Assembly (NCBI GenBank): GCA_964440955.1
Contig: CAYTTP010000002.1
Coordinates: 18,372-82,371 of the forward strand
Direction of reading: 5' to 3'
Length of the DNA stretch: 64,000 nt
Origin: an uncultured Candidatus Saccharibacteria bacterium
GTDB lineage: Bacteria; Patescibacteriota; Minisyncoccia; Phycocordibacterales; WO2-35-19
Shown: piece after piece, positions 1 through 64,000 of the stretch
Numbering within the stretch: position 1 is the stretch's first letter
How the letters are laid out: each line of letters begins with the position of its first letter
Made by a program: the position numbers and the translations under genes
The notes under the pieces: model-generated
What the model was told of the DNA's origin: nothing
What the model saw: only the letters and a program-made list of their open reading frames with translations
Database searches by the model: none

Positions 1-897
1 AAGTTAAAAAATAAAAATATAGAAAATATAAAAGAGGTAATACCCGAACCAGAGGCATCATTTATATCGGGGACATTGTTTGGAGGCAAACAATCACTAG
101 GTCAAGAACTTTTAGATAATTTTAAAAAAGCTGGTCTGGTACATATAATCGTCCTCTCTGGTTACAACTTGACTATCATTGCAACTGCAATCATGGGCTT
201 TACCGAAAGATTTAGTCGACGGTCTCTTGGTATCTGGATATCATTTTTGTCGCTCGTTATTTTTTCAGTAATGGTTGGTTTGGGGGCAACAATATTGCGA
301 GCACTTTTCATGGCTTCGATAGGACTCCTCGCTACCTACTTGGGGAGGCGATACGAAGCTCTTCGCGCCCTTTCGATAGCATTCATTGTTATGGTATTTT
401 GGAATCCAAAGATACTTCTTAGCGACCCATCTTTCCAATTATCATTCATGGCAACTCTCGGTCTGATATTGATTTCGCCAATTATAGAAAATTTTATTTC
501 CAAAAAAATACCAGGATTATACAAACACAAGAACATAAGAGAAATAATTGCATCCACTCTGGCCGTTCAGGTTTTTATACTTCCACTAATTATCAAAATG
601 TCTGGAATGGTTTCGGTCATCTCTTTTATAACCAACATTGTTGTTTTGCCATTCATACCAATAGTAATGTTATTCGGTTTTATAACAAGCTCTCTTGGTT
701 TCATTTCGTATTATTTGTCATGGCCGTTTGGTGTAGTCGCCTATGTCTTTGCAAAGATGATAATAATCATAACCAACGCATCAGCCTCATTGCCCATTTC
801 AATTTTAAAAACAGGATCTATCCCAATATGGGTAGTGATACTTTGGTATACTTCCTATGTATTGATTTATAAATACAAAATTCAGAGAAAAGAGTAG
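1..897 (+). CDS. comEC: ComEC/Rec2-family competence membrane channel protein; partial, reading frame open to window start
   Basis: Polytopic membrane protein with the competence-domain motif HIIVLSGYNLTII. The frame stays open upstream of the TTG at position 76 back to base 1. Confidence 0.65.
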   Translation, partial: KLKNKNIENIKEVIPEPEASFISGTLFGGKQSLGQELLDNFKKAGLVHIIVLSGYNLTIIATAIMGFTERFSRRSLGIWISFLSLVIFSVMVGLGATILRALFMASIGLLATYLGRRYEALRALSIAFIVMVFWNPKILLSDPSFQLSFMATLGLILISPIIENFISKKIPGLYKHKNIREIIASTLAVQVFILPLIIKMSGMVSVISFITNIVVLPFIPIVMLFGFITSSLGFISYYLSWPFGVVAYVFAKMIIIITNASASLPISILKTGSIPIWVVILWYTSYVLIYKYKIQRKE

Positions 898-942
898 GGA
901 ATGACTTTTTCTCATCTCTACTATATTATAACCAACGCCACG

Positions 943-1016
943 CCGCCGTAGCTCAATGGATAGAGCAGCTCCGTCCTAAGGAGAAGATACAAGTTCGATT
1001 CCTGTCGGTGGCACCA
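943..1016 (+). tRNA. tRNA-Arg (anticodon CCT)
   Basis: Manual cloverleaf: acceptor GCCGCCG pairs with CGGTGGC, D-loop AATGGATA, anticodon loop GTCCTAA, T-loop TTCGATT, 3' CCA encoded. Confidence 0.8.
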
Positions 1017-1100
1017 CTTCGCTTTTCACTGCGTTCAAGCTTCGCGGTACGAGCACAAGCCATGACTTTGAAAAATACAGGTACAAATATTTAGGCAACG

Positions 1101-1124
1101 AAAAACCGCTATAAGCGGTTTTTC
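1101..1124. terminator. Bidirectional hairpin terminator (AAAACCGCT-ATA-AGCGGTTTT) between the tRNA and hup
   Basis: Perfect 9-bp palindrome flanked by A and T runs. Confidence 0.55.
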
Positions 1125-1152
1125 GTTAAAATCTTTAGCTGTTTAAAGAGGA

Positions 1153-1434
1153 TTATTTAACAGCGTCTTTCAAAGCCTTAGCAGCACGGAACTTAGGCAC
1201 CTTCATAGCAGGGACATTTACCGAAGCGCCGGTTCGAGGGTTGCGGGCTGTTCTCGCAGCACGAGTCTTGGTAGAGAAGATACCAAGGCCAGCAATAGAT
1301 ACTTCACCACCTTTTTTAAGAGTAGAGACGATTTGATTGATAACAGTTTCCAATACTTCTTCCGCTTGAACCTTTGTACCGCCAAGCTTTTCATGGATTG
1401 CATTTGCTAGATCTGCTTTGTTCATTTTTTTCAA
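1153..1434 (-). CDS. hup: DNA-binding protein HU
   Basis: 93-aa HU/IHF-fold sequence (MNKADL...GGEVSIAGLGIF...RNPRTG). Confidence 0.9.
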   Translation of the reverse strand: MKKMNKADLANAIHEKLGGTKVQAEEVLETVINQIVSTLKKGGEVSIAGLGIFSTKTRAARTARNPRTGASVNVPAMKVPKFRAAKALKDAVK

Positions 1435-1575
1435 AAACTTAAGAACCTTATAATTCTCGACTTGCCTCCAACTTGATCAAACGGACGAGCCACGACGAGT
1501 CGCCAGTTTATCCCTCCCTGCCACAAGTATATATTAAAGGTTTTTTTGAGCAATACCTTTACAATGTGGATAATT

Positions 1576-1923
1576 TTATTGTGTGGTCAAGCTGACAATC
1601 TTACCAAAAGCAGTTGGAGAGTGGTGAGCTACTTCTGAAAGCATCTTGCGATTTAGAGAAACACCCTTCTTTTTGAGTATTCCCATAAAAACACTGTAAG
1701 ATAAACCATTTTTTTCAAGAGCGGCGTTCAAACGAACATTCCACAATCTTCGAAAATCGCCTTTTTTGTCGCGACGATGAGCAAAAGCATAAGCTCCAGC
1801 ATGGGAAATTGCTTCATATGCCTGCCTCTCCTTTTTGGAACGCCCAAAACGATAGCCTTTGACTTGGCTTAATATGTTTCTGCGTGTTTTGAGAGCATTT
1901 ACTCCTTTTTTGACTCGTGCCAT
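1576..1923 (-). CDS. rplT: 50S ribosomal protein L20
   Basis: MARVKKGV...RRDKKGDFRRLW signature; sits in the infC-rpmI-rplT operon. Confidence 0.9.
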   Translation of the reverse strand: MARVKKGVNALKTRRNILSQVKGYRFGRSKKERQAYEAISHAGAYAFAHRRDKKGDFRRLWNVRLNAALEKNGLSYSVFMGILKKKGVSLNRKMLSEVAHHSPTAFGKIVSLTTQ

Positions 1924-1937
1924 TTTTTTAAAATAAA

Positions 1938-2123
1938 TTAGATATTGTTGAGAAACCTACCCCTATCCTTGTTTTTCATTTCGATCAAGACACTGCGGCG
2001 CTTTATAAGCGTCGTATTGGTTTTGTTGCGAGCATTAAAGTGGTTTTGGCCGATCTTTCGAGTCACCAATTTACCATTTTTAGTCACCTTGATCCGTTTT
2101 GCGAAGGATTTGTTTGTTTTCAT
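1938..2123 (-). CDS. rpmI: 50S ribosomal protein L35
   Basis: 61-aa basic protein between infC and rplT. Confidence 0.8.
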   Translation of the reverse strand: MKTNKSFAKRIKVTKNGKLVTRKIGQNHFNARNKTNTTLIKRRSVLIEMKNKDRGRFLNNI

Positions 2124-2172
2124 AAGACTACTATATTTTGCACAACCAGCCTAAAATGTCAACGATTTAGGC

Positions 2173-2685
2173 TTATTTGGCCTTTTCGATCAATACCGTC
2201 AAGCCTTTAGTGCTTTTTTTGGCTGATTCGGCAATACGAAAGTCAGTAGAGATAAGTTTGAAAACCCTATCCATTCGCTCTTTTAGAAAGCTTTCATTCA
2301 TATATTTGGTGCGACCAGGCAAAAATAGGTCAATACGGACACGGTGCCCTTCGGCAAGCCATTCGGAAGCCTTTTTGGCTTTGAGGCTCAAGTCGTGGTC
2401 GCCGGTACCAACCTTTATCTGCAAACTCTTCATTTCGACAGTATGAGCCTTGGCTTTAACGCTTTTTTGTTTTTTGTTTTCAGAGTACAAAAACTTGCCA
2501 TAATCGACAATCTTAGCGATCGGAGGATTGGCATTTGGAGATATTTCAACTAAATCAAGGCCAGCCTTGGCGGCCTCCTCCAGAGCCATACTCGTAGCCA
2601 CTACCCCCATATTTTCACCTTCTGGTCCGATGAGTCTAACTTCGGAAGCCCTGATAAATTTGTTGATTCTATGATTTGTTACCAA
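2173..2685 (-). CDS. infC: Translation initiation factor IF-3
   Basis: IF-3 N- and C-domain motifs (EVRLIGPEGENMGVV; KAHTVEMKSLQIKVGTGDHD). The true start may be a non-ATG codon. Confidence 0.85.
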   Translation of the reverse strand: MVTNHRINKFIRASEVRLIGPEGENMGVVATSMALEEAAKAGLDLVEISPNANPPIAKIVDYGKFLYSENKKQKSVKAKAHTVEMKSLQIKVGTGDHDLSLKAKKASEWLAEGHRVRIDLFLPGRTKYMNESFLKERMDRVFKLISTDFRIAESAKKSTKGLTVLIEKAK

Positions 2686-2736
2686 GAAATTGCAGATTAT
2701 TTTTAATATACGGTGAATTATATCACAAAAAGTATT

Positions 2737-3936
2737 TTAGAATGGGTTTTTGGCCCCACGGATTTCAAAGTGAAGATGAATACCAGTTGCTTTACCGGTC
2801 GAACCCATAAGCGCGATCACATCGCCCTTTTGAACTTTGTCGCCGACCGAAACCTTGTTTTGGTTATTGTGAGCATAAAGAGTTTGGGTGCCATTGTCAT
2901 GTTTTATAACAATATAATTACCATAACCACCATTCCAGCTACCACTACGACTTACTATAACCTCTCCGGAAGCGGCTGCAAAAATAGGGGTATTTAGAGC
3001 GGCTGCCAAGTCAACGCCATTATAACCATGTATACCTTGAGTCCTTTTACCTACAGCAACAGGCCTCATATAATAACTATTTGATTCAATTGAAGCTTCG
3101 ACATAAACACCTGCAGAGGTTTGACTTACCGATGGCGAAGCTTCGCCATCGGGAATAATGATGGTAGTACCGACTGCAAGGGACCCACTCTCAATAAGAT
3201 TGTAGTTTTTTATATCTTCAATATCTGCTTTATACTCCTTAGCTATCGAGGAGAGGGTATCGCCATTTTTAACCGTGTAAGAGATACCGGAAATAGGTAA
3301 GATAACCAGAACTTCTCCCTCCCTTAAGGTATTTGACGATAGGTCATTGCTCCACTTTATGGTATTGACCGTAACTCCAAACATTTCGGCTATTTGAGAG
3401 AGAGTGTCGCCTTTGTGAACAACGTAAGTGCTAATTTGATCGTTTTCAGGTTTGCGCTCGATGATATTTTTTTTGCTGGACACGCCTTTTTCTTCAGCAA
3501 GAAGAGCATTGTCTTCTATTTTTATTTCAGTAGAAATTTTGCTTGGCAGGGAAGCTGCGCTCAAAAGCGCCATACTCTCAAGAGAAGATGTTTTGACAGA
3601 TTCAGCGGCATGTAATGGTCCAAACATACCGTTTATGGTGAGCGAAATCGAACCAGAGAGCGCCCCTATCAGACCAGCTGAAACCGATATTGGCAATAGC
3701 AACACTAACAAAACGAGACCTACTCTTTGGAGTGAGCTCTTTTGCATACCTCGAACCCTGAGTCTGATTTTCCTTAAAAAATAAGGGGGTTTTGACTGAC
3801 CAAAACTGAATAAGGGTAAAATAGCTTTATGGTTAATGGTAATTCCGACTTTCTGCCATTTAATGGCTCTGTAAAGCCATATTTCTGGTGGTCGGTATTT
3901 TTTGGGAACAAGAGTAATTATAACTTTTTGGAGCAC
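2737..3936 (-). CDS. Membrane-anchored peptidoglycan hydrolase: two LysM repeats plus a C-terminal M23 peptidase domain
   Basis: Two LysM motifs (YVVHKGDTLSQIA; YTVKNGDTLSSIA) and an M23 Zn motif (GVDLAA...HLHFEI). Confidence 0.85.
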   Translation of the reverse strand: MLQKVIITLVPKKYRPPEIWLYRAIKWQKVGITINHKAILPLFSFGQSKPPYFLRKIRLRVRGMQKSSLQRVGLVLLVLLLPISVSAGLIGALSGSISLTINGMFGPLHAAESVKTSSLESMALLSAASLPSKISTEIKIEDNALLAEEKGVSSKKNIIERKPENDQISTYVVHKGDTLSQIAEMFGVTVNTIKWSNDLSSNTLREGEVLVILPISGISYTVKNGDTLSSIAKEYKADIEDIKNYNLIESGSLAVGTTIIIPDGEASPSVSQTSAGVYVEASIESNSYYMRPVAVGKRTQGIHGYNGVDLAAALNTPIFAAASGEVIVSRSGSWNGGYGNYIVIKHDNGTQTLYAHNNQNKVSVGDKVQKGDVIALMGSTGKATGIHLHFEIRGAKNPF

Positions 3937-4015
3937 TTTTTCAATCTTGTGGGTGGATTAAAAATAATTCTAATTTAAAGAAACGTTTTCGAATTACTTC
4001 TGATAAGATGTACTT

Positions 4016-5953
4016 ATGCAACACCTAGAGGGGCTAAACGAAGCACAGAGACAGGCAGTCACCAAAACAGAGGGACCGCTTTTGGTGCTAGCTGGAGCAG
4101 GAGCAGGAAAGACCAAAACTATCACTCACCGGATATTGCATCTTATAAAAAATGGGGTGGCACCAGAGGAAATACTTGCCGTCACCTTTACCAACAAAGC
4201 TGCCAGGGAAATGAAGGAGCGTATTGAACACCTGCTACGGTCGGACAATCTAGTTAACCAACCGATCTCAATCACCGGAAGCCCATTTATTTCAACCTTT
4301 CATAGTCTTGGGGTACACATTATCAAAGAGCATTCGGGCCAAATAGGATTAACCAAATATTTTAGTATTTTTGATAGAGGCGACTCCAAAAAAGCAATTA
4401 AAGACGCACTTGAAAAATGGGGTTACAACCCAAAAGAGTTTGAGCCCGGCAAAATACTTGGCATCATATCCAAATATAAGGGAGATGGAGTAGATATAGA
4501 AGAATTTAGCGCCTACGAACATCGTAGCTTTTTCGAAGAAGTTGTTTATAAAGTTTGGCAAACCTACAAAGAAACACTCCAAAAAGAAAATGCCTTAGAC
4601 TTTGATGACCTACTCCTAGTCACGGCAAAAATTTTAAAAGATGAAAAAATTTCAAGTATGTACGCGCGAAGGTGGCGATACATTCACATTGACGAATACC
4701 AAGACACCAATAAGGTGCAGTACGAAATAGCAGAGAGTATTGCAAAACACCATCAAAATATTTGTGTGGTGGGTGACATAGACCAGACTATTTATTCCTG
4801 GCGCGGTGCCAATATTAGAAATATTTTAAATTTTGAGAAAGATTACCGAGATGCGAGAGTAGTGATATTAGAAGAAAATTACCGCTCAACCCAAACCATC
4901 CTCGCGGTCGCAAACCGTATCATCGAAAAAAACAAATTCCGTAAGGAAAAAATATTGGTAACCAAAAATGGAGTAGGCGAAAAAATCGGTGTTTGCGAAG
5001 CGCTCTCAGAAACTCACGAATCTCAATTTGTCGTCCAAAAAATTGAGGGTCTACGTAGTGAAGGGGTGCCTCTCTCGGAGATCGCGGTCTTGTACCGAGC
5101 CAACTTTCAATCGCGCGCTCTTGAAGAGCAGTTTTTGGCAAGCCAAATACCATACCACGTACTTGGTACCAAATTTTTCGAACGCAAGGAGGTAAAAGAT
5201 ATTTTGAGCTATTTGCGGCTCGCCATGAACCCAAAAAGTATCGTAGACTTAAAGAGAGTGATCAACACCCCAGCCCGCGGGATCGGCAAGACAACCCTGC
5301 TCAAGATAGTCGAGGGCAAAGAAGATGCACTGCCCCCAGCTATGAAAATAAAATTAAACAATTTTAATTCTCTGATTTCGCGGATAAGGGAAGTGGCGCA
5401 AAAAGAAACACCGTCACGAACCCTGTTATATATCGCCGAAGAAAGTGGTATCTTGCGAGAGTTTGGAAAATCGGAAGAAGACCAAGAAAGGGTAGAAAAC
5501 ATCAAGGAGTTGGTGGCCCTTTCAAAAAGATATGACCAACTTGCAGAAGGTGAAAGAATTGAAAAATTTATCGAGGAAACATCGCTCCTCTCCGACCAAG
5601 ATAGTGATGAAAAAGGTAAAGATGGAGTACGGCTCATGACCGTCCACGCAAGCAAAGGTCTTGAGTTTGCCTATGTTTTTATAACAGGCCTTGAAGAAGG
5701 ACTTTTCCCTCACAATAAAGACGAGGAACAAAGCAGTGAGGATAGTGAAGAGGAACGCAGGCTTTTTTATGTTGCAATCACTCGCGCCAAAAAGAAACTA
5801 TTTATGACCTACGCCCAAAGCCGAACTATTTTTGGCAGTCAAAATATAAATATCCCCTCTGAATTTTTGCTCGAAATACCCGACGAATACTTGGAAAGAG
5901 AATTCTCCGACTATCGACCGCGCCGAAAATCACTTCTCGATATAGAATTTTAA
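4016..5953 (+). CDS. pcrA: UvrD/PcrA-family ATP-dependent DNA helicase (reduced size, 645 aa)
   Basis: Walker A AGAGAGKTKTITHRI; helicase motifs TFTNKAAREM and VHASKGLEF. Confidence 0.85.
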   Translation: MQHLEGLNEAQRQAVTKTEGPLLVLAGAGAGKTKTITHRILHLIKNGVAPEEILAVTFTNKAAREMKERIEHLLRSDNLVNQPISITGSPFISTFHSLGVHIIKEHSGQIGLTKYFSIFDRGDSKKAIKDALEKWGYNPKEFEPGKILGIISKYKGDGVDIEEFSAYEHRSFFEEVVYKVWQTYKETLQKENALDFDDLLLVTAKILKDEKISSMYARRWRYIHIDEYQDTNKVQYEIAESIAKHHQNICVVGDIDQTIYSWRGANIRNILNFEKDYRDARVVILEENYRSTQTILAVANRIIEKNKFRKEKILVTKNGVGEKIGVCEALSETHESQFVVQKIEGLRSEGVPLSEIAVLYRANFQSRALEEQFLASQIPYHVLGTKFFERKEVKDILSYLRLAMNPKSIVDLKRVINTPARGIGKTTLLKIVEGKEDALPPAMKIKLNNFNSLISRIREVAQKETPSRTLLYIAEESGILREFGKSEEDQERVENIKELVALSKRYDQLAEGERIEKFIEETSLLSDQDSDEKGKDGVRLMTVHASKGLEFAYVFITGLEEGLFPHNKDEEQSSEDSEEERRLFYVAITRAKKKLFMTYAQSRTIFGSQNINIPSEFLLEIPDEYLEREFSDYRPRRKSLLDIEF

Positions 5954-5955
5954 AC

Positions 5956-6768
5956 ATGACAACTAAAAACCAAAAACCAAAAAAGAGTTTGGGACAAAAT
6001 TTTTTGAGAGATCCAAAAATCTTAAAAAAAATAGTAGCAATAGCAAATCTAAATAAAGAAGATGTGGTGCTTGAAGTAGGGCCAGGAGAGGGGCTAATGA
6101 CTCAGATGCTTTTGGATAGAGTGGGCAAGGTGATCGCGGTCGAAAAAGACAGCGATATGGTGTCGTTGTTGAGAGAAAAATTTAAAAATGAAATAATTTC
6201 TGGCCGGCTTGAGGTTGTTGAGGCCGACATCCTTAAATTTAAAATTGAAAATTTAAAATTGAAAATTATTGGAAACATTCCTTACTACATCACTGGCGCT
6301 ATCTTGCGCCATACATTTGAAACCGAGAAATTACCAACCTCGATCACCTTCGTCGTTCAAAAAGAGGTAGCGGAGAGAGTGGTAGCAAAAGACGGCAAAG
6401 AAAGCGTTTTGAGTATTTCGGTCAAAGCTTACGGCACACCGCATTTTGGCGGAGTGATCAAGGCTGGAAGCTTTTTCCCCGCACCAAAAATTGATTCTGC
6501 TATTTTACACATCTCCGACATTTCCAGGAAAAATTTTGAACAATGTTCAGAGGAAAACTTTTTCAAAATTTTGAAATTTGGATTTGCACATAAGAGAAAA
6601 ATTCTTTTAAAAAACCTTTCCGAAAGCTTCAAAATAAAAAGTGACGACTTGAGAAAAATATTTGCCGAATTAAAAATAGACGAAAAAGCGAGGGCAGAGG
6701 AAATTTCGGTCGAATCATGGAAAAAACTTGCCTCTAAAATTTTTTTAAATGGTATAATGATTGAGTGA
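5956..6768 (+). CDS. rsmA: 16S rRNA (adenine1518/1519-N6)-dimethyltransferase
   Basis: KSLGQNFL...EVGPGEGLMT SAM-binding motif, IGNIPYYIT. Confidence 0.85.
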   Translation: MTTKNQKPKKSLGQNFLRDPKILKKIVAIANLNKEDVVLEVGPGEGLMTQMLLDRVGKVIAVEKDSDMVSLLREKFKNEIISGRLEVVEADILKFKIENLKLKIIGNIPYYITGAILRHTFETEKLPTSITFVVQKEVAERVVAKDGKESVLSISVKAYGTPHFGGVIKAGSFFPAPKIDSAILHISDISRKNFEQCSEENFFKILKFGFAHKRKILLKNLSESFKIKSDDLRKIFAELKIDEKARAEEISVESWKKLASKIFLNGIMIE

Positions 6769-7613
6769 ATTTTTTACCGAGTAAAAAAATTTTGAGTTTG
6801 CTTGTCATTATTATCGCGTTTGTCGCTTCGATCATGCTCGCTTTTGGTCGAGGCACCAAACAAGTCATAAACGCGACCACTGCCCTAATACCAGGAGAGA
6901 AGATAGGTTTGCCCGAAAATCCAGGTTGGCAGGAAGACATAGAGCTATTGCAGTATAAAAGCAATTCTTCGACCACCGCTTCCACTTTTGAAGAAGAACC
7001 GACCACTTTAACCGACAGTCTCTCCCAAAGCCTCATTTCAAACTACTTGAGTATGAAGCAAAGTGGCACTTTGGATGCCGACAACGCCACCAACCTTATA
7101 GATCAGAGCCTTGAATATATTGCAAATAGTGCACCAGTTTCTCAAATTTCAAACCTTAATCTTAGCTCTAAAAACGACGTAGCAGCCATGAAGCAATACG
7201 GGGAAGACCTTGGTAAAGTACTCAAATCAAATCGGCCAAAAAACCCAAAAAACGAGCTTGAAATATTGACTGCAATCGCCACCAACAAAGACCAAAGCAA
7301 AATAAAGGAATTGGAGGAGGTAAACATGGTATATAGAAATATCTTGATAGATTTGTCTCTGATAAAAGTCCCCAAGCTGTTCGCTACCTCTCACCTAGAT
7401 ATGATAACCGGACTAAACCAAGTGAGTTCAGCCATTTCGGACATGCAAATCGTGTTAAACGACCCTATTAAGGGGGTGGTTGCCCTTGAAACCTACAAAA
7501 ATGGTTCTTATTTGTTTGCCACTCCACTTCAAGCCACTATCGCGTATCTCAAGAAAAACAATGTCGTTTATGAACAAGGTAGTGGTGGTTATTATCTACT
7601 CCACGGCTTATAA
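6765..7613 (+). CDS. Hypothetical bitopic membrane protein; first gene of the T4SS-like cluster
   Basis: Single N-terminal TM helix followed by a Ser/Thr-rich extracellular region; start overlaps the rsmA stop. Confidence 0.35.
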   Translation: MNFLPSKKILSLLVIIIAFVASIMLAFGRGTKQVINATTALIPGEKIGLPENPGWQEDIELLQYKSNSSTTASTFEEEPTTLTDSLSQSLISNYLSMKQSGTLDADNATNLIDQSLEYIANSAPVSQISNLNLSSKNDVAAMKQYGEDLGKVLKSNRPKNPKNELEILTAIATNKDQSKIKELEEVNMVYRNILIDLSLIKVPKLFATSHLDMITGLNQVSSAISDMQIVLNDPIKGVVALETYKNGSYLFATPLQATIAYLKKNNVVYEQGSGGYYLLHGL

Positions 7614-7623
7614 TTAACTCAAA

Positions 7624-8904
7624 ATGAACTGGATTTATTCAAAAATAGGCGCATCTAAAAAAATAGGAGCGTTCTTGATAGTCTTTAGTATCTTTTCTGG
7701 CATGGTCGCGCCAATATTCCCTCAAAAAGCTGAGGCTCAGTGGTTGGTTTTTGACCAAGCAAATTTCATCGAAAACCAGAGAGGAAATTGGATAAATACA
7801 CTAACATCAGCCAACACTTTGTTTGGAGGTCCGGTGAAGGAGGGTGGTATGGATGCGGTAGCCTGGATACTAGCCAACTTGGTCATAGAACGCATTGCGG
7901 CAAGCACTGTCACCTGGATCAATAGCGGCTTCAAAGGAAGTCCAGCCTTCATCACCGACCCAGGCGCATATTTCAAGGACTTGGGCGACAAAATAGCAGG
8001 GGAGGCGATCATGAGTGGCGACTTTAGGTTTTTGTGCGGTAACTTAAATGCCAAAGTGCGGATCGCTCTTGCCCGCGGCTACATCGGCGAGCGAAATTTT
8101 TCCTGCAAACTCTCGACTGTTGAAGGTAACCTCGAAAACTTCATGAATGATTTTAATCGAGGCGGCTGGGATAAGTTTTTCATATTAAGCCAGGACCAAA
8201 CTCAAAACCCACTTGGTATATATATCCAAGCGGAAGGCGACTTGGCTCGACGAATCGCTGACCAAGTAGGACTCAAAAACCAAGAATTAGCTTGGGGTAA
8301 AGGCTTTTTGTCTTTCAAAAAGTGTGCTTCCTGGTCCGGAGCACCGACCGCCACCGATGATCCAAATTTATATGACGAAAATGGCATACCAACAGCAGGT
8401 AGCCCACAGAGGCAATGTAATAGGGAAGAAATAGTAACCCCGGGCGATGTTATTTCAACACAATTAAACGATGTGCTTGGTATTGGCAACGACAAGCTTG
8501 CAGTAGCTGACGAAATAAACGAAATCGTAAGTGCTCTTTTAAATCAGCTTGTAAGCCAAGTTGTTGGCGGTATTGGTAAAGGCTTGCGTGGTCTTTCACA
8601 ACCAAACTCTTCAAACAATAATAGGGCCTTTATTGATCAATTAGCCAACCGAAACCCTGGCGACACCATTGTTGGCTACTTCTGCCTCGACAAACCAACC
8701 GACCCAGGCTACGACCCAACCGGCCAAACCTGCCAAAATCCTGATACACCAGACACATCTATTATCAACCTTCCTCCTCCATATATACCACCAGTAGACA
8801 CTTCCACCTCAACCAACCCAAGCATAAACCCAATAAGCCCACAGGAATACTGCAACCGAAACCCTAACGACGAAAATTGTCGTAATGACAGGTTGAATAT
8901 GTAA
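7624..8904 (+). CDS. Hypothetical secreted protein with a Pro/Thr-rich C-terminus (T4SS-locus associated)
   Basis: Signal peptide/TM at the N-terminus; C-terminal PPPYIPPVDTSTSTNP low-complexity tail. Confidence 0.35.
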   Translation: MNWIYSKIGASKKIGAFLIVFSIFSGMVAPIFPQKAEAQWLVFDQANFIENQRGNWINTLTSANTLFGGPVKEGGMDAVAWILANLVIERIAASTVTWINSGFKGSPAFITDPGAYFKDLGDKIAGEAIMSGDFRFLCGNLNAKVRIALARGYIGERNFSCKLSTVEGNLENFMNDFNRGGWDKFFILSQDQTQNPLGIYIQAEGDLARRIADQVGLKNQELAWGKGFLSFKKCASWSGAPTATDDPNLYDENGIPTAGSPQRQCNREEIVTPGDVISTQLNDVLGIGNDKLAVADEINEIVSALLNQLVSQVVGGIGKGLRGLSQPNSSNNNRAFIDQLANRNPGDTIVGYFCLDKPTDPGYDPTGQTCQNPDTPDTSIINLPPPYIPPVDTSTSTNPSINPISPQEYCNRNPNDENCRNDRLNM

Positions 8905-8923
8905 TTAAAAATAACAAACCGAC

Positions 8924-9775
8924 ATGAAAATACACTTCCAAAAAATAATTTTCCTAGGACTTCTATCCTTCATGGCTCCATCTTTGGTAAACGCCCAAAG
9001 CGCCGACGTATCAAACTGCCTTGGAGCAGTAGTAAACGGTGTTTGTAATGCAAACATATCCGTTAGTGTTTGTGCAAACGGTTCAACATTTGAGCAGCCC
9101 GACGGCACCATAACCTGCCAAGTACCAATAAACGGTCAGTGGGTAGTAGCCAGTTTCAATGAAAAAGTAGGTACTATAAGGACACCGATCGTAACCTCAA
9201 GCCCCGACTGTGCCGGACCAGTGGTAAACGGTGTTTGTCGAACCGAAATCGCAAATGCCCAAAATAACTGCATCGCAGGCACTATACAAACTGACGCAAG
9301 TGGCAACCGTTCCTGTCAAGTTTTGCTAAATGGCCAATACACAACAACAAACATCTGTACTGGTACCGAGACAACAGGCCCATGTCGAGCGGAGCGCATC
9401 AATCTGCAAGCAGCTCTCGAAGCAGCACGCCAAATGAGCCTTGCAACCGGTAGGCAGTGTCGAGCCGAGTTTAGTTCCTTTCCGACAATCGACATAAATA
9501 CCGGTCTATCAAATGGTTTTTATCAAACTCTCTGTGAGGGCGACTTTGGCTTCAACCCAACCGACTATGCAAATGGTATAGGTCCGGTAAGACCAACCAC
9601 TCCGTCTCAAGGTACTAGACCAACCAACATACCCGAGAGCACCCGTCCGGAAAACACCGGAGGTATGACAACGATAAATGTAGGCGCGAGTACCAACAGC
9701 GCTTATATTTCCGGACTCATGGAAATAATAAACCGCTTTCTCGAAAACGCCCGCCGATTGTATGGGACACGATAG
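8924..9775 (+). CDS. Cysteine-rich secreted protein with an internal tandem duplication
   Basis: Signal peptide; repeated module VVNGVC...C...CQV..NGQ appears twice. Confidence 0.4.
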   Translation: MKIHFQKIIFLGLLSFMAPSLVNAQSADVSNCLGAVVNGVCNANISVSVCANGSTFEQPDGTITCQVPINGQWVVASFNEKVGTIRTPIVTSSPDCAGPVVNGVCRTEIANAQNNCIAGTIQTDASGNRSCQVLLNGQYTTTNICTGTETTGPCRAERINLQAALEAARQMSLATGRQCRAEFSSFPTIDINTGLSNGFYQTLCEGDFGFNPTDYANGIGPVRPTTPSQGTRPTNIPESTRPENTGGMTTINVGASTNSAYISGLMEIINRFLENARRLYGTR

Positions 9776-9788
9776 TGCAAAAAAATGA

Positions 9789-12044
9789 ATGAATAAAAAA
9801 TTATCAACATTATTTTTTGTCGCGATCCTGGCACTGACTTTTGTGCCTAATTTTGCTTTTGCTATAACCGAAGCCGAATGTAAAGCCAAAGGCTCAAACT
9901 ATTTCTTCACGCCAGAACTTAGAATTAGCGAGTCGGAAGTAGTGCCAGCCAACTGTACAGAGAGGACTCAAGAAGTAAGAGATAGGGGGAACCAGGTAAT
10001 GAGTGAAATGCAATCAAACGGCAGCAATCTTTTGGGTGTAATGTTTGAGCCATTGTTCAAAGGCATAGGGCAACTACTCATGACTCTTTCATCACTCGTC
10101 CTCCTTACAGTAGGGAAGCTTTTTGATTTGAGTATTACCTACACGATCATTGATATGGCAAAAAACCTAGGGCCAGACGGTATCGGCAAGGCTATCGAAG
10201 GAGCTTGGGCAACCCTAAGAGATTTGGCCAATATATTTTTTATCTTCATACTTATATATGCCGCCTTTAAGGCAATGTTTGACCTAAATCCAACTAGCAT
10301 AGGTGGCACAGTCAAAAATATAATCATAGTCGCCCTGCTTATAAACTTCAGTCTCTTTTTGTCAAAAGTGGTTATTGATGCTTCCAATGTAGTGGCAATT
10401 GGGTTTTATAAATCAATCAGTGTTCAAGAAACATATAATTTAAATTCGGGAACCATTGACGATGATGGAAATATCCTCCCCCGACCAACTGAAGTGACAG
10501 GTATAACCGGTGGTTATATGAACCTGCTTGGGATGAATGGTTGGTTTTCATCAAAAATCCTTGATACCAATGTCAGAGCCTCTACCGCAATGGCGCTTGG
10601 TGTCATGAGTTCGATATTCATGATTGTGACAGCAGTTGTTTTTGGCATCACCGCTTTTATGTTGATCGCTCGCTACATCATTCTTATATTTTTGCTCGTA
10701 CTCTCTCCGCTTGCTGCTATTTCATATATGATCCCCGGACAAAGCTCGTATTTTGATAAGTGGTGGAAAATGCTTCTAAACCAAGCCCTCTTTGCTCCAG
10801 TTTTCTTTGCTATGACCTGGGTCGTATTTAAAGTGGCCGGACATCCAAAATTTTTGGGCTCACTATCAGACAAAATATCAGGAAAAGTTTTTGTTGAAAC
10901 AATAACAAACGGTGCCGATACTGGGGTCGCTGCCATTGTTTTAAACTTTGTTTTGATCACCGGCTTCTCAGTCGCTGCGCTTATAGTATCAAAGAGTATT
11001 GCCTCAAAGACCGAAGGTTTCAACGCCATCACTGCCGGCGCGGCTGGAGCAGTTTTTGGAGGCAGTGCTCTTGCAATGAGAAATACCGTCGGCAGAGCTT
11101 CGTCACTTGTTAGTGACAAATATAGGGATAGGTTGGAAAAATCCGCCATCGGCAGAAGTACACTTTGGCTTGCCAATAAAGGTAAGGGAGCAAGCTTCGA
11201 TACTCGTGGTATTGACCTAGGTAAAGTACCTGGAGTTGGTGGGTATATCAAAAAAGAAGCTGACATCCTAGGCAAGGCAGGTGGTGCTGGTGGCTTTGCT
11301 AAAGCAGTCAAAACAAAAGCAGAAGCTAAGGAAAAATACGCTAAGGAGGTTTATGGTCAAAGTGAAAATGAAAAAGATGAGATTAAGAAAATCAAAAAAG
11401 ATAAAAATTTGACAGACAAGATAAATCTAGACCGCGAGATTGCAGAAACTAAAACAGCAACCGAAGCAAAAGAAAAGGAAGAGAAGAGAAAGAAATATGC
11501 TGATACAATACTTGGAGAATACAATACTAGATTGGCAGAACTAAATAAAGAGAGAGTAGTTAAACAGAGAGAAGTGAGTGCAGAGAAAGATGAAGACAGA
11601 AAGAAAGTATTAACCACAGAGTTAAGTAATATCTTGGCTAGTATCAACCTTGAAAAAGAGGGGAGAAAAGAAAAGGAGAAGGATATGGAAAATAATGATG
11701 CAACATACAAAGACTTGAAAGAAAAGGCTGATGAAGCTAAAGAGGCCGCCAAAAAAGCAAAGGAACAGAGAAATAAAAAGGAATACGATGATAGTGAATA
11801 TGGCGAGAGATTGAAGGATATAAAGGATAGAGCCAAGAAGCGCCAAGGAATGTATGCAGAAAGATTGAGAAAAATGCCATTTGTTGGTTGGACACAAGGT
11901 AGTGAAGCGGCGGCAAGAAAAGTTGAAGCTCTCACAGAAGAGAAGTCGAAAAGTCAAAAAGCGGCTGACCTTTTAACTGAATTTGCAAAAGATGCCACAC
12001 CTACTCCACCCCCACCGACACCTCCAACCACCCCAACAACATAA
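9789..12044 (+). CDS. TrbL/VirB6-like polytopic membrane protein with a long Lys/Glu-rich coiled-coil tail and a PT-rich C-terminus
   Basis: Signal peptide, then about 6-7 TM helices over some 350 aa, then about 270 aa of KEKE-type low complexity ending PTPPPPTPPTTPTT. It sits next to the VirB4-like gene. Confidence 0.5.
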   Translation: MNKKLSTLFFVAILALTFVPNFAFAITEAECKAKGSNYFFTPELRISESEVVPANCTERTQEVRDRGNQVMSEMQSNGSNLLGVMFEPLFKGIGQLLMTLSSLVLLTVGKLFDLSITYTIIDMAKNLGPDGIGKAIEGAWATLRDLANIFFIFILIYAAFKAMFDLNPTSIGGTVKNIIIVALLINFSLFLSKVVIDASNVVAIGFYKSISVQETYNLNSGTIDDDGNILPRPTEVTGITGGYMNLLGMNGWFSSKILDTNVRASTAMALGVMSSIFMIVTAVVFGITAFMLIARYIILIFLLVLSPLAAISYMIPGQSSYFDKWWKMLLNQALFAPVFFAMTWVVFKVAGHPKFLGSLSDKISGKVFVETITNGADTGVAAIVLNFVLITGFSVAALIVSKSIASKTEGFNAITAGAAGAVFGGSALAMRNTVGRASSLVSDKYRDRLEKSAIGRSTLWLANKGKGASFDTRGIDLGKVPGVGGYIKKEADILGKAGGAGGFAKAVKTKAEAKEKYAKEVYGQSENEKDEIKKIKKDKNLTDKINLDREIAETKTATEAKEKEEKRKKYADTILGEYNTRLAELNKERVVKQREVSAEKDEDRKKVLTTELSNILASINLEKEGRKEKEKDMENNDATYKDLKEKADEAKEAAKKAKEQRNKKEYDDSEYGERLKDIKDRAKKRQGMYAERLRKMPFVGWTQGSEAAARKVEALTEEKSKSQKAADLLTEFAKDATPTPPPPTPPTTPTT

Positions 12045-12047
12045 AAA

Positions 12048-12611
12048 ATGGAAACAAAAGAAATTATAAAAGAAAGACTTGATATATTGGGAGACGAACT
12101 AAGAGAATTCATCTTAAATGAAGGTTGGAGAAGTGATGTTAAAAAAATATGTGAGAGGTATGCTCTTGACGAAGAGCAATCCACTGTGTTTGAGAATGAA
12201 GTATTTTTTTCCTTGCTCTGTATAGAAAAAACAAGCGATATTGAAAAGAATCTAAAAGACTATGGTGGCTTTGAGGAACAGTTGGCGGGGTGGGTTTCAG
12301 AAGAAGCGCAAAAATATATATTCAATAATGTTCAAGAGTATATAAGTGAATTTTGGCAAAGTATGAATGAAATAGCCCAGGAGCAAGAACCTGCAAAAAA
12401 AGAAAGGCAAATAAATACGGGAAATGATTTTGAGCAGTTGATCATAAACCAAGCGCGAGCAATGCAGCCTGCCCGAATCGCCTCGAGCGAAGCCGTAGCG
12501 GGCGGGCCTGCCCGAACAGGCGAAGCGCCACAAAATTTACCTACACAGGATAAACCAAGAGTGATACATAATTATATCGGGCAAGATCCGTATAGGGAGG
12601 CAGTCGAATGA
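12048..12611 (+). CDS. Hypothetical acidic cytoplasmic protein
   Basis: No TM segments; the 3' end contains a local GC-rich stretch (12460-12540) carrying a CCTGCCCGAA direct repeat. Confidence 0.35.
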   Translation: METKEIIKERLDILGDELREFILNEGWRSDVKKICERYALDEEQSTVFENEVFFSLLCIEKTSDIEKNLKDYGGFEEQLAGWVSEEAQKYIFNNVQEYISEFWQSMNEIAQEQEPAKKERQINTGNDFEQLIINQARAMQPARIASSEAVAGGPARTGEAPQNLPTQDKPRVIHNYIGQDPYREAVE

Positions 12612-12637
12612 ATCATGAAGTATGAATTATGAATCAA
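12606..12637. repeat. AT-rich GAATTATGAAT-type repeat, left arm flanking the four-helix-bundle gene
   Basis: GAATGAATCATGAAGTATGAATTATGAATCAAG; it contains the stop codon of the upstream gene and the start codon of the 4HB gene. Confidence 0.6.
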
Positions 12638-13014
12638 GTAGTCAAAAAATAAAATCTTTTACAGATCTCAATAGTTGGAAAGAGGGACATAGGTTAGTGG
12701 TGATGATATATAAAATAACAAAAGGTTTTCCAAAGGAAGAGCTTTTTGGGCTAACAAATCAAATAAGAAGAGCTGCTATTTCTATAACATCAAATATTGC
12801 AGAGGGATTCAGTAGAAGTACTTTTAAGGATAAGTCACATTTCTATTCGATAGCATTAGGCTCGCTAACTGAAACCCAAAACCAACTTATTATTGCCAGA
12901 GATGTCGGGTATTTAGATACTAAAAAATTTCATGAAATAGGATTACAAACAGTTGTAGTTAGTAAACTCTGTAATGGCTTGCTAAAATCTAATAGAACTA
13001 AGCATAATTCATGA
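12622..13014 (+). CDS. Four-helix-bundle protein (23S rRNA intervening-sequence protein family)
   Basis: 130-aa sequence with the characteristic EGF.R...EK..FY.IA.GSL.E..TQL.IA pattern; flanked on both sides by AT-rich inverted repeats. Confidence 0.55.
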   Translation: MNYESSSQKIKSFTDLNSWKEGHRLVVMIYKITKGFPKEELFGLTNQIRRAAISITSNIAEGFSRSTFKDKSHFYSIALGSLTETQNQLIIARDVGYLDTKKFHEIGLQTVVVSKLCNGLLKSNRTKHNS

Positions 13015-13036
13015 TTCTTAATTCATAATTCATTTC
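13003..13036. repeat. AT-rich repeat, right arm, inverted relative to the 12606 arm
   Basis: CATAATTCATGATTCTTAATTCATAATTCATTTC; it contains the 4HB stop codon. Confidence 0.6.
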
Positions 13037-13041
13037 TTTTC

Positions 13042-13455
13042 ATGAGATTCCAAGTCCCACAGTTTATAGACGTCGAAGACAAAATATTTGGGCCACTAAC
13101 CCTTAAGCAGTTTATATATTTGGCTGGCGGAGCAAGCGTACTTCTTGTCACCACTACTATGTTTGGACTTTTCTTTGGCTTACTCCTCGCTTCCCCAGTC
13201 GTCCTCCTTGCTATCGCTCTTGCATTTTATAAAATAAACAACCGACCATTCATCCACGCTCTTGAAGCCGCCTTCATTTACCTCACTAAAGACAAACTCT
13301 ATATTTGGAAAAAAACTGAGGAGCAACGAGTCGAAACAAACAACGAACAAAAATATAAAGGATTGTCAGTACCAAACCTATCAAACAGCAAATTGAAAGA
13401 TATGAACTGGCAACTCGACACAAAGAGGGGAGAAGAATCGAAGACTGGTATATAA
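13042..13455 (+). CDS. PrgI/VirB3-like small membrane protein
   Basis: 137 aa with a conserved N-terminal stretch (FQVPQFIDVEDKIFGPLTLKQFIYL) followed by two adjacent TM helices; this is the PrgI-family architecture. Confidence 0.5.
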   Translation: MRFQVPQFIDVEDKIFGPLTLKQFIYLAGGASVLLVTTTMFGLFFGLLLASPVVLLAIALAFYKINNRPFIHALEAAFIYLTKDKLYIWKKTEEQRVETNNEQKYKGLSVPNLSNSKLKDMNWQLDTKRGEESKTGI

Positions 13456-13465
13456 TAAATAGTAA

Positions 13466-14089
13466 ATGGCTAACAACGCTACTCAAGAATTTGTCCCGAT
13501 AGACGATGTGCGCGACGGCGTCGTTATTTTGAAAGACGGTAGTATTCGCTACGTACTTATGGCTTCGAGCATAAACTTTTCCCTAAAGTCAGCTGACGAA
13601 AGGCAGGCCATCCTCCTTCAGTTTCAAGATTTTTTGAACTCTCTGGATTTTTCAGTTCAAATATTGGTCGAGTCTCGAAAACTTGATATACGGCCCTACA
13701 TAGCTGTTTTGGAAGAGCGATACAAAGCCCAAACCAACGATCTTATGAAAGTTCAGATCGAACAATACATCGAATTCGTCCGAAGCTTCACCGAGTCGTC
13801 AAATATAATGACCAAAAATTTCTTTATCATCGTACCTTACGACTCAGCAATAATATCGACCCAGTCCGGATTTCTCGGTAGTTTGGTCAGCAAAAAGGAC
13901 GCCAAAAAACAACAAGACGATAGCTTTGAAGAAAATCGAAACCAACTCGAACAGCGAGTAAGTGTGGTCGAGCAAGGTTTGTCGAGATGTGGAGTAAGAG
14001 TTGCAAGGCTTGGAACCGATGAAGTGGTAGAATTATTTTACAAAGTATTTAACCCTGGCGAATCAGAAAAACCAATCAAAATTAGTTAG
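13466..14089 (+). CDS. Hypothetical protein resembling the extreme N-terminus of VirB4/TrbE ATPases
   Basis: FVPIDDVRDGVVILKDGSIRYVLMASSINF...ERQAILLQFQDFLNSL resembles the VirB4 N-terminal region. A 100-nt spacer separates it from the ATPase ORF. Confidence 0.35.
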   Translation: MANNATQEFVPIDDVRDGVVILKDGSIRYVLMASSINFSLKSADERQAILLQFQDFLNSLDFSVQILVESRKLDIRPYIAVLEERYKAQTNDLMKVQIEQYIEFVRSFTESSNIMTKNFFIIVPYDSAIISTQSGFLGSLVSKKDAKKQQDDSFEENRNQLEQRVSVVEQGLSRCGVRVARLGTDEVVELFYKVFNPGESEKPIKIS

Positions 14090-14101
14090 AAACTAATTTT
14101 A

Positions 14102-14183
14102 GAATCAAGAATTATGAATCACGAATTATGGTACGAAAAGAAAAATGGGTTGTATGATTCATACTTCATAATTCATAATTCAA
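14102..14183. repeat. AT-rich inverted-repeat pair with nothing between the arms (25-nt spacer), lying between the two VirB4-related ORFs
   Basis: GAATCAAGAATTATGAATCACGAATTATGG ... TGATTCATACTTCATAATTCATAATTCAA. Confidence 0.6.
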
Positions 14184-14192
14184 TTTAAAAAT

Positions 14193-15989
14193 ATGTTTGA
14201 TTTTTTCAAGAAAAAAGAAAACAAAAAATTGACCAATGTCTCGGTTTTACCGACCACTATCACCGAGAGTGCCGAGCTCGAATTGCGCGATATTTTGGCG
14301 CCCTCAGCCCTAAAGGTTAACGCCAAAGAACTAAACTTGGGTGAAAAGTTAGTGCGTAGCTTCTTCGTCATTTCATACCCACGCTTTCTTTCTGAGGATT
14401 GGTTTTCACCGATTATCAATATGGATAAAATGTTCGATGTCTCTATTTTTATTCACCCGCTTGAAACAGCCAAAGTTCTTCGCACTTTCCAAAAAAAAGT
14501 AGCCGAAGTTCAAAGCCAAATCCGTACTCGGGAAGAAAAGGGGTTGGTACGCGACCCAGTACTCGACACTGCCTACCAAGACCTTGAGAACTTGCGTGAC
14601 GACCTCCAACAGGCGCAGGAAAAAATGTTTGAGGTTGGCCTTTATGTCTCTGTTTATGCAACCACAAGCGAAGAACTCGATAAGGTAGAGTCCGAAATAA
14701 AGTCAATGATGGAGTCGAAACTCGTCTACATCAAACCGGCCCTGTTTCAACAAGAACAGGGTTTTCGCAGCATCTTACCGATCGCCAAAGACGACCTATC
14801 GGTTCACTCTAAAATAAATTCGTCACCACTTTCAAGCGTTTTCCCATTCATTTCCTTTGACCTTACCTCCGACAAAGGTATCCTCTACGGAATAAACCGA
14901 CACAATTCGTCTTTAGTTCTTTTTGATCGCTTCTCGCTAGAAAATTACAACTCAGTATGTCTCGCTAAATCAGGGTCAGGAAAGTCTTTTGCCACCAAAC
15001 TTGAAATATTGCGTACTCTCATGTTTGACGCAGAAGTAATAGTTATTGATCCAGAAAATGAATATGAATATATGGCGGAAGCGGTCGGTGGCCGATATTT
15101 CAACATCTCCCTCAACTCTGACCACCATATAAACCCATTTGAATTGCCAATACCAGGTGAAGACGAGTCAAGTGCAGCAGTTTTGAGAAGCCAAATAATA
15201 AACTTGGTTGGGTTGTTTCGTATCATGATGGGTGGGCTCACTCGCGAAGAAGACGCTATCATTGATCAAGCAATAACCGAAACCTATGCCTTGAAAGACA
15301 TCACGGCCGACTCCGATTTTAAAAATATTGAACCCCCTCTTTTATCTGACTTTGAGCTCGTGCTTGGTGGTATGGAAGGAGGAGCATCACTTGCTCAACG
15401 TATTTCAAAATATACCAGAGGTACTTGGGCAAACTTTATAAACAGGCCATCAAACATCGATATCAACAAACAATTCATTGTTTTTTCAATCCGAGACATG
15501 GAGGATGAGTTGAAGCCAGTCGCTATGTATATCGTAACCCACTATATATGGAACGCGATCCGTCGCGAACTCAAAAAACGCCTGCTTGTGATTGATGAGG
15601 CTTGGTGGATGATGAAGTCCGAGGATACCGCTTCGTTTTTGCTTTCACTCGCAAAACGCGGCCGAAAATACTATCTTGGACTCGCCACCATCACCCAAGA
15701 CGTTGACGACTTTTTGAAATCGCCTTATGGTACACCAATCATCAGCAACTCCTCGATCCAAATACTTCTAAAGCAGTCGCCAACTACCATCGACCGGCTT
15801 CAAGAAGTCTTCAACCTCACCGATGAGGAAAAATATTTGTTGCTCGAGTCGGGAGTAGGGGAGGGAATATTTTTTGCCGGACTCAAACATGTGGCGATCA
15901 AAATAATCGCTTCTTACACCGAAAGCCAAATTATCACTTCCGATCCTTCCCAAATACTTGCCATCAAGCAAATGAAAAATAAGTTATAA
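14193..15989 (+). CDS. virB4: VirB4/TraC/TrbE-family type IV secretion ATPase
   Basis: Walker A CLAKSGSGKSFATK; Walker B LLVIDEAWWMM; LGLATITQD motif. Confidence 0.8.
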   Translation: MFDFFKKKENKKLTNVSVLPTTITESAELELRDILAPSALKVNAKELNLGEKLVRSFFVISYPRFLSEDWFSPIINMDKMFDVSIFIHPLETAKVLRTFQKKVAEVQSQIRTREEKGLVRDPVLDTAYQDLENLRDDLQQAQEKMFEVGLYVSVYATTSEELDKVESEIKSMMESKLVYIKPALFQQEQGFRSILPIAKDDLSVHSKINSSPLSSVFPFISFDLTSDKGILYGINRHNSSLVLFDRFSLENYNSVCLAKSGSGKSFATKLEILRTLMFDAEVIVIDPENEYEYMAEAVGGRYFNISLNSDHHINPFELPIPGEDESSAAVLRSQIINLVGLFRIMMGGLTREEDAIIDQAITETYALKDITADSDFKNIEPPLLSDFELVLGGMEGGASLAQRISKYTRGTWANFINRPSNIDINKQFIVFSIRDMEDELKPVAMYIVTHYIWNAIRRELKKRLLVIDEAWWMMKSEDTASFLLSLAKRGRKYYLGLATITQDVDDFLKSPYGTPIISNSSIQILLKQSPTTIDRLQEVFNLTDEEKYLLLESGVGEGIFFAGLKHVAIKIIASYTESQIITSDPSQILAIKQMKNKL

Positions 15990-15996
15990 TTGGGTA

Positions 15997-16998
15997 ATGA
16001 AAAGCTTTTTCAAAACAGCATTTCTACTTGTCGCCACCTTTTCATTTTTGTTTTTTTCTAATCGGGTTTTGGCGATTTCGATAAATCTGCCGTACAGCCT
16101 GAGCAATGAGCTTGGTGTCGAAATAATACCCGAATATCCGCGACCAAACGAGCAAGTTTGGGTAAACCTCACTCTTTATACCGACAACCTAAATTCGGCC
16201 AATATCTCTTGGTATATTGACGACAAGCTCGTCGAATATGGCATCGGTCTTACTTCCTACTCATTCAAAATGGGCGAGGCCGGAGTGGGGAAAAAAGTCA
16301 CCATAAAAGTAGTATTGGCAAATGGCGCCTCTTTTACAAAGGAAATTTCGCTCACTCCATCGAGTGTTGATTTGATATGGGAAGCACTTTCATACACCCC
16401 ACCTTTTTATAAAGGTCGCGCACTTCACCCCGCCCAAGGGATAGTAAAAGTAGTCGCCATGCCTGAGTTTTATAAAGACGGATCGCGAGTTAAGCCCGAG
16501 AACTTGATTTATAATTGGTCAAATGACGTCGAGGCTTATCAAAGCCAATCAGGCTACGGCAAAAATGTTTTGTTGATAAACGGCTCTCTTATTGGCGATA
16601 TTGACTCGATAAACTTACTCGTAACCGACCCAGGCAAAGGGCTCGCCGCTCAAAATTCCATCTCTATCAACCCATCCGATTCAAGCATAGTTTTTTACAA
16701 AAACGATCCTTATTATGGATTCTCATTGGACAAAGCTTTGTTTGGAACATACAACCTAAAAGAAGAGGAAGTGGAGCTTTTCGCCGCACCATATAACATG
16801 AGTCCTGAATCTTCGACAAACCTGGAGTATTCCTGGAGCTTGAATGGAACTCAAATAAATAGTTTGAACGGTTCACGTACCGCCCTTTTCAAAAAAACTG
16901 AAGAGGAAGGTAGCTCGGAGCTTTTATTTAGAGCAACCAACAACAACCGCATCCTACAATTTACTGAGAACAGCCTTGTGATAAGATTTAGTAAATAA
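15997..16998 (+). CDS. Hypothetical secreted beta-rich protein (T4SS-locus associated)
   Basis: Cleavable signal peptide ending RVLAIS, then a 300-aa extracytoplasmic region. Confidence 0.4.
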   Translation: MKSFFKTAFLLVATFSFLFFSNRVLAISINLPYSLSNELGVEIIPEYPRPNEQVWVNLTLYTDNLNSANISWYIDDKLVEYGIGLTSYSFKMGEAGVGKKVTIKVVLANGASFTKEISLTPSSVDLIWEALSYTPPFYKGRALHPAQGIVKVVAMPEFYKDGSRVKPENLIYNWSNDVEAYQSQSGYGKNVLLINGSLIGDIDSINLLVTDPGKGLAAQNSISINPSDSSIVFYKNDPYYGFSLDKALFGTYNLKEEEVELFAAPYNMSPESSTNLEYSWSLNGTQINSLNGSRTALFKKTEEEGSSELLFRATNNNRILQFTENSLVIRFSK

Positions 16999-16999
16999 G

Positions 17000-17929
17000 A
17001 TGAAAAATTTAAAGTATATACTAACGATAATATTTTTTGCTACGATCGTAACAATACCAGCATTACCCTTCTCAATAAGCGCTCAAGAGAGTTATAAATC
17101 AAGGGGGGAATATACCTTACTCGCTCCACTACCTAAAGTGACTGATTGTACCGATGAACAGGTAGCAGCAGGAAATGTTGAATGCAAAACTGATATTAAA
17201 AAATATGTAGAGGGGATGTTCCAACTTTTGCTCGGTCTTGCTTCTGTTTTCACTGTTGGTTCAATAGTGTATGGAGGGTTTGAGTACATAACGACCGACA
17301 ACTTCATGGGTAAGTCCGATGGTATAAAAAGGATCCAAAATTCCCTTTGGGGTTTGGTCCTTGTTATTTGTTCTTGGATCGTCCTCTATACCATAAACCC
17401 ACGACTAATCCAGGATCTTGATTTGAATATAGAACCGGCTGTATTGGAAAAGAGGTTCAATAGTGGATCATTGACACCACCATCAACACCAGGGAGACCA
17501 ATGACAGAAGATGAGTTGGTGGCAAGCGAGGAAGTTAAATTAGAGTTGGAAAGCGCTAATATAACCGTCTATAAAGGACCTTGCGCCCAAGGACAAACTA
17601 CCCTTTGTGTAAACTTAAATGGTCTAAACCAAAACCTGATTGATGGCGCAAAAAGCTTAAAATCAAGCTGTAATTGTAATATAACAATAACCGGAGGAAC
17701 TGAAGCGGGTCACAGTACTGGTTCGTCACATAATACTGGAAATGCTTTGGATATGAGTTTTGAATCTAACTTAGATAAATACATTTCAGATAATAAAACC
17801 GGTGCACCAGAGAGGGTGGTGGTAAGAAATGTTTATATAGGTGATAGATACATGGTCAATGTAAATGGAAAAACAATGACATTCCTAAAAGAATTGAACC
17901 CACCACATTGGCATGTAGAAATGAGATAA
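17000..17929 (+). CDS. VirB2/TrbC pilin-like N-terminal module fused to a C-terminal M15/LAS zinc peptidoglycan peptidase domain
   Basis: Signal peptide plus two hydrophobic helices (pilin-like), then SSHNTGNALD (M15 SxHxxGxAxD motif) and HWH (M15 xWH motif). Confidence 0.5.
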   Translation: MKNLKYILTIIFFATIVTIPALPFSISAQESYKSRGEYTLLAPLPKVTDCTDEQVAAGNVECKTDIKKYVEGMFQLLLGLASVFTVGSIVYGGFEYITTDNFMGKSDGIKRIQNSLWGLVLVICSWIVLYTINPRLIQDLDLNIEPAVLEKRFNSGSLTPPSTPGRPMTEDELVASEEVKLELESANITVYKGPCAQGQTTLCVNLNGLNQNLIDGAKSLKSSCNCNITITGGTEAGHSTGSSHNTGNALDMSFESNLDKYISDNKTGAPERVVVRNVYIGDRYMVNVNGKTMTFLKELNPPHWHVEMR

Positions 17930-17932
17930 AAA

Positions 17933-19177
17933 ATGAAAAAGATTCTTATCATAGGTATGGTGGTGATAATCGGCGTAGCGGTATTTTTGATATATTCGCC
18001 ACTTGCGGACAATGGTGGGGGAGGAGAGAGTAGGGTCGGTTTTTCGATAAGAGACTTTTTGCCATTTGGCAAAAGCGATGACGGAGTTCAACTTACCGAC
18101 CAAAACCAAGACCAAAACACTCCCACAAGTACCAGCACTTCAACAAATATTGGGGTTATACCAAGAATAAGAAAGGTTTCCCAAGAGCCTATAGCTGGAG
18201 CAGTCATCTTTGCCCAAGGGACGACCAGTGTTGTACGTTTTGTAGAAAAAGGTACAGGCAATGTGTATGAAGCTCGTTCTGACTCAAATACTATTGAGCG
18301 GTTAACCAACACCACTATCCCTAAAATAGTACGAGCTTTTTGGTTGCCAAATGGTACGGGATTTTTGGCTCAAACTCTCGCTCCTGAGAGCGAAATAATA
18401 GAAACTCGATTTGTCAAAATAGCCCGAGCTCTCAATATAGGAGCACAAGAATCACTAACCCCTTATAACGCGACTATTTCCAATTTGCCGACCGGTATAG
18501 AAGAACTAAGTATAAGACCCGACAGTGCCAAGATATTTTATTACACCATTTCAAATTTGAACTCCGAGTGGCATATTTCAAACCCTGACGGTACAGCCGA
18601 TACTGTTGTTTATAAACATCCACTTACCGAATGGTTGCCAACCTGGCTTGATAACTCAAATATAAGCCTCCAAAGCAAACCAAGTGGTACGGAAATAGGT
18701 TATGTTTATTCATTTAATACTTCAAATGGAATTTTGAAGAAAAACGGCACTTCGGGAGCAGGCCTCCTTTCTACCCCAAAAAATATAGAAATGGAATTGG
18801 CTTCAACCGGTGGCACATCACCAAGGCTTTTTGCCATAGACAATAAAAATTTAACCTCAAAAAGTTTGGATGTGGCGACCTTGGCGGACAAATGTACTTG
18901 GTCTTCTTCCAAAACCCTAGCCGTATACTGTGCTGTCCCAAAAGAGGTTTTTAGAGCCGTCTACCCTGACGATTGGTACAAAGGATTATTAAACTTCAAT
19001 GATTCAATTTACTACATCACAATTGACCCATTATTTGTTGTTAACACTATTAACCTTTCCCAAACAACAAAAGAAATGATCGATGTGGTCGATATAAAAA
19101 TTAGTCCAACTGACGATCACCTTATTTTCAAAAACAAAGCAGATGGCTATTTATGGCTTTTGAGAATTGCCGAGTAA
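17933..19177 (+). CDS. Hypothetical membrane-anchored extracytoplasmic protein; last gene of the T4SS-like cluster
   Basis: Single N-terminal TM helix, Thr/Ser-rich linker, large beta-rich ectodomain. Confidence 0.35.
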   Translation: MKKILIIGMVVIIGVAVFLIYSPLADNGGGGESRVGFSIRDFLPFGKSDDGVQLTDQNQDQNTPTSTSTSTNIGVIPRIRKVSQEPIAGAVIFAQGTTSVVRFVEKGTGNVYEARSDSNTIERLTNTTIPKIVRAFWLPNGTGFLAQTLAPESEIIETRFVKIARALNIGAQESLTPYNATISNLPTGIEELSIRPDSAKIFYYTISNLNSEWHISNPDGTADTVVYKHPLTEWLPTWLDNSNISLQSKPSGTEIGYVYSFNTSNGILKKNGTSGAGLLSTPKNIEMELASTGGTSPRLFAIDNKNLTSKSLDVATLADKCTWSSSKTLAVYCAVPKEVFRAVYPDDWYKGLLNFNDSIYYITIDPLFVVNTINLSQTTKEMIDVVDIKISPTDDHLIFKNKADGYLWLLRIAE

Positions 19178-19870
19178 TTGCTTTTTGATATACATATCCT
19201 GGACCATGCCGGCAATATTGCTCACTATCCAATAAAGTGCGACTACGGCCGATATTTTCCACGAAACAAAAAATATAACTATTGGCATGGTGTATTTCAT
19301 TTGAGTACCAAGCACTTGGGAAAAATCTTTTGAGTCAACTGGTGTTTTTTGTCCTGAAGATGATTGCTGAACATGCATTTGAAAATATGTACTTATAGCG
19401 GCTATAATTGCAAAAATAACGCTTTTTTGAGAAACATCAATTAAACCAAATAAATACATTGAAACCGATGTTGGTATTTTTATAAAAGAATACAAAATAG
19501 CCGGGTCAATGGTAGGCAAACCAGAGCGATAAAAAATATGATAAAGAGAGTAGATGACTGGTATTTGAATAAAAAGAGTAACTAAACCTGAAAAAGGGTT
19601 TATGTTGTTTATTTTATAAAATTCCATTACTTTGACAGCCTGTTCTTGAGTATCGGGATATTTCTTTTTTATTTCGGCCAATTCTCCTTCTTTTTGTTTC
19701 ATTATAAGCTGAGTAAGGGAAGTTTTTTTTGAAAGAGGGTAGAGAATTATTTTTACCAAAACAGTCAGAATAATGACTGCGATACCAACATCAACAAAAG
19801 GAATATTCAAAAGAAGAATAAGAGCGTTATAAAGGGGGATATACACAATTGTCTTTAAAAAAGAAATCAT
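19151..19870 (-). CDS. yidC: YidC/Oxa1-family membrane protein insertase (short form)
   Basis: Polytopic protein with a conserved YidC core; rnpA-yidC synteny. Confidence 0.8.
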   Translation of the reverse strand: MISFLKTIVYIPLYNALILLLNIPFVDVGIAVIILTVLVKIILYPLSKKTSLTQLIMKQKEGELAEIKKKYPDTQEQAVKVMEFYKINNINPFSGLVTLFIQIPVIYSLYHIFYRSGLPTIDPAILYSFIKIPTSVSMYLFGLIDVSQKSVIFAIIAAISTYFQMHVQQSSSGQKTPVDSKDFSQVLGTQMKYTMPIVIFFVSWKISAVVALYWIVSNIAGMVQDMYIKKQLLGNSQKP

Positions 19871-20199
19871 TTTAAGTTTTGTATTTTTGTAATAATAGCA
19901 TGAACTTCCTTTTTAACCTCATCAATACGCTCAGGTATCTTCCTAAAGGAAAAAACAACCATAACTGGATTATTTAAAGTTTCAATTATTCCCGAAACAG
20001 CGCGGTAGCCAGCCCGGCGCATTTTGTTTCTTAATACTGCCTTTTTTGATATTTTTTTTGATATCGAAAAGCAAATTCGAGAGTGTTTTTCGTTTGATTT
20101 AGAAAAACGAGCAAAAAAAATAGGGGTATTTAAAAATTGATTGGAGTCATAAACAGTCTTGAAGGACTTCTTGGGTATCCTATATTTTTTGCTTATCAT
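19867..20199 (-). CDS. rnpA: Ribonuclease P protein component
   Basis: Basic 110-aa protein placed between rpmH and yidC; FSISKKISKKAVLRNKMRR motif. Confidence 0.75.
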   Translation of the reverse strand: MISKKYRIPKKSFKTVYDSNQFLNTPIFFARFSKSNEKHSRICFSISKKISKKAVLRNKMRRAGYRAVSGIIETLNNPVMVVFSFRKIPERIDEVKKEVHAIITKIQNLK

Positions 20200-20206
20200 A
20201 AAAGCT

Positions 20207-20341
20207 TTATACTGAAAGCTTTTTTCGGCCTTTTTGGCGACGACGTTTCAAGACTTTTTTGCCATTTGCTGATTTGCTTCTCTTTAGAAAACCGTGAGTT
20301 TTTGCTCGCTTTTTCTTTTTTGGTTGATAGGTTGTTGACAT
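20207..20341 (-). CDS. rpmH: 50S ribosomal protein L34
   Basis: Hand translation of the minus strand gives [44 protein letters not shown] (44 aa). It is absent from the ORF track because it falls below the 60-aa cut-off. Confidence 0.8.
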
Positions 20342-20451
20342 GTTTTTATTTTACTTGCCGGTTAAATTTTCAACTAGTTATAAACACATTATAAACACAT
20401 TTAGTTACAAATACAAGTTTCCTAAAAAAGTTTTGAATATATAATACCTCC
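20342..20451. promoter_or_regulatory. oriC-flanking region upstream of dnaA
   Basis: Tandem TTATAAACACA x2 (20378-20399) and a divergent rpmH/dnaA promoter region. Confidence 0.4.
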
Positions 20452-21795
20452 ATGGACACCAAGGAACTATGGAACAACGTTCTTCTTGAAATAGAGACAT
20501 CTGTTTCGAAAGCGAATTTTGCGACATGGTTCAAAGAAACAAAGATCTCTGGTTTTGAAGATGGTACCGTTTATCTTTCGGTCCCAAACACTTTCGTTCA
20601 GGAATGGCTTACAAAAAAATTCCACCCCCTTATTTTAAAGCTACTTAGGCAATCGTCTGAGTCAATACACGCCTTAGAGTATGTAATCAAAGAGGAGAGT
20701 AAACAAAAAAACCAATATATTCCAACAAAAAATACCACTATAGCAAAAGAATTGCCGCTTGCTGAACATTATATAAACAAAGAGGATAACTTAAACCCTC
20801 GTTATACTTTTGAGTCTTTTGTGGTTGGCCCGTTCAACGAACTTGCTTATGCAGCCGCTCAAGCTGTTATAAAAAGCCCAGGCATTGCTTATAATCCATT
20901 TTTCATTTACGGCAGTACCGGACACGGCAAAACACACCTCATTCAAGCCATAGGGAACGCTGTTAAAGCCAAAGATCCGTCAAAAAAAATATTTTATTTC
21001 ACTACTGAAAAATTCACTAGCGACTACACAAATTCAGTTCAAGCCAATAAAGTCGAACAATTTAAGGAGAAATATCGAAAATACGACATGATAATTATGG
21101 ACGATGTTCAATTTCTATCTGGTAAAGAAAAAACCCAAGAGGAATTGTTCCATCTTTTCAATATAATGAAAGATAATAACAAACACGTTGTCTTTTCTTG
21201 CGATAAACACCCAAATTTCGTGACCGGACTCGAGGACAGGCTTAAATCTCGGTTTTCAGCCGGAATGGTTATTGATATTCCAGCCCCAGACCATGAATCA
21301 AGAGTGGCAATAATAAAATCAAAATGTTCTTCTATAAACCTATTTTTATCAGATGATGTTATTGACTATTTGGCTGATTCAATAAAAGGTAATATTCGAG
21401 ACTTAGAGGGGGTAATAAACCTAATAGTCTGCCAAACCGAAACAAAAAATAGAACCTTAAATCTAAACGAAGTAAAAGAATTGGTAAAAAATAGTATTAA
21501 ACAAAAAAAGTTACTTTCCTATAAAGAGGTAATAAAAATAATTTCTGACTTCTATAAAATAGAAGAAGAAACAATATACGAAAAAACTAGAAAAAAAGAG
21601 GTTATAAAACCTAGACAAATAATAATGTATATTCTAAGAGAGGATTTTAGTATTTCTTATCCATCAATAGGGGAGAAGCTTGGTGGTCGCGATCACACCA
21701 CAGTGATACATTCATGTGAAAAAATAAAAAAAGACATGAAAGTTGATATGTTACTCCTAAAAGAGATTCAGGAGATACGTTCAATGATAAGTTGA
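20452..21795 (+). CDS. dnaA: Chromosomal replication initiator DnaA
   Basis: AAA+ motifs GSTGHGKTHL and IIMDDVQFL; C-terminal DNA-binding helix-turn-helix. Confidence 0.95.
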   Translation: MDTKELWNNVLLEIETSVSKANFATWFKETKISGFEDGTVYLSVPNTFVQEWLTKKFHPLILKLLRQSSESIHALEYVIKEESKQKNQYIPTKNTTIAKELPLAEHYINKEDNLNPRYTFESFVVGPFNELAYAAAQAVIKSPGIAYNPFFIYGSTGHGKTHLIQAIGNAVKAKDPSKKIFYFTTEKFTSDYTNSVQANKVEQFKEKYRKYDMIIMDDVQFLSGKEKTQEELFHLFNIMKDNNKHVVFSCDKHPNFVTGLEDRLKSRFSAGMVIDIPAPDHESRVAIIKSKCSSINLFLSDDVIDYLADSIKGNIRDLEGVINLIVCQTETKNRTLNLNEVKELVKNSIKQKKLLSYKEVIKIISDFYKIEEETIYEKTRKKEVIKPRQIIMYILREDFSISYPSIGEKLGGRDHTTVIHSCEKIKKDMKVDMLLLKEIQEIRSMIS

Positions 21796-21997
21796 TAAGT
21801 TGTTGATTGATTGAGGAATAGTAATGGAAAAGTAAATTAAAAAGTTGATAATTTTTAAAAAATAAAAAACTAAAAAATTATTATCAACAAATATCCACAT
21901 GATATTTTTAAAAAAATTCCAAAAAACGTTCAGATATAAGCAGATAAAGTAGAATTCCCCAAATCCACAGATTATATGAACTAAAAAAATAAATTAA
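21796..21997. promoter_or_regulatory. Candidate oriC: DnaA-box cluster plus an AT-rich unwinding element between dnaA and dnaN
   Basis: TTATCAACA (21881), TATCCACA (21892), AAATCCACA (21961), TTGATAAG/TTGATAAT reverse boxes (21792, 21844), A/T-only run at 21851-21880. Confidence 0.6.
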
Positions 21998-23098
21998 ATG
22001 AAAATAAAAACAAACAAACAAAAAATAGAATCCGGGGTACAAAAAGCTTCTCGAGTAGCTAATAAACATCTTACTCTTCCAGTATTATCGTGTGTTTATT
22101 TGGAAGCGTTAGCCTCTGGTAAATTGGTTATAAAATCAACCAATTTAGATGTCGGTATTGAAATAGAGCTTGAAGTTAAAACAGTTGAACAGGGAGTGGC
22201 TGCTGTACCAGCTCAAATATTTTTAAATGTTCTTTCTTCGATAAAAGAAGATGAAATAACAATCGAAACAAAGGATAACAATATACTTATTTCATCAAAT
22301 AAAAACTCAGCAACTATTAAATGTCTTCCTTATGAGGATTTTCCAACAATACCAATATTAGAAAGTTCTAATGTTTTACAAATAAATAGCAGGGATTTAT
22401 TAGCTGGTTTTAAGTCGGTTTGGTATAGTGCCTCTGTTTCAGCTATTAAACCAGAATTAAGTAGTGTCTTTTTATATAAAGATGGTGAAAATTTAGTTTT
22501 TGCTTCTACAGACTCATTTAGGTTGGCAGAAAAAAAGGTTCACAATTCTTCAAATGTTGAAATTCCACAACTTTTAATACCATCAAAAAACGTTTCCGAA
22601 ATAATAAAGCTTTTTGAAGATCTTGGCGATGATATAAATGTTGTTTTTGAAAAAAATCAAATCGCTTTTATCGCTAAAGATATATATTTAGTCTCTAGGT
22701 TGGTTGAAGGAAATTTCCCTGACTATAAACAAATAATACCTAAAAATTTTACTTCAAGTGTTACTGTTTTGAAAAATGACTTTATAAACTCAATAAAAAC
22801 TTCAAATATATTTTCTGACACTCTTCATCAGGTTAAATTATCGGTCGTACCAAACGAAAAAGCTTTGTTTGTTGAATCAAAAAATAATGATGTTGGTGAG
22901 TATAAGGAATCAATCAATGCTTCTATAACTGGAGACGCTTTAGAATTAAATTTTAACAACAAATATATTATTGATTGCATGCAATCAATAGTATCGGATA
23001 GTATCGTTTTAAATTTTGCCGGAATGGGTAAACCTTTATTGATTGAAGGTGTCTCAAAAAATGGGTTTAGCTATATAGTTATGCCAATGAATAGATAA
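21998..23098 (+). CDS. dnaN: DNA polymerase III beta sliding clamp
   Basis: 366 aa with three-domain clamp conservation; directly downstream of dnaA. Confidence 0.9.
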   Translation: MKIKTNKQKIESGVQKASRVANKHLTLPVLSCVYLEALASGKLVIKSTNLDVGIEIELEVKTVEQGVAAVPAQIFLNVLSSIKEDEITIETKDNNILISSNKNSATIKCLPYEDFPTIPILESSNVLQINSRDLLAGFKSVWYSASVSAIKPELSSVFLYKDGENLVFASTDSFRLAEKKVHNSSNVEIPQLLIPSKNVSEIIKLFEDLGDDINVVFEKNQIAFIAKDIYLVSRLVEGNFPDYKQIIPKNFTSSVTVLKNDFINSIKTSNIFSDTLHQVKLSVVPNEKALFVESKNNDVGEYKESINASITGDALELNFNNKYIIDCMQSIVSDSIVLNFAGMGKPLLIEGVSKNGFSYIVMPMNR

Positions 23099-23099
23099 T

Positions 23100-23348
23100 A
23101 TGCTTGATATATCAAACTTTTTTCAGAAGTTTTTAAATCTTGAACTCTCAGTACGAGCCAAGCAAAAAATTATCATTGAAACAATAAAGGAAATTACCAA
23201 TATTGAACTTAAAAATGATCACTTTGAGTTGAAGGAAAATTATTTAAAATTAAAGGTAAATCCGGTTTTTAGAAACGAGATTTTTATGTATAAAGCCCAG
23301 ATTGAAGAATCTCTAAGGTTAAAAAAGATATTTATATCTGTTTTATAG
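23100..23348 (+). CDS. DUF721/DciA-like small protein
   Basis: 82 aa, positioned directly after dnaN; loose match to the DUF721 pattern (LKLKVNPVFRNEIFMYKAQIEESL). Confidence 0.3.
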   Translation: MLDISNFFQKFLNLELSVRAKQKIIIETIKEITNIELKNDHFELKENYLKLKVNPVFRNEIFMYKAQIEESLRLKKIFISVL

Positions 23349-25496
23349 AGAAAAGCTTTGTATATTGGCAAAGTTGTTCAATTCAGCCCATTTTCTTACA
23401 CCATATTCCCAATGGTCAAATTGAGGGTCGTTTTCAGGATTATTAGGAAAGTCTCCTCGAGGGTCGTCTTTGTTTACCCACTCCAATATCGAGTGTACTC
23501 CTCCTACCACCTTATTTCCTTCTCGTTTGCCACCTTGCCAAATACCGGTCAAAACTGGTTTAAGGGTGTTTGGGTCTTCTAAAAGAGGTTTCTCAAAACT
23601 TTCTACTGGCATTTCATTGAGAGCTTGATCCATAAAAGCTCGCCACATCGGTGCAACAATAAAACCTGCTACTCTTTTTTCCATCGAACTATTATCGTTG
23701 TTTCCTACCCAAGCACCCACTGCAATCCTTGGTGTATAACCCATTATCCAAGCATCACGATAGTCATTGGTGGTACCGGTTTTTACTGCAACATCATTTC
23801 GGCCGTCAAAATGAAGTACCGAGCTTTGTCCATAAGCTGGTGCGCGGGCTATGTTATCGGAGAGGATGTCTGAAATTTTAAGCGCCACCTCTTTTGGTAA
23901 AACTTCCGAAGATTTTAATTCATATTTTTCCAAAACCTCTCCATTTTTATCTTTTATTTCTGATACTGAATGAATTTCATGCTTCACTCCACTATTTGCA
24001 AATACTGAGTAGGCACCAGTAAGCTCAAGGGGAGTCACTTCGCCACCTCCAAGCACTAGGGTCAAACCATAGTCACCACTATCTTTAAGTGAATTTATAC
24101 CCATGTCTTGCGCAAGTTCGATAGACTCATGAAGTCCGGCTAGATACAAGGTTTTTACTGATGGTATGTTTAGTGATTGAGCTAAGGCACTACGTAAAGT
24201 GACTGGTCCTCTAAAAATATTGTCGTAGTTTTGTGGCGCATAACAGCCGTTTTCCATGGTGAAATTGTCCCTAGCACAAGAAGTTGAAAATTGAGTTTGA
24301 ACATCGAAGAGCACTGTCTCCGGAGTAAAGCCTTTTTTGAAAGCTTGGGAGTAAACAAACGGCTTGATGGTCGAACCCGGCTGTCTTTTGGCTGTTGTTA
24401 CATTGAAAGCACCATCTATTTCCTTGTCAAAATAGTCGCGCGATCCAACCATGGTAAGTATACCGCCGGTTTTTGGATCAATAGCAACAATCGCTGCATT
24501 TTCAGCATTGAATTTTTGTTGGTTTTCTAGAGCATAGTCGTGAGCTATCCTTTGGGCTTTTTCTTGAAGAGTGTAGTTTAGAGTGGTGGTTACTCGCAAG
24601 CCTCCAGTATTTATTATTTCATCACCATATTTTTCACGGATATAATCAAGAACGTAAAACACAAAATGAGGAGCTTTTATGCCATCATCATTTTTTGGTA
24701 AAAATTCTACATTCTCTTCTTTGGCGCTATTGTACTCAGCTTCATTTATAAGAGAATTTTCTAACATCTCCTTCAATACCAAATTTTTACGATCATTAAG
24801 TTTTTCTTTATTTTTACCGTAGGGTGAATAAAAAGTCGGTGCTTTTGGGATGGCAGCCAAATAAGCCGCTTCAGCTAAAGTCACGTCAGATGATGGTTTG
24901 CCAAAAAATGCTTGGCTCGCTTCCTCAACCCCATAAATAACACCCCCATAAGGTATTTCGTTCAAATACATGGAAAGTATTTCTTCTTTGGTTACCACTT
25001 TTTCAAGTCTTATCGCAAGGACCCACTCTTTTATTTTTCTTGCTGGCCCACCAAAAAGACTTTTATCACCAGTGAGGAGTGAGTTTTTTACTACTTGTTG
25101 GGTGATGGTTGAACCACCCTGACTAAATTCTAGCGATAACAAGTTGGCGAGCACGGCGCGCATAAATGACGAAATTTTTATTCCGTTGTGGGTATAAAAC
25201 GACTTGTCTTCGATAGCAATCGTTGCATTTTGAATATTTTTTGAAATTTCGGATATAGGTACGACACTTCGCCTGACATTGCCTCCAGTGTCATAAAGGA
25301 GGATATTGCCAGTCGAATCGTATACTTTGGTTGATTCGCTTACTCTTCGCTCACGAATCGAGTCGGAAGTGGGGACTTTAAAATTGCTTATCCAAAAAGC
25401 GACAATGGAGCCCACTATTAAAATAAGGGAAGAAATAAGCATGAGGCTTGTTTGAACAAGTTGTTTATGCTTTTTAAAAAATTGTTTTATTTGCAT
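23343..25496 (-). CDS. Class A penicillin-binding protein (transglycosylase plus transpeptidase), PBP1A-like
   Basis: GT51 motifs EDKSFYTHNG and GGSTITQQ; transpeptidase motifs STIKPF, SxN and KTG. Confidence 0.9.
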   Translation of the reverse strand: MQIKQFFKKHKQLVQTSLMLISSLILIVGSIVAFWISNFKVPTSDSIRERRVSESTKVYDSTGNILLYDTGGNVRRSVVPISEISKNIQNATIAIEDKSFYTHNGIKISSFMRAVLANLLSLEFSQGGSTITQQVVKNSLLTGDKSLFGGPARKIKEWVLAIRLEKVVTKEEILSMYLNEIPYGGVIYGVEEASQAFFGKPSSDVTLAEAAYLAAIPKAPTFYSPYGKNKEKLNDRKNLVLKEMLENSLINEAEYNSAKEENVEFLPKNDDGIKAPHFVFYVLDYIREKYGDEIINTGGLRVTTTLNYTLQEKAQRIAHDYALENQQKFNAENAAIVAIDPKTGGILTMVGSRDYFDKEIDGAFNVTTAKRQPGSTIKPFVYSQAFKKGFTPETVLFDVQTQFSTSCARDNFTMENGCYAPQNYDNIFRGPVTLRSALAQSLNIPSVKTLYLAGLHESIELAQDMGINSLKDSGDYGLTLVLGGGEVTPLELTGAYSVFANSGVKHEIHSVSEIKDKNGEVLEKYELKSSEVLPKEVALKISDILSDNIARAPAYGQSSVLHFDGRNDVAVKTGTTNDYRDAWIMGYTPRIAVGAWVGNNDNSSMEKRVAGFIVAPMWRAFMDQALNEMPVESFEKPLLEDPNTLKPVLTGIWQGGKREGNKVVGGVHSILEWVNKDDPRGDFPNNPENDPQFDHWEYGVRKWAELNNFANIQSFSL

Positions 25497-25541
25497 GAGT
25501 CTTATTATGCCAAAAATGGGGAATTATGGTAGAGTTTTGTT

Positions 25542-26723
25542 ATGGAAGACAAAATAGATGAATTATTGAATAGGGGAACAGAAGAAATTTTTGTTAGAGA
25601 GCATCTCAAGGAAGCTTTACTAAGCGGTAAAGAGTTGCGGGTTAAATTTGGGATAGACCCTACTGGTCCAGCAATTCACTTAGGTAGAGCTATTCCTTTA
25701 CGGAAATTAAAAGCTTTTCAAGATTTGGGGCATAAGGCTGTTTTAATAATTGGTGATTTTACTGCTAAAATTGCTGACCCTTCTGATAAACTGGAAAAAA
25801 GGCCAATGCTTACTGATGAAGAAATACAAAAAAATCTTAAAGATTATCTATCTCAAGTTGGTAAAATAATTGATTTGTCTAAAACAGAAATTCACTATAA
25901 TTCGGAGTGGTTAGCAACAATGAGTTACATAGAGTCTGGGAAGCTCCTAGAATGTTTTAGTGTTCAACAGATGATAAAGAGGCGAAATTTTAAAGAAAGA
26001 ATGGAAAGAAATGAGGATGTTTTTGTTGTCGAACTTATTTACCCGGCTCTTCAAGGATATGACAGTTTTAAGGTGTCAGCCGATGTAGAGATTGGTGGTT
26101 TTGATCAGTTGTTTAATTTAAAAGCAGGAAGAACTGTACAAAAAAGATATGGACAGAAAGAACAAGATATAATGACAATGTCTATGTTGGTTGGCACTGA
26201 TGGTAGAAAAATGTCATCATCTTGGGGTAATATAATATCTCTTTTAGATAGTAAAGATGAAATGTTTAGCAAAATAATGACAATCAAGGATGATTTGATT
26301 TTTCAATATTTTACTTTATGCACCGATTTGTCTATGGTAGAAATCGAACGTTTTGAGAATGAGATGAAAAATGGTGAAAATCCAAAAAACATTAAGTTAA
26401 GGTTGGCCAATGAGATAGTCAAAATGTATCACGGAGAAGAAGCAGCTAAAGAAGCGGAGGAGAATTTTGAAAAAACTTTTTCTAAAGGTGAATTTCCAGA
26501 AGATGCTCAAAAAATTGAAGCCGAAAAAGAGGCAAAGCTGTCGGATGTTTTGTTGCGAGAAAAATTGGTAGATTCAAAGTCAGAATATCAACGGTTAGTT
26601 GAAGCTGGAGCTATCACTCAAATACCCGATAAAAAAATAACCGATATTTATGAGCTGGTTGGGGATGGGGAGCGGAAAATAAAAATAGGTAAAAAGACTT
26701 TCTTGATTTTGAAGGGTAAGTAA
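25542..26723 (+). CDS. tyrS: Tyrosyl-tRNA synthetase
   Basis: Class I HIGH-like motif (PTGPAIHLG) and a KMSKS-like motif (KMSSSWGN); C-terminal S4-like domain. Confidence 0.8.
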   Translation: MEDKIDELLNRGTEEIFVREHLKEALLSGKELRVKFGIDPTGPAIHLGRAIPLRKLKAFQDLGHKAVLIIGDFTAKIADPSDKLEKRPMLTDEEIQKNLKDYLSQVGKIIDLSKTEIHYNSEWLATMSYIESGKLLECFSVQQMIKRRNFKERMERNEDVFVVELIYPALQGYDSFKVSADVEIGGFDQLFNLKAGRTVQKRYGQKEQDIMTMSMLVGTDGRKMSSSWGNIISLLDSKDEMFSKIMTIKDDLIFQYFTLCTDLSMVEIERFENEMKNGENPKNIKLRLANEIVKMYHGEEAAKEAEENFEKTFSKGEFPEDAQKIEAEKEAKLSDVLLREKLVDSKSEYQRLVEAGAITQIPDKKITDIYELVGDGERKIKIGKKTFLILKGK

Positions 26724-26740
26724 CCTAAATCATCTAAAAC

Positions 26741-26778
26741 AAAAACCACCACGTCAGACGTGGTGGTTTTTGTTTTAT
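26741..26778. terminator. Bidirectional rho-independent terminator (ACCACCACGTC-AGA-CGTGGTGGT followed by a T-tract)
   Basis: 11-bp perfect stem followed by TTTTTGTTTT. Confidence 0.65.
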
Positions 26779-26784
26779 TACACC

Positions 26785-26970
26785 CTACTCACTATCTCCT
26801 TCTACATCTTCCTCCCCCTCTTCTTCATCATCACTTTCTACTCCTTCTACATCCCCCTCCTCAAGATCATCTTCGGTTTCTGGTAAGTTTATAACCTCTT
26901 TCTCATCGTCTTGCATAGAATATTTATTATATTTTTTAATTCCGTTTGAACGGTGAATACTTTTTAACAT
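26785..26970 (-). CDS. Small highly acidic hypothetical protein
   Basis: 61-aa ORF with a D/E-rich tail; coding status uncertain. Confidence 0.2.
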   Translation of the reverse strand: MLKSIHRSNGIKKYNKYSMQDDEKEVINLPETEDDLEEGDVEGVESDDEEEGEEDVEGDSE

Positions 26971-26994
26971 TCTCGTTTTTAAAATGCAATAACC

Positions 26995-27513
26995 CTACAA
27001 ATTTCTTGTGGATAAAATGGTGGCTGATGATGTAAGAGCTATCGCGATCGCGTCGTATTCATCGTCTATTTTTTTGTCATTTTTGGTTAGGCGCAAAATC
27101 TTTCTGACCATGTCTATCACCTGGTTTTTATCGCTTTTGCCATAGCCAGTGACCGCTAGTTTTACTTGATTTGGGTTGTACTCCCTCACTTCGACTCCAT
27201 ACTCAGCTCCTTTTTGTAGTATCACGCCACGCACTTCGGCGACCATGAGTGCGGTCTTTACATTTTTGCTGAATAAAAGATTCTCGACTGCAAGTATTGC
27301 TGGATTGTATTTTTTAAAGATTCGATCGAGCTTTTTGGCTACTAGATTTAGGCGTTCTGGGTGGGGGATTTTGGCTTCTGTTTCAAAACACTCGGAATGA
27401 ATTAAGTTGTCACCAATATTTGTTTTTTCAATCACCGCAATCCCTAGTCGGCCATAACCGGGGTCGATACCCAATATAAATGAATTATGAATTATGAATT
27501 TTGAATTATGCAT
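26995..27513 (-). CDS. ruvC: Holliday junction resolvase RuvC
   Basis: ILGIDPGYGRLGIAVIE catalytic motif. The first 11 codons are supplied by an AT-rich repeat, so the true start may lie a few codons downstream. Confidence 0.85.
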   Translation of the reverse strand: MHNSKFIIHNSFILGIDPGYGRLGIAVIEKTNIGDNLIHSECFETEAKIPHPERLNLVAKKLDRIFKKYNPAILAVENLLFSKNVKTALMVAEVRGVILQKGAEYGVEVREYNPNQVKLAVTGYGKSDKNQVIDMVRKILRLTKNDKKIDDEYDAIAIALTSSATILSTRNL

Positions 27514-27541
27514 AATTCTTGATTCTCAATTCATTATTCAG
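27478..27541. repeat. AT-rich inverted-repeat pair between yebC and ruvC
   Basis: TGAATTATGAATTATGAATTTTGAATTATG / CATAATTCTTGATTCTCAATTCATTATTCA; it supplies the first codons of ruvC. Confidence 0.6.
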
Positions 27542-28067
27542 CGTTCGTATAGACTTCCTGTACTTCTTCGTTTTCTTCCAACTCTTCGATCAGAGATTGG
27601 AGTTTTTCACCATGGTCTTCGTTTATTTGGATATTCATGTTGGGTGCCCAGCTACCATCAATGTTTTTTGTAAAAGCCCAAGAGGCTGATCCTGGTACGG
27701 CAAGTTCAAAACCGTTTTTAGTTAAAATATGCTTTATTTCCTGGGCTGCCTTGTTTCTATTTTCGGTCAGGGCTTCAATAATGAGGGCGCAACCACCAGG
27801 ACCATACGCTTCGTAGGTTATTTGCTCCATTAAGCCTGCATCACCACCAACTCCTTTTTTTATTGCTCTCTCTATATTGTCGTTTGGTACATTTTCGGCT
27901 CTGGCTTTTTCAATTGCGCTTCTAAGCCCAGGGGAGTTTACATCACCTTTTGCCTTTTTTGATTCAACAGTAATGAAGCGCACCAACTTGGAAAAGATTT
28001 TTGCTTTATAAGCATCGGTCACTGCTTTTTTGTTTTTTATTTTTGACCATTTATTATGTCCAGACAT
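27534..28067 (-). CDS. yebC: YebC/PmpR-family transcriptional regulator lacking the middle domain
   Basis: MSGHNKWSKIK N-terminus; about 65 aa missing compared with the usual roughly 245-aa homologs; EVQEVYTN C-terminus retained. Confidence 0.8.
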   Translation of the reverse strand: MSGHNKWSKIKNKKAVTDAYKAKIFSKLVRFITVESKKAKGDVNSPGLRSAIEKARAENVPNDNIERAIKKGVGGDAGLMEQITYEAYGPGGCALIIEALTENRNKAAQEIKHILTKNGFELAVPGSASWAFTKNIDGSWAPNMNIQINEDHGEKLQSLIEELEENEEVQEVYTNAE

Positions 28068-28072
28068 GTTTT

Positions 28073-29056
28073 TTATTGGTTATCGATACCTATATGTTTG
28101 AAGCCATGCTTGGTTAGTACTCGTCCACGCGGGGTTCGCTCCAAAAATCCGATTTGCAAGAGGTATGGTTCATTAAATTCTTCAATAGTCGCTTCTTCTT
28201 CGGAGAGGGAAGCGGCAATAGTGTTGAGGCCAACCGGTCCGCCTTTAAATTTGTTGGCGATAGTCATTAGGATGTCGCGGTCAGAAGAGTTTAGTCCGAG
28301 CTTGTCTATACCTAAAAGGTCGAAAGCTTCCTCAACCACCCCTTTTGTTATATCACTTTTTTTCATTTGGGCGTAGTCGCGGGCTCTTTTGAGCAGATAG
28401 TTTGCGGTGCGGGGTGTAAAGCGACTCCTTTTTGCAATTGAAGTCACCGCTTCTTCTTCCACTCTTACTCCCAAAAGCTTGGAAGAGCGCTCTACAATGT
28501 CGCTTATTTCATCTTCTGAATAAAACTCGAGCTTGAAAACCCCACCCGAAAATCGTGAGCGAAGTGGAGACGAAATCATTGCGAGCCGAGTGGTCGCTCC
28601 GATTAAAGTAAATGGTGGCAGCTCAAGCTGGATCGTGCGTGCCGATGGTCCTTTGCCAATAATTATATCAAGAGAGCGCGCCTCCATGGCTGGGTAGAGT
28701 ACCTCTTCAATTGATTTGTTTAAGCGGTGGATCTCGTCGATAAAAAGAATATCACCAGGTGATAAGTTGGTGAGGATAGAGGCTAGGTCACCAACCTTTT
28801 CGATTGCCGGACCTGATGTGGAGCGCATTTGACTACCGGTTTCTTTGGCTATGAGGTGAGCAAGGGTGGTTTTGCCAAGTCCGGGTGGACCATAAAATAA
28901 AATATGTTCGGCTGGGTGCGATCGTTCGCGTGCCGCGCCCAAGAGTATTTGTAAATTTTTTTTGATTGTTTTTTGGCCAATATAATCATTCCATTCCGAA
29001 GGTCGGAGAGTTTGGTCCAAAAAATGAATATCTTCCGGGTTTTCATTGTTAACCAT
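28073..29056 (-). CDS. ruvB: Holliday junction branch-migration ATPase RuvB
   Basis: GPPGLGKTTLA Walker A; sensor motifs; ruvC-yebC-ruvB arrangement. Confidence 0.9.
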   Translation of the reverse strand: MVNNENPEDIHFLDQTLRPSEWNDYIGQKTIKKNLQILLGAARERSHPAEHILFYGPPGLGKTTLAHLIAKETGSQMRSTSGPAIEKVGDLASILTNLSPGDILFIDEIHRLNKSIEEVLYPAMEARSLDIIIGKGPSARTIQLELPPFTLIGATTRLAMISSPLRSRFSGGVFKLEFYSEDEISDIVERSSKLLGVRVEEEAVTSIAKRSRFTPRTANYLLKRARDYAQMKKSDITKGVVEEAFDLLGIDKLGLNSSDRDILMTIANKFKGGPVGLNTIAASLSEEEATIEEFNEPYLLQIGFLERTPRGRVLTKHGFKHIGIDNQ

Positions 29057-29095
29057 ATATAGTATAGTAGTTCATGCTGGCCTAAATGGGGAGTA

Positions 29096-29124
29096 TTGAC
29101 ATATTTTTTTAAATATGATATACT
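29096..29124 (+). promoter_or_regulatory. Sigma70-like promoter (TTGACA, 17-nt spacer, TATACT) facing into the ruvB-pilB spacer
   Basis: Consensus -35 hexamer, 17-nt spacer, near-consensus -10 hexamer. Confidence 0.4.
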
Positions 29125-29130
29125 TCGCGA

Positions 29131-29335
29131 GTAACAGTATTTTTACGTTGAAAACATTGGGGATAGAAATCTCTAAGCGTCGGTCGCTTTATGCGGTTTT
29201 GACATTAAATCAAGGAAGTGCCGGTACCATTCTTCACGGGACGGTTCGCTAGCGCTTTCCTCAGAATAATGTTTTGCTTTGGATATAAATATTCAAAGTG
29301 TCGCTTAGAGATTTCTGTCTCCAATTTTTGTTTAT
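29131..29335 (+). ncRNA. Candidate structured small RNA of about 200 nt, function unknown
   Basis: Sits downstream of the promoter. A 20-nt arm GATAGAAATCTCTAAGCGTCG (29162-29182) pairs with TGTCGCTTAGAGATTTCTGTC (29299-29319) to close a roughly 115-nt interior, followed by a TTTTTGTTT tract. No ORF inside. Confidence 0.3.
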
Positions 29336-29397
29336 CCCTCAACCTGTTTTTCATTATTCATAAAAGGGAATCCCAGGCAATTTTTTTTGTGTATAAC

Positions 29398-31074
29398 TTA
29401 TTCAAGATCGATAACTCGGCCAAGTTCGTCAAGGGAAGTGAGACCGCGGCAAACTTTGAGCACACCATCTTGTTGCATATTTAAAAGGTTTTGACTCTCG
29501 GCGGCTTTGTTTATTTCTCGTTCGCTTGGGTTTTGGATAACAGCTTTTTCGATTTGTTCATCAGTGAGTATCGCTTCATAAATACCTGTTCGCCCTTTGA
29601 AACCTGTGAAGTTACACTCCTGACATCCTACCGCTTCGGAAATATTTTTTTCATCGAGACCGTTTAAATAGCTTTTGTCTTTGATGCTATCAAGTGTTTT
29701 GTGGATTATTTGCATTTCGTTTTCTGAGAGTGTGGCCTTTTTTTTGCAAACGCTACAAAGGGTGCGTACAAGCCTTTGGGCCATCGCAATGTTGATTGCC
29801 GAAGTTATCACCTTCGGGTTTACTCCAAGATCAATAAGTCGGGGAAAGGTGCCAGCTGCATTGTTGGTGTGTAAGGTGGAGAATACAAGGTGGCCAGTAA
29901 GTGCAGCATTTACTGCAATTTCTGCCGTTTCGTTGTCGCGGATTTCACCAACCATGATCACGTCAGGGTCCTGGCGTAGAGCACTTCGCAGACCTTCCAA
30001 AAAAGTGTAGCCTTTTTCGTCGTCGGTTTGGGTTTGGACTACCCCCTTTAGGTGGTATTCGATAGGGTTTTCGATGGTTATTATTTTTATTTCTGGTGTG
30101 TGAATTTTTTTGAGGAAGGCGTAGAGGGTGGTGGTTTTACCGCTACCAGTAGGACCGGTGTTTAAGATCATACCATTTGGCTTTTTGAGTTCGTGAGTCA
30201 AGATCTCGAGGAGTTTTTTGTCGATTCCCAAAGCTTCGAGTTCTACACTGATTGCAAGTGGGTTTAAAACACGCAATACCACTGATTCGCCATAACCACC
30301 GGGCAATAATGAGGTACGCACCTCTATCTCGCCGTCGGAAAGGCGAATACTAAAGCGACCGTCTTGAGCCTTGTCTTTTACATTTAATTTAACGTTTGAA
30401 ATTAGTTTGATACGGGAGAGGAGGAGAGTGAAGGTTTCCTTATCTATTTCCAAAATATCATTCAATACTCCATCCAATCGGTAGCGCAAGCGAACTGACT
30501 TTTCTTCTGGTTCGAGGTGGATGTCGGAAGCACCGACTGAAATAGCGCCAGCCAATATTATTTCTAAAATGCGCGAAATACGATAGCTCTTTTTTTGGAT
30601 GAGCACTGTCTCAATTGATTTTTTTATATCATCGGTCGTTTTAACTGTTTTGATCAATTCTTGGATTTCTTCGTTTTCGATATCGAGCGCACCACCTTTG
30701 GTTTCCATTGAATAGGACAAATCCTTATAGCGACCCCAGATTTTTTGGAGGCTTTGATGTGAAGCCATATAGAGAGTAGGAACATAGCCCCTGTCTTTAA
30801 GTGATTCGATGAGTTGGATCGTTTTGCTGTTATTGGGAGAGATGATAGCGAGCGATATTTTTTTGTTTATGATATTGAAAGAAGCTACTTCCGCTTCACG
30901 GGCCTCTTGCTCACGAATAACTCTTAAAGCATCAATGTTAACCGGTGTTACCCCAAGGTCTATATATTGAAGTCCGTATTTTTGGGACATCGCTTTCGCG
31001 AGTCCTTCCTCTTCGGCCTCAGCCAAATCGGAGAGTTTTTGTCTTTGCTTGTCTTCGTCGAAGTGAATTACCAT
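29398..31074 (-). CDS. pilB: Type IV pilus assembly ATPase PilB / GspE family
   Basis: N-terminal GSPII_E_N-like domain; Walker A GPTGSGKTTTL; Asp and His boxes. The start is reassigned to MVIHFDE at 31074; the ORF-track extension to 31161 runs through an intergenic palindrome. Confidence 0.85.
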   Translation of the reverse strand: MVIHFDEDKQRQKLSDLAEAEEEGLAKAMSQKYGLQYIDLGVTPVNIDALRVIREQEAREAEVASFNIINKKISLAIISPNNSKTIQLIESLKDRGYVPTLYMASHQSLQKIWGRYKDLSYSMETKGGALDIENEEIQELIKTVKTTDDIKKSIETVLIQKKSYRISRILEIILAGAISVGASDIHLEPEEKSVRLRYRLDGVLNDILEIDKETFTLLLSRIKLISNVKLNVKDKAQDGRFSIRLSDGEIEVRTSLLPGGYGESVVLRVLNPLAISVELEALGIDKKLLEILTHELKKPNGMILNTGPTGSGKTTTLYAFLKKIHTPEIKIITIENPIEYHLKGVVQTQTDDEKGYTFLEGLRSALRQDPDVIMVGEIRDNETAEIAVNAALTGHLVFSTLHTNNAAGTFPRLIDLGVNPKVITSAINIAMAQRLVRTLCSVCKKKATLSENEMQIIHKTLDSIKDKSYLNGLDEKNISEAVGCQECNFTGFKGRTGIYEAILTDEQIEKAVIQNPSEREINKAAESQNLLNMQQDGVLKVCRGLTSLDELGRVIDLE

Positions 31075-31115
31075 AAAAATATTATAGCATGACCTATTTT
31101 CTCCTATGCAGACCT

Positions 31116-31152
31116 TACCCCCCAGCCCCTCTCCTAGAATTAGGAGAGGGGA
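31116..31152. repeat. GC-palindrome family copy A (ACCCCCCAGCCCCTCTCCTAGAATTAGGAGAGGGGAG)
   Basis: Seen directly; shares a leader with copy D and a 23-nt core with copy B. Confidence 0.6.
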
Positions 31153-31160
31153 GTCAGACA

Positions 31161-31189
31161 TTGCTTTTTTATATAAATAATGTATAATG
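31161..31189 (+). promoter_or_regulatory. Promoter TTGCTT-17-TATAAT upstream of the GC-rich lipoprotein gene
   Basis: Spacing counted base by base; followed by the GGAGG ribosome-binding site at 31202 and the ATG at 31216. Confidence 0.45.
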
Positions 31190-31215
31190 TTTGGTAGAAA
31201 TGGAGGTTTTGTAAA

Positions 31216-31701
31216 ATGAACAATAAGTTGTCACTAGCCATGATGGCTGCCATGATTTTTTTGAGTAGCTGTGCGAATCGCACAACTGCTCCTAAGGCGC
31301 CGTCGACACCAAAAACAGTTGACCATGGGAAGTGGGTGGTGAGCTACCCATACCAAGGCAACAACCTGGTTGTGACGATTTACAACCAGACCGACTTTTT
31401 CCTTAAAGTTTTTGTTGATGGGTTTGAGGTTAACTACACTAACAAAAAAAAGAAGGAATCAAAAGAGATGGCTGTTTCGAAGAGAGGCATTGTTCCTCTT
31501 AGCTTTGCTGGTGGATACCAGACCTCTCGCCCTATCAATATCGGGGTGAAGGTGTACTGTGTGTATCCGGCACCGGCCAACTGTCGCGAGGGGCTCATGG
31601 CCCAGCGAATGTTCTTCGCTCCGCCGCGCTGGTCTGGAGGTTTAAACACCTTCTACCAGCAAAAAGATGCTTGGGAAATCACTTCCGGCATTCTGCGCTA
31701 A
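31216..31701 (+). CDS. Putative lipoprotein; anomalously GC-rich gene
   Basis: Lipobox LSSC; the 3' half is about 55% GC in an otherwise roughly 38% GC context. Confidence 0.5.
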   Translation: MNNKLSLAMMAAMIFLSSCANRTTAPKAPSTPKTVDHGKWVVSYPYQGNNLVVTIYNQTDFFLKVFVDGFEVNYTNKKKKESKEMAVSKRGIVPLSFAGGYQTSRPINIGVKVYCVYPAPANCREGLMAQRMFFAPPRWSGGLNTFYQQKDAWEITSGILR

Positions 31702-31713
31702 CCGCTCTTTTTC

Positions 31714-31740
31714 GGGCTCGGACTCAAGCAGTCCGAGCCC
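31714..31740 (+). terminator. Hairpin terminator GGGCTCGGACTC-AAGC-AGTCCGAGCCC
   Basis: 12-bp perfect stem immediately after the stop codon. Confidence 0.5.
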
Positions 31741-31764
31741 TTCGCTTTGTGGTAGGATGAATAT

Positions 31765-32229
31765 ATGAAAATAGTCTCGAAAAGCGAAAAGGAAACCGCT
31801 CAAATCGCCAAGGATTTTGCTAAAAGTCTTAAATCAAAAGAGTCTGGCGCGACCATTGTCGGGCTTTATGGCGACTTGGGTGCCGGCAAAACCACTTTCA
31901 TGAAGTCAATAGCGAGCGCTCTTGGAGTGGAGGAGACTATCCAAAGCCCTACTTTTGTTATTATAAAAATCTTCAATCCCGCCTCATCGGCGGACAAGTT
32001 GCAACCTGTAATTTTCAGTAAATTAATCCACATTGATGCATATCGCATCGAAGACGAAAAAGAAATGTTGACTCTTGGGTGGGATTCTATTTCAAAAAAC
32101 AAAGAAAATATTATTTTTGTGGAATGGCCAGAGAGAATATCAAAAATAATTGGTGATCATATCAAGATAAATTTTGATCATGGAAAAAGTGAAAATGAAC
32201 GGGTGATTGAAATACAAAATGAAGAGTGA
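31765..32229 (+). CDS. tsaE: tRNA threonylcarbamoyladenosine biosynthesis protein TsaE
   Basis: P-loop GDLGAGKTTF plus the SPTF motif. Confidence 0.8.
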   Translation: MKIVSKSEKETAQIAKDFAKSLKSKESGATIVGLYGDLGAGKTTFMKSIASALGVEETIQSPTFVIIKIFNPASSADKLQPVIFSKLIHIDAYRIEDEKEMLTLGWDSISKNKENIIFVEWPERISKIIGDHIKINFDHGKSENERVIEIQNEE

Positions 32230-34582
32230 TAAAAAACAAAAAAATAAAAAGCTAGTTTTGCTTGACGCGCACGCGATCATTCATCGCGCTTATCATGCTC
32301 TACCTGATTTTGCGACAAGTAAAGGCGAACCAACAGGAGCATTGTATGGTCTTGTACTCATGATACTAAAAATAGTTTCTGAGCTTTCGCCGGACTATAT
32401 TATTGCTTGTTTTGATTTGCCTAAGCCGACCTACCGTCATGAAGTCTATGAGAGTTACAAAGCTGGTCGGGCCAAAACCGATGACGACCTTTCAGTCCAA
32501 CTTGAAAAAGCTCGGGAGGTTTGTGAGGCTTTAAATATCCCTATATATTCACTTGAAGGGTTTGAAGCAGACGATATGCTCGGCACTATTGTAGAGGAGT
32601 CTAAAGACATTGATATTGTTATTGCCTCGGGTGATATGGATACTTTGCAGTTGGTTGCCGATAGGTACAATGGTGGTTCGGTCGCTGTTTATACTTTAAA
32701 AAAAGGTATCAACGAAACAGTGATCTATAACGAAGAGAAGGTTTTGGAAAGGTTTGGTTTTGGTCCGAAGCTTTTGCCTGACTACAAGGGTTTGCGTGGT
32801 GACCCATCGGACAACATTGTTGGTATTGAAGGTATTGGAGAAAAGAGCGCGACCGACTTACTTGTCAACTTTGGCTCAATTGAAAAAATATATGAGTCTT
32901 TGAAGAAGGATGAAAAGAAATTTGAAGAGAAGGGAATTAAAAAAAGAATTATTGAACTTTTGAAAAATGGTGAAGAAGAAGCGCGTTTTAGTAAAATGCT
33001 GGCTACCATTCGTCGTGACGCCCCAATCGATTTTCAACTACCAAAAGAGGAGTGGGCTAAGGGGGTGGATATGAAAAAGGCAGGAGAGATATTTGCCCGC
33101 TACGAGTTTCGTTCGCTTGGTAGTCGGCTTGAATCGGCTCTAAATTCACGGGGGGTTAAGATAGAAAAGGAAAAAGGTGAAGTTCTTTCTCCTGAATTGT
33201 TAGAAGAGACAAAGGTCGCTTTGTGGGTCGTTGATTCAAATATTACCAACCCTAAAGAGGAAGATATTTTAAATTTTGCCAATACCAATTCTTTTGTTGA
33301 AGCAAAAAATTTAATTTTTGAAGAGCTCAAAAAAAGAGAAAGTGAGGATGTGTTTTTGAAGATAGAAAAGCCGATTATACCCATTATCGCCAAAATGGAG
33401 GAGAGGGGGGTTAAGATAGACATTGGTATTTTTGAAAAGCTAAAAAAAGAGTATTCTTTAGAACTTGAAAAAATAGAAACGGAAATATGGCGCCTCGCTG
33501 GCGAGAAATTTAACATTGCTTCTCCAAAACAGCTTGGTGAAATACTTTTTGACAAGCTTGGTCTTTCGGTCAAAAACCAAAAAAAGACCGGTACTGGAGC
33601 AAAATCTACTAAGGAGTCTGAGCTTCAAAAAATGAAGGACTTGCATCCTATTGTACCTTTGATTTTTGAATACCGTGAAATTTCAAAAATAATCGGTACC
33701 TATATCGAGCCAATACCGGCGCTTGTTGGTGCAGATGGACGTTTGCATGCACACTTCATCCAAACTGGTACGACGACCGGTCGCATGGCTTCGCAAAATC
33801 CAAACCTGCAAAATATTCCGATAAGTTCCGAACGGGGACGAGCTTTGCGTGACGCCTTTGTAGCCGAGTCGGGATTTGTTTTTGGTTCTTTTGACTACTC
33901 TCAAATTGAACTTCGCATCGCTGCTTTTTTGTCGGGCGATAAGACGCTAATTGAGATCTTTAAATCAGGAGAGGACGTGCATACGAGTGTGGCCGCTGTC
34001 GTGTTTGGAGTATCACCTGAAGAGGTAACCAAGGAAATGCGCCGCGAGGCAAAAGTCATAAATTTCGGCATTCTCTATGGAATGGGGGTGACGGCTCTCC
34101 AGCAAAATTTGGGTTCTGATCGTGCGACTGCTCAAAATTTTTACAATACTTATTTTGAAAGGTTTCCTGATTTAGCCAAATATTTGGATGACACCAAAGC
34201 GTCGGCTAGTAAGCTTGGTTATACCAAAACTTTTTTTGGTCGTCGCCGTTATTTTGAGGGGATGAAATCAAAAATCCCGTTTATCAAAGCGGCGGCCGAG
34301 CGGATGGCGATAAACGCGCCGATCCAGGGTACTCAAGCAGACGTGATAAAAATAGCGATGAAGCGGATCGATGATTTTTTGGTAGCCGAGAAGCTCGACC
34401 AAAAGGCTTATCTCATTTTGCAAATTCACGATGAGTTGATTTATGAAATCGCCGAAGAGGTGAAAGAAAAGGTGGCGCCAAAAATAATAGAAATAATGGA
34501 GAGCGTGTTGGGCCCAGAAGACACCAAGGGTGTGCCGATTTTGGCTGATTCGGCGTTTGGTAAAAATTGGGGGGAGGTATAA
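32207..34582 (+). CDS. polA: DNA polymerase I (791 aa)
   Basis: N-terminal 5'-3' exonuclease domain (LVLLDAHAIIHRAYHA) and C-terminal polymerase motifs (RRxAKxINFGxxYG, QIHDEL). Confidence 0.9.
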   Translation: MKYKMKSDKKQKNKKLVLLDAHAIIHRAYHALPDFATSKGEPTGALYGLVLMILKIVSELSPDYIIACFDLPKPTYRHEVYESYKAGRAKTDDDLSVQLEKAREVCEALNIPIYSLEGFEADDMLGTIVEESKDIDIVIASGDMDTLQLVADRYNGGSVAVYTLKKGINETVIYNEEKVLERFGFGPKLLPDYKGLRGDPSDNIVGIEGIGEKSATDLLVNFGSIEKIYESLKKDEKKFEEKGIKKRIIELLKNGEEEARFSKMLATIRRDAPIDFQLPKEEWAKGVDMKKAGEIFARYEFRSLGSRLESALNSRGVKIEKEKGEVLSPELLEETKVALWVVDSNITNPKEEDILNFANTNSFVEAKNLIFEELKKRESEDVFLKIEKPIIPIIAKMEERGVKIDIGIFEKLKKEYSLELEKIETEIWRLAGEKFNIASPKQLGEILFDKLGLSVKNQKKTGTGAKSTKESELQKMKDLHPIVPLIFEYREISKIIGTYIEPIPALVGADGRLHAHFIQTGTTTGRMASQNPNLQNIPISSERGRALRDAFVAESGFVFGSFDYSQIELRIAAFLSGDKTLIEIFKSGEDVHTSVAAVVFGVSPEEVTKEMRREAKVINFGILYGMGVTALQQNLGSDRATAQNFYNTYFERFPDLAKYLDDTKASASKLGYTKTFFGRRRYFEGMKSKIPFIKAAAERMAINAPIQGTQADVIKIAMKRIDDFLVAEKLDQKAYLILQIHDELIYEIAEEVKEKVAPKIIEIMESVLGPEDTKGVPILADSAFGKNWGEV

Positions 34583-34595
34583 TACCTCACCCCAT
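34568..34595. repeat. GC-palindrome family copy F (GGGGAGGTATAATACCTCACCCC), overlapping the polA stop codon
   Basis: Seen directly. Confidence 0.45.
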
Positions 34596-34616
34596 ACGGC
34601 TGGTATACTTATCATT

Positions 34617-35075
34617 ATGGAGCAGAGCTTATTCAAGGAATACATAGGAGTGTTTGAGGAAAAGCCGGAGGAGAAAAAAGAGAAGGCGGTTCGAGTTTTT
34701 GGCTACAGCCCTTTTGCTCTCCAGGATGCGATTGGAGCTAAGGATGTGAAGCAAATGTGGCTCGAGTACCGAAGGCTTCGACTGGAAGACATTGAAGCAG
34801 AGGAAATAATTCACAACATTATATCCAAGCTTCGTGACTTGCTTTCAATAATGAATGGCGCTACCAAAGAAGACCTCTCTATCAAAAACGATTTCCCGTT
34901 CAACAAATCAAAACGTGACCTTAAAAATTGGAAAAGAGAGGAGCTTCAAGCAATGTATACCAAGTTTGTCTTTGCTTACCATCATTCCCGTATGGGGCGC
35001 AACGCAAATAATTTTGATTTGGCTATAGGTGACCCACTCGACCTCGCAATCGAGAAAATAATATTGAATGGATAA
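34617..35075 (+). CDS. Hypothetical protein
   Basis: Start reassigned to MEQSLFKEY (ATG at 34617), downstream of the polA stop. Confidence 0.35.
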   Translation: MEQSLFKEYIGVFEEKPEEKKEKAVRVFGYSPFALQDAIGAKDVKQMWLEYRRLRLEDIEAEEIIHNIISKLRDLLSIMNGATKEDLSIKNDFPFNKSKRDLKNWKREELQAMYTKFVFAYHHSRMGRNANNFDLAIGDPLDLAIEKIILNG

Positions 35076-35098
35076 ATCTAAAGCAGTTTAGATTTTTT
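35074..35098. terminator. Hairpin terminator AAATCTAAA-GCAGT-TTAGATTT plus T-tract, copy 1
   Basis: Perfect 9-bp stem with a T run. Confidence 0.5.
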
Positions 35099-35206
35099 AA
35101 CTATTTCTGTGGTCACGGATAATTTTTTCGCCGTCGCTCAAAAATTTCCTCGACCCCGACTCGCCCGTTTTTGCCGCTGCAAAAACACGGCTCCGTCTCG
35201 CACAGC

Positions 35207-35233
35207 TAAAAAATCTAAAGCAGTTTAGATTTT
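35207..35233. terminator. Identical hairpin terminator, copy 2, directly 3' of tRNA-Lys
   Basis: Exact 25-nt duplicate of the 35074 hairpin. Confidence 0.5.
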
Positions 35234-35243
35234 TCTTAACGCT

Positions 35244-35317
35244 GTGCGCCCGGTAGGAATCGAACCTACGACCATCTCCTTAAAAGGGAGCTGCTCTACC
35301 GACTGAGCTACGGGCGC
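35244..35317 (-). tRNA. tRNA-Lys (anticodon TTT)
   Basis: Manual cloverleaf: acceptor GCGCCCG/CGGGCGC, anticodon loop CTTTTAA, T-loop TTCGATT; CCA not encoded. Confidence 0.85.
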
Positions 35318-35379
35318 AACGAAGACATTGCAAAATATAACTTAAAAAAAACTAAAAATCAATATATTTTGTAGTGCGG

Positions 35380-35784
35380 TTATAGAGGCAGATCAAAAGC
35401 AAATGCTCCGGCGCCGGTGAGGAGAAGGGAGAGGCTCATTATAAACATAAGTAAGTAAAAGGCGATGTCGCGTCGGAGCAAAGAGCTTTCTTTGTACTCA
35501 ATAAAAGCTTCGGTGAAAGTGAAAGCAAGAAGGATGAGGGCGGCGATTTGGGTATAAAAACCGAAGAATAACATCCCACCGGTCACTATTTGCAAAATTG
35601 CAATCACGCTTATTATTTTTTTAGGGAAGGGGGCCTTTACTATTTTTAAAATATTAAGCCATTCTTTTTTTTCAGACTTGAGTGAAGCAAACCCTAATTC
35701 TATAGTGATCAAACCCAAAATCACTCGCAATAAAAACGGGGCGAAGAAACTGTAGGTGAGTAGGTCTGGAAAAGGATTTAACAT
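35380..35784 (-). CDS. DoxX-family membrane protein
   Basis: 134 aa, four TM helices, DoxX-like N-terminal motif. Confidence 0.55.
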   Translation of the reverse strand: MLNPFPDLLTYSFFAPFLLRVILGLITIELGFASLKSEKKEWLNILKIVKAPFPKKIISVIAILQIVTGGMLFFGFYTQIAALILLAFTFTEAFIEYKESSLLRRDIAFYLLMFIMSLSLLLTGAGAFAFDLPL

Positions 35785-35802
35785 AAAGGTAGTATACCAA
35801 GT

Positions 35803-36267
35803 ATGGAAAAAGTTGTCATACTGAACAATATTCGAAGCAACGAAAATGTCGGTTCTATTTTTCGCACTTCTGATGCGGCCGGCGTTTCAAAAATAATTTT
35901 GACCGGTTATACTCCTGCACCCCTCGATCGTTTTGGCCGAAAAAATAAAGCGCTATCAAAATCAGCGCTTGGGGCAGAGGAGTTTGTAGGGTGGGAGAGC
36001 GTTGCTTCCTTGCAAGAAGCGGTTGAAAAATTAAAAATCGAAGGTTTTAAAATTATTGGAGTAGAACAAAGTGAAGGAGCGATTGATTATAAAAATTATA
36101 AACCTGATTCTGTTAATGAAAAAATAGCTTTTGTTTTTGGCAACGAGGTGACGGGTTTAAGTGAAGAGGATTTGGCTTTATGTGACGAGGTGGTGGAAAT
36201 AAAAATGAAGGGCAAAAAGGAGTCTCTCAATGTCGCCGTCTGCGCGGGGATTATTTTGTTTAATTAA
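35803..36267 (+). CDS. SpoU/TrmH-family RNA 2'-O-methyltransferase
   Basis: SPOUT motifs NVGSIFRTSDAAG, FVFGNE and NVAVCAGIIL. Confidence 0.8.
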   Translation: MEKVVILNNIRSNENVGSIFRTSDAAGVSKIILTGYTPAPLDRFGRKNKALSKSALGAEEFVGWESVASLQEAVEKLKIEGFKIIGVEQSEGAIDYKNYKPDSVNEKIAFVFGNEVTGLSEEDLALCDEVVEIKMKGKKESLNVAVCAGIILFN

Positions 36268-36268
36268 G

Positions 36269-36320
36269 ACCTCACCCCACCTCGCTATACTAGGCACTCT
36301 CCTAGAATTAGGAGAGGGGG
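36269..36320. repeat. GC-palindrome family copy B (CCTCACCCCACC...CTCTCCTAGAATTAGGAGAGGGGG)
   Basis: 23-nt core identical to copy A. Confidence 0.6.
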
Positions 36321-36407
36321 ACCGCACAAAAACAAATAAGAAAAAGGGTTTTTAAGAAAAATACTTGCTTTTTTATATATAATATGATCCCATTTTGGGA
36401 GAGTCCC

Positions 36408-37118
36408 ATGGGGACTGATCTTAGAAAGGACTGTAAAAACGGTATGACCGAACAACAGATGCCGAAGTTTATGGGTGTTCTGGTTGAACACCAAAGAGCC
36501 TTCTTCTCCGACTTTGGGGATGAGGATGCTCAATGGGTAATTCAAAACACCAAGGCTGCAATCGCAGTCTTCGCTCAAGCAGTAAAGAGTCGTGGCGTGA
36601 AGGCGATCGGAGAAATTAAGAACGTTCTCGCAAATCTTAAGAAAATCACGATCAACCCGACGCTCGAAAAGCGCACGGCCGACTGCTTCACCAACACCGA
36701 GCGGTACTACCATCGCGACTCCAATCTGAACACTCTCCTGCCGGAAATCCAACCGGCACAGGAGGCGGTGGAGGTTGCGGTCAATAAGTTGCTGGAGAAC
36801 TCTCGGTTTGTCGGAATGGTGCAGAGCTTGCTCGGCACCACCGACACCGGCACGACAGTTCTCTCCCGCGAAATCATCGCTCGCAAGTACATCTTCTTCC
36901 TTCCGCAGATTGAGCAATTGATCGATCGGCAGGAGTCAGGTGAAAATGTCGGTTTACGAGTAGATGGCTGGGGAAACTTCTTCCTTGTGTTGAACAAGAA
37001 GGGTGGCGTCTCGGTCGTTTGCGTGTGCCGGCGTGGCGGGCGGTGGAGCGTGGGTGTTTACGACCTCGGCAACGTCTACGTTTGGGGTGCCGGGCGCCAC
37101 TTCTTTTCCTGCAACTAG
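36408..37118 (+). CDS. Hypothetical protein encoded in a GC-rich island (about 55-58% GC)
   Basis: Ribosome-binding site GGGAGAG 7 nt before the ATG at 36408; TATAAT at 36378. It competes with an antisense 210-aa ORF (36285..36917, minus strand), so the strand call is tentative. Confidence 0.35.
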   Translation: MGTDLRKDCKNGMTEQQMPKFMGVLVEHQRAFFSDFGDEDAQWVIQNTKAAIAVFAQAVKSRGVKAIGEIKNVLANLKKITINPTLEKRTADCFTNTERYYHRDSNLNTLLPEIQPAQEAVEVAVNKLLENSRFVGMVQSLLGTTDTGTTVLSREIIARKYIFFLPQIEQLIDRQESGENVGLRVDGWGNFFLVLNKKGGVSVVCVCRRGGRWSVGVYDLGNVYVWGAGRHFFSCN

Positions 37119-37234
37119 CCACTATGTATCTTTGATCCTTTGTCCCTGTCCCGATCTACGAAGTTTGTAGGTCGGGACATTTTGTTTATAATACTTTCTG
37201 AATACGCTGGCATCTTGGGTAATTCTGTCTTTTT

Positions 37235-38167
37235 TCACCACTCCATACTATCAACTACTAAACCATTGTTGTCATACAAGGTTAGCTTTTCATTGCGGTC
37301 GCGCCAGAGGGGCCCAAATTTGTTGAGATAAATATAATATTGGTTGCCTGGAAAGTCGGTATCACTAAAATGATTGGCCACACAGGCTTTGTAGGTTGCT
37401 TGGACTTCCATATACGCTTTGCATGACGACGGTGTGCTGTCCGGCAAGTCGCGTAAATAACTATTTTTTACTGTGGTACATCGAGGAATACGCTCAAGCA
37501 GCTCAAGACAATCGTCATTGCGCTCGTTTATGCTGGAGAAGGTAGGCAAGTCGGTGTCGGTGACGAGCGGGCACTGTGTCGGTAGGGTTGGCCAAAATTC
37601 AGCGTTTTCTTCAAAGTAGCCGGTGCACTTGTTGGTACGGAAGGAAATACCAATTGGCGAAAAGCCTTTGATAATGTAGGCACTGTCTTGATATTGAAGT
37701 ACTACGTCTTGATAGGTTTTGCTGAAAGGGAAGGGAAGTAGGGAGGCGCCACCTATGACTACTGTATTACCAGTTTTTTCGCTTCGTAAGTACCAACCGG
37801 TGATTTTGATAGTCTGGTTTTTTTGGAGGTAGGTTGAGAGGCGAATATATTCATGTCCCGGGTCGCTATTGTTTAAATTGTTGACCATACTCATTGTCAC
37901 AAGGTCATTGTAGGGGGAGGTATTGCTACTCGAATTATTTTTAGCGATGTTTTGCTCTAGTTTTTTTATTTGCTGCTCAACTTCTTTGATGTTTTCAGCG
38001 GCAGTTTTGTTTGGGGTGTATCCAAGCGATGATTGGTCATATTGATTTGGCGACCCTATTGATGAGTTGCTCTCATTTTTGATCGCATTTTGCTTGTATG
38101 GGCCATAAGCAAGACCTAAAAGTACAAAGAGGACTAAAAGTATAACGATTGGTTCTTTGTCTTTCAT
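37235..38167 (-). CDS. Hypothetical secreted or membrane-anchored protein
   Basis: N-terminal TM helix, coiled-coil segment, Cys-containing C-terminal domain. Confidence 0.4.
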   Translation of the reverse strand: MKDKEPIVILLVLFVLLGLAYGPYKQNAIKNESNSSIGSPNQYDQSSLGYTPNKTAAENIKEVEQQIKKLEQNIAKNNSSSNTSPYNDLVTMSMVNNLNNSDPGHEYIRLSTYLQKNQTIKITGWYLRSEKTGNTVVIGGASLLPFPFSKTYQDVVLQYQDSAYIIKGFSPIGISFRTNKCTGYFEENAEFWPTLPTQCPLVTDTDLPTFSSINERNDDCLELLERIPRCTTVKNSYLRDLPDSTPSSCKAYMEVQATYKACVANHFSDTDFPGNQYYIYLNKFGPLWRDRNEKLTLYDNNGLVVDSMEW

Positions 38168-38171
38168 TTTT

Positions 38172-39035
38172 TTATTTAAACATTTTTTGGTGTACTGGAC
38201 AGTAGTGGGAGCTTCTGCCTCGCACCATCACGCGTTCTATTATACCAGGACAGCCTGGATGAACACACTTTTTTGACCGCTTGCTATAGACTTTATGGAA
38301 ATTTTGGAAACCACCTTTTTCGCCAAAGGCGTTTCGATAGTCTGACTTTGAGTCGCCGCCATGTTTGATCGAAAAATTCAATATCTTTCTCATTATTTTC
38401 CACATCTCAAAATACTTTTCTTTTGGTATTTTGGAGGCGTTTGAAAGTGGGTGAACACCAGTCTCAAAAAGTATCTCATCGGAGTAAATGTTGCCGATAC
38501 CAGCTACCGCGGTTTGGTCGAGGAGGGCTGACTTTATCGGCATACTATTTTTGTTTTTTAAAATCTCAAAGAAATTGGAAGCGGTAAATGAATCGTGAAG
38601 TGGCTCCGGCCCAAGTCGAAGAAGTGACTCGTGGCTATCGAGTTTTGTAGTTTCTACAACAGCTACTGAACCAAACTTTCTAAGGTCGGAAAAAAGTAGA
38701 TAGTGGCCGTTTGAAAGAGAGAAGTAGAGGTGGAGGTATTTTTCGTTTCTATCTTTTTTATACATCAAACAACCGGTCATTTTCATATGTACCAGTATGG
38801 TGTAGTCACCGCTTAGATGGATCAAAATATTTTTGCCTCGGCGTTCGACGTTTTTGATTTTCTTGCTGATAACTATTTTTTTGAAATCCTCAAAATATTT
38901 TTTGTTTTTTATCGTTTGTCTCGATTTGTGGGTGGTGCCGACATGAAAATCAGACCAAATATCGATAATTTTTTTATTTTTTATAACAGTGTTTAGTCCA
39001 GTCACTGTAGTATGTACTTCGGGAAGTTCTGGCAT
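38172..39035 (-). CDS. mutM: Formamidopyrimidine-DNA glycosylase (Fpg/Nei family)
   Basis: MPELPEV N-terminus with catalytic Pro2; C-terminal zinc finger CxxC...CxxC. Confidence 0.85.
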   Translation of the reverse strand: MPELPEVHTTVTGLNTVIKNKKIIDIWSDFHVGTTHKSRQTIKNKKYFEDFKKIVISKKIKNVERRGKNILIHLSGDYTILVHMKMTGCLMYKKDRNEKYLHLYFSLSNGHYLLFSDLRKFGSVAVVETTKLDSHESLLRLGPEPLHDSFTASNFFEILKNKNSMPIKSALLDQTAVAGIGNIYSDEILFETGVHPLSNASKIPKEKYFEMWKIMRKILNFSIKHGGDSKSDYRNAFGEKGGFQNFHKVYSKRSKKCVHPGCPGIIERVMVRGRSSHYCPVHQKMFK

Positions 39036-39037
39036 GG

Positions 39038-39116
39038 GATTGAATTATGAAGTATGAAGTATGAATTAAGAATTATGCATCGGAAACCATAATTCATCAT
39101 TCTTTATTCATGATTC
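39038..39116. repeat. AT-rich inverted-repeat pair between murE and mutM
   Basis: GATTGAATTATGAAGTATGAAGTATGAATTAAGAATTATGCAT / CCATAATTCATCATTCTTTATTCATGATTC; it supplies the last codons of murE. Confidence 0.6.
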
Positions 39117-40416
39117 TTTTGATTTCTTCGCGTACCACCGTTGCATCGTCCCACTCTTGTTTGGTACCGTTTGGACCCATGATGTATGGGTCGGTGCCTT
39201 TGCCAGTGATCAAAACGGCTAAACCTTTTTGATCACTGGCACCTTGCTCGTCCGACAAAGCTTTAGCGACGTCGGAAGCGCGGAGTGTTACCGCCTTTTT
39301 AAGCGCATGTCTTATAGCCTCTCTGCGATCGAGGATGACTTCAACTGGTTTTTTGACAATTACCTCGCGCATTTCCTCGATTATCTTTTCAGGATCTTCG
39401 TCGTACGGGTCTTCATTGGTTAAAATTATGTAATCGCAATGTTCTTCAGCAACTCGAGCCATGGCCGGTCTTTTCCAAGTGTCGCGCCCTCCACCAGTAT
39501 TGCCAAGGACACATATTTTTTTGTAAGTGCCGTAAGCGGAGTAAATAGCGTCGAGGGACTCGCGAGTATGGGCGTAGTCAACCACCACTTCAAAGTCTTG
39601 ACCTTCCTGAATCTTTTCCATTCGACCTCGTACGAGGGTGATATTTTCCAAACCTTTTTTGATGTCTTGATCGGTTATGCCGAAGTGTCGAGCACAAGCT
39701 ACGGCTCCGGCAATGTTTTGAATATTGAATGAACCATGAAGAGGGGTGTGAATGACGGTTTTGTCGAGCTGAAAGGATGAGCCTTGAGGGGAGCTTTTGA
39801 CATCAAGTAGGTCGCTTGCGGAGTAGGGTATTTTGTATTTTATATCAAGCGATAAAAACTTTTCCGACTCAATATCGTCTTTGTTTGCGATTATTGCTCT
39901 CTTTGGTTTTGTACTCTTTTCGAGTGTTTTTGCTATCGCCAGTTTGGCGGCAACATATTTTTCATAAGAGCCGTGCGACTCTATGTGTTCTGGGGAGAGG
40001 TTGGTGAATATAAGAGCATCGAGTTCGATAAACTTGTGGCGGTATTGTCGAGCACCTTCGGAGCTCATCTCAATTATGGCCGTGTCGCAGCCTTCACGTA
40101 TGGCGTTATATAGGAATTTTTGCACAAAAAATCTTCCCGGCATGGTCATTTTATAAAGATTGCGCTTTGAATTTTCGCCGATAGAAAATTGAACAGTACT
40201 TGAGGAAGCGACTTTGTACCCTCCTGCCTTAAAGAGGGTAGCTGTCACTTCGGTAACTGTTGTTTTGCCTTTAGTGCCAGTCACTCCTATTACTCGTATC
40301 TTTTTTGATGGGAAGCCATAAATGACTGCACCGAGAAATGCAAGTGAGTAATGATAGATTGGCTGACCAAGCTTGAAGAGTGGGTGAGGTATTATTTTTT
40401 TTAAAAAATCTAACAT
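39097..40416 (-). CDS. murE: Mur ligase, MurE-like (UDP-MurNAc-L-Ala-D-Glu to diamino acid ligase), lacking an N-terminal domain
   Basis: GVTGTKGKTTV P-loop, DYAHT motif, NTGGGRDTWKR motif. Confidence 0.7.
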   Translation of the reverse strand: MLDFLKKIIPHPLFKLGQPIYHYSLAFLGAVIYGFPSKKIRVIGVTGTKGKTTVTEVTATLFKAGGYKVASSSTVQFSIGENSKRNLYKMTMPGRFFVQKFLYNAIREGCDTAIIEMSSEGARQYRHKFIELDALIFTNLSPEHIESHGSYEKYVAAKLAIAKTLEKSTKPKRAIIANKDDIESEKFLSLDIKYKIPYSASDLLDVKSSPQGSSFQLDKTVIHTPLHGSFNIQNIAGAVACARHFGITDQDIKKGLENITLVRGRMEKIQEGQDFEVVVDYAHTRESLDAIYSAYGTYKKICVLGNTGGGRDTWKRPAMARVAEEHCDYIILTNEDPYDEDPEKIIEEMREVIVKKPVEVILDRREAIRHALKKAVTLRASDVAKALSDEQGASDQKGLAVLITGKGTDPYIMGPNGTKQEWDDATVVREEIKRIMNKE

Positions 40417-40417
40417 G

Positions 40418-40984
40418 TTAGTTTGATATTTGTTTTAATGCGTACTTGATCCTTTCGTTTGTTCCTTCTATCTCTTTTGGTAATTGTTTTATTGTCTCTT
40501 GTATATCACGTTCTCGATAGCCGAGCGATTTTAATGCTTCAAAAACATCAATGTCTGTTGTTGTTCCGTCTTTTTGGGAGCCTCTTGATACGAGTTTGCC
40601 GTTTAGCTCGATAACTATTTTTTCGGCGGTTTTTTTGCCGATCCCTGAAATAGTAGTGAGTGCTGAAGTGTCGCCGGTGGCTACTGCCTGTTCGATTGCT
40701 TGGACTCCTGCCACTCCCAATATTGCTAGTCCTGATTTTGGTCCGACACCAGAGACAGAGAGCAGGAGCTCAAATATTTTTAACTCTTGCTCGTTTTCAA
40801 AACCATACAGATCGATCGAGTTTTCCCGTACTGCCGTATGCGTCCAAAAATTAGCTTCACTGCCGATTTTAAGATTTTGGCTGGCTTGGATAGTTATATT
40901 GATAACAAAGCCTATACCTCCGCATTTAACGATGGTTTTGGAAGGCAAAATTTCAAATATTGTTCCTGAAATATGACCAAACAT
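40418..40984 (-). CDS. ruvA: Holliday junction branch-migration protein RuvA
   Basis: N-terminal OB domain (MFGHISGTI...VKCGGIGF), HhH motifs GVGPK and GIGKKTA. Confidence 0.85.
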   Translation of the reverse strand: MFGHISGTIFEILPSKTIVKCGGIGFVINITIQASQNLKIGSEANFWTHTAVRENSIDLYGFENEQELKIFELLLSVSGVGPKSGLAILGVAGVQAIEQAVATGDTSALTTISGIGKKTAEKIVIELNGKLVSRGSQKDGTTTDIDVFEALKSLGYRERDIQETIKQLPKEIEGTNERIKYALKQISN

Positions 40985-41124
40985 ATTAGTAAGTATATAG
41001 CATTAGTCAGCTAGTTAAAATTTGCATTATTTTCAATATGATGGTAATCTTAGCTAATTCAATTTTCAGTGTTTAATTTCCACCTCTTCGGTGGATAAAC
41101 TTAATATTAAATTTTAAATCCGGT

Positions 41125-41388
41125 ATGCCAATAACATCATCAGCCAAAAAAGCTCTCCGCTCATCCAAACGTAAGCGAGTTTTCAACTTGAAAAGGAAGG
41201 ACGAAATGAACTTGGTGTCAAAAGAATATAAAAAACTTCTTGTAAGTGGTAAAGAGGCAGAAGCTGCTAAAATGCTTCCAAAGCTTCAGCAAGCGATCGA
41301 CAAAGCAGCTAAACGGGGGATTATCAAAAAGAATACTGCTTCTCGCAAGAAGTCGAGGTTCTCAAAAAAACTTCCTTCGAAGAAATAA
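41125..41388 (+). CDS. rpsT: 30S ribosomal protein S20
   Basis: MPITSSAKKALRSSKRKR N-terminus; 87-aa basic helical protein. Confidence 0.85.
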   Translation: MPITSSAKKALRSSKRKRVFNLKRKDEMNLVSKEYKKLLVSGKEAEAAKMLPKLQQAIDKAAKRGIIKKNTASRKKSRFSKKLPSKK

Positions 41389-41394
41389 TCAAAA

Positions 41395-41425
41395 CAAAAA
41401 ATCCCTCTCGGGATTTTTTGTTTGT
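41395..41425 (+). terminator. Rho-independent terminator of rpsT (AAATCCC-TCTC-GGGATTTTTTG)
   Basis: 7-bp GC-containing stem plus a T6 tract. Confidence 0.7.
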
Positions 41426-41443
41426 AGATAAATATATTTATGA

Positions 41444-41472
41444 AAATCGGGTCGCCTTCTGGCGACCCGATT
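41444..41472 (-). terminator. Rho-independent terminator of the minus-strand histidine phosphatase gene
   Basis: ATCGGGTCGCC-TTCT-GGCGACCCGAT stem with a T-run on the minus strand. Confidence 0.65.
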
Positions 41473-41473
41473 G

Positions 41474-42103
41474 CTAATGGTTGTGCTGTTCCTGACGGAA
41501 GAGATGTCTTTCCTCAAGTGTTGTTCCTTTGGCTAGGCGAAGGAGTTCGCCGTTGCCGAAGTGGAAAATATTCAGCACTTCTCTCCACCTAATGTTGTAA
41601 TAGGCGCCGTATAGAGCCTTGCCCATGTCCCCGTGGGTTACAAGCAAGATCTTGTGGTTCGGCCCTTGGTGTAGGTGTTCGAGGAGTTGGATGACCCGTC
41701 GCGCTCTTTCCCAGAGTTGAAAGAATGTTTCTACCCCAGGACCAGATAGGAAATACGTGATCGTGCCGGTCTTGATGGTGTATGGTGCGCAAAGCTTCTC
41801 GATCTCACTGACTTTTTCCCCGGCCATGTACCCAAAGTCACGCTCGATGAGCGAGTGTAGGATTATCGGATCTCCGTTGTTTACACCCAACCAATCGCAG
41901 ATTGTGCTTGTGGTCGAGCGTGCTCTGACTAGTGGCGAAGTGTACACTGCATCAAACTGAATTCCAGCATCCTCGATCTTTTGAGCGAGCCTTTCAGCTT
42001 GTTGCTCACCAAGATCGGTCAGATCCTCATCGCGATGGCCGTTTAGAATACCTTCTTCGTTGTCCTTGTCTTGTCCGTGTCGGACTACGTAGATTTCTAA
42101 CAA
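41474..42103 (-). CDS. Histidine phosphatase (phosphoglycerate mutase superfamily); comparatively GC-rich gene
   Basis: RHG motif (VVRHGQDKDN), SPLVRARST, and a late conserved histidine in VTHG. Confidence 0.75.
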   Translation of the reverse strand: MLEIYVVRHGQDKDNEEGILNGHRDEDLTDLGEQQAERLAQKIEDAGIQFDAVYTSPLVRARSTTSTICDWLGVNNGDPIILHSLIERDFGYMAGEKVSEIEKLCAPYTIKTGTITYFLSGPGVETFFQLWERARRVIQLLEHLHQGPNHKILLVTHGDMGKALYGAYYNIRWREVLNIFHFGNGELLRLAKGTTLEERHLFRQEQHNH

Positions 42104-42202
42104 TTTGTACCGTTCCTTTCTGCCGAAAAGATATACTAAAAATCTTTTTTGGTCAAAAGTAGCAAAAACATAGTTATTTTGTTATTGTCTTTATGTAAAC
42201 AA

Positions 42203-42274
42203 GCTCCCGTCGTTCAATGGATAGGACGTATCCTTGCGGAGGATATGATGTAGGTTCGATTCCTGCCGGGAGCA
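42203..42274 (+). tRNA. tRNA-Arg; my anticodon-loop parse gives GCG
   Basis: Acceptor GCTCCCG/CGGGAGC; its D-loop and T-arm closely match the two other Arg tRNAs in the window; anticodon loop TTGCGGA. Confidence 0.65.
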
Positions 42275-42503
42275 CAAAAGTACGAAATAATTTTGTGCTC
42301 TCGGGCAAGCAAACTGCTTTGCTTGCGAACAGGAATCGAACGGCGGAATATGTTTTTTGTAGCAACAAAAAACTATGAGCCGGTGCCCAGACAAATTTTG
42401 CGTGGTTAGCAAAATTTAGTCGAGGGAGATACTTCTACCGGGAGCACCACGAGATTTAGTATAATTTTATTTTGGAAAAAATTACTAAACAATATAAATA
42501 ATT

Positions 42504-42833
42504 ATGGAAGAATTAAATAGCCCCGAAAGTTTTGAAGGTTTTAAAAATAGGGTTGCAGAAATTTTTAAAAAAGAAGGACTTTCTGATAGCTTGAAGTCTG
42601 AAATAGAAAGTTGGTTGGCATCAGCATACGAAAGGTATGACAGAGAGGGTAGTTCTGCAGAAGAAAGGATTTTAATTATGTTGCAAATGGCACAAATATA
42701 TGGAGCTACAGAGCAATACGATAACTCTTGGGATACTTTAGAATCCGCTTGGGATTATGCAAGTGGTGAGCAAAATGCTGAATTAGTTGAAAAAGTTGAA
42801 GATATGATGGACTCAATACACATCAGAAAGTGA
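42504..42833 (+). CDS. Hypothetical small acidic protein
   Basis: 109-aa ORF with a ribosome-binding site; no recognisable motif. Confidence 0.3.
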   Translation: MEELNSPESFEGFKNRVAEIFKKEGLSDSLKSEIESWLASAYERYDREGSSAEERILIMLQMAQIYGATEQYDNSWDTLESAWDYASGEQNAELVEKVEDMMDSIHIRK

Positions 42834-42871
42834 TGATTTTTTGGTAAAAATAAACTGACTTTTTTCCTAAC

Positions 42872-43345
42872 CTACCGAGAAATGAGTTTATCAAACCATT
42901 CGTGGATGATGGATTCGCGCAAATAACCTTCTTCCAAAAATTGAAGCATGGTCTCGCGCAGGTCATCAAGGTTGACTTCTTCGTTTATATGAACAATAAC
43001 GAGAGGCAAAAAAGTGTTTTTTGGGTTTAGTAGGATGCGTGAGCCATGAATATGGTCATCTTCGATCCAAAAATATTGGTAGGAGCTCCATGGGTAGAGG
43101 TATTTGTCGAGCACTATCCCTGCTTGAGTGACGCGGACCTCGATGGTTCGTGTTTCTTTGTATGAAAGAATAGAAAGGGTGATACCACCAACGATGACAA
43201 GTATTCCGAACAAAAAGTTGCCGAAATAAAACGAGAGTACTGCGATCGCAAGAGCGATAATGCCAAGCGCCCAATACCAGTCCTTACTCTTTTTTTCAAA
43301 ATGATGTTCGGGTGAGGTCCACTCGATCAAGGTTTCTTCTCGCAT
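42872..43345 (-). CDS. Hypothetical membrane protein (two TM helices plus a cytoplasmic domain)
   Basis: Hydrophobic hairpin WALGIIALAIAVLSFYFGNFLFGILVIVGG. Confidence 0.4.
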   Translation of the reverse strand: MREETLIEWTSPEHHFEKKSKDWYWALGIIALAIAVLSFYFGNFLFGILVIVGGITLSILSYKETRTIEVRVTQAGIVLDKYLYPWSSYQYFWIEDDHIHGSRILLNPKNTFLPLVIVHINEEVNLDDLRETMLQFLEEGYLRESIIHEWFDKLISR

Positions 43346-43450
43346 GAAATAATTTTATCACAGTAAATAAATAAAGTAATTCAAAAACGTCTCTTCGAAA
43401 AGGTCCTCGAGTAAGGTCCCCAGACCATTTTCTTATAGATTTTTTTTGAA

Positions 43451-43813
43451 TTACTTTACAAGAGTGCCTGGAAGTACTGCGTTGTCTAATTTCAAAAGTG
43501 AAAAGAAATTGTCTCCCGAAACCGCCATGATCATACCTTGGCTTTCGAGACCCATCATTTGTCTTGGTTCGAGGTTTGTTACAAAAGCGCAAGTTGTACC
43601 AACCAATTCTTCAGGGTTTATGTGTTTGGCGATGCCAGAGAGTATTTGTCTTGGTTGTCTTCCTTCGACCGTCGAAGCGTCAGCGAAGGCGGTGCCAAAA
43701 TCAACCACAAGCTTTAGTAACTTGTCAGAACCTTCTATTTTTTCTGCGCTCAAAATCTTGCCGGCGCGGATTTCTACTTTTTTAAAATCATCTATTGAAA
43801 TTGTGTTTTCCAT
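43451..43813 (-). CDS. tRNA-binding domain protein (CsaA / Myf / EMAP-II-like OB fold)
   Basis: FKKVEIRAGKIL...VVDFG...ILSGI motif resembles the MetRS C-terminal tRNA-binding domain. Confidence 0.65.
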   Translation of the reverse strand: MENTISIDDFKKVEIRAGKILSAEKIEGSDKLLKLVVDFGTAFADASTVEGRQPRQILSGIAKHINPEELVGTTCAFVTNLEPRQMMGLESQGMIMAVSGDNFFSLLKLDNAVLPGTLVK

Positions 43814-43815
43814 AT

Positions 43816-44181
43816 TTATTTTCCTGTGGTTAATTCTTCTCCTTCATAAATGTCTTTGGTCGCTATCCAGCAAATTTCGGTGTCACCTGGCAAAACTTGA
43901 GTATTGTCTATGTTTGGTTTTTTGGAACTGTTTATAAATCTTGAATTGTCGATTGAACAAATATAGGAGTTGGTACGAGGGGAGATGTACCCGCCGTCTC
44001 GAACCATTTCCCTCTGAACTTCCGGAAAGCTCTCGACCTGCTTTGGGTCGAAAAACATATCAAATCGCGGGTCAAACCGCCACACCACCGTTTTGGCCGG
44101 TATGTATTGCATAGCTAACAACCCAACACCAGTCAGCTTGTTTCTCCTGCTGTATCTTACTTTTGTTTTGACTAGTAGCAT
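43816..44181 (-). CDS. Minimal SET-domain-like protein (putative lysine methyltransferase), about 121 aa
   Basis: GVGLLA (GxG motif), RFINSSKKPN (compare RFINHS..PN) and a GEELT C-terminal motif; resembles 119-aa viral/bacterial mini-SET proteins. Confidence 0.4.
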   Translation of the reverse strand: MLLVKTKVRYSRRNKLTGVGLLAMQYIPAKTVVWRFDPRFDMFFDPKQVESFPEVQREMVRDGGYISPRTNSYICSIDNSRFINSSKKPNIDNTQVLPGDTEICWIATKDIYEGEELTTGK

Positions 44182-44187
44182 GATAAA

Positions 44188-45249
44188 TTATTGCGCTTTT
44201 TTTATATTTACAACATTGGCTCTATTGAAAACCTGACTGTCCATATATGTATAATAGTAAATATCGATTTCTACAAATACCTTATCTAAATTTTTAAATC
44301 CCAATTTTTTAATATTCTCTGTATTTTCTATTCCAAACCAAACCATTCTGCTATCACTACTAAGATAGGGTAATTGTTTTAGAGAATCATTAGTTAAATA
44401 CCGTATTGAGTATTCTGGTCCAAACCCTTCTTCCTTTAGGTCCCTGATGTATAAGGTTCCCGTTAGTTTGGCTGTTCCTTTAAATTCTATTCCTACCTTT
44501 GCTTCAGAAATTGGGTAATAAATTTTGTCTACTACCATAGCTCCAACTTTTTGACCTATCTCGATATTTTCATGACTAAAGATATTTGGAGTTAATCCTA
44601 GTGATTCTGTAGCGTCATGTTGGATGTTTATATAAAGACCCCCATTTACTGCATCTCTCGTACCAATACTCAAAATTAAAGAATTATTATCTTTTTGATA
44701 AAGAAAATCTTGGTAAAAACCAGGCTCTCTAGGTTTTGCTGTCAATATCCAATTATTATCAGCTAACCAATTTTTGATTAGGGTAACAACGTTGCTATGT
44801 TCTCTGCGGGCAATTTCTACATCATTTTTATATTCAAGGTCTTCAGAATTAAATGATTTGCTGAATAGCATTACAATATCGTTTGGTTTTGGCAGTCTTT
44901 CTGTTTCTATGGTTTGTATAAATTTCCAACCGCTATAACTCCCATCAAACTTCCATTGAATCAGTTTTTCGATTTCAGATATGTCGCTATTTATTTTATC
45001 AAAATTATTAAGGGTCAATTCAATTTCTTTTTCGTTCACGGTCGATTTCATAAAGTCACCATCTTTCTTGGGGTAGGATGGCATAAGATGATCTAATATC
45101 TTGTCACCAAAAAAAAGAATGATTCCTGTGATGGTCAAAATAACTCCAATCAAAATTATCAATTTTTTTGATTTTTTAGGAGGTTGGGGTTGTAGAGTGG
45201 CTTCACCGAACTGTGTGGTTTTAATATTTAGGAGATTATTGTCGTCCAT
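44188..45249 (-). CDS. Hypothetical membrane-anchored protein
   Basis: N-terminal TM helix followed by a 300-aa domain. Confidence 0.4.
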   Translation of the reverse strand: MDDNNLLNIKTTQFGEATLQPQPPKKSKKLIILIGVILTITGIILFFGDKILDHLMPSYPKKDGDFMKSTVNEKEIELTLNNFDKINSDISEIEKLIQWKFDGSYSGWKFIQTIETERLPKPNDIVMLFSKSFNSEDLEYKNDVEIARREHSNVVTLIKNWLADNNWILTAKPREPGFYQDFLYQKDNNSLILSIGTRDAVNGGLYINIQHDATESLGLTPNIFSHENIEIGQKVGAMVVDKIYYPISEAKVGIEFKGTAKLTGTLYIRDLKEEGFGPEYSIRYLTNDSLKQLPYLSSDSRMVWFGIENTENIKKLGFKNLDKVFVEIDIYYYTYMDSQVFNRANVVNIKKAQ

Positions 45250-45366
45250 TTATTTTGATTAGAGTTGGCTATAAATAATAAGTTTACTATACAATAAAAA
45301 AACTTTTGTGAAAATCAGATTTATGTTGTAGTATCTTCTTACAGAGATCGTGATTGAAAACAACGC

Positions 45367-45454
45367 GGAGGAGTGGCTCGAGAGGTTTAAGGCACTGGTC
45401 TTGAAAACCGGCATACTCGAAAGGGTATCGTGAGTTCGAATCTCACCTCCTCCG
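45367..45454 (+). tRNA. tRNA-Ser (anticodon TGA)
   Basis: Acceptor GGAGGAG/CTCCTCC, anticodon loop CTTGAAA, long variable arm, T-loop TTCGAAT; promoter TTGTGA-17-TAGTAT upstream. Confidence 0.85.
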
Positions 45455-45531
45455 CAGTGTTTTCAATCGAACCTTATCTCATTAGCTAAGCGAAATAAAA
45501 TAAATAAATCCAACAAAAGATTTTTAAAATA

Positions 45532-45789
45532 ATGACCAAAAGCAAAATTAGTAGCGGAGCGGTGCATAAATTGCCAGCAGATTTTAAAAAGGTCATGGCT
45601 TCTTCGATGAAGGCGAAAGCAACCTGGGAAGATATAACAGGGCTTGCGCGCAATGAGTGGATTTGTTGGGTTGAGTCAGCCAAGAAAATGGAAACGAGGA
45701 ATCATCGAATCGAGCGAACTGTCGAAGACCTTTCAAAAGGCAAACGCTGCCCTTGCTGTTGGGCCGGCTGTCCGCACCGATTTACTTAA
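45532..45789 (+). CDS. YdeI/OmdA-family protein with a C-terminal Cys cluster
   Basis: VHKLPADFKK...WEDITGLARNEWICWVESAKKMETRNHRIERTVEDL matches the OmdA-domain pattern. Confidence 0.45.
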   Translation: MTKSKISSGAVHKLPADFKKVMASSMKAKATWEDITGLARNEWICWVESAKKMETRNHRIERTVEDLSKGKRCPCCWAGCPHRFT

Positions 45790-45827
45790 ACCTTTCAATA
45801 AGTGGCTATGTGTGATATAATAGCAAT

Positions 45828-46049
45828 ATGAAAACTATCATTCAGTTTACGATCGAAAAAGGGGAAAAGTACTACATTGCCCACGCAAATGATTTTCCTA
45901 TTTTTACTCAAGCAGAAACTCTTGATGAATTGGTAAAAAATATCAAAGAAGCAACCGGACTTCATTTTTCAGATGAAGATCTTGAAGAAAACGGATTGAA
46001 AGCAAACCCATCCTTACTTGTAAACTTTGAGATTCCTCAATATGCCTAA
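45828..46049 (+). CDS. hicB: HicB-family antitoxin
   Basis: 73 aa; sits 5' of and translationally coupled to hicA (ATGCCTAA overlap). Confidence 0.55.
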   Translation: MKTIIQFTIEKGEKYYIAHANDFPIFTQAETLDELVKNIKEATGLHFSDEDLEENGLKANPSLLVNFEIPQYA

Positions 46050-46281
46050 ATTAAGAGTTTTGGGCGGGAAAGATCTGCTTAAAATTTTCTCCAACTTTGG
46101 TTTTGAAGAAATAGAACAGCATGGCAGTCATGTCAAAATGAGGCGGTTTGTTGCTGAAGAAAAGCAAACATTGACTGTCCCTATGCACAAAGAAATTGAT
46201 AAAGGATTGCTTAAACAAATATTTAACCAGGCTTCACGATACGTATCTGAAGAAGAACTAAGGCCATTTTTTTATATTTAA
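46042..46281 (+). CDS. hicA: HicA-family mRNA interferase toxin
   Basis: MPKLRVLGGKDLLKIF...QHGSHVKMRR...LTVPMHKEIDKGLLKQI. Confidence 0.7.
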   Translation: MPKLRVLGGKDLLKIFSNFGFEEIEQHGSHVKMRRFVAEEKQTLTVPMHKEIDKGLLKQIFNQASRYVSEEELRPFFYI

Positions 46282-46293
46282 TTTTGGTCAATC

Positions 46294-46674
46294 ATGCGAC
46301 ATATTGGAATCGATTTTGGTAAAAAGCGGGTTGGGGTGGCTACCTCGGACGAAGAAGGGAAGTTTGCTTTTGCACACTCGGTTTTGCCAAACGACGACAA
46401 ACTCTTGGGAAATTTGAGAAAAATAATTGAGTCGGAAAATATCGAAAAAATAGTATTGGGCGAATCAAAAAATTTGGATGGCAAACCAAACTCGCTCATG
46501 CAGGAAATAGAAATTTTCAAAAAACAATTGGAGGGAAGTTTTGATTTGCCGGTAATTTATGAACCAGAATTTTGGACATCAGAGCAGGCCAAAAGAGTGA
46601 CAGGGGAAAACCAAATGCACGATGCTTCAGCCGCTGCCTTGATACTGCAGTCGTATTTAGATAGGTCAAACTGA
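46294..46674 (+). CDS. ruvX: RuvX/YqgF-family Holliday-junction-resolvase-like nuclease
   Basis: MRHIGIDFGKKRVGVATSD motif. Confidence 0.8.
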   Translation: MRHIGIDFGKKRVGVATSDEEGKFAFAHSVLPNDDKLLGNLRKIIESENIEKIVLGESKNLDGKPNSLMQEIEIFKKQLEGSFDLPVIYEPEFWTSEQAKRVTGENQMHDASAAALILQSYLDRSN

Positions 46675-46697
46675 CTTACCAATTCAATTTTTTGGTT

Positions 46698-46769
46698 GTG
46701 CCTTCGGCAGGAATCGAACCTACATCAACGCCTTAGAAGAGCGCTGCTCTATCCATTGAGCTACGAAGG
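46698..46769 (-). tRNA. tRNA-Arg (anticodon TCT)
   Basis: Acceptor GCCTTCG/CGAAGGC, anticodon loop CTTCTAA, T-loop TTCGATT. Confidence 0.85.
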
Positions 46770-46771
46770 CT

Positions 46772-46847
46772 GTGGTGCGCGGTGAGGGACTTGAACCCCC
46801 GACCTTGTCAGTGTAAATGACCTGCTCTACCAACTGAGCTAACCGCG
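46772..46847 (-). tRNA. tRNA-Val (anticodon TAC)
   Basis: Acceptor GCGCGGT/ACCGCGC, anticodon loop TTTACAC, T-loop TTCAAGT, CCA encoded. Confidence 0.75.
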
Positions 46848-46961
46848 CGCAAAATTTTAAAGAATAAAATGATTATAAAATTTTAGCGTCAAGCCGAAGC
46901 TTTAGCGTAGGCTGACCGCGATAATATACCATAAATATTCAATATGTGTAATATTTAATAC

Positions 46962-47687
46962 ATGAATCTAAAAATTCTATATGAAGACGAACATATAGTC
47001 GCGCTCGACAAGCCGTCAGGGCTTTTGGTGCATACTGATGGTAGGAGCAAAGAATTAACCTTGGTTGATTGGGTACTTCAAAATTATCCGGAAGCGGCAG
47101 ATGTAGGCGAGGAGGAGTACATACAAAATGGGGAGAAGGTGATGCGTCCAGGGATCGTACACCGTCTTGATAGGGAGACAAGTGGGGTGGTTGTGATCGC
47201 AAAGACGAAAGAGGCTCACGCATTTTTGAAAAAACAATTTCAAGATCGGACAGTGAAAAAAGTGTATCACGCTTTTGTTTGGGGAAGCTTTCCAAAAATC
47301 GCGCCTGGAGCTTTGCAAGTTATCAACAAACCGATTGGTCGAAGCGCTTCCGACTTTCGCAAATGGTCGGCCGAGTTTGGCGCGAAGGGGGACCTACGAG
47401 AAGCCGTTACCCACTACTCTGTAATTGCTCAAAATAAGGAGTATGCTTACCTCTCTGTTTCTCCCCAGACAGGACGTACTCATCAAATCAGGGTGCACTT
47501 GAAATCGATCAGTCATCCGGTCGTGGGGGATAGTGTCTATGGTCCAAAAAAAGAAAATGCTCTGGGTCTATCAAGGCTCGCCCTCCACGCGCGCTCGATC
47601 GAGCTTAAGTCTCTTTCTGGCGTCTCTCTTCATATCGAATCCGCTCTGCCCGAAGAATTTGAAAAGGCTAAGAGTCTACTAGGTTGA
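46962..47687 (+). CDS. RluA-family pseudouridine synthase
   Basis: HRLDRETSGVVVIAKT catalytic motif. Confidence 0.8.
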   Translation: MNLKILYEDEHIVALDKPSGLLVHTDGRSKELTLVDWVLQNYPEAADVGEEEYIQNGEKVMRPGIVHRLDRETSGVVVIAKTKEAHAFLKKQFQDRTVKKVYHAFVWGSFPKIAPGALQVINKPIGRSASDFRKWSAEFGAKGDLREAVTHYSVIAQNKEYAYLSVSPQTGRTHQIRVHLKSISHPVVGDSVYGPKKENALGLSRLALHARSIELKSLSGVSLHIESALPEEFEKAKSLLG

Positions 47688-47737
47688 AGTTGGTTAAAGA
47701 TTAGAAAAAATAAGCAAAAACTGTTATATTCTCTCTT

Positions 47738-50700
47738 ATGAAAGAAGAGGAAAAAAACATAGCGGCCAAGGAAGAAGAAGTCCTGAAATTTTGGAAGGAG
47801 AATAAAATCTTTGAAAAATCACTCACCAAATCCTCTCCCAAGGGTAACTTCGTTTTTTATGAAGGTCCACCGACCGCTAACGCGAAACCTGCTCTTCACC
47901 ACCTTGAAGCTCGGGCCTTTAAAGACGTGATCCCTCGCTATAAAACTATGAGAGGGTTCCATGTTCCCAGAAAAGGTGGTTGGGATACGCATGGCCTTCC
48001 GGTAGAACTTCAAATAGAAAAGAAGCTTGGTCTTACTTCAAAAAAAGACATAGAGCAATATGGTGTTGAAGCTTTCAATCGCGCCTGCAAAGAGAGCGTT
48101 TTTGAATATATAGGTGAATGGGAAAAATTTACTGATCGCATTGCATATTGGGTTGATAAAAAAAATGCTTACTACACCTTCAACTCTTCTTTTATGGAGA
48201 CCGAATGGAATATTATAAAAAAAGTGTATGAAGACGATCTTCTCTACAAAGATTATCGGGTGGTGCCGTGGTGTACTCGCTGTGGGACAGCGCTCTCCTC
48301 TCATGAATTGGCTCAAGGCTACGAAGATGTAAAAGATCTTTCTGTTTATGTGAAATTTAAGGTTAAACAAGGTCAGAAGATAAAAGATTCTGTTGTTGAA
48401 GACAATACATATATATTGGCATGGACGACAACCCCATGGACTCTTCCGGGTAATGTCGGATTAGCAGTGGGGGAGGAGATTGAATATTTAAAATTAAAAA
48501 TTACCAACCAAGGAGGCGGAATTGGAAATTCTTCAGAAATCTTAATAATTGCCAAGGAGAGGGTGTCAGTAATAACTGCAGAGTATTCTGTCCTCGATGA
48601 AATAAAAGGAAAAGACTTGATTGGTCTTGAATATGAGCCACTTTACCCGTATTTGAAAGACAAGTTTGAAAGTAAAGATCCAGAAAGTTTTGAAAGAGCT
48701 TATAAGGTGTACGGGGCGGATTTTGTAACTACTACCGATGGTACAGGTATTGTTCATACTGCCGTTATGTATGGTCAGGAAGATTTTGAACTTGGCACAA
48801 AGGTGGGGCTTCCAAAATTTCATCTTGTTTCTGACGATGGCAAGTTTGTTAGCGATACTGGTTTTTTGGAAGGCAGGTTTGTCAAAGAAAAAGACGAAAA
48901 CGGAAAGCCTACACTCGCAGTTGATATCATTGATGATTTAAAGAAAAGAAACCTGTTTCTCAATCAAGAAAATATAAAACATACTTACCCTCACTGTTGG
49001 AGGTGTAAGACTCCTCTTATATATTACGCGCGCGACTCTTGGTATATTCGTATGTCAAAGCTTCGCGATGAACTCCAAAAAGAAAATGAAAAAATAAACT
49101 GGGTACCCTCTCATATTCGTGCCGGCCGTTTTGGGGAATGGCTTCGGGAAGTGAAAGATTGGGCAATTTCTCGTGAAAGATATTGGGGTACGCCATTGCC
49201 AGTGTGGCTATCAAAAAATGGAGAAATGAAAGTAATTGGAAGTGTCGAGGAACTAAAAAAATACACTAAAAAATCTGGCAATCAATATTTCGTCATGCGT
49301 CACGGCGAAGCGAGAAACAATGCACTTAACATACCAGACAGGGAGGGTGACCCTGAAAATCATTTGACCGAAAAGGGGGAGAAAGAAGTTTTGGAAACCT
49401 GTGATGATTTGAAGACTAAAAAGATAGACCTAATCATCACCTCGCCGTTTTTGAGGACGAGAGAGACAGTGGCGATCATAAAGAGAGAGCTCGGCCTTAA
49501 GGAAGAAAATATAGTTGAAGATACGAGAATATTTGAAATACAGCCAAACGAAAGTTATTTGGAGGTACGAAAGCGGATGGGCGAATTTATTTTTGATATC
49601 GAGTCAAGATACCAAAACAAAAATATTTTGATTGTAAGTCATGGTTTGCCAATCTGGTCGCTTTTGGAAGTGGTAAATATGCGGAAGGTTGATGATGGTG
49701 ACACTCCTTACGATTTGAAAACAGGCGAAGTGAAAGGATTTTCGTTTTCTCTATTTCCAAAAAATGAAAAATACGAGCTTGATTTGCATAAGCCATATAT
49801 TGATGAAATTGAACTTTTTGACGAGGGGGGCGAAAAGCTAACTCGCACAAAGGAGGTGATGGATGTTTGGTTTGACTCTGGTGCCATGCCTTTTGCTCAA
49901 GATGGTTTAACTCTACAAGATAAAGTCTTGTATCCAGCCGACTATATTTCTGAAGCGATCGATCAGACTCGTGGTTGGTTTTATACTCTCCATGCGATTG
50001 GAGTATTGATGGGGCGAGGACACGCTTATAAAAACGTTGTCTGCTTAGGGCATATTCTTGATGCAGAGGGTAAAAAAATGTCCAAGTCGGTCGGTAATAT
50101 CATAGATCCAGTTGTCGCGATAAACACGTATGGCGCTGACGCTTTGCGTATGTGGATGTATACAGTCAACCAACCGGGGGATTCAAAAAACTTTGACCCG
50201 AAAACGGTTGATGAACTGATAAAAAAGATTTTCAATCCTATTGAAAATGTCATTTCTTTTTATGAAATGTACGCTGACTCTTCTATACAACCCCATGATC
50301 GAAGCAGTGATTTGTTAGACAAATGGATAATAGCAGTCTTCAAAAAAATGTCCGCTCAGGGTACCGAATATTTGGATAACTTTAAAATTTTTGAAGCAGC
50401 GAGATTGGTGCGCGACTTTGTCAATGATTTTTCTACATGGTACATACGTCGTTCGAGAGAAAGGTTTAAATCAGAAGATTTGACTGATAAAAACAACGCG
50501 CTTAGCACTACCGCTTTTGTTTTGCGCGAATTGTCGAAATATATGGCGCCATTCATGCCGTTTTTTGCTGAGAGTATTTATTTGAAATTCAGAGCAAATG
50601 AAGAGCCGGAGAGTGTGCATTTGACCGGATGGCCTTTTGAAGATGATGGAATATTGAAAAATATTTTCGATTCGTTCAAGCATGAAAAAAATATCATTGA

Positions 50701-51193
50701 AGACATGGAAGAAGTGCGACGCATAGTGTCGCTCGCTCTTGAAAAGCGTATGGCTGCAAATATAAAAGTAAGGCAACCGTTGACTAAATTAAAAATAAAA
50801 AATTCAAGATTGAATAATTCGGACCCAGCTTTTTTGGATTTGATCAAGGATGAAATAAATATCAAAGAAGTTGTTTTTGATGAAAGTATTGCCGAAGATG
50901 TAGAGCTTGACCAAACCATCACTCCGGAGTTGAAAAAGGAGGGGGAGGTGCGGGAGATTATCAGGATGATACAAGACTTGCGTAAAGAAAATGAACTAAC
51001 ACCTGACCAAAAAATAACTCTAAGGGTCGAAGCAGGAAAAGAAAAAATAGAGCTGTTTAGAGAGTTTGAAAGCACAATTTCCAAACCAACCAACATTTCG
51101 CATTTTGAGTTTATTGATAGAGAAGGTGGGGCAGATGTCGCAAGGGAAGTTGATTTGGATAGACTGGTTTTGTCCATAATTCATACTTCTTAA
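47738..51193 (+). CDS. ileS: Isoleucyl-tRNA synthetase carrying an in-frame inserted histidine-phosphatase (PGAM-family) domain
   Basis: HIGH-like motif (PPTANAKPALHH), KMSKS, and WCTRCGT zinc motif. Between GTPLPVW (about aa 484) and VWFDSG (about aa 714) lies a roughly 150-aa module with RHG (FVMRHGEARNN), SPFLRTRET and IVSHG motifs. Confidence 0.9.
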   Translation: MKEEEKNIAAKEEEVLKFWKENKIFEKSLTKSSPKGNFVFYEGPPTANAKPALHHLEARAFKDVIPRYKTMRGFHVPRKGGWDTHGLPVELQIEKKLGLTSKKDIEQYGVEAFNRACKESVFEYIGEWEKFTDRIAYWVDKKNAYYTFNSSFMETEWNIIKKVYEDDLLYKDYRVVPWCTRCGTALSSHELAQGYEDVKDLSVYVKFKVKQGQKIKDSVVEDNTYILAWTTTPWTLPGNVGLAVGEEIEYLKLKITNQGGGIGNSSEILIIAKERVSVITAEYSVLDEIKGKDLIGLEYEPLYPYLKDKFESKDPESFERAYKVYGADFVTTTDGTGIVHTAVMYGQEDFELGTKVGLPKFHLVSDDGKFVSDTGFLEGRFVKEKDENGKPTLAVDIIDDLKKRNLFLNQENIKHTYPHCWRCKTPLIYYARDSWYIRMSKLRDELQKENEKINWVPSHIRAGRFGEWLREVKDWAISRERYWGTPLPVWLSKNGEMKVIGSVEELKKYTKKSGNQYFVMRHGEARNNALNIPDREGDPENHLTEKGEKEVLETCDDLKTKKIDLIITSPFLRTRETVAIIKRELGLKEENIVEDTRIFEIQPNESYLEVRKRMGEFIFDIESRYQNKNILIVSHGLPIWSLLEVVNMRKVDDGDTPYDLKTGEVKGFSFSLFPKNEKYELDLHKPYIDEIELFDEGGEKLTRTKEVMDVWFDSGAMPFAQDGLTLQDKVLYPADYISEAIDQTRGWFYTLHAIGVLMGRGHAYKNVVCLGHILDAEGKKMSKSVGNIIDPVVAINTYGADALRMWMYTVNQPGDSKNFDPKTVDELIKKIFNPIENVISFYEMYADSSIQPHDRSSDLLDKWIIAVFKKMSAQGTEYLDNFKIFEAARLVRDFVNDFSTWYIRRSRERFKSEDLTDKNNALSTTAFVLRELSKYMAPFMPFFAESIYLKFRANEEPESVHLTGWPFEDDGILKNIFDSFKHEKNIIEDMEEVRRIVSLALEKRMAANIKVRQPLTKLKIKNSRLNNSDPAFLDLIKDEINIKEVVFDESIAEDVELDQTITPELKKEGEVREIIRMIQDLRKENELTPDQKITLRVEAGKEKIELFREFESTISKPTNISHFEFIDREGGADVAREVDLDRLVLSIIHTS

Positions 51194-51205
51194 TTCATAA
51201 TTCAG
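51174..51205. repeat. AT-rich repeat, single arm, at the ileS stop
   Basis: CCATAATTCATACTTCTTAATTCATAATTCAG; it encodes the ileS C-terminus IIHTS followed by the stop. Confidence 0.5.
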
Positions 51206-51211
51206 TTTGCA

Positions 51212-51796
51212 ATGTACGCCAAACATCATACGCGTGGAATAATTTTATCTAGTAAGGCCGACGGTGATTATGATCGAGTGGCGTATATTTTTACCCAAGA
51301 TTTTGGTTTGCTTAGAGCAAAAGCTCAGGGTGTGAGGAGACTTGGTTCAAAAATCGCTTCCGGGGTCCAGGATTTTTCGCATGGTGAATATTCTCTAGTG
51401 CATGGTAAATCCGGTTGGCGGCTTGTGAGTGCCAGGGCTGAAGGCAATATTTTTGAAGATCTAAGAGGCGAGAAGGCGAAACTTGAAGTAGTCGCCAAGC
51501 TATTTCTATTGATCAAAAAAATGATGGGCGAGGAGGAGCCGAATAATGAACTTTTTTTGGTTGTGATCAATTTTATCGGTATGGTGCGAAGTGTAGACCT
51601 TTATACCTTACCTGGTCTTGAATGCTTGGTAATACTTAAGGTGCTCTATCATCTAGGTTATATGAATAATGATCCTGAGTTTTCGCTTCCACTTGCTTCG
51701 GTTGTGATAAGTGAAGAGGAGGTAAAGAGGGTTTTGCCAAAACGATCTTTTCTTATCTCTGTTATAAACGATGCTCTGCGAGCAAGTCACCTTTAA
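51212..51796 (+). CDS. recO: DNA repair protein RecO (short form)
   Basis: N-terminal OB-fold pattern (GIILSSKADGDYDRVAYIFTQDFGLLRAKAQG). Confidence 0.6.
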   Translation: MYAKHHTRGIILSSKADGDYDRVAYIFTQDFGLLRAKAQGVRRLGSKIASGVQDFSHGEYSLVHGKSGWRLVSARAEGNIFEDLRGEKAKLEVVAKLFLLIKKMMGEEEPNNELFLVVINFIGMVRSVDLYTLPGLECLVILKVLYHLGYMNNDPEFSLPLASVVISEEEVKRVLPKRSFLISVINDALRASHL

Positions 51797-51813
51797 TGTG
51801 GTATTATTAAAAT

Positions 51814-53742
51814 ATGGATGAAGAAAAGAGGGAAAAGCTCGACGCGGTCGAGAGGTCGCTCTATTCGAGGATCGATCGAAAAACAGAACCAGGTCAAAGG
51901 ACCAAATTCTCTGAGAGAGAAGTAGGTGTTGAGACCGAAGATAATGGTTGGCAAAGCGATCAAAAAAACCGCTTTGATGAACTCGCCTCCAAAGCTGCCC
52001 ATATGGCACAAAGCAAACATAGTATAGTCAAAAAAATATTTATCGCTTCAATCGTGTTTTTTGTTTTGTCGGTCGGCGTGGCTTCATTTATCTTTCTCGA
52101 TGGGGTCAATTTTGTCTCTTCTAAAAAGGTAGAAGTGGCTGTCGAGGGACCGCTCTCTATCGCTGGCGGCCAGGAAACCTCATTTGATGTTCGTGTTTCA
52201 AATAACAACACCACCGACCTTGAGTCGGCCTCACTACTTGTTGAGTATCCTGAAGGTACGCGCTCAGCTACTGACATGACAAAGCCCTTAGAGCGAGAGC
52301 GCTTCACTTTGCCAAATATTGGGAGAGGTGAGGAGTATGTCGAACGTATGAAAGCGGTATTTTTTGGTTCGAAGGACAAAGCTCAAGAGATAAAGATAAC
52401 CCTCGAGTATCGAGTCGAAAATTCAAGCGCTCTATTTTATAAAGATGTGACTCATGAATTTTCGATAAGCTCATCGCCGGTCATTGTTACTCCAACTTAT
52501 CCGAAGGAGGTTAATTCTAACCAAAGCATGTCGTTCAATATAGAGGTGGCTTCCAATTCGAAGGAACCAATCTCCAATTTTTTGGTGAACGTCGAGTATC
52601 CTTTTGGTTTTGTTTTTAGCGAATCCAACCCAAAAGCAACTTCCGGAAATGGTATTTGGCAATTTGCGACTTTGAAAGCGGGGGAGAAAAAAACAATCCG
52701 CATTGTGGGTACTATGGTCGCTCAAGACAATGAAGAAAGAGCTTTTCGTATTACTGCCGGTACTGCCGACCAAAACGATCCACGCAAGATAGCGGTCCCG
52801 ATAGCGATGCTAACCGAGTCGATAACAGTAAGTAGACCATTTGTTAATTTGGACTTTTTAGTCGAAGGCAAAGATCAAGATTATGCTGCTTCCTCTAATG
52901 GTCAAATAGAGTCGGAGGTTCGACTTACCAATAATCTTTCAACTCGTCTTTTCAATACCAAAGTAGAAGTTTCTTTTAGTGGTGCAGCTTTTGACAACCT
53001 TGCCGTTAGTCCTTCACAGAGTGGGTTTTTTCAATCTTTTAACAATACTATCGTCTGGGACAAGAGAGCGCTCCCCGATCTTGGTGATTTGGGACCTGGA
53101 GAATCCGAAGAGCTTTCCTTCAGGCTTTCGCCGCTTGATTATTCAAAAATACCGGTAGGTGTTGCTGCTTCGATTTCGATGACAGCTAAAGTGACAGGGG
53201 AGAGAGTGCTCGACTCTGGTTCGAGCGAGGTGGTGACTGCAATCGAAACTAGAAAAATAGTTTTGGGTAGCAATGTGAACTTCTCTTCGAAAACAGTTCG
53301 ATCCCAAGGCTCGATCGAAAATGAAGGTTTGGTGCCACCTCGAGTCAATAAGCCGACTGACTATACGATTGCTTGGACGGTCAGAAATTCGATCAATCAA
53401 ATAAGCAATATTGAAGTTCGTGCCAAATTGCCTCCATATGTAAGCTACACCGGAGTCAAAAACCCTTCCGGTGAAGTGTTAAGTTTTGATCCAAACTCTC
53501 ACGAAGTAGTGTGGAGTGGTGGGTCACTGTTGCCACAAGGCTCGAAGACTGTTTACTTCCAACTACGCTTCGTTCCAAGCACAAGCCAAATCGGTTCGGC
53601 TCCCGTACTTATATATGAGTCAAACTTGAGCGCAATCGACAAAGTGACCGGCGCGAAGCTAAATATTATGGCCGGCGCCCAAACCACTAACTTTTCCGGC
53701 GATCCTTCTTTTAAGGACAGGGATGATAGGGTGGTGGAGTAG
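51814..53742 (+). CDS. Large hypothetical membrane-anchored extracytoplasmic protein
   Basis: N-terminal TM helix (IFIASIVFFVLSVGVASFIFL) followed by a 560-aa beta-rich region. Confidence 0.4.
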   Translation: MDEEKREKLDAVERSLYSRIDRKTEPGQRTKFSEREVGVETEDNGWQSDQKNRFDELASKAAHMAQSKHSIVKKIFIASIVFFVLSVGVASFIFLDGVNFVSSKKVEVAVEGPLSIAGGQETSFDVRVSNNNTTDLESASLLVEYPEGTRSATDMTKPLERERFTLPNIGRGEEYVERMKAVFFGSKDKAQEIKITLEYRVENSSALFYKDVTHEFSISSSPVIVTPTYPKEVNSNQSMSFNIEVASNSKEPISNFLVNVEYPFGFVFSESNPKATSGNGIWQFATLKAGEKKTIRIVGTMVAQDNEERAFRITAGTADQNDPRKIAVPIAMLTESITVSRPFVNLDFLVEGKDQDYAASSNGQIESEVRLTNNLSTRLFNTKVEVSFSGAAFDNLAVSPSQSGFFQSFNNTIVWDKRALPDLGDLGPGESEELSFRLSPLDYSKIPVGVAASISMTAKVTGERVLDSGSSEVVTAIETRKIVLGSNVNFSSKTVRSQGSIENEGLVPPRVNKPTDYTIAWTVRNSINQISNIEVRAKLPPYVSYTGVKNPSGEVLSFDPNSHEVVWSGGSLLPQGSKTVYFQLRFVPSTSQIGSAPVLIYESNLSAIDKVTGAKLNIMAGAQTTNFSGDPSFKDRDDRVVE

Positions 53743-53778
53743 ATTGTAGATAATAGATGTTAGTGGTAGAAATAAGGA

Positions 53779-55086
53779 ATGGAAAAAGACAATAAAATGG
53801 AAAAGATTGTTTCGCTTGCCAAAAGGCGAGGATTTGTATTTCAAGGAAGTGAGATATATGGTGGTTTGGCAGGTACTTGGGATTATGGCCCATACGGTGC
53901 GGAGTTGGCTCACAACATAAAAGAATTATGGTGGAGGCATTTTGTGACTGATCGGGAGGATGTTTTTGGTATATCTACTCCAACTATTATGCCCGAAGGA
54001 GTATGGAGATCATCAGGACACCTCTCTGGTTTTACTGACCCTATGGTTGAATGCAAAAAATGTCATCATCGATTTAGAGCCGATCATTTGAAAGATAAAA
54101 ACAAATGTCCTGATTGTGGTGGAGAACTCGGTGAAGAGAAAGCTTTCAATTTAATGTTTCCGCTTAGTATGGGTAGTAGTGCTGACAGTGTTGCTTATCT
54201 TCGAGGCGAGGTGGCGCCTGGTATGTTTGTTAATTTTAAAAATATTTTGGATACTATCCATCCTAATTTACCTTTTGGCCTTGCTCAAATAGGCAGGGCT
54301 TATCGCAATGAAATAGCACCGAGAGATTTTCTTTTTAGGGTTCGTGAATTTGATTTGATGGAGATTGAGTTTTTTCTTCGCGAGAAAGATTGGGAAAAAT
54401 ATTTTGAGATGTGGCGGGAAGAAATGTGGAAATGGATAGAAAAAGTCGGTATAAACAAAGATCTTGTCCACGAACTTGAGGTTGCTAAGGAAGACCGGGC
54501 TCATTACTCAAAAAGAACTATTGATTTTGAATTTGATTTTCCTTTTGGCAGGAAAGAATTGTACGGTCTTGCTTATCGGACTGATTATGACTTAAAGGCT
54601 CATAGCGATGGTTCGGGCGTTGACCTATCTTATTATGACGAAGAAACAAAAGAGAGATTTGTCCCGCATGTTGTTGAGCCGTCGATGGGTCATGGCAGGA
54701 CACTGCTTGCAGTGCTTGCCTCTGCCTATACCGAAGATGAAATGAATGGGGAAGTGAGGACATATTTAAAACTTAAACCAAGTATTGCACCGGTGAAAGT
54801 AGCGGTATTTCCTCTTCTTAAGAACAAGCCAGAGTTGGTGACAAAGGCGAGAGAGGTATTTATGACACTCAAAAAGGAATTTGGCGCGATCGAATTTGAT
54901 GATAACGGTAATATTGGCAAGCGGTACAGGAGGCAAGACGAAATTGGTACGCCATTTTGTGTGACAGTCGATTTTGAGACGATTGAAAAAAATGAAGGAG
55001 TTACGGTTCGCGACCGTGACAGTGGTAGCCAGGAGAGAATAAAAGAGGAGGATTTGGTCGCTTACATAAAAAATAAAATACAATAA
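53779..55086 (+). CDS. glyQS: Glycyl-tRNA synthetase (alpha2 type, GlyQS)
   Basis: Class II motifs; RGFVFQGSEIYGG N-terminal signature; zinc-binding CxxC...CxxC. Confidence 0.85.
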   Translation: MEKDNKMEKIVSLAKRRGFVFQGSEIYGGLAGTWDYGPYGAELAHNIKELWWRHFVTDREDVFGISTPTIMPEGVWRSSGHLSGFTDPMVECKKCHHRFRADHLKDKNKCPDCGGELGEEKAFNLMFPLSMGSSADSVAYLRGEVAPGMFVNFKNILDTIHPNLPFGLAQIGRAYRNEIAPRDFLFRVREFDLMEIEFFLREKDWEKYFEMWREEMWKWIEKVGINKDLVHELEVAKEDRAHYSKRTIDFEFDFPFGRKELYGLAYRTDYDLKAHSDGSGVDLSYYDEETKERFVPHVVEPSMGHGRTLLAVLASAYTEDEMNGEVRTYLKLKPSIAPVKVAVFPLLKNKPELVTKAREVFMTLKKEFGAIEFDDNGNIGKRYRRQDEIGTPFCVTVDFETIEKNEGVTVRDRDSGSQERIKEEDLVAYIKNKIQ

Positions 55087-55156
55087 GAAAGGTTTGTTGA
55101 GTTTTCCTCGTCTTTGCTCTGGTGCTTGTCGAATAATATCTTATACTTATTTGCAT

Positions 55157-56245
55157 ATGGCCGCACCTTCAGAAAAAATTTTGTCCATAAGCGCCGTAAG
55201 CGTTTTCAAGGCGGTGCTTGTGGTTTTGGGTTTTGCCTTATTCTATTACTTGCGTGACGTGGCACTTGTTGTGCTTCTTGCCATTATTATTGCCTCTTCG
55301 GTTGAGCCAGGCACAAAATGGTTTTTGCGCCGAAGAGTACCAAGATTGCTTGCTGTACTGCTCATTTATTCTGTTGCTGTCATTGTACTTGTTGGTATGT
55401 TTTACTTCCTTCTCTTGCCACTTCTAAACCAGTCGGCCTCGTTTCTTTCGACCTTACCAAGCTACCTCGGTGAGCTTCAAGTTTGGAATCCACTGCAAGA
55501 CAGTAGTTTCCTAGGTTCGGGTAGTTCGGTGGTTGAAGGCTTTTCTAAAAACTTCTCACTAGTGCAGGTGGTGAATGAAATCAATGGTTATGTGGCTGGA
55601 CTTTCAAACGGTTTCTTCTCGACGGCAAGTCAGGTGTTTGGAGGTATTTTGAGTTTTATATTGGTTGTCGTTCTTTCCTTTTATCTATCGGTGGAAAATG
55701 ATGGGGTGGGGAGCTTTTTGCGCATTGTGACTCCAGCCAAAAATGAAAAATATATTCTCGATCTTTGGCGACGTTCTCAGCACAAAATTGGTCTCTGGAT
55801 GCAAGGGCAAGTAGTGCTTGCGATTTTGGTTGCTGTTTTGGTATTTTTGGGCCTCACTCTTTTGCAGGTTGAAAATGCCCTTCTCCTTGCGGTGCTTGCT
55901 GGACTTTTTGAAATCATTCCTCTTTTTGGTCCGATCCTTGCCGCTATCCCGGCGGTCACACTTGCTCTTATAAGTAATGGAATGACGAGTGCTCTTTTGG
56001 TGATTGGACTTTATGTCATCATTCAGCAGTTTGAAAATCAACTTATCTATCCACTCGTGGTGCGAAAAATAGTTGGTGTGCCACCACTCGTTTCTATTCT
56101 TGCACTTATTATTGGTGGCAAGCTTGCCGGATTTGTTGGGCTACTTGTTTCAGTGCCTCTCACCACTATGCTTATGGAATTTTTGAATGATATCGCTAAA
56201 GACAAGATGATCGCGAGTGAAAAACTATCAAAAATTGGCGATTGA
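55157..56245 (+). CDS. AI-2E family transporter (UPF0118 / PerM-like)
   Basis: Eight TM helices plus LFEIIPLFGPILAAIP; start reassigned to the ATG at 55157. Confidence 0.7.
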   Translation: MAAPSEKILSISAVSVFKAVLVVLGFALFYYLRDVALVVLLAIIIASSVEPGTKWFLRRRVPRLLAVLLIYSVAVIVLVGMFYFLLLPLLNQSASFLSTLPSYLGELQVWNPLQDSSFLGSGSSVVEGFSKNFSLVQVVNEINGYVAGLSNGFFSTASQVFGGILSFILVVVLSFYLSVENDGVGSFLRIVTPAKNEKYILDLWRRSQHKIGLWMQGQVVLAILVAVLVFLGLTLLQVENALLLAVLAGLFEIIPLFGPILAAIPAVTLALISNGMTSALLVIGLYVIIQQFENQLIYPLVVRKIVGVPPLVSILALIIGGKLAGFVGLLVSVPLTTMLMEFLNDIAKDKMIASEKLSKIGD

Positions 56246-56287
56246 GGCTAGACTCATCACTTTTCCAAAATCTGCTATAATCGCTCT

Positions 56288-57736
56288 ATGAAAGATAAGA
56301 CTTTTTATATTACAACGACTATTCCTTATGTGAATGCCGATCCGCACATGGGTTTTGCTCTCGAGCTTGTGCAGTCGGACGCAATCGCTCGGTATCACCG
56401 ACTCAAAGGTGAGGAGGTGTTTTTTAATACCGGTACTGACGAGCATGGACAAAAAATTTGGGAAGCAAGCCAAAAAGAAGGGCAGGAGGTACAGGCTTAT
56501 GTCGACCGTTATGCAGCCAATTATTTTAACCTGACCAAAACCCTCAATCTTTCTAATGATAATTTTATTCGTACTACCGACGAGGCTCATATAAAAGCAG
56601 CCCAAGAAATGTGGCGCATTTGCGAAGCGAAGGGGGATATATATAAAAAGAAGTATAGGGGGTTGTATTGTGTCGGGTGTGAAAAATTTCTAATCGAGCG
56701 CGATTTGGTAGATGGAAAGTGTATTTTGCACCCAACCAAGGAGCCAGAAGTGGTGGAGGAAGAAAATTACTTTTTCAAACTGACCAACTACCGAGACCAA
56801 CTTCTTGACTACCTTTCAAACGAAAACTCTATTGCTCCAGATTGGCGTCGTAAGGAGGCAATTGAATATGTGAAAGAGGGTATGGAAGATTTCTCGATTT
56901 CTCGAAGTAAAGAAAGATTTTCGTGGGGAGTGCCGGTACCGTGTGATGAGAGTCAGGTGATGTATGTGTGGTTTGACGCGCTTGTAAATTATATTTCAAC
57001 TCTTGGGTGGCCACACGAGAAAGAAAAATTTGAAAAATTTTGGCAAGGCGGTTTTCACATGCAAACCGCTGGCAAAGATATGGTCAAGTTTCAGTCAGTG
57101 ATGTGGCAGGGGATGCTCCTCTCGGCCGGGCTTACACCAACAAGCACAGTGGTTTATCACGGGTTCATCACGGCCGAAGGTGGGGTCCGTATGTCGAAGT
57201 CATTGGGCAATGGGGTAAATCCGGTTGACATAGCCAGTGAATATGGAACCGATGCTTTACGTTACTTTTTATTGCGCGAAGTCTCAGTTTTTGAAGACAG
57301 TCCATTTACAATTGAGAGGTTTAAAGAAGCGTATAACGCCCATTTGGCTAATGGGTTGGGAAATTTGGTTTCGAGAGTTATGACTATGGCGGTTAAAAAT
57401 AATATAAAAATAAGAGAGTCAGATTCTGATCTGTTTAATTTTTTCAAACCTGGCTATATATCAGAATTTGTTGAAAAATTTGAGATAAATAAAGCAATGG
57501 ATTTGATTTGGGGAAAAATTGGCAAGGCAGATTCATTTATACAAACCAAGGAACCTTTTAAGAAGATAAAGAGTGACAAAGAATCTGCAACAAAAGATAT
57601 ACAGGAATTGCTCTGCGAATTAGCGGAAATATCAGTTTGTCTTAGGCCGTTTTTGCCACAAACTGCTAAAAAAATTGAAACATTAGTGAGAGAAAATAAA
57701 ATGTCAGAAGTTTCTCTATTTCCAAGAAAAGATTGA
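56288..57736 (+). CDS. metG: Methionyl-tRNA synthetase
   Basis: P.VNADPHMG (HIGH-like), KMSKS (RMSKSLGN), zinc knuckle CVGCEKF...CILHP. Confidence 0.9.
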   Translation: MKDKTFYITTTIPYVNADPHMGFALELVQSDAIARYHRLKGEEVFFNTGTDEHGQKIWEASQKEGQEVQAYVDRYAANYFNLTKTLNLSNDNFIRTTDEAHIKAAQEMWRICEAKGDIYKKKYRGLYCVGCEKFLIERDLVDGKCILHPTKEPEVVEEENYFFKLTNYRDQLLDYLSNENSIAPDWRRKEAIEYVKEGMEDFSISRSKERFSWGVPVPCDESQVMYVWFDALVNYISTLGWPHEKEKFEKFWQGGFHMQTAGKDMVKFQSVMWQGMLLSAGLTPTSTVVYHGFITAEGGVRMSKSLGNGVNPVDIASEYGTDALRYFLLREVSVFEDSPFTIERFKEAYNAHLANGLGNLVSRVMTMAVKNNIKIRESDSDLFNFFKPGYISEFVEKFEINKAMDLIWGKIGKADSFIQTKEPFKKIKSDKESATKDIQELLCELAEISVCLRPFLPQTAKKIETLVRENKMSEVSLFPRKD

Positions 57737-57770
57737 CCCCACCCCAACCCTCCCCTTGGTCAGGGGAGGT
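57736..57770. repeat. GC-palindrome family copy C (CCCCACCCCAACCCTCCCCTTGGTCAGGGGAGG)
   Basis: Seen directly; lies in the metG-tatD spacer. Confidence 0.5.
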
Positions 57771-57783
57771 AAGAAAAAATTAT

Positions 57784-58605
57784 ATGAAATACATCGATAT
57801 ACATTGCCACTTGGATTTTCCTGACTATGGCGAACAGTTAGTGGATGTTTTGGCGAGGATGAAAGAGGGTGAGGTCGGGGCGATTACTATTGGCACCGAC
57901 CTTGAAAGTTCAAGACGTGCAGTAAAGATCGCGGAAGAAAATGAAAATATTTGGGCCTGTATTGGAGTGCATCCGGTAGATATCACCCCCCAGCCCCCTC
58001 TTATAATAAGAGGGGGAGAGCGAAGCGAGGGGGTGATATTAGAATTGGAAGAACTCATTAAAAGCGAAAAGGTGGTAGCGATAGGTGAATGCGGACTCGA
58101 TTATTTTAGATTACCAAAAGAGGAAGATAAGATAAAAGAGGAAAAAGAGAGACAAGAAAAATTATTTCATCAACAAATAGAATTTGCTTTGAAGCATGAT
58201 AAGCCACTTATGCTTCATTGTCGAACGGCATACAAAGAAGTTTTGGACATTTTGGAAGAATATAAGAAAGGCGAAGGAGGAGAAAAATTGAGAGGTAACT
58301 GTCACTTTTTTGCTGGTACAGTAGAAGAGGCAAAAAGATTTGTCGGCTTAGGCTTTACTTGTTCATTCACGGGTGTGATTACCTTCACTCATGATTATGA
58401 CGAAGTAATAAAAAGTTTGCCACTCGATTCGATCATGTCGGAGACTGATGCGCCGTTTGTGGCCCCTGTACCACATCGAGGTAAGCGCAATGAACCAACC
58501 TTTGTTATAGAGGTGGTCAAAAAACTCGCTCAAATAAGAGGTTTGAAGGAGGAGGAGGTGGCTCAAATTTTGCTCCAAAACGCCAAACGAATTTTTGCTT
58601 TTTAA
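57784..58605 (+). CDS. tatD: TatD-family metal-dependent hydrolase/DNase with a 20-codon repeat-derived insertion
   Basis: IDIHCHLDF N-terminal motif, GECGLDY, and D near the C-terminus. Start set to MKYIDIH because the ORF-track extension crosses an intergenic palindrome. The in-frame insert is at 57980-58040. Confidence 0.75.
   Translation: MKYIDIHCHLDFPDYGEQLVDVLARMKEGEVGAITIGTDLESSRRAVKIAEENENIWACIGVHPVDITPQPPLIIRGGERSEGVILELEELIKSEKVVAIGECGLDYFRLPKEEDKIKEEKERQEKLFHQQIEFALKHDKPLMLHCRTAYKEVLDILEEYKKGEGGEKLRGNCHFFAGTVEEAKRFVGLGFTCSFTGVITFTHDYDEVIKSLPLDSIMSETDAPFVAPVPHRGKRNEPTFVIEVVKKLAQIRGLKEEEVAQILLQNAKRIFAF
57980..58040. repeat. GC-palindrome family copy D, 60 nt with terminal inverted repeats GATATCACCCCC / GGGGGTGATAT, inserted in-frame in tatD
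   Basis: Nested palindromes; the length is a multiple of 3; it encodes DITPQPPLIIRGGERSEGVI. Confidence 0.6.
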
Positions 58606-58728
58606 TAATACTTATGGTATCTTGCTGGTACTGATCTCGAGGCGTATCTTATTATAATAACGTCTCTATCCTGAGTTTTTACCCTGAATATATAGAAGGG
58701 TATCGAAGGACCCGGTCAGTTAAAAATA

Positions 58729-59211
58729 ATGGAAGAAACAAAAAATGATAGTGGTGATCTCCAGATTTATGAAATCGGATATCACATTTTGCCAAGTGTC
58801 GCTGAGGGCGATGTTGCGGCTGAAGTCTCCAAGATAAACTCTGTTATAAAGGAGAAGGGTGGGGCAATGATAAGCGAAGAATTTCCAGAACTCCGATCGC
58901 TCGCTTATGACATTACAAAAAAAATAGATACGAGAAATTTTAATTTCAGTAAAGCCTACTTCGGATGGGTTAAGTTTGAAATTGACAGAAGCGTGATAGG
59001 TGAAATAAAAGACTCTCTTGAAAAACAGCCAAATATTTTGAGGTTTATTGTAGTGAAGACGGTTCGTGAAAATACAATCTATACTCCTAAATCATCTGAA
59101 AGAAAATCCGAAAAGGAGGATGTAGTTGATACAAAAGAAGCTCGTCCTCAAGCTTCCGAAGAGGAGATGGATAAAAGTATCGATGAGCTTGTAGTCGGTG
59201 AATCATTATAA
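58729..59211 (+). CDS. rpsF: 30S ribosomal protein S6 with an acidic C-terminal extension
   Basis: YEIGYHILP...LAYDI pattern; rpsF-ssb-rpsR synteny. Confidence 0.7.
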   Translation: MEETKNDSGDLQIYEIGYHILPSVAEGDVAAEVSKINSVIKEKGGAMISEEFPELRSLAYDITKKIDTRNFNFSKAYFGWVKFEIDRSVIGEIKDSLEKQPNILRFIVVKTVRENTIYTPKSSERKSEKEDVVDTKEARPQASEEEMDKSIDELVVGESL

Positions 59212-59235
59212 GGTTTTAGAACTAACTATATCCTC

Positions 59236-59694
59236 ATGTATATCAACAGAGCGATCATTTACGGCAACTTGACCAAAGATCCGGAATTGAAAGCACTCCC
59301 TTCGGGAGCTGCAGTTTGCGAGTTTAGTGTTGCGACCAATCGTGTATGGAAAGATAAAAATGGTGCGAAGCAGGAGTCGGTTGATTATCACAATGTTGTC
59401 GTATTTGGCAAGCAAGCTGAACTTATAAAACAGTACATGAGGAAGGGTAGCCCTATTTACATCGAGGGTCGTATCCAAACCAGAAGTTGGGAGGCACAAG
59501 ATGGTACCAAGCGTTATCGAACGGAAATAATAGTCGATAACTTCCAGTTTGGGCCGAAACCAGGTGGTCAGGCAGCTACGACTACTGGTTCTTATGAGTC
59601 AAAAGATGATTCAAAAGTTACTCCGGCTAAAGATGAAGTTCCTGCTATCCAATATCCGGAAGAGGAAATAAATGCAGAGGATATACCGTTCTAA
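59236..59694 (+). CDS. ssb: Single-stranded DNA-binding protein
   Basis: OB-fold signature; acidic tail ending DIPF. Confidence 0.9.
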   Translation: MYINRAIIYGNLTKDPELKALPSGAAVCEFSVATNRVWKDKNGAKQESVDYHNVVVFGKQAELIKQYMRKGSPIYIEGRIQTRSWEAQDGTKRYRTEIIVDNFQFGPKPGGQAATTTGSYESKDDSKVTPAKDEVPAIQYPEEEINAEDIPF

Positions 59695-59752
59695 GACCTC
59701 ACCCCCAATTAAAAAAATAACTCCCCTAACCCCTCTTATATTAAGAGGGGGA
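59695..59752. repeat. GC-palindrome family copy E (CCTCACCCCC...CCCCTAACCCCTCTTATATTAAGAGGGGG)
   Basis: Its stem and loop are near-identical to those of copy D. Confidence 0.55.
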
Positions 59753-59768
59753 TCGGGCAAAAAATAAA

Positions 59769-59975
59769 ATGAAAAAACAAACATGTTACTTTAAACAAAA
59801 TGGCATCAAGTATGTCGACTATAAGGATGTTGAGCTTTTGAAGAAGTTCGTCAATCCTCACGCTCGCATTATGGGCAAAAGGCGTACTGGTGTCTCGACT
59901 GAATATCAAAAGAAACTTGCCGAAGCAATAAAACGCGCTCGCTTCATGGCCCTCATGCCATACTTGAGTCGGTAA
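59769..59975 (+). CDS. rpsR: 30S ribosomal protein S18
   Basis: C-terminal motif RRTGVS...KKLAEAIKRARFMALMPY. Confidence 0.85.
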   Translation: MKKQTCYFKQNGIKYVDYKDVELLKKFVNPHARIMGKRRTGVSTEYQKKLAEAIKRARFMALMPYLSR

Positions 59976-60012
59976 AGGTAGGCCTATAATTCCTGCGCTC
60001 GATACGAAAAAA

Positions 60013-60052
60013 CCTTCCTAAAATTCGGCCTAAGCCAAATTTTAGGAAGGTC
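60013..60052. terminator. Long hairpin terminator (ACCTTCCTAAAATT...AATTTTAGGAAGGT followed by a T-tract) between rpsR and efp
   Basis: 14-bp perfect stem, 12-nt loop, followed by CTTTTCTT. Confidence 0.65.
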
Positions 60053-60123
60053 TTTTCTTGTCCTCGGCCTAGTGGGCCTGCGGAATCTCGCTTAGGAAAT
60101 TTTAACTACTGGCTCTGCAGATT

Positions 60124-60684
60124 TTATACTCGTTCGCTGTACTGCCCATCGACTGTATTGATGCGAATTGTGTCGCCTTCGTTTATGAAAAGGGGAGTGT
60201 TGACCATAGTGCCAGTTTCAACCTTTACTTGTTTGCTACCACCTTGAGCGGTGTTGCCCTTGGTCGAAGGGGGAGCCTCGATAACTTTGAGGTCGACCTT
60301 GATCGGCATTTTGACGCCGATGATTTCATCTTCAAAAATCATTGCTTTGGCTACCGCATCTTTTTTCAAAAATTTTGCCCCGTTACCGATTTGCTCTTCA
60401 GATAGGGAAAAGCGCTTTGACGGCTGACCAACTTCATGGAACCAATATTCTCCTTTTGTTTGGTAAATAAATTGGATCTCTTTGTTTTCAAGCTCTGCCT
60501 CCTCGGCCTTATCGGAGACATGGAAGGAATATTCGGTCATGCGGCCAGTGATGAGGTTTCTAAGTTTGGTCGCGTTTACTGGCTTGCGTTGTTGCTTGCG
60601 AAAAACGTGTGCGTCCAAAACTTCCCACGGCTCTCCTTCGTGAATAATAAACTTTCCGACTGTGATTTCGTTGTATTCAAGCAT
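60124..60684 (-). CDS. efp: Elongation factor P
   Basis: Three-domain EF-P conservation across 186 aa. Confidence 0.9.
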   Translation of the reverse strand: MLEYNEITVGKFIIHEGEPWEVLDAHVFRKQQRKPVNATKLRNLITGRMTEYSFHVSDKAEEAELENKEIQFIYQTKGEYWFHEVGQPSKRFSLSEEQIGNGAKFLKKDAVAKAMIFEDEIIGVKMPIKVDLKVIEAPPSTKGNTAQGGSKQVKVETGTMVNTPLFINEGDTIRINTVDGQYSERV

Positions 60685-60719
60685 TGCCGAAACAGTCTAT
60701 CACGAACCTTTGGACGAGT

Positions 60720-61802
60720 CTATTCTTCTGGAGCTTCCTCGCTTTCTTCGACTTCACCTGGTTTAACAGGGATGATTGAACCACTATTTTTTTGTAGGCC
60801 TTCGCGAATTTGTTTCAATATTTCGTCAGTGATTTTTTTGTTTGTCTTGTCTTTCAAAAATTGGCGAGTGGCATCATAACCACGACCGAGGGGAGTATCA
60901 TTGTATTTGTATGAAGAACCTGATTTTTGAATGATACCCATTTTTTCACCAAGAGCGATGATTTCACCTTCGCGAGAAATGCCCTCGTTATACATGAGGT
61001 CAAACTCGGTTTGTTTGAATGGGGCAGCGACTTTGTTTTTGACTACCTTGACCCTGATGCGTCCACCCATTATTTCTTCACCTTTTTTGATTTGAGCGAT
61101 GCGACGAATGTCGATACGGACTGAAGTATAAAATTTGAGCGCTTTGCCTCCCGGAGTCGTTTCTGGATTGCCAAACATAACTCCAATTTGCATACGGATT
61201 TGGTTGATGAAAATAACGACTGTCTTTGATTTGGCGACGATAGCCGTCAGTTTGCGGAGCGCTTGTGACATAAGGCGCGCCTGCTTGCCAACATGATGTG
61301 CTCCCATGTCACCTTCGATCTCGTCTTTGGGGGTGAGGGCGGCGACTGAGTCAATGACTATAACATCAAGTTTGCCACTCCGTACGAGTGAGTCGACTAT
61401 TTCGAGTGCTTGTTCACCGTTGTCTGGTTGGGAAATTAAAAGCTCGTTGAGCTTTACTCCGAGTCGGCCCGCATACTCCGGGTCCATGGCATGTTCGGCG
61501 TCGATAAAAGCACAGATACCACCTTTCTTTTGAGCTTCAGCGACTACATGGAGGGAAAGGGTAGTCTTACCAGAAGATTCTGGACCAAAAATTTCGATGA
61601 TCCGGCCACGGGGCATACCGCCTACTCCGAGGGCCATATCAAGTCCCAAAGAGCCAGTTGGTATAGCATCTACATCAACTTTTGGCTTGTCGCCTAATTT
61701 CATAATCGAATCATCACCGAACTTAGTTTTTATTTCTTTCAGAGTGTCTTCGATCCTTGAATCAGTACCCTTAGCTTCTTTTGCAGTTTTTTCTTTTTTC
61801 AC
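60720..61802 (-). CDS. recA: Recombinase RecA
   Basis: [10 protein letters not shown] Walker A; L1 and L2 loop motifs. Confidence 0.95.
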
Positions 61803-61803
61803 T

Positions 61804-62184
61804 TTAGTTTTCTGTTGTCTTGTAATATATGTTCAACAATTTCTTTTCTTCGGCCCCAAACCGATCCTTAGCCCTAACTATAATTATATTAGACCCCTCT
61901 CCAAGGAGCAATTTTTCTTCAAAAAAGCCCCGAGTGTCTATATATATTGGGCGCTCGTTTATGCTTATATAGGTGCTATTTTTAACCATTCCTTTTATGA
62001 GAAGGGTAGAGGTGGCTATTTCTGTAATGTTTGGGGTGGGGAGCAGTATTTCTATCGATGGCCCCATTATCAAATTGCGGGCATTCCATAAGCCGTAGCA
62101 TATGAGCAAAATGACCGACATTACGATCATAAATCGTTTGACATTTCGGCCACTTTCACAAGTATCTAGTCTAAGCTGGTTCAT
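61804..62184 (-). CDS. Hypothetical small membrane-anchored protein
   Basis: N-terminal TM helix; 126 aa. Confidence 0.3.
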
Positions 62185-64000
62185 CTTCGTTTAAAGCTTC
62201 CGAATATCCGCCTTCCGGTTTGATAAGCACTTCACGTGGCTTGGCGCCTTCGCCAGGGCCGATCACTTGTTTTTCTTCTAATATATCCATGAGTCTAGCA
62301 GCGCGGGCATAGCCGATGCGAAGCTTTCTTTGGAGGAAGGAAGTGGAGGCTTTGCCTGTCGCGATCACGGTCTCTCTCGCTTCTTCGTACATGTCGTCAT
62401 CAACATCGCTATCGTCATTGTCGCCTAGAGTTGACTCAAAGATTGAATTTTTTGTCTTCTCTTCGCTCATGTTTATCTCGCCTGGTGGTTCGTCCTCAAC
62501 GCTACGAGCTAAGTATTCGGAAACTTTTTTGACCTCGCTCTCCGAAATGTATGGACACTGAAGCCTGATAGGTTTGCTCATTTCGCCGGATATATATAGC
62601 ATGTCGCCGGCACCGAGGAGTTTTTCTGCTCCAGCAGAGTCAATAATGGTGCGGGAGTCAAACTGGGAAGCTACTTGGAGAGCAATACGGGAAGGGATGT
62701 TTGCTTTAATAAGACCAGTAATGACGTTGACCGAAGGACGTTGGGTCGAGAGGATGAGGTGAATACCGACAGCTCGGCTCATTTGAGCGAGTCGCACAAT
62801 CGCTGCTTCAAGCTCGCGAGGATAGCTTTGCATGATATCAGCAAGTTCATCTATTATTATTACGATATAAGGCATAATTTCTGGTGCTTCACCCTGCTTC
62901 TCTTTTTTATATTTTTCCAAAGCTGGCGCCAAAATGTTTTTGTGGTATGACTCGATATCGCGGACTTTGTTTTTTTCGAGTAAGTCATATCGTCGGTCCA
63001 TTTCCTTGGCTGCCCACTTGAGTGCCATGATCGCTTTTTTTGGCTCGGTAATGACAGGGGTGAGTAAGTGTCCTATTTTGTTGTATAAGGTGAGCTCGAC
63101 TCTTTTTGGATCGATCATGATGAGTTTTAGGTTTTCGGGAGAGTTGCGGAAGAGGAGTGAGTTTATAATGACGTGGATAGTCACTGACTTACCGCTCCCG
63201 GTTGCTCCAGCGATAAGGAGATGGGGCATTTTGCCTAAGTTGGCAAAGATCGAGGCTCCAGTGATGCTCTTACCAAGACCAACCATAAGAGCTTTTTCGG
63301 ATTCGCGATATTCGTCTTGGCTCAAAAGAGTGCCGAGCCCAACCATTGTTTTTGTGGTGTTTGGTATTTCAATACCAACCAATGACTTGCCGGGGATCGG
63401 TGCTTCAATGCGTACTGGGTGTGCGGCAAGTGCAAGCTCGAGGTTGTTTTGAAGGCCAAGTATTTTTGAAAGCTTTACTCCCTCTGCTGGCTTCAAGGCA
63501 TAACGAGTAACAGAAGGGCCTATCGATATTTCGTCCATCTCGACGATAATGCCAAAGTTTTGCAAAGTGCGCTTTATGATATTTGCGTTTGCTTTGATGT
63601 CGCCTACTTCTGGTTTGCCTTTGTCGCGCTCAAGAAGAGAGAGTGGGGGAGGGGTGAAGGGTTTCCATGAAATATTGTTTTTTTGAATACCGAGTACACC
63701 GTCGTCATCGTTATTTGATGGTTTTTTGGGAGTCGAAGGCACTACAATTTTAGGTGTTAGTGTTTCTTGGGTTGGATTTTTCAAAATCTCTTGATCTGTT
63801 TTGATTGTAAGAGCAGCTTCTTCGCTCCCCATCTCTTCGTTTGGTTTTCTTATTCGGAGAAAAACAAGGATCGAGTTTATATTGACTGGGGTATCAAACA
63901 TGACCATGCAAGCGATCACCATAAGTGCCATCAAAATGATGGCCGTTGCGTATATGTCAAAAAGAGAGACAAGGGGTTTATAAAGGAAGTTACCTACCAT
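62171..64000 (-). CDS. ftsK: DNA translocase FtsK/SpoIIIE (C-terminal 609 aa; the N-terminus lies beyond the window end)
   Basis: Walker A GATGSGKSV; C-terminal gamma winged-helix domain; N-terminal TM helices. Confidence 0.9.
   Translation of the reverse strand: MVGNFLYKPLVSLFDIYATAIILMALMVIACMVMFDTPVNINSILVFLRIRKPNEEMGSEEAALTIKTDQEILKNPTQETLTPKIVVPSTPKKPSNNDDDGVLGIQKNNISWKPFTPPPLSLLERDKGKPEVGDIKANANIIKRTLQNFGIIVEMDEISIGPSVTRYALKPAEGVKLSKILGLQNNLELALAAHPVRIEAPIPGKSLVGIEIPNTTKTMVGLGTLLSQDEYRESEKALMVGLGKSITGASIFANLGKMPHLLIAGATGSGKSVTIHVIINSLLFRNSPENLKLIMIDPKRVELTLYNKIGHLLTPVITEPKKAIMALKWAAKEMDRRYDLLEKNKVRDIESYHKNILAPALEKYKKEKQGEAPEIMPYIVIIIDELADIMQSYPRELEAAIVRLAQMSRAVGIHLILSTQRPSVNVITGLIKANIPSRIALQVASQFDSRTIIDSAGAEKLLGAGDMLYISGEMSKPIRLQCPYISESEVKKVSEYLARSVEDEPPGEINMSEEKTKNSIFESTLGDNDDSDVDDDMYEEARETVIATGKASTSFLQRKLRIGYARAARLMDILEEKQVIGPGEGAKPREVLIKPEGGYSEALNEDEPA

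Follow-up and report, generated by a model that had tools for sequence, protein, structure and literature searches.

A chromosomal gene cluster beside dnaA very probably encodes the Patescibacteria-clade type IV secretion system in its Paceibacteria form

What kind of machine is encoded by the string of genes between ksgA and yidC in this patescibacterial chromosome, and does it serve conjugation, DNA uptake or contact with a host? The window, by which we mean the whole stretch of 64,000 nucleotides that was analysed, carries at positions 6765-19177 a set of plus-strand ORFs for which a first-pass annotation had proposed a chromosomal type IV secretion system (T4SS)-like machine with a reduced, monoderm or CPR-style set of parts, a proposal that agrees with our tests and with the published view. 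An ORF scan bore out the co-directional, tightly packed arrangement and corrected the gene count from eleven to 12; public gene calls made independently on identical contigs agree on these 12. Intergenic gaps within the cluster measure 1-27 nt, with the sole exception of 103 nt at 14090-14192, and there is an overlap of 4 nt between the first ORF and the ksgA stop and one of 27 nt between the last ORF and the convergent yidC. With pcrA/ksgA on one side and yidC-rnpA-rpmH-dnaA-dnaN on the other, the cluster is chromosomal and lies beside the replication origin. Its base composition is that of the genome and thus gives no sign of recent transfer.

The family of the machine can be read from three neighbouring genes. 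The ORF at 14193..15989 encodes the C-terminal two-thirds of a VirB4-family ATPase of the MPF_FATA/CD1110 type, matching NF045971, the NCBIfam model of CD1110-family VirB4, with 378.5 bits (6.5e-113; curated cutoff 325) and the Pfam family P-loop_TraG (PF19044) at 5.3e-30. The Mycoplasma ICE VirB4 model (Mbov_0397) comes second with 272.8 bits, under its cutoff of 590, and the best-scoring models are of MPF_FATA type. Sequence and alignment together place Walker A (KSGSGKS) at residues 259-265 and Walker B (LLVIDE) at D468-E469, and the protein is 26% identical over 558 residues to pCF10 PrgJ (residues 225-772; E 2e-44). The ATPase had been annotated as VirB4/TraC-like, which its motifs and family matches uphold, with the correction that VirB4 is split into a TrsD-like and an ATPase ORF. 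The former (13466..14089), corresponding to the VirB4 N-terminal domain, matches TrsD/TraD (NF041427; 1.6e-7, covering positions 16-200 of 201) as well as N-terminal positions of the VirB4 models (CD1110, 2-119; Mbov_0397, 101-233), and has a precomputed match to the TraC-like family PF26593. Just upstream, the protein encoded at 13042..13455 is PrgI/VirB3-like, as had been proposed, scoring above the cutoff of PF12666 (1.9e-8; 35.2 bits, cutoff 27) and showing two transmembrane (TM) helices by hydropathy within residues 25-61.

The 751-aa product of the fourth gene, g4 (9789..12044), is a polytopic membrane protein in which a signal peptide is followed by a small ectodomain with a Cys pair, a TM core spanning roughly residues 80-420, a K/E-rich coiled coil of some 300-330 aa towards the C-terminus and a PT-rich tail; hydropathy gives some 7-8 hydrophobic helices after the signal peptide. 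Its size and topology are as first described, and its assignment to TrbL/VirB6 is supported by structure prediction, whereas no match was found in Pfam, NCBIfam (including TrbL/VirB6) or PDB sequences, a result that the first-pass annotation had named as speaking against its reading. The AF2 model (pLDDT 77; 85-94 in the TM core), when searched against the PDB with Foldseek, returned R388 stalk chains of TrwI/VirB6 as all of its top five matches, PDB 7o3v and 8rt9 being among the structures matched and the TrwI identity of the matched chains having been checked. The best match has E 2.9e-3, probability 1.0 and a TM-score of 0.46 on the target; TM-scores against TrwI are modest throughout (0.44-0.49). 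Local hhalign pairs g4 297-352 with TrwI 171-226 (E 0.013). In our judgement this predicted structural likeness outweighs the missing profile match, and g4 would accordingly have an extended VirB6-like fold, an assignment resting on the model and not on a significant sequence profile.

The protein encoded by g11 (17000..17929) joins a VirB2-like T4SS pilin, by a linker, to a domain of the Hedgehog/DD-peptidase (LAS) fold at residues 170-309. The pilin part consists of a signal peptide, a YxxLAPLP motif and a helical hairpin at 66-132; its family carries PF18895, although the window's own pilin on its own scores under the Pfam and NCBIfam cutoffs, its best NCBIfam match being the Mbov_0395 pilin-like family (6e-6; under the cutoff of 40). 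The earlier description of a pilin-like protein joined to a further domain, there called a cell-wall hydrolase, holds good, and that C-terminal domain has an LAS-type peptidase fold. Polymerisation may be blocked by a globular C-domain of 140 aa, in which case the pilin part could be a mere membrane anchor for the peptidase.

Around these components lie five signal-peptide or TM-anchored proteins of no known function, recognised earlier and again by hydropathy, and one soluble protein. A bitopic membrane protein of 282 aa with an extracytoplasmic domain is encoded by g1 (6765..7613; TM 9-27), which has no match in Pfam, NCBIfam or PDB sequences and occupies the same position, at 25-40% identity, in 36 of the 80 best-matching loci. 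The 426-aa secreted product of g2 (7624..8904) has a signal peptide and a conserved Cys-containing core followed by a P/T/S-rich tail; translations place the Pro/Thr-rich tails noted earlier on this protein and on the 751-aa g4. Its N-terminus gives sub-threshold matches to DUF4141 (0.012) and TrbJ (0.048), and among 44 family members DUF4141 was found in five (best 1.9e-7), F5/8 type C domains in six, Bact_surface_Ig-like in two and an InlB B-repeat in one. Present in 55/80 loci immediately upstream of the VirB6-like gene, g2 is a candidate surface or adhesin component; hhalign against R388 TrwJ/VirB5 was negative. The secreted Cys-rich protein encoded by g3 (8924..9775; 283 aa, 12 Cys) does contain the internal duplication ascribed to it, with a local score of 84 against 29 +/- 5.6 (maximum 50) in 300 shuffles. 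None of the 80 best-matching loci has a tblastn match to g3; three (L004, L006, L067) hold other Cys-rich secreted proteins (14 Cys) in its place, and two (L005, L010) have the slot empty, which makes g3, judged from these sequences, a lineage-specific occupant of a variable slot between g2 and g4.

The acidic soluble protein of g5 (12048..12611; 187 aa, 28 Glu, no TM helix) ends in an invariant C-terminal motif, DPYRE, matches no Pfam or NCBIfam family, was found by tblastn in 20 of the 80 loci, and is possibly an adaptor. Downstream of virB4, g10 (15997..16998) encodes a 333-aa protein with a signal peptide, probably built of Ig-like/beta-sandwich repeats, with weak matches to PKD_3 (0.0023), phage T4 Hoc (0.012) and IgNAR (0.028) and with its position kept in 77/80 loci. 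The last gene, g12 (17933..19177), encodes a 414-aa protein anchored by an N-terminal TM helix (4-22) and found in 64/80 loci; a weak match to TolB (0.02), together with weak DPPIV_N, PD40 and DUF5050 matches in a few family members, suggests that its ectodomain is possibly a beta-propeller. Counting these six proteins (g1, g2, g3, g5, g10, g12) and the inserted IVP gene described below, seven of the 12 ORFs lack a supported function.

Comparison with relatives was made over the 80 best genome matches, all of them Patescibacteria MAGs. The order uvrD-ksgA-[cluster]-yidC-rnpA-dnaA-dnaN is shared across them; gene order is kept in about 60-80 Paceibacteria genomes, and the position beside dnaA, with the same flanks, is fixed in 60+ species-level genomes. 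VirB4 is 77-91% identical across the 80 genomes, TrsD is kept as a separate ORF in 77 of the loci, g4 is found in 61 and the PrgI-like protein in 76. Median identities are 79-89% for VirB4, 62-75% for TrsD and 49-68% for the PrgI-like protein, and 61-81% for DnaA in the same genomes; the exported parts show 25-49% identity and variable C-terminal domains. We observed in passing that VirB4 is more highly conserved than DnaA. As the first-pass annotation had stated, VirD4, relaxase, VirB11 and outer-membrane parts are missing: neither the window nor the roughly 7-10 kb flanking it on each side yielded a relaxase, VirD4/T4CP, VirB11 or VirB7/9/10, there is no integrase, relaxase or T4CP within about 80 kb, and no VirB8-like protein was identified.

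Publications of 2023 to 2025 already describe such a cluster. Quinonero-Coronel et al. 2025 (PMC12102498) report exactly this organisation in Paceibacteria: an MPF_FATA VirB4 with an adjacent TrsD (which is abundant), PrgI/VirB3, VirB6, VirB2-like pilins near virB4, no relaxase or nearby T4CP, and dnaA, dnaN, rnpA, ksgA and rpmH as neighbours. No essential difference separates the two, and the cluster is almost certainly this known Patescibacteria T4SS. Term searches of the text of PMC12102498 and of the other literature covered did not find four of the details reported here: the fusion of pilin and LAS peptidase, the slot for variable Cys-rich proteins, the soluble protein with the DPYRE tail, and the IVP and hairpin insertions described below. 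The only member with functional data is the T4SS of Southlakia epibionticum ML1 (SEML1_0006-0019), whose genes, pilins included, were essential for epibiotic growth by Tn-seq (Wang et al. 2023; PMC10633639). It too is of monoderm type, has pilin genes inside and holds no recognizable coupling protein or relaxase, and its low locus tags hint that it may likewise be located close to where the chromosome record begins; it differs in belonging to the class Saccharimonadia, in an array of six divergent pilins where our cluster has a single pilin-peptidase fusion, and in separate peptidase and lysozyme genes downstream of virB4.

Other known systems also have parts in common with the cluster. Firmicutes MPF_FATA systems (pCF10 Prg/Pcf; pGO1/pSK41 Trs, with TrsD and TrsE) likewise have a PrgI family protein and a related VirB4, show the same splitting off of the VirB4 N-terminal domain (in TrsD), and lack an outer-membrane core; they differ from the cluster in possessing surface adhesins, a relaxase, the VirB8-like PrgL and the T4CP PcfC, and in having no VirB2-like pilins. 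Among pCF10 proteins, our family profiles detected only VirB4. The MPF_T system R388 Trw has in common with the cluster VirB6 (TrwI), a VirB2-type pilin and a secreted-protein gene (virB5 there, g2 here) directly upstream of the VirB6-like gene, whereas the cluster lacks VirB7, 8, 9, 10 and 11, VirD4 and relaxase, g2 does not match TrwJ/VirB5 and g4 has its extra coiled coil. The Mycoplasma ICE T4SS (Mbov_0397 VirB4, Mbov_0395) is a minimal wall-less/monoderm system with a pilin-like protein, but it is part of a mobile ICE, and the cluster's scores to its models stay below the curated cutoffs (590, 40).

In all likelihood, then, the cluster is a chromosomally fixed Patescibacteria-clade T4SS, in its Paceibacteria/Zambryskibacteria form, descended from the MPF_FATA conjugation machinery of monoderms. 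It retains the pilus-biogenesis module (VirB2, B3, B4, B6 and hydrolase) and lacks the module for substrate recruitment (VirD4, relaxase, VirB11), which is why we read the machine as a host-interface conduit for episymbiotic growth and not as a conjugation apparatus. VirB4 and VirB6 reportedly have roles in pilus biogenesis, according to cryo-EM work on R388. TrsD and VirB4 would dock onto a platform of PrgI/VirB3 and the VirB6-like protein in the cytoplasmic membrane; VirB4 would pull pilin out of the membrane and power the building of a pilus or short tube of VirB2 type; the zinc peptidase tethered to the pilin could open peptidoglycan, the cell's own or the host's; and the fast-evolving g1, g2, g3, g10 and g12 products may form the part that spans the wall and contacts the host. 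We lean towards the view that a pilus or tube is indeed assembled, and only tentatively suggest that the machine serves mainly to take up macromolecules from the host. Tubular structures at a parasite-host interface, possibly T4SS pili, and uptake of host RNA have been described (bioRxiv 10.64898/2026.06.21.733656). The essentiality in a Saccharibacterium (PMC10633639) also supports the first-pass view that the machine is probably central to the organism's lifestyle.

Traffic could instead run outward, with proteins or toxins exported into or onto the host cell as by Gram-negative effector T4SSs or Streptococcus suis 89K. Wang et al. (PMC10633639) raise the possibility that proteins, and not DNA, leave through the Southlakia T4SS, T4CP-less effector systems such as Ptl and Brucella VirB are known, and the variable Cys-rich proteins of the g2-g4 slot could be cargo or host-range determinants; yet Pfam and NCBIfam searches revealed in the cluster no effector candidate bearing a toxin or enzyme domain, window and flanks encode no coupling protein to recruit cytoplasmic substrates, and the secreted proteins, having Sec signal peptides, can cross the membrane without a T4SS. 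Effector export is therefore possible but on the whole doubtful. A pilus or fibre that merely attaches to the host, with nothing transported through it, would agree with the retention of a pilus-biogenesis module, with discoidin and Ig-like adhesin domains in g2 relatives and with the rapid evolution of the surface parts; we consider it unlikely, as Saccharibacteria already adhere by type IV pili and, by an indirect argument, a redundant adhesin would not usually combine VirB4 conservation above that of DnaA with essentiality in Southlakia.

That the cluster might feed environmental or host DNA to ComEC, together with a type IV pilus, was suggested by the sharing of the window with ComEC (76-897) and PilB (29398-31161), both of which were confirmed. 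T4SS-related importers exist (H. pylori ComB, archaeal Ced), T4SS loci of the class ABY1 co-localise with comF, recG and radA (PMC12102498), and there is a weak CedB match (3.8e-9, 35.7 bits); this score is far under the cutoff of 700, however, and VirB7-10 parts of the ComB type are absent. ComEC, moreover, is about 6 kb off, beyond the housekeeping genes infC, rplT, hup, M23 peptidase, pcrA and ksgA, and PilB 10 kb off amid others. Since comEC deletion in Southlakia abolishes competence without loss of viability or growth, while the T4SS is essential, the functional tie is unsupported and we regard this reading as very improbable. Least credible of all is an ordinary integrated conjugative element or apparatus with its relaxase and coupling protein encoded elsewhere. 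The best VirB4 matches are to conjugation families (CD1110, Mycoplasma ICE VirB4, TraC), and T4CP genes often lie far from virB4, with VirD4 homologues in many Patescibacteria genomes (PMC12102498); against this, relaxases occur in only 103 Patescibacteria genomes and rarely near virB4 (PMC12102498), about 80 kb of surroundings hold no integrase, relaxase or T4CP, composition equals that of the genome, the chromosomal position is the same in 60+ species-level genomes, and a VirB4 conserved above DnaA is atypical of mobile elements. Our tests agree with the first-pass leaning away from a conjugative system.

Inside the cluster, a 23S_rRNA_IVP gene is enclosed in a repeat-armed hairpin element (12608..13033, plus strand). 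The ORF (12622-13014), of the four-helix-bundle family PF05635 (1.6e-36), is an inserted gene and not one of the T4SS parts; its GC3 of 0.21 compares with about 0.42 for the genes around it, and it occurs in only 16/80 best-matching loci, in differing intergenic positions. The element's arms, at 12608-12636 and 13003-13033, are inverted (ATGAATY)n heptamers, 83-94% complementary and covarying among loci. A hairpin copy with the same heptamer arms and no ORF lies in the spacer between TrsD and VirB4 (14102..14182), where close relatives have hairpins of other sequence and more distant ones a gap of 1-5 nt; in two loci (L021, L032) an IVP ORF sits in this spacer.

The ORF scan delineated 12 ORFs between 6765 and 19177, all on the + strand and separated by 1-27 nt, with the single exception of a 103-nt gap at 14090-14192. 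At both ends the string runs into its neighbours, the first ORF reaching over the ksgA stop codon and the last into the convergent yidC. The same 12 genes are present in public gene calls for identical contigs from three sequencing runs, and the exact proteins are found in NCBI and Logan assemblies. The first-pass annotation had counted eleven genes, omitting or merging some of the 187-aa protein, the 23S_rRNA_IVP gene and the TrsD-like ORF; its reading of the string as a type IV secretion system (T4SS)-like machine agrees with the component tests and is supported. GC content of the individual genes (0.38-0.47) brackets the window mean of 0.406. Consensus scans of 3800-20500 yielded 40 promoter matches against 35.2 in shuffled sequences and 21 terminator matches against 15.8, neither above chance, and operon boundaries can therefore not be claimed. 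Rfam at gathering thresholds returned six tRNAs only, and the cluster was free of matches.

The window covers a housekeeping region of a small Patescibacteria chromosome. Genes for ComEC, an M23/LysM peptidase, PcrA/UvrD and KsgA are situated upstream of the cluster and those for YidC, RnpA, RpmH, DnaA and DnaN downstream, followed further on by a class A PBP, a class I (Trp/Tyr-type) tRNA synthetase, RuvB, PilB, PolA, Fpg, a Mur ligase, IleRS, MetRS, RecA and FtsK. Unrelated housekeeping genes separate both ComEC and PilB from the cluster. The functional tie to ComEC suggested on first reading thus finds no backing here, nor in Southlakia epibionticum, in which comEC is dispensable for growth and the T4SS is not (PMC12102498, PMC12857230). 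In the AT-rich dnaA-dnaN spacer (21881-21899) we observed an adjacent pair of near-consensus DnaA boxes, TTATCAACA and ATATCCACA; over the whole window such boxes are not significantly enriched (20 matches, 16.7 expected). If oriC is located there or upstream of dnaA, the 12.5-kb cluster operon would be transcribed towards the origin, head-on to the leftward fork.

The VirB4 ATPase (14193-15989) matched the CD1110-family VirB4 model NF045971 with 378.5 bits (cutoff 325, E 6.5e-113), ahead of the Mycoplasma ICE VirB4 (272.8), TraC-F (188.6) and VirB4_CagE (129) models of NCBIfam; the P-loop domain matched PF19044 (5.3e-30). The Walker motifs previously noted were read directly from the sequence, Walker A as KSGSGKS at residues 259-265 and Walker B as LLVIDE with D468-E469. 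Since the CD1110-family model scores best, this VirB4 is closest to the monoderm MPF_FATA type, and residues 225-772 of pCF10 PrgJ are 26% identical to it (E 2e-44). The N-terminal, membrane-proximal domain of VirB4 exists as an ORF of its own (13466-14089), which aligns to the N-terminal positions of VirB4 models, carries a precomputed match to the TraC-like family PF26593 and matches TrsD/TraD (NF041427) over its full length, at 31.4 bits under the cutoff of 200. A frameshift or pseudogene as the origin of this split was rejected, since 77 of 80 related genomes likewise have two separate ORFs and TrsD is established as a family in its own right. Slightly upstream of virB4, the product of 13042-13455 passed the PrgI model PF12666 (35.2 bits, cutoff 27), with its transmembrane helices at residues 25-61, in line with the two-helix PrgI-like protein of the first-pass annotation.

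The 751-aa protein encoded at 9789-12044, the fourth gene of the string (g4), is polytopic as described, with approximately 7-8 hydrophobic helices. The profile match to TrbL/VirB6 anticipated for it did not materialise: no Pfam or NCBIfam model, those of TrbL/VirB6 included, matched at E<=1, and its family profile retrieved only coiled-coil noise from PDB sequences. The same profile did not match pCF10 PrgH, in a test insensitive enough for the PrgI profile to miss pCF10 PrgI as well. Structure was more informative. In an AlphaFold2 model built from 69 homologues the membrane core reached pLDDT 85-94, and the five top-ranked PDB matches from Foldseek were all chains of the R388 T4SS stalk protein TrwI/VirB6 (E 2.9e-3 to 0.26; probability 0.75-1.0; TM-score 0.39-0.49 on the target), the identity of TrwI in the matched entries having been confirmed. 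A local hhalign alignment paired g4 residues 297-352 with TrwI 171-226 over 56 columns (E 0.013). We therefore accept a VirB6-like fold for g4 on the basis of this moderate, model-derived match, and do not accept, on sequence grounds, its membership in the VirB6 sequence family. A PF19590 tag, precomputed for a small number of g4 homologues, was not reproducible with the local Pfam copy and was left unused. As g4 carries an additional 330-residue K/E-rich coiled coil and a PT tail, we group it with the "extended VirB6" proteins described in a 2025 FEMS review (PMC12857230).

The eleventh gene (g11, 17000-17929) encodes the pilin-like protein with an extra domain, taken at first reading for a cell-wall hydrolase. 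It scored 21.0 bits against the VirB2-like pilin model PF18895 (cutoff 26.6) and 25.9 against the Mbov_0395 pilin-like model (cutoff 40); precomputed PF18895 matches are present on most of 99 homologues, some of which are named "pilin" by NCBI, and the AF2 model contains a helical hairpin at residues 66-132. g11 is a candidate VirB2-like pilin, and its extra domain (residues 170-309) a putative zinc peptidase of the LAS (Hedgehog/DD-peptidase) fold.

The five signal-peptide or membrane-anchored proteins, the P/T-rich tails and the Cys-rich protein with an internal duplication listed in the first-pass annotation were all recovered. No relatives of known function were found for the bitopic first protein (g1, 6765-7613). 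The second (g2, 7624-8904) is secreted, and the C-termini of its relatives bear discoidin (F5/8 type C), Ig-like or InlB-repeat domains. Its short post-signal N-terminal motif (AQW-VFD-AN) gave sub-threshold matches to TrbJ and DUF4141; a VirB5/TrbJ assignment was nevertheless rejected for now, given that hhalign against TrwJ reached only E 0.1 over 16 columns and that the VFD-AN motif is kept in close relatives only. The Cys-rich, duplicated protein (g3, 8924-9775) is lineage-specific and sits in a variable slot between g2 and g4, which in three close relatives is occupied by other secreted Cys-rich proteins unmatched by g3 in tblastn (L004, 4082-5650; L006, 3648-5531; L067, 4489-6048) and in two others, L005 and L010, is empty; the pattern is that of a hypervariable position for cargo or host range. 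The acidic, cytoplasmic 187-aa protein (g5, 12048-12611) has a C-terminal DPYRE motif as its sole invariant feature. DPYRE(P) (approximately 12585-12599) lies three to four residues from the C-terminus in 21 of 21 family members, which are otherwise only about 25% identical. No second copy is encoded in any of the six reading frames of the window, and the motif may serve as a docking peptide. Weak Ig-like signals were detected in g10 (15997-16998) and weak beta-propeller signals in g12 (17933-19177). The bitopic g1 and g12 are the candidates for a VirB8-like protein (PrgL/TraM, NTF2 fold), for which sequence profiles gave no match. Family profiles of g1, g2, g4, g10, g11 and g12 searched against all PDB chain sequences yielded nothing but noise from coiled coils and low-complexity segments, or matches with E > 0.01. 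With hmmsearch, nine cluster-family profiles gave nothing above 8 bits against the full set of pCF10 Prg/Pcf proteins, R388 Trw proteins and two Tn916 proteins, a comparison too insensitive to inform, as the PrgI profile misses even pCF10 PrgI.

A scan of one genome per species identified at least 594 loci encoding relatives, of which the best 80 (L001-L080) were compared. All 80 are from Patescibacteria MAGs, labelled Zambryskibacteria, Paceibacterota, Parcubacteria, Taylorbacteria and similar, and their VirB4 proteins are 77-91% identical to that of the window; this identity served as a proxy for placement in the monophyletic Patescibacteria clade. Wherever the contig suffices, the order uvrD-ksgA-[g1, g2, g4, g5, PrgI, TrsD, VirB4, g10, pilin, g12]-yidC-rnpA-dnaA-dnaN recurs. 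VirB4 is the slowest-evolving gene of the neighbourhood, with a median identity to the window protein of 89% in the close clade and 79% in the remaining loci, compared with 81% and 61% for DnaA (20452-21795), 75% and 62% for TrsD, 68% and 49% for PrgI, 66% and 54% for UvrD, and 59% and 46% for DnaN. The exported or unassigned proteins (g1, g2, g4, g5, g10, g11 and g12) reach only 31-49% and 25-33%. Selection of the loci as best VirB4 matches inflates the VirB4 identity somewhat; the gap is large all the same. That VirB4 exceeds DnaA in identity indicates that the motor is under stronger constraint than the replication initiator. The core evolves slowly, in clear contrast to the surface-exposed parts, which diverge quickly and exchange domains.

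This parts list corresponds to a system already described. A survey of Patescibacteria reported a monophyletic VirB4 clade allied to MPF_FATA, with TrsD as the most abundant associated component. According to this survey, PrgI/VirB3, VirB6 and VirB2-like pilins are encoded close to virB4, relaxases are rare, most T4CP genes are distant from virB4 and, in Paceibacteria, the neighbourhood is rich in dnaA, dnaN, rnpA, ksgA and rpmH (Quinonero-Coronel et al. 2025, PMC12102498). The window locus has the Paceibacteria arrangement of that survey: VirB4, TrsD, PrgI/VirB3, the VirB6-like protein and the candidate VirB2-like pilin are clustered without a relaxase, and the dnaA/dnaN/rnpA/ksgA/rpmH genes are its neighbours. 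In S. epibionticum the homologous cluster lacks recognizable coupling or relaxase proteins and, pilins included, is essential for epibiotic growth by Tn-seq (Wang et al. 2023, PMC10633639); the FEMS review regards systems of this type as the first essential T4SS and possibly as pilus-forming monoderm T4SS (PMC12857230). The cluster is, then, an unremarkable and well-preserved example of a system that was described in 2023-2025, of a known kind and in a public genome. The T4SS is the best candidate machine for the host interaction of host-dependent Patescibacteria, which account for a large part of bacterial diversity; because this importance is already in print through the 2023 Tn-seq essentiality, the 2025 phylum-wide survey and the 2025 review, the window adds an instance and not a discovery. 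What is added here is a per-gene dissection of a Zambryskibacteria-type locus, with structural support for the VirB6-like protein, the putative pilin-LAS-peptidase fusion, and the slow core set against fast exported parts with swappable domains, all of which point to experiments on pilus assembly and host specificity.

A MPF_FATA-type VirB4 could in principle also belong to a conjugative element, either an ICE or a plasmid mating-pair formation system. As the first-pass annotation had noted for VirD4, relaxase and VirB11, no relaxase, VirD4/TcpA-type T4CP, VirB11 or VirB7/9/10 was found in the 64-kb window or approximately 7-10 kb beyond either end, and the FtsK at 62171-64000 is bona fide, with 4TM, alpha and gamma domains. 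A conjugative element is made unlikely by the lack of a relaxase and T4CP over this span, by synteny fixed in 60+ genomes and by a GC content equal to that of the genome; recent horizontal acquisition was rejected on composition and fixed synteny as well. A DNA importer of the ComB/Ced type is unlikely in view of the lack of VirB7, 9 or 10 matches and of a CedB score of 35.7 bits against a cutoff of 700.

According to structural work on R388, VirB4 and VirB6 are the components that pull VirB2 out of the membrane and assemble it into the pilus, whereas substrate recruitment requires VirD4 (and VirB11). The cluster, for which a parts list and its conservation have been shown, retains the pilus-building module (VirB4, VirB6 and VirB2 types) without the substrate-recruitment module, and we therefore favour a pilus or tube that VirB4 drives at the interface with the host. 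TrsD and VirB4 would sit on PrgI/VirB3 and the platform of the VirB6-like protein, the predicted peptidase would breach the peptidoglycan, and the variable surface proteins would make host contact. As neither cytoplasmic cargo-recruitment parts nor effector-like genes are present, we slightly prefer import of host nucleic acids or other macromolecules over effector export, a choice that sequence alone cannot decide. A 2026 preprint described tubular structures, possibly T4SS pili, at the parasite-host interface, and host RNA uptake by a mechanism left open (bioRxiv 10.64898/2026.06.21.733656). It is conceivable, if rather improbable, that the cluster encodes a VirB4-only "feeding tube", in which a VirB2-type pilus with zinc peptidase domains on its subunits would draw macromolecules of the host cytoplasm (RNA or nucleotides) into the symbiont, the peptidases cutting host peptidoglycan and the variable g2/g3 surface proteins setting host range. 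Were this so, the cluster would represent a monoderm T4SS that bears a pilus, works in the import direction and has its pilin decorated with an enzyme.

Outside the main finding, the 23S_rRNA_IVP/four-helix-bundle ORF within the cluster (12622-13014) is a compositional outlier (GC3 0.21) enclosed by inverted arms of ATGAATY heptamers (12608-13033). An ORF-less copy of the hairpin fills the TrsD-VirB4 spacer (14102-14182), and further ORF-less copies lie at three gene boundaries (27480-27534, 39040-39118 and 51170-51205); the window gave 32 matches against 4.5 expected, a count attained in none of 100 shuffles. IVP ORFs occur in 16 related loci at varying intergenic positions within the same operon (carriers of the element include L003, L005, L006, L016, L018, L021, L032, L055 and L061), and the arms on either side of them vary in sequence from one genome to the next, yet keep their complementarity. 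Mean duplex energy of the arms is -28.1 kcal/mol, compared with -14.1 +/- 7.3 for 239 control genes. In close relatives the TrsD-VirB4 gap holds hairpins of unrelated sequence, in two loci it holds an IVP ORF, and in more distant relatives there is no gap. Intervening sequences of 23S rRNA consist of a stem with an ORF in the loop, and by analogy the element is apparently this same architecture transplanted into an mRNA operon; it resembles a mobile, IVS-like hairpin with the ORF present in only some of its copies. We found no description of it in the literature searched and no Rfam family, and it may be the less-charted feature of the region.

A further insertion was observed in the IleRS gene (47738-51193, 1151 aa), where a histidine-phosphatase (His_Phos_1) domain interrupts the catalytic domain in its middle, at approximately residues 518-601; an identical public contig has the same domain order (tRNA-synt_1, His_Phos_1, tRNA-synt_1) in its precomputed Pfam annotation, and a stand-alone His_Phos_1 gene is located at 41474-42103.

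Follow-up and report, generated by a model that had tools for sequence, protein, structure and literature searches.

An intergenic stem-loop cassette with tandem heptamer arms that carries a four-helix-bundle gene

Why should the same AT-rich inverted repeat recur at six places in one stretch of bacterial DNA, once on either side of a small four-helix-bundle (4HB) gene and elsewhere with nothing between its arms? The stretch analysed, referred to here as the window, covers 64 kb of contig CAYTTP010000002.1. A sequence-only reading had proposed that the repeats form a small cassette with vacated, attachment-like sites, comparable to the 4HB-bearing intervening sequences (IVS) of 23S rRNA, or alternatively a lineage-specific family of bidirectional AT-rich terminators. 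Here we find that the repeats are the paired arms, each of about four tandem 7-nt units, of a stem-loop insertion built like the ORF-bearing 23S IVS but sitting between ordinary genes, and that the same build surrounds this gene family in several bacterial phyla. The observation itself was confirmed, whereas the interpretation was only partly supported, in that the cassette idea holds up in substance but the closed pairs have not been shown to be vacated sites and the terminator alternative is not supported.

PF05635 proteins have had no known role since they were found in rRNA intervening sequences about thirty years ago, and bacterial heptamer repeats, although over-represented, are unexplained. 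The data presented here tie the two together, since they place the IVS architecture outside rRNA and inside operons, with gene-bearing and gene-less forms alternating at the same slots in related genomes. In our literature searches, which covered open-access papers and bioRxiv so that an earlier report cannot be excluded, no paper linked heptamer arms with PF05635 outside the Coxiella IVS.

Results

Anatomy of the repeats

All six loci proposed from the sequence alone are present, and they contain nine arms. The 11-mer GAATTATGAAT, allowing up to 1 mismatch, gave 23 matches in the window, against 2.83 +/- 1.79 (largest 9) in shuffled sequence. The 11-mer proved to be 1.5 units of a tandem heptamer, which the sequence-only reading had missed: Tandem Repeats Finder reported period 7 with about 4 copies at every arm, and a search for three units of (GAATTAT) with up to 4 mismatches gave 21 hits, all at these loci, against 0-1 in shuffles. 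The unit is GAATTAT on the 5' side and its complement on the 3' side. The elements are listed in Table 1.

Table 1. Repeat arms, cargo gene and cargo-less elements in the window
Coordinates	Strand	Feature	Details
12606..12638	+	Left arm (A) of the cargo-bearing element	GAATGAATCATGAAGTATGAATTATGAATCAAG; about 4.5 heptamers (period 7, 3.9-4.4 copies); contains the TGA stop of the upstream 187-aa gene (12609-12611) and the ATG of the 4HB gene (12622)
12622..13014	+	Cargo gene, 130-aa four-helix-bundle protein	PF05635, E=1.6e-36; TIGR02436, E=2e-34; closest solved structure XCC0516 (PDB 2gsc, E=5e-22); dN/dS 0.05-0.12
13002..13035	-	Right arm (A')	CATAATTCATGATTCTTAATTCATAATTCA; contains the last codons and stop of the 4HB gene; ends 7 nt before the PrgI ATG (13042)
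14101..14187	.	Closed (cargo-less) element between the TraC-like gene and the VirB4 gene	Arms 14101-14129 and 14151-14187; loop about 21 nt; homologous copies in L001 and L080
27473..27539	.	Closed element between yebC and ruvC (both on the - strand)	Arms 27473-27516 and 27505-27539; central palindrome GAATTATGCATAATTC; supplies the yebC stop and the ruvC ATG with a 12-residue N-terminal extension
39037..39116	.	Closed element between murE and fpg (both on the - strand)	Arms 39037-39081 and 39088-39116; supplies the last murE codons and the stop
51173..51205	-	Lone A' arm between ileS and a recO-like gene	CATAATTCATACTTCTTAATTCATAATTCA; 28/30 identical to the right arm of the cassette; supplies the ileS end; most likely a remnant after loss of the partner arm

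The proposal that the arms supply terminal codons of neighbouring genes was also correct. MurE ends ..IMNKE*, IleS ends ..SIIHTS*, the 4HB protein runs from MNYESS... to ...KHNS*, and RuvC starts MHNSKFIIHNSF before its conserved ILGIDPG, which explains the odd N- and C-terminal extensions that annotation gives to such genes. The arms flanking the 4HB gene pair in the minimum-free-energy fold, in a stem of about 28 bp with a duplex dG of -29 kcal/mol, and the closed pairs fold better than shuffles (z -2 to -4.9).

The terminator reading of the arms is not supported

Occurrence at convergent sites regardless of content had been named in advance as the outcome that would favor plain terminators. 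In the window, arms were found at 6 of 46 co-directional junctions, 0 of 10 convergent and 0 of 9 divergent ones, and all six lie inside operons. No terminator-like site fell on the arms in 12000-15000, the only stretch scanned; the arms at 27.5, 39.0 and 51.2 kb were not scanned, although no T run follows them or the other stems. The stems are AT-rich rather than short and G+C-rich, the arms overlap stop and start codons, and one pair is split by a 390-nt gene. The only support for intrinsic terminators is that the arms form hairpins in intergenic DNA, and we regard this explanation as very improbable. A search of Rfam returned no family at the hairpins and no rRNA in the window.

Fixed slots in related genomes

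Comparison of syntenic loci, which had been suggested beforehand as a check on the cassette idea, was carried out on 80 Paceibacterota species found through VirB4 (loci from the comparisons carry the prefix L). The type-IV-secretion-like cluster, consisting of the 187-aa gene, PrgI, TraC and VirB4, is conserved, and 77 of the loci include its three slots. Of these, 17 carry a 4HB gene in one or two of the three slots. Most slots are shorter than 45 nt, and 25 spacers are hairpins, with the best self-match at lag 7 in 16 and at lag 9 in 5. Four of the closest relatives lacking 4HB (L014, L017, L023 and L080; VirB4 87-90% identical) have a closed hairpin where the window has the cassette, while a fifth, L015, has the same repeat arms but a fold that is not significant (z -0.6). 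Loss of an arm by deletion is documented in the third slot of L080.

The 4HB genes in this cluster are flanked by inverted heptamer arrays with lineage-specific units in nearly every case examined, and cognate arm pairs give a duplex dG of -31.4 kcal/mol against -19.4 for non-cognate pairs. Of 15 single genes enclosed by strict inverted period-7 pairs, 12 are 4HB, against 26 4HB genes among 1089 called genes (Fisher p=8e-19). Period 7 is itself special, since tandem arrays in 1.07 Mb numbered 2, 15, 110, 7, 33, 0 and 12 for periods 5 to 11, respectively.

These results bear on the possibility that the arrays are simple-sequence repeats born in place by polymerase slippage, with no mobility or function, and that the association with 4HB is a by-product of their abundance. 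Heptamer repeats are indeed over-represented in many bacteria and vary in copy number (PMC4692102, PMC4990558). However, the arrays come as complementary inverted pairs with matching units, they are enriched around 4HB genes, and an identical 30-mer with its non-consensus units in the same order recurs in different contexts and genomes, so that this explanation is already disfavored and appears very unlikely.

Gene and arms travel together

The 4HB of L011, 67% identical to that of the window, sits one slot further along. Both of its arms have changed to GAATTAC/GTAATTC, and a closed pair occupies the slot that the window uses. The exact 30-nt right arm of the window recurs in about six other gene contexts, with or without 4HB: in metagenomes it occurs behind 4HB genes upstream of PrgI, of a GrpE-like gene and of a membrane-protein gene, and also in closed hairpins between TraC and VirB4 and upstream of a YchF-like gene. 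The degenerate pattern used for this search also picked up 58 plain (ATAATTC)n arrays in unrelated contigs, and only the 15 exact 'GA' matches were used as evidence.

The 4HB protein is under strong purifying selection with synonymous sites saturated, and yet the right arm is 30/30 identical in four lineages, once in a different reading frame. Compensatory change was looked for in the clade of the window and not found, in that the right arm is invariant while the left arm drifts; only the more distant L011 shows both arms changed together. The invariant right arm beside an uncompensated left arm in the window's clade fits sequence-specific recognition better than plain pairing. In the same clade the 4HB gene has stayed in one slot across saturated synonymous divergence, and may be domesticated there.

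Such constancy raises the alternative that the hairpins are host-serving operon punctuation, that is, processing, stability or translational-coupling signals kept by the cell, with the 4HB protein as a trans-acting factor that recognises the arrays and whose own gene carries the same signals. All arms in the window use the same unit as the cassette, and the distal arm always ends ..CATAATTCA 5-10 nt before the next ATG. Against this, most related species have no element in the same slots, genomes only 10-13% apart in VirB4 carry unrelated unit families in the same slot, several families occur in one genome, and other small selfish-type cargos occur in such arms, namely PDDEXK_3 and a PemK-like gene with a 9-mer repeat arm on its left side only. 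A sense-strand RNA signature was also sought in 33 closed hairpins and not found: the sense strand folds better in 12 and the antisense in 21 (p=0.17), and G.U pairs number 103 in sense and 132 in antisense folds. We consider this alternative unlikely, although it is the strongest of the rivals.

The dispersed copies with shared arms in unrelated contexts could also suggest non-autonomous elements of the MITE or REP/BIME kind, moved by a transposase encoded elsewhere, such as a RAYT/IS200-type enzyme acting on hairpins, with the 4HB gene as a passenger. A gene-bearing copy flanked by inverted repeats, together with many gene-less inverted pairs in intergenic DNA of the same genome, is what is seen with MITEs and their parent IS, and with BIMEs and REPtrons. 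However, no transposase lies in or next to any of about 40 cassettes examined, no direct repeat or target-site duplication is visible at the borders, the enclosed 130-aa helical bundle is not a Y1 or DDE transposase, and single arms are tandem heptamers rather than palindromes. The whole genome was not searched for RAYT, and we consider this reading quite unlikely. The integron gene cassette, with an ORF followed by a single attC site next to intI, is not matched either: the arms lie on both sides of the ORF, the copies are dispersed over 40 kb, and no integrase was found among the neighbouring genes examined.

The same build in other phyla

Whether other 4HB paralogs in the genome are flanked by the same repeats had likewise been posed as a check. 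Among 15 plasmid-borne, non-CPR 4HB loci, about 11 have inverted heptamer arms; these come from Nostocales, Picosynechococcus, Geminocystis, Riemerella and Azospirillum. Three or four of the 15 are one-sided or unclear, and one locus, Pseudanabaena L096, has direct rather than inverted arrays in a region full of heptamer arrays, a point in favor of slippage. In three of the five 3.3-kb loci, nevertheless, the two arms around the gene are the only period-7 arrays. Published data extend the pattern: XCC0516 of Xanthomonas has, on its start side, a 4-unit GGGAATC array overlapping the start codon, next to bccP (supplement of PMC4692102), and 4HB genes lie inside cas operons (PMC3936711) and at several insertion sites in CPR rRNA genes (PMC11270868).

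Discussion

The closest relative of this architecture is the ORF-bearing 23S IVS of Coxiella (PMC4990558), and the link is more than an analogy. There, an S23p/4HB (PF05635) ORF lies in the loop, tandem heptamers (GACAGAT x3-4) that vary in copy number between strains lie just upstream of the ORF start, a 28-bp terminal stem is cut by RNase III, and the distribution is sporadic. The window element has the pairing terminal inverted repeats, the PF05635 ORF in the loop and the heptamers at its 5' end, with the ATG inside the array. It differs in that the IVS sits in helix 45 of an rRNA and is removed from it, whereas all copies here lie between protein-coding genes and their arms supply stop and start codons; moreover, the Coxiella ORF is decaying and probably not expressed, while the window gene is under strong purifying selection.

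The most plausible explanation, to which we assign a probability of roughly 0.62, is an IVS-type, self-closing, probably mobile cassette outside rRNA, present in the window as one cargo-bearing copy, three cargo-less copies and one copy that has lost an arm. The comparisons show that the elements are gained, lost or replaced at fixed slots among related Paceibacterota, that gene and arms travel together, and that the same build surrounds PF05635 genes in other phyla. The remainder is inference: that the insertion is self-closing, mobile and largely neutral; that in the transcript the arms pair, which brings the upstream stop and the downstream start back together and makes an RNase III substrate, so that operon expression survives; that cargo can pass between copies by recombination through the homologous arms; and that the conserved 4HB protein acts on the element's own nucleic acid. 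Mobility is inferred from distribution only, as no recombinase was found. It is not shown that the closed pairs are vacated sites, since they could equally be precursors or cargo-less relatives, nor that they act as attachment sites for a recombinase. The RNA-level role rests on the IVS precedent and not on covariation, and neither cleavage nor transcripts were examined. An RNase III motif search and tblastn with E. coli Rnc found no RNase III gene in the 64-kb window, the rest of the genome not having been seen.

A wider reading is tentative and, in our view, rather unlikely. In it, PF05635 proteins and inverted tandem-heptamer arms together form one phylum-spanning class of mobile stem-loop element, which would be the source of ORF-bearing rRNA intervening sequences, of many of the unexplained intergenic heptamer repeats and of the 4HB genes scattered inside cas and other operons; the pentameric 4HB protein would recognise the arms, about one unit per subunit, and promote maintenance or spread of the element without a conventional transposase. 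Taken together, our data turn IVS, STRR-like repeats, Xanthomonas inverted heptamer pairs and 4HB genes wedged into cas operons into one testable object, for which RNase III cleavage of the stems and binding of 4HB to heptamer arrays are predicted.

The intergenic repeats concerned include the GGGAATC arrays of Xanthomonas, with 70-75 convergent pairs per genome, and the cyanobacterial heptanucleotide repeats (STRR). Like the arms described here, these are tandem 7-nt units in intergenic DNA, often in convergent inverted pairs of about 4 units and conserved in position between related species (PMC4692102). They were described as possible G-quadruplex repeats of unknown role, with no link to PF05635, whereas the units here are AT-rich and cannot form G4. 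We also considered that period 7 serves to place stops and starts in all three frames. This holds for GAATTAT/ATAATTC, which give TGA, ATG or TAA every 7 nt, but fails for other unit families such as CAACAAC and so is not general.

The window protein is also homologous to Avd, the pentamer-forming four-helix-bundle accessory protein of diversity-generating retroelements, but its hits to bAvd (E=2e-4) and NF033474 are weak, the latter scoring 19.6 bits against a family cut-off of 80, and no reverse transcriptase, template repeat or variable repeat lies nearby, the neighbours being type-IV-secretion-like genes. A further parallel is the P6b stem-loop of the Nostoc tRNA-Leu group I intron, which carries no ORF, sits inside an intron and is known only from Nostocales, but whose stem is likewise built from one of two 7-nt repeat motifs, with gain and loss of units on both sides, and is lodged in a hairpin of a structured RNA (PMC4476775).

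Heptamer-armed elements in the window

The sequence-only reading had reported an 11-mer, GAATTATGAAT, recurring as an AT-rich inverted-repeat family at six loci, and this observation is confirmed. The 11-mer, however, is 1.5 units of a tandem heptamer. Allowing up to one mismatch, it occurs 23 times in the window against 2.8 expected, the matches step by 7 nt, and Tandem Repeats Finder calls period 7 with about 4 copies at every site. A search with three units and up to 4 mismatches hit only the six reported loci, against 0-1 hits in shuffled sequence. Nine arms are present, designated A (GAATTAT-type) and A' (ATAATTC-type), arranged as one pair flanking an ORF, three closed A..A' pairs and one lone A' arm. 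The enclosed ORF encodes a clear four-helix-bundle (4HB) protein, matching PF05635 (E=1.6e-36) and TIGR02436 (E=2e-34), with XCC0516 (PDB 2gsc, E=5e-22) as the closest solved structure. The earlier statements that the arms supply terminal codons of the murE, ileS, ruvC and 4HB genes are all correct. The genome is a Paceibacterota (CPR) genome, and its VirB4 is 87-91% identical to that of MAGs labelled Paceibacterota or Zambryskibacteria.

Positions of features in the window and in related loci
Sequence	Position	Feature
Window	6231-6270	Period-7/14 array inside ORF 5956..6768
Window	12460-12530	G+C-rich stretch in the 3' part of the 187-aa gene
Window	12606-12638	A arm
Window	12622..13014	4HB ORF
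Window	13002-13035	A' arm
Window	14101-14187	Closed A..A' pair
Window	19151-23098	ORFs next to the type-IV-secretion-like cluster
Window	27473-27539	Closed A..A' pair
Window	39037-39116	Closed A..A' pair
Window	47738-51193	ileS, 1151 aa
Window	51173-51205	Lone A' arm
L014	4080-5466	9-mer hairpin family
L015		9-mer hairpin family
L016	2476-2629	9-mer hairpin family
L017	4600-5287	9-mer hairpin family
L022	1348-1920	PemK/MazF-like toxin gene
L051	4635-5268	PDDEXK_3 gene
L096	1273-1975	4HB gene between cas6 and cas4

Genetic context of the arms

The sequence-only reading had offered bidirectional AT-rich terminators as its alternative to a cassette, and prevalence of the repeats at convergent junctions had been named in advance as the outcome that would favor them. 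With 66 genes called, the window has 46 co-directional, 10 convergent and 9 divergent junctions, and all six junctions with arms are co-directional. They lie inside operons, namely a type-IV-secretion-like cluster (up187|4HB|PrgI|TraC-like|VirB4, where up187 is the upstream 187-aa gene), ruvB-yebC-ruvC, murE-fpg and ileS-recO-like. A terminator scan of 12000-15000, the only stretch scanned, found nothing at the arms. Furthermore, the stems are AT-rich, about 28 bp long and not followed by T runs. The closed pairs do fold better than shuffles (z -2 to -4.9), and the two arms around the 4HB gene pair with each other in the fold of the whole 451-nt stretch. The terminator reading is rejected on the position of the arms, the lack of T runs and the scan of 12000-15000, whereas the cassette reading is partly supported and has been sharpened by the comparisons below.

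Slot occupancy in related genomes

The 4HB protein has thousands of homologues, of which the best 120 are 64-82% identical. In four lineages (80, 77, 75 and 71% identical) it sits in the same slot with the same kind of arms. In a fifth lineage (locus L011, 67%), however, the gene sits one slot further along, PrgI|4HB|TraC, both arms read GAATTAC/GTAATTC instead of GAATTAT/ATAATTC, and the slot used in the window holds a closed pair.

Comparison of syntenic loci for presence or absence of the gene had been proposed as a test of the cassette idea. A scan of species-representative genomes with VirB4 gave 80 further clusters, of which 77 include the slots and 17 have a 4HB gene in one or two of the three slots. 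Most slots are shorter than 45 nt, and 25 spacers of 50-220 nt are significant hairpins, with the best self-match at lag 7 in 16 and at lag 9 in 5. Four of the closest relatives that lack 4HB (loci L014, L017, L023 and L080; VirB4 87-90%) carry a closed hairpin exactly where the window has the cassette, while a fifth, L015, has the same repeat arms but a fold that is not significant (z -0.6). The units in these hairpins are unrelated to GAATTAT, being AGCTNNN, AGTAGTT or a 9-mer, TAATTAACC/TTAGAATAA. The hairpins with tandem 9-mer arms constitute a second family, which occupies one to three slots of the same cluster in close relatives (L014, L015, L016 and L017) and in L016 sits beside a heptamer-armed 4HB cassette.

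Association of the arms with 4HB genes

The cassette reading had also been made to depend on whether other 4HB paralogs in the genome are flanked by the same repeats. In nearly every case examined, a 4HB gene in these clusters is flanked by inverted tandem heptamers, even where the protein is only 27-35% identical to that of the window. The unit follows the 4HB clade: GAATTAT, GAGTTAC, ATGTATT, GAAGTAN, AGTTTTA, CAACAAC, GAAGCTN and TAGGNAT. Cognate left and right flanks give a duplex of -31.4 kcal/mol on average, against -19.4 for non-cognate pairs, and lag 7 is the best period in about 80% of flanks. In 1.07 Mb of these loci, tandem arrays number 2 for period 5, 15 for period 6, 110 for period 7, 7 for period 8, 33 for period 9, 0 for period 10 and 12 for period 11. 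Of 26 strict inverted period-7 pairs, 24 lie between co-directional genes. Of the 15 pairs that enclose a single gene, 12 enclose 4HB, while 4HB makes up 26 of 1089 called genes (Fisher p=8e-19). Additionally, two other small cargos were seen in such slots: a PDDEXK_3 (GxxExxY-type) gene between inverted ATACGAA/TTCGTAT heptamer arrays (locus L051), and a PemK/MazF-like toxin gene with a 9-mer arm on its left side only (locus L022).

The arrangement is polar, in that the G- and purine-rich arm is on the 5' side in 27 of 31 cassettes across all loci (p=3e-5). In non-CPR phyla the units upstream of the 4HB start often contain Shine-Dalgarno-like GGAG, AGGA or GAGG; the CAACAAC family is the exception.

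Movement and constraint

Synonymous sites between the window and its relatives are saturated (pS 0.53-0.86) and dN/dS is 0.05-0.12, so the protein is functional. Yet the right arm, CATAATTCATGATTCTTAATTCATAATTCA, is 30/30 identical in the window and in the related loci L001, L005 and L010, although in L010 it lies in another reading frame relative to the stop codon. The lone arm at 51173 differs from this 30-mer at two bases. Exact matches to the 30-mer in metagenomes (15 loci) occur behind 4HB genes upstream of PrgI, behind 4HB genes upstream of a GrpE-like gene and of a small membrane-protein gene, in closed hairpins in the TraC|VirB4 slot and upstream of a YchF-like GTPase, and as a lone arm. 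One further cassette (L148), with the plain-repeat variant of the arm, lies between two other genes. So the same arm, with or without the same 4HB clade, occupies about six other gene contexts. Arm loss by deletion is also documented, since L080 keeps the window-type A arm and part of the loop in slot iii but lacks A'; this most likely explains the lone arm after ileS.

The G+C-rich stretch in the 3' part of the 187-aa gene contains GCCTGCCCGAA twice, 39 nt apart. At this position relatives (L001, L005, L009, L010 and L011) have an extra A-type heptamer array inside the coding sequence, translated as MNYESRxMN, and in those relatives this array pairs with the right arm of the cassette as well as the proximal arm does.

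Occurrence beyond CPR

A tblastn search against plasmids found 40 records with 4HB genes, of which fifteen were examined. Clear inverted heptamer arms with lineage-specific units flank the gene in Nostoc punctiforme, Aulosira, Trichormus, Nostoc edaphicum, Calothrix NIES-22, Anabaena 90 (between cas6 and cas4), Picosynechococcus (between cmr2 and cmr3), Geminocystis, Riemerella and Azospirillum, and the arms are partial in Stanieria. Three loci are one-sided or unclear. In Pseudanabaena galeata (plasmid pPg_01, locus L096) the 4HB gene is flanked by long direct arrays, (GCTAAAA)~14 and (CCAAAAG)~10, rather than inverted ones, and the locus holds eight period-7 arrays in 3.4 kb. In three of the five 3.3-kb loci, by contrast, the two arms are the only period-7 arrays present.

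Relation to published repeats and intervening sequences

The 23S intervening sequence (IVS) of Coxiella has an S23p (4HB) ORF, three to four tandem GACAGAT heptamers just before its start, and a 28-bp terminal stem, in the middle of which RNase III cuts (PMC4990558). In Xanthomonas, a 4-unit GGGAATC array overlaps the start codon of XCC0516, the crystallised 4HB protein, next to bccP, and there are 70-75 convergent pairs of such arrays per genome, of unknown role (PMC4692102 and its supplement). The P6b stem of the Nostoc trnL intron is built of 7-nt repeats (PMC4476775). Also, 4HB genes are known inside cas operons (PMC3936711) and at several rRNA insertion sites in CPR (PMC11270868). We found no paper, among open-access articles and bioRxiv, that joins these observations. 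The cross-phylum link between heptamer arms and PF05635 genes thus appears not to have been described, and it makes the function of this protein family testable.

A self-closing insertion as the most likely mode of action

The element is an IVS-type, heptamer-armed stem-loop cassette, differing from the known ORF-bearing IVS in that it lies outside rRNA. The analysis itself demonstrates the architecture, its identity with the ORF-bearing IVS, the alternation of states at fixed slots, the co-travel of gene and arms, and purifying selection on the protein and on one arm. How the element works is, in contrast, our inference. In this view it is a self-closing insertion: in the transcript the arms would pair, so that the upstream stop codon (in or next to the A arm) and the downstream start (5-10 nt after the A' arm) come back together at the base of the stem, the same logic that lets an IVS sit in an rRNA helix. 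By the IVS precedent the stem would be an RNase III substrate, although RNase III was not found in the 64 kb examined. Because the 4HB start codon lies inside the A arm, 11 nt after the upstream stop, its translation would depend on ribosomes opening the stem. Copies that share arms could exchange cargo by recombination through them, but no enzyme for mobility was identified. Moreover, closed hairpins show no extra stability or extra G.U pairs on the sense strand. Within the window's clade one arm is frozen while the other drifts; sequence-specific recognition or a DNA-level role is therefore as likely as simple RNA pairing.

Additional features of the window and related contigs

IMG/VR contigs classed as viral (L184-L191) carry several closed GAATTAT-type hairpins each, roughly one per 2-3 kb, with no homologue of the type-IV-secretion genes; our analysis did not distinguish CPR phages from mis-classed CPR fragments here. 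In the window, the type-IV-secretion-like cluster lies next to ORFs whose sizes and order match yidC, rnpA, dnaA and dnaN in the annotated relatives (L005, L009 and L011); although these window ORFs were not themselves scanned, the window probably spans the replication origin region. The period-7/14 array at 6231-6270 (AAATTTAAAATTGA x2.4) is unrelated in sequence to the GAATTAT family and has no inverted partner. Finally, the ileS gene carries a histidine-phosphatase domain (PF00300, residues 518-601) inserted within the class I synthetase core.

What the first reader, a model, noticed from the sequence alone, without database searches (positions are those of the whole stretch)
17000..17929. 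Pilin-like two-helix module fused to an M15/LAS-type zinc peptidoglycan peptidase
The N-terminal 140 aa have the VirB2/TrbC pilin architecture: a signal peptide, then two hydrophobic helices separated by a short polar loop. The C-terminal 170 aa carry SSHNTGNALD, which matches the M15 VanY / D-Ala-D-Ala carboxypeptidase zinc motif SxHxxGxAxD, and HWH, which matches the second M15 motif.

Conjugative T4SSs usually provide a separate VirB1-type lytic transglycosylase to breach the cell wall. Here that role appears to be taken by a peptidase of a different fold covalently attached to the putative pilin or membrane anchor. That fusion is unusual.
Basis: partly seen in the sequence, partly recalled or inferred. 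Interest (0 to 1): 0.6.

Follow-up and report, generated by a model that had tools for sequence, protein, structure and literature searches.

The report
Secretion-system pilin carrying a cell-wall peptidase
This gene from an ultra-small (Patescibacteria/CPR) bacterium joins a type IV secretion pilin to a previously unnamed zinc-peptidase-like domain of the Hedgehog/D-Ala-D-Ala-peptidase fold, a fusion found in thousands of related genomes, which suggests these bacteria cut cell wall right at their essential but poorly understood secretion machine.

Summary
ORF 17000-17929 (+) encodes 309 aa: a signal peptide, a two-helix hairpin that matches T4SS_pilin/VirB2, a roughly 25-aa flexible linker, and a 145-aa C-terminal domain.

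No Pfam, NCBIfam or PDB sequence model recognises the C-domain at significance. Three lines of evidence still place it in the Hedgehog/DD-peptidase (LAS, M15-like) fold:
- Six active-site-type residues (H238, H244, D251, E298, H303, H305) are 97-100% conserved across 130 divergent representatives. They lie in the same order as in Sonic hedgehog, with identical spacing in the first motif.
- True homologues in Streptomyces and Deinococcus are fused to GH25 lysozyme and PG_binding_1 domains, or lie beside an amidase gene.

The fusion is common: 2,508 clusters at 50% identity. It occupies a fixed slot in the origin-proximal, non-conjugative-type T4SS locus of Patescibacteria. Syntenic orthologues carry an acidic tail in place of the domain, so it is an accessory module and not an obligatory VirB1 substitute.

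Zinc-site geometry and enzyme activity were not testable here. I rate it a new variant of a known kind, of moderate to good interest.

The parts
17000..17929 (+). Whole ORF, 309 aa plus stop: modular T4SS pilin with a C-terminal LAS-type domain
17000..17083 (+). Signal peptide, aa 1-28 (hydrophobic core 4-28, probable cleavage after SISA)
   Evidence: hydropathy; helix 4-21 in the model; the cleavage site is inferred
17111..17134 (+). Conserved N-terminal motif Y-x-x-LAPLP, aa 38-45, of the mature pilin
   Evidence: L41, A42, P43 and P45 invariant in alignment A1
17213..17410 (+). Pilin hairpin, aa 72-137: TM helix 1, basic loop TTDNFMGKSDGIKRIQN, TM helix 2 ending in the invariant N133-P134
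   Evidence: PF18895 aa 73-131, E 3.5e-4; NCBIfam Mbov_0395 pilin-like, E 6e-6; local pilin HMM 116 bits
17411..17494 (+). Flexible linker, aa 138-165 (pLDDT about 50; Pro/Ser/Thr-rich)
17495..17926 (+). C-terminal Hedgehog/DD-peptidase (LAS)-fold domain, aa 166-309
17582..17677 (+). Four conserved cysteines: C195 and C203 invariant, C224 and C226 about 92% conserved. Probably disulfides, which implies an extracytoplasmic location
   Evidence: the disulfide pairing is inferred
17690..17752 (+). Motif 1, TGGTEAGHSTGSSHNTGNALD, aa 231-251: E235 and H238 (130/130), H244 (128/130), D251 (130/130). The H-x5-H-x6-D spacing equals mouse Shh H135-H141-D148
   Evidence: hhalign register
17891..17914 (+). 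Motif 2, ELNPPHWH, aa 298-305: E298 (129/130), H303 (130/130), W304, H305 (127 H, 3 D). Corresponds to Shh E177...H181-x-H183
14193..15989 (+). VirB4-type ATPase (context)
   Evidence: P-loop_TraG 5e-30
13466..14089 (+). TraC-like/TrsD protein, i.e. a separate VirB4 N-terminal-like part (context)
13042..13455 (+). PrgI (VirB3-like) (context)
9789..12044 (+). Polytopic VirB6/TrbL-like membrane protein, 751 aa (context)
   Evidence: sequence; weak TrbL_3 match in the syntenic orthologue; the assignment is inferred
15997..16998 (+). Conserved secreted partner upstream, 333 aa, unknown function
   Evidence: synteny in L001-L006
17933..19177 (+). Conserved partner downstream with an N-terminal anchor, 414 aa, unknown function
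   Evidence: synteny in L001-L006

Best explanation
The gene encodes a modular VirB2/TrbC-type pilin of the chromosomal, origin-proximal type IV secretion system of a Patescibacteria (Paceibacteria-type) bacterium.

Likely sequence of events:
1. The signal peptide is removed and the two-helix hairpin sits in the membrane with both ends outside.
2. The C-terminus therefore presents, on a roughly 25-residue flexible linker, a disulfide-stabilised 145-residue domain of the Hedgehog/DD-peptidase (LAS, M15-like) fold.
3. By analogy with Shh and M15 enzymes, H244, D251 and one His of the H303-W-H305 pair bind Zn2+. E298 activates the water. H238 and the other His stabilise the transition state.
4. 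The domain cleaves a peptide bond in peptidoglycan stem peptides or cross-links next to the secretion machine.

My preferred reading, at about 0.45, is that it opens the producer's own wall where the T4SS or pilus must pass. That would make it an accessory, lineage-variable counterpart of VirB1-type hydrolases. If the subunit is built into an extended pilus, the same domain would sit on the pilus exterior and could act on the host's wall (rival, about 0.3).

Shown: the domain architecture, fold class, residue conservation, locus membership, and homology to domains in lysozyme/PG-binding proteins.
Inferred: zinc binding, catalysis, the substrate bond, the topology, and which wall is targeted.
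For: Pilin module:
- PF18895 matches aa 73-131.
- 116 of 130 C-domain-bearing representatives match PF18895 (best 8e-14) and 42 match TrbC.
- NCBIfam pilin-like conjugal transfer protein, E 6e-6.
- Hairpin with a basic loop.
- Fixed position VirB6-like/PrgI/TraC-like/VirB4/x/~340 aa/PILIN/~410 aa/yidC in six loci. This matches the published Patescibacteria T4SS layout near dnaA, rnpA and ksgA (PMC12102498).

C-domain fold:
- Model pLDDT 94.6.

Active site:
- E235, H238, D251 and H303 are invariant; H244, E298 and H305 are at least 97% conserved in 130 representatives.
- Same order, and in the first motif the same spacing, as Shh H135/H141/D148/E177/H181/H183. The residue roles come from PMC6027127 and PMC8052667.
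- hhalign places the motifs in that register.
- The only recurring weak Pfam hits are M15 families.

Peptidoglycan link:
- hhalign Prob 98.8%, E 4e-17, to the C-terminal domain of a Streptomyces PG_binding_1 protein.
- The same domain is fused to GH25 plus PG_binding_1, lies next to a GH25 gene, and lies next to an N-acetylmuramoyl-L-alanine amidase gene in Deinococcus.
- It is fused to an SLT domain in P0145.

Other support:
- Invariant Cys pairs fit an extracytoplasmic domain.
- No other recognisable wall hydrolase was found among the locus ORFs.
- A class A PBP gene nearby shows the organism makes peptidoglycan.
Against: - No significant sequence match to any M15/LAS model: Pfam best E 0.006 in 3 of 38 members; hhalign against the T5 M15_4 family E 0.16-0.24 and against the Hedgehog family E 0.003-0.016; PDB profile search empty.
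- Foldseek against the PDB found nothing.
- Zinc-site geometry could not be checked.
- H305 is Asp in some members and in all five Streptomyces/Deinococcus homologues read, so the ligand assignment is uncertain.
- Syntenic loci L005 and L006 have an orthologous pilin with an acidic low-complexity tail and no C-domain within about 8 kb on either side. The domain is therefore dispensable for this T4SS type in some lineages.
- Nothing shows that the protein polymerises or that the domain stays attached.
Confidence: 0.7

Rival explanations
1. Host-directed weapon or tool. The subunit polymerises into a T4SS pilus and the peptidase domains coat its exterior. At the contact site they cut the host bacterium's peptidoglycan, either to let the machine reach the host membrane or to release muropeptides and amino acids for the auxotrophic epibiont.
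For: - The Patescibacteria T4SS is essential for epibiotic growth and its role is unknown (PMC10633639; PMC11665869; PMC12857230).
- In solved conjugative pili the inter-helix loop faces the lumen, so the termini are exterior (PMC11722321).
- The pilin module of the fusion is 45-57% identical to stand-alone orthologues, so it is under the same constraint.
- The C-terminal appendage varies by lineage (enzyme or acidic tail), as expected for a host-interaction surface.
- Actinobacterial homologues have secreted lysin-type architectures.
Against: - There is no evidence of polymerisation.
- A 16-kDa domain on every subunit would be crowded.
- Against diderm hosts the wall lies under an outer membrane.
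- Some Paceibacteria have been co-cultured with bacterial or archaeal hosts (PMC12102498), and archaeal hosts lack peptidoglycan (my own knowledge).
- Nothing in the sequence distinguishes own wall from host wall.
Confidence: 0.3
2. Pro-pilin with a removable C-terminal part. The C-domain (or the acidic tail in orthologues) is cut off during pilin maturation. That releases a soluble peptidase beside the machine and leaves a short mature pilin.
For: - C-terminal trimming of VirB2-type propilins is documented: 27 residues of RP4 TrbC and 5 residues of TrhA (PMC11722321).
- The conserved pilin core ends at ...L-N-[IV]-E (about aa 146) in both the fusion and tail-bearing orthologues, followed by variable sequence.
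- The linker is disordered.
Against: - No TraF-like or other maturation peptidase was identified in the locus.
- No conserved cleavage motif was demonstrated.
- This is purely analogical.
Confidence: 0.2
3. Non-catalytic LAS-fold module. The domain only binds peptidoglycan stem peptides, or another ligand, and acts as an adhesin or anchor, much as the Hedgehog N-domain acts mainly as a ligand.
For: - The best structural matches are Hedgehog ligands.
- There is no significant match to catalytic M15 families.
Against: - All six catalytic-type residues are 97-100% conserved over 130 representatives no more than 50% identical to each other, whereas inactive LAS proteins such as Drosophila Hh have lost them (PMC6027127).
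- The Streptomyces homologues already carry dedicated PG_binding_1 domains, which suggests this domain supplies catalysis.
Confidence: 0.1
4. The LAS assignment is wrong. The C-domain is an unrelated fold whose His/Asp/Glu residues serve another function, for example a different metal site or a non-peptidase hydrolase.
For: - Foldseek found no PDB match.
- Profile-profile E-values are not significant.
Against: - Sixteen of the top 21 of 48,164 PDB chains are LAS enzymes.
- The motifs are colinear, with identical H-x5-H-x6-D spacing.
- The only recurring weak Pfam hits are M15 families.
- The domain partners are peptidoglycan-related.
Confidence: 0.12

Closest known systems
Hedgehog/DD-peptidase (LAS) superfamily: the Sonic hedgehog N-domain and bacterial Hh-like M15A peptidases
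   Different: Sequence similarity is not significant (hhalign E 0.003-0.016). In the hhalign register, the positions of the Shh Ca2+ ligands E127, D130 and D132 are G232, T234 and A236, so no such calcium site is expected. The domain has four conserved cysteines and a TGGTE motif. In most of the family the His-Asp spacing is x7. It is attached to a pilin.
M15 peptidoglycan peptidases: VanX, VanY, VanXY, LdcB, the T5/CwlK L-Ala-D-Glu peptidase (PF13539), MepA, the Streptomyces albus DD-peptidase
   Different: It is below every curated threshold. The Ser of SxH is not conserved in the family. There is no SGYR-type motif. hhalign against a T5-family alignment gives E 0.16-0.24.
Unnamed C-terminal domain of actinobacterial and Deinococcus wall-hydrolase-type proteins (for example WP_330627959.1, PG_binding_1 + domain; WP_266738555.1, GH25 + 2x PG_binding_1 + domain)
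   Same: These are true homologues: hhalign Prob 98.8%, E 4e-17 over 128 columns; BLASTP E 2e-12. They share the Cys pair, the TGGTE-x-GH...H..G...D motif and the E...HW[HD] motif.
   Different: They carry H-W-D rather than H-W-H. Their partners are lysozyme or PG-binding modules or a plain signal peptide, never a pilin. They are annotated only as 'peptidoglycan-binding protein', 'GH25 family lysozyme' or 'hypothetical'.
VirB2/TrbC and PF18895 T4SS pilins
   Same: Signal peptide, two hydrophobic helices and a short basic loop. Encoded beside VirB3/VirB4/VirB6-type genes.
   Different: The pilins cited here are short and their C-termini are trimmed (the mature TrhA pilin is 74 aa; 27 C-terminal residues are removed from RP4 TrbC; PMC11722321). 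This one carries about 170 additional C-terminal residues that include a folded enzyme-like domain.
VirB1-type wall hydrolases of monoderm T4SSs (PrgK, TraG of pIP501, CwlT, TcpG)
   Same: A membrane-anchored peptidoglycan-degrading module encoded inside an MPF_FATA-like T4SS locus. Peptidase domains (CHAP, LytM) are used alongside glycosidases (PMC12102498).
   Different: The catalytic fold differs: LAS rather than SLT, lysozyme, CHAP or NlpC/P60. The anchor is the pilin itself. The domain is absent from syntenic orthologous loci.
Modular type IV pilins of Streptococcus sanguinis (PilB with a vWA module, PilC with a lectin module)
   Same: The same design principle: a pilin module grafted to a functional C-terminal module that the filament would display (PMC8179133, PMC9934059).
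   Different: The filament class is unrelated (type 4 pili, not T4SS pili). Those modules are adhesive, not enzymatic.

Membership tests
PF18895 T4SS_pilin / VirB2-TrbC pilins | Profile score at or above the curated threshold | tested here: inconclusive
   The window protein scores 21 bits, E 3.5e-4, against a gathering score of 26.6. Of 130 homologues sharing the architecture, 116 match PF18895 at E <= 1 (best 8e-14) and 42 match TrbC. NCBIfam pilin-like family: 25.9 bits against a cutoff of 40.
PF18895 T4SS_pilin / VirB2-TrbC pilins | Signal peptide followed by two hydrophobic helices joined by a short basic loop | tested here: met
   Hydropathy segments 4-28, 72-94 and 112-137. Model helices 66-98 and 102-132. 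Loop sequence TTDNFMGKSDGIKRIQN.
PF18895 T4SS_pilin / VirB2-TrbC pilins | Encoded within a T4SS gene cluster alongside VirB4, VirB3 and VirB6 | tested here: met
   VirB4, TraC-like, PrgI and a VirB6-like gene lie upstream in the same orientation. The synteny holds in six loci.
PF18895 T4SS_pilin / VirB2-TrbC pilins | Polymerises into an extracellular pilus | not testable with these tools
LAS / Hedgehog-DD-peptidase superfamily (MEROPS M15-like) | H-x(6)-D and H-x-H zinc motifs (definition in PMC6027127) | tested here: met
   H244-x6-D251 and H303-W-H305 in this protein. In the family the His-Asp spacing is x6 in 23 and x7 in 104. The second motif is HWH in 120, HFH in 4, HYH in 2, HLH in 1 and HWD in 3.
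LAS / Hedgehog-DD-peptidase superfamily (MEROPS M15-like) | A catalytic Glu and stacking or transition-state His residues in addition to the zinc triad | tested here: met
   E298 in 129/130, H238 in 130/130, H303 in 130/130. Their positions correspond to Shh E177, H135 and H181 in the hhalign register. The roles come from PMC8052667.
LAS / Hedgehog-DD-peptidase superfamily (MEROPS M15-like) | Fold: a central antiparallel beta-sheet separating the zinc cleft from alpha-helices | tested here: met
LAS / Hedgehog-DD-peptidase superfamily (MEROPS M15-like) | Significant sequence or profile match to a curated M15 or HH_signal model | tested here: not met
   No Pfam or NCBIfam hit for this protein. 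Among members only weak hits: PF13539 best E 0.006, PF02557 0.13, PF08291 0.068. hhalign E 0.003-0.24. PDB profile search empty.
LAS / Hedgehog-DD-peptidase superfamily (MEROPS M15-like) | His/Asp/His side chains converge on one metal site; zinc is bound | not testable with these tools
   Model coordinates are not exposed, so no distances could be measured. Whether H303 or H305 is the third ligand is unresolved, because position 305 is Asp in some members.
LAS / Hedgehog-DD-peptidase superfamily (MEROPS M15-like) | Hydrolysis of peptidoglycan peptide bonds | not testable with these tools
   Only indirect evidence: homologous domains are fused to GH25, PG_binding_1 or SLT, or lie next to an amidase gene.
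Calcium-binding Hh/BacHh subgroup of M15A | Conserved Ca2+ ligands (Shh E90, E91, D96, E127, D130, D132) | tested here: not met
   In the hhalign register, E127, D130 and D132 align with G232, T234 and A236. The alignment is weak, so this is indicative only.
VirB1-type T4SS wall hydrolases | A lytic transglycosylase/lysozyme-like, CHAP or NlpC-P60 catalytic domain | tested here: not met
   No such Pfam or NCBIfam domain in this protein or in the other locus ORFs. The fold here is LAS.
VirB1-type T4SS wall hydrolases | A consistently present, functionally required component of the locus | tested here: not met
   The orthologous pilins in syntenic loci L005 and L006 lack the domain, and no copy lies within about 8 kb on either side. 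Requirement for function was not testable.

The most novel reading that the evidence does not exclude
The Patescibacteria T4SS pilus is built from, or decorated by, subunits that each carry an active peptidoglycan peptidase. It would act as an enzymatic 'drilling' filament that cuts through the host bacterium's wall at the attachment site. Lineages would swap the pilin's C-terminal appendage (peptidase or acidic tail) according to the kind of host they parasitise. That would assign a concrete biochemical role to an essential secretion system whose function is currently unknown.
Probability: 0.15. Interest if true: 0.85.

Novelty: new variant of a known kind. Interest (0 to 1): 0.6.

Why it matters
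The T4SS of Patescibacteria is widespread, sits next to the replication origin, and is essential for epibiotic growth in the one species tested. Its function is described as completely unknown (PMC11665869, PMC12857230). Published surveys note VirB2-like pilins and a general lack of VirB1 near virB4, and in the passages searched they do not mention any enzyme domain on the pilin (PMC12102498).

This work shows that a very large group of these pilins (2,508 clusters at 50% identity) carries an unannotated LAS-fold, peptidase-like domain. That has three consequences:
1. It gives a testable biochemical handle on what the machine does to a cell wall.
2. It defines a new, currently unnamed domain family. 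The family is also present in Streptomyces and Deinococcus lysin-type proteins, which databases label only as 'peptidoglycan-binding' or 'hypothetical'.
3. As far as the papers searched show, it extends the 'modular pilin' idea from type 4 pili to T4SS pilins, and here the added module is enzyme-like.

Tried and rejected
- Sequence searches of the whole protein and of the C-domain profile against PDB sequences gave only noise or nothing.
- Pfam, NCBIfam and PHROGs gave no hit for the C-domain.
- Foldseek against the PDB gave no match with E < 0.09 and no LAS structures.
- The afdb50 fold library was unavailable.
- Profile-profile comparisons with a T5/CwlK M15_4 alignment (A4) and a Hedgehog alignment (A5) put the motifs in register but were not significant, even after adding actinobacterial homologues.
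- The Hedgehog search returned only near-identical animal sequences, so that profile stayed shallow.
With the single protein it found only two CPR genomes.
- There was no match in the phage collection.
- The contig carrying the SLT + C-domain protein P0145 was too short and too poorly annotated to place it in a T4SS.
- I considered a diversity-generating retroelement because of the weak bAvd hit on the neighbouring IVP gene. No long template/variable repeat pair turned up, and I did not pursue it further.
- I rejected an assembly or frameshift artefact for the fusion.
Full report
**1. What is there**

ORF 17000-17929 (+) encodes 309 aa. It is packed between two co-oriented ORFs, with gaps of 1 and 3 nt.

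- Hydropathy shows three hydrophobic segments: aa 4-28, 72-94 and 112-137.
- AlphaFold2, run with 45 homologues, gives mean pLDDT 85. It models a signal-peptide helix, a helical hairpin (66-98 and 102-132), a low-confidence linker (about 138-165) and a very confident C-terminal domain (pLDDT 92-98).
- The SxHxxGxAxD pattern is unique among all 485 ORFs of the window and never appeared in 200 shuffles.
- The identical protein occurs on 4 contigs read; the two loci shown come from two separate samples.

**2. The N-terminal module and the locus**

Pfam gives only a sub-threshold T4SS_pilin (PF18895) hit for this protein (E 3.5e-4). NCBIfam gives a sub-threshold 'pilin-like conjugal transfer protein' hit. 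Among 130 representatives that share the C-domain, however, 116 match PF18895 (best 8e-14) and 42 match TrbC/VirB2.

Upstream, in the same orientation, lie:
- a polytopic VirB6-like protein,
- PrgI (VirB3-like),
- a TraC-like/TrsD protein,
- a VirB4 ATPase.

Downstream lie yidC-rnpA-rpmH, then dnaA-dnaN and a class A PBP. The order VirB6-like/PrgI/TraC-like/VirB4/(small ORF)/~340 aa/pilin/~410 aa/yidC recurs in all six loci examined, including homologues only 33-34% identical.

This is the origin-proximal, mostly relaxase-less, MPF_FATA-related T4SS described for Patescibacteria, with PF18895 pilins near virB4 and mostly no VirB1 (PMC12102498). Named homologues are 'pilin [Candidatus Paceibacterota]'. 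Within the 64-kb window this is the only pilin-like ORF and the only copy of the C-domain.

**3. The C-terminal domain**

No sequence library recognises it. It is nevertheless a large family. A profile of 38 members finds 2,508 clusters (50% identity representatives) at E <= 1e-3 and 1,854 at E <= 1e-10. Nearly all are proteins of about 280-320 aa with the domain at the C-terminus.

- VanXYc (6.2), VanX (5.7), the VldE C-domain (5.7), VanYB (5.7)
- the Streptomyces albus DD-peptidase (5.6) and MepA (5.4)
- further down: VanXYg, T5 and RB49 L-Ala-D-Glu peptidases, LysB4, LdcB, Ply500

*Active site.* In 130 representatives no more than 50% identical to each other, the conservation is as follows:

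| Residue | Conservation |
|---|---|
| C195, C203, E235, H238, D251, H303 | invariant |
| H244 | 128/130 |
| E298 | 129/130 |
| H305 | 127 His, 3 Asp |
| W304 | 123/130 |
| C224 / C226 | 120 / 121 of 130 |

Published definitions of the fold require H-x(6)-D and H-x-H, with the Shh ligands H141, D148 and H183, the catalytic E177, and the stacking or transition-state residues H135 and H181 (PMC6027127, PMC8052667). This protein has H238-x5-H244-x6-D251 and E298-x4-H303-x-H305. Shh (mouse numbering) has H135-x5-H141-x6-D148 and E177-x3-H181-x-H183 (my Shh sequence was verified as identical to PDB 6e1h_C).

hhalign places the motifs in exactly this register, but with weak statistics: E 0.012-0.016, improving to 0.003 after adding actinobacterial homologues. 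Against a T5/CwlK M15_4 alignment, H244/D251 again align with H66/D73, at E 0.16-0.24. Scanning members one by one, the only Pfam families that recur are Peptidase_M15_4 (3), VanY (2) and M15_3 (1).

- The Ser of 'SxH' is not conserved, and most members have H-x7-D.
- Position 305 is Asp in some members, so either H303 or H305 could be the third ligand.

**4. Link to peptidoglycan**

tblastn against plasmids found the C-domain alone (aa ~178-309) in 32-35 Streptomyces, Nonomuraea and Deinococcus records.

- WP_330627959.1 has a signal peptide, PG_binding_1 and this domain. WP_266738555.1 has GH25 lysozyme, two PG_binding_1 domains and this domain.
- A third such protein lies next to a GH25 gene.
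- In Deinococcus a stand-alone copy follows an N-acetylmuramoyl-L-alanine amidase gene.
- Homology is solid: hhalign Prob 98.8%, E 4e-17; BLASTP E 2e-12; HMM scores 64-86 bits.
- Within the metagenomic family one member fuses an SLT lytic transglycosylase to the domain (P0145).

These partners are typical of wall hydrolases, and dedicated binding domains are already present in them. That points to a catalytic role on peptidoglycan. The invariant cysteines fit an extracytoplasmic, disulfide-bonded domain.

**5. How it probably works**

*Shown:* the architecture, fold class, residue conservation, locus membership, and homology to lysin-type proteins.

*Inferred:*
- After signal-peptide cleavage the hairpin inserts with both termini outside. 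This is the VirB2 topology; in solved pili the basic loop faces the lumen (PMC11722321).
- The linker therefore tethers a zinc peptidase at the outer face of the membrane or, if the subunit polymerises, on the pilus exterior.
- There it would cut stem peptides or cross-links.

I favour action on the producer's own wall where the machine must pass (about 0.45) over action on the host's wall (about 0.3). Nothing in the sequence decides between them.

One constraint matters. In two syntenic loci (L005, L006) the orthologous pilin is 193-197 aa. Its pilin core is 48-52% identical to this one, it ends in an acidic low-complexity tail, and no C-domain lies within about 8 kb on either side. The domain is therefore an accessory, exchangeable appendage on a variable pilin C-terminus, and not an obligatory VirB1 replacement.

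A further variant is that the C-terminal part is cleaved off during maturation, as happens to RP4 TrbC and TrhA.

**6. Comparison and novelty**

The protein works like an M15/LAS wall peptidase. It is not a member of any curated M15 family by sequence criteria. The Ca2+-ligand positions of the Hh/BacHh subgroup are not conserved in the weak alignment.

T4SS-associated wall hydrolases of monoderms use SLT, lysozyme, CHAP or LytM domains with a simple TM anchor. Modular pilins are documented for type 4 pili, with adhesive modules. Literature searches found no description of a VirB2-type pilin carrying an enzyme domain. Databases call these proteins 'pilin' or 'hypothetical'.

I therefore rate it a new variant of a known kind: a modular T4SS pilin with a divergent, unnamed LAS-fold domain.

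**7. Limits**

- No coordinates were available to check the metal-site geometry.
- There is no significant profile link to M15.
- Enzyme activity, substrate bond, topology, polymerisation and target wall are all inferred.
- Relaxase and coupling-protein genes were not systematically searched for in the window.

Noticed in passing
window 12599-13041; also 27477-27551, 39042-39116, 14150-14191, 51172-51213: The 23S_rRNA_IVP (four-helix-bundle) gene at 12622-13014 sits inside the T4SS operon. It is bracketed by 28-nt inverted repeats made of ATGAATT/ATGAAGT heptamers (12607-12634 and 13007-13034, 86% complementary). 'Empty' palindromes of the same heptamers fill short intergenic gaps at 27477-27551 and 39042-39116, and single arms occur at two more sites. 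This resembles the stem-loop organisation of rRNA intervening sequences, or a small palindromic mobile element. The IVP gene is present at the same place in L005 and absent in L003, L004 and L006.
   Followed up: partly
L005 8001-8582 and L006 8001-8594: In fully syntenic loci of related Patescibacteria the orthologous pilin is 193-197 aa and ends in an acidic, Asp/Glu/Thr/Ser-rich low-complexity tail in place of the LAS domain. The pilin C-terminus is therefore a variable, exchangeable appendage.
   Followed up: yes
L010 2602-3384, L011 1663-3324, L012 2297-2836, L013 2333-2842, L014 1898-2905: Streptomyces and Deinococcus plasmid proteins annotated 'peptidoglycan-binding protein', 'GH25 family lysozyme' or 'hypothetical' carry the same unnamed domain, with H-W-D rather than H-W-H. 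Public annotation misses a probable second catalytic domain in these lysin-type proteins.
   Followed up: partly
P0145, P0222, P0229, P0153 (metagenomic proteins): There are other architectures of the C-domain. P0145 has SLT + domain. P0222 (611 aa) and P0229 (785 aa) have long N-terminal regions with no Pfam hit; by eye these look like 3D/RlpA-like and NlpC/CHAP-like segments, which I did not verify. P0153 (677 aa) has a long extension N-terminal to the pilin module.
   Followed up: partly
window 13466-14089 and 14193-15989: The VirB4 function is split into a TraC-like/TrsD protein (207 aa) and a 598-aa P-loop ATPase. The same split is seen in all syntenic loci.
   Followed up: no
window 9789-12044: The 751-aa polytopic VirB6/TrbL-like protein has a roughly 250-aa Lys/Glu-rich, probably coiled-coil, C-terminal region and ends in a Pro/Thr tail (PTPPPPTPPTTPTT).
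   Followed up: no
window 8924-9775: A secreted 283-aa Cys-rich protein with an internal duplication (…GAVVNGVCNANI… and …GPVVNGVCRTEI…) and no family match. It is part of the conserved upstream block of the locus.
   Followed up: no
window 15997-16998 and 17933-19177: The two genes flanking the pilin (333 aa, secreted, weak PKD-like hit; 414 aa, N-terminal anchor, faint Tricorn_N/beta-propeller hint in an orthologue) keep their positions in every locus examined and have no known function. They are the likeliest direct partners of the pilin.
   Followed up: partly
window 19151-25496: The T4SS locus abuts yidC-rnpA-rpmH, dnaA (20452-21795), dnaN (21998-23098) and a class A PBP (23343-25496, minus strand). 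It is therefore at the chromosomal origin, in an organism that makes peptidoglycan.
   Followed up: no
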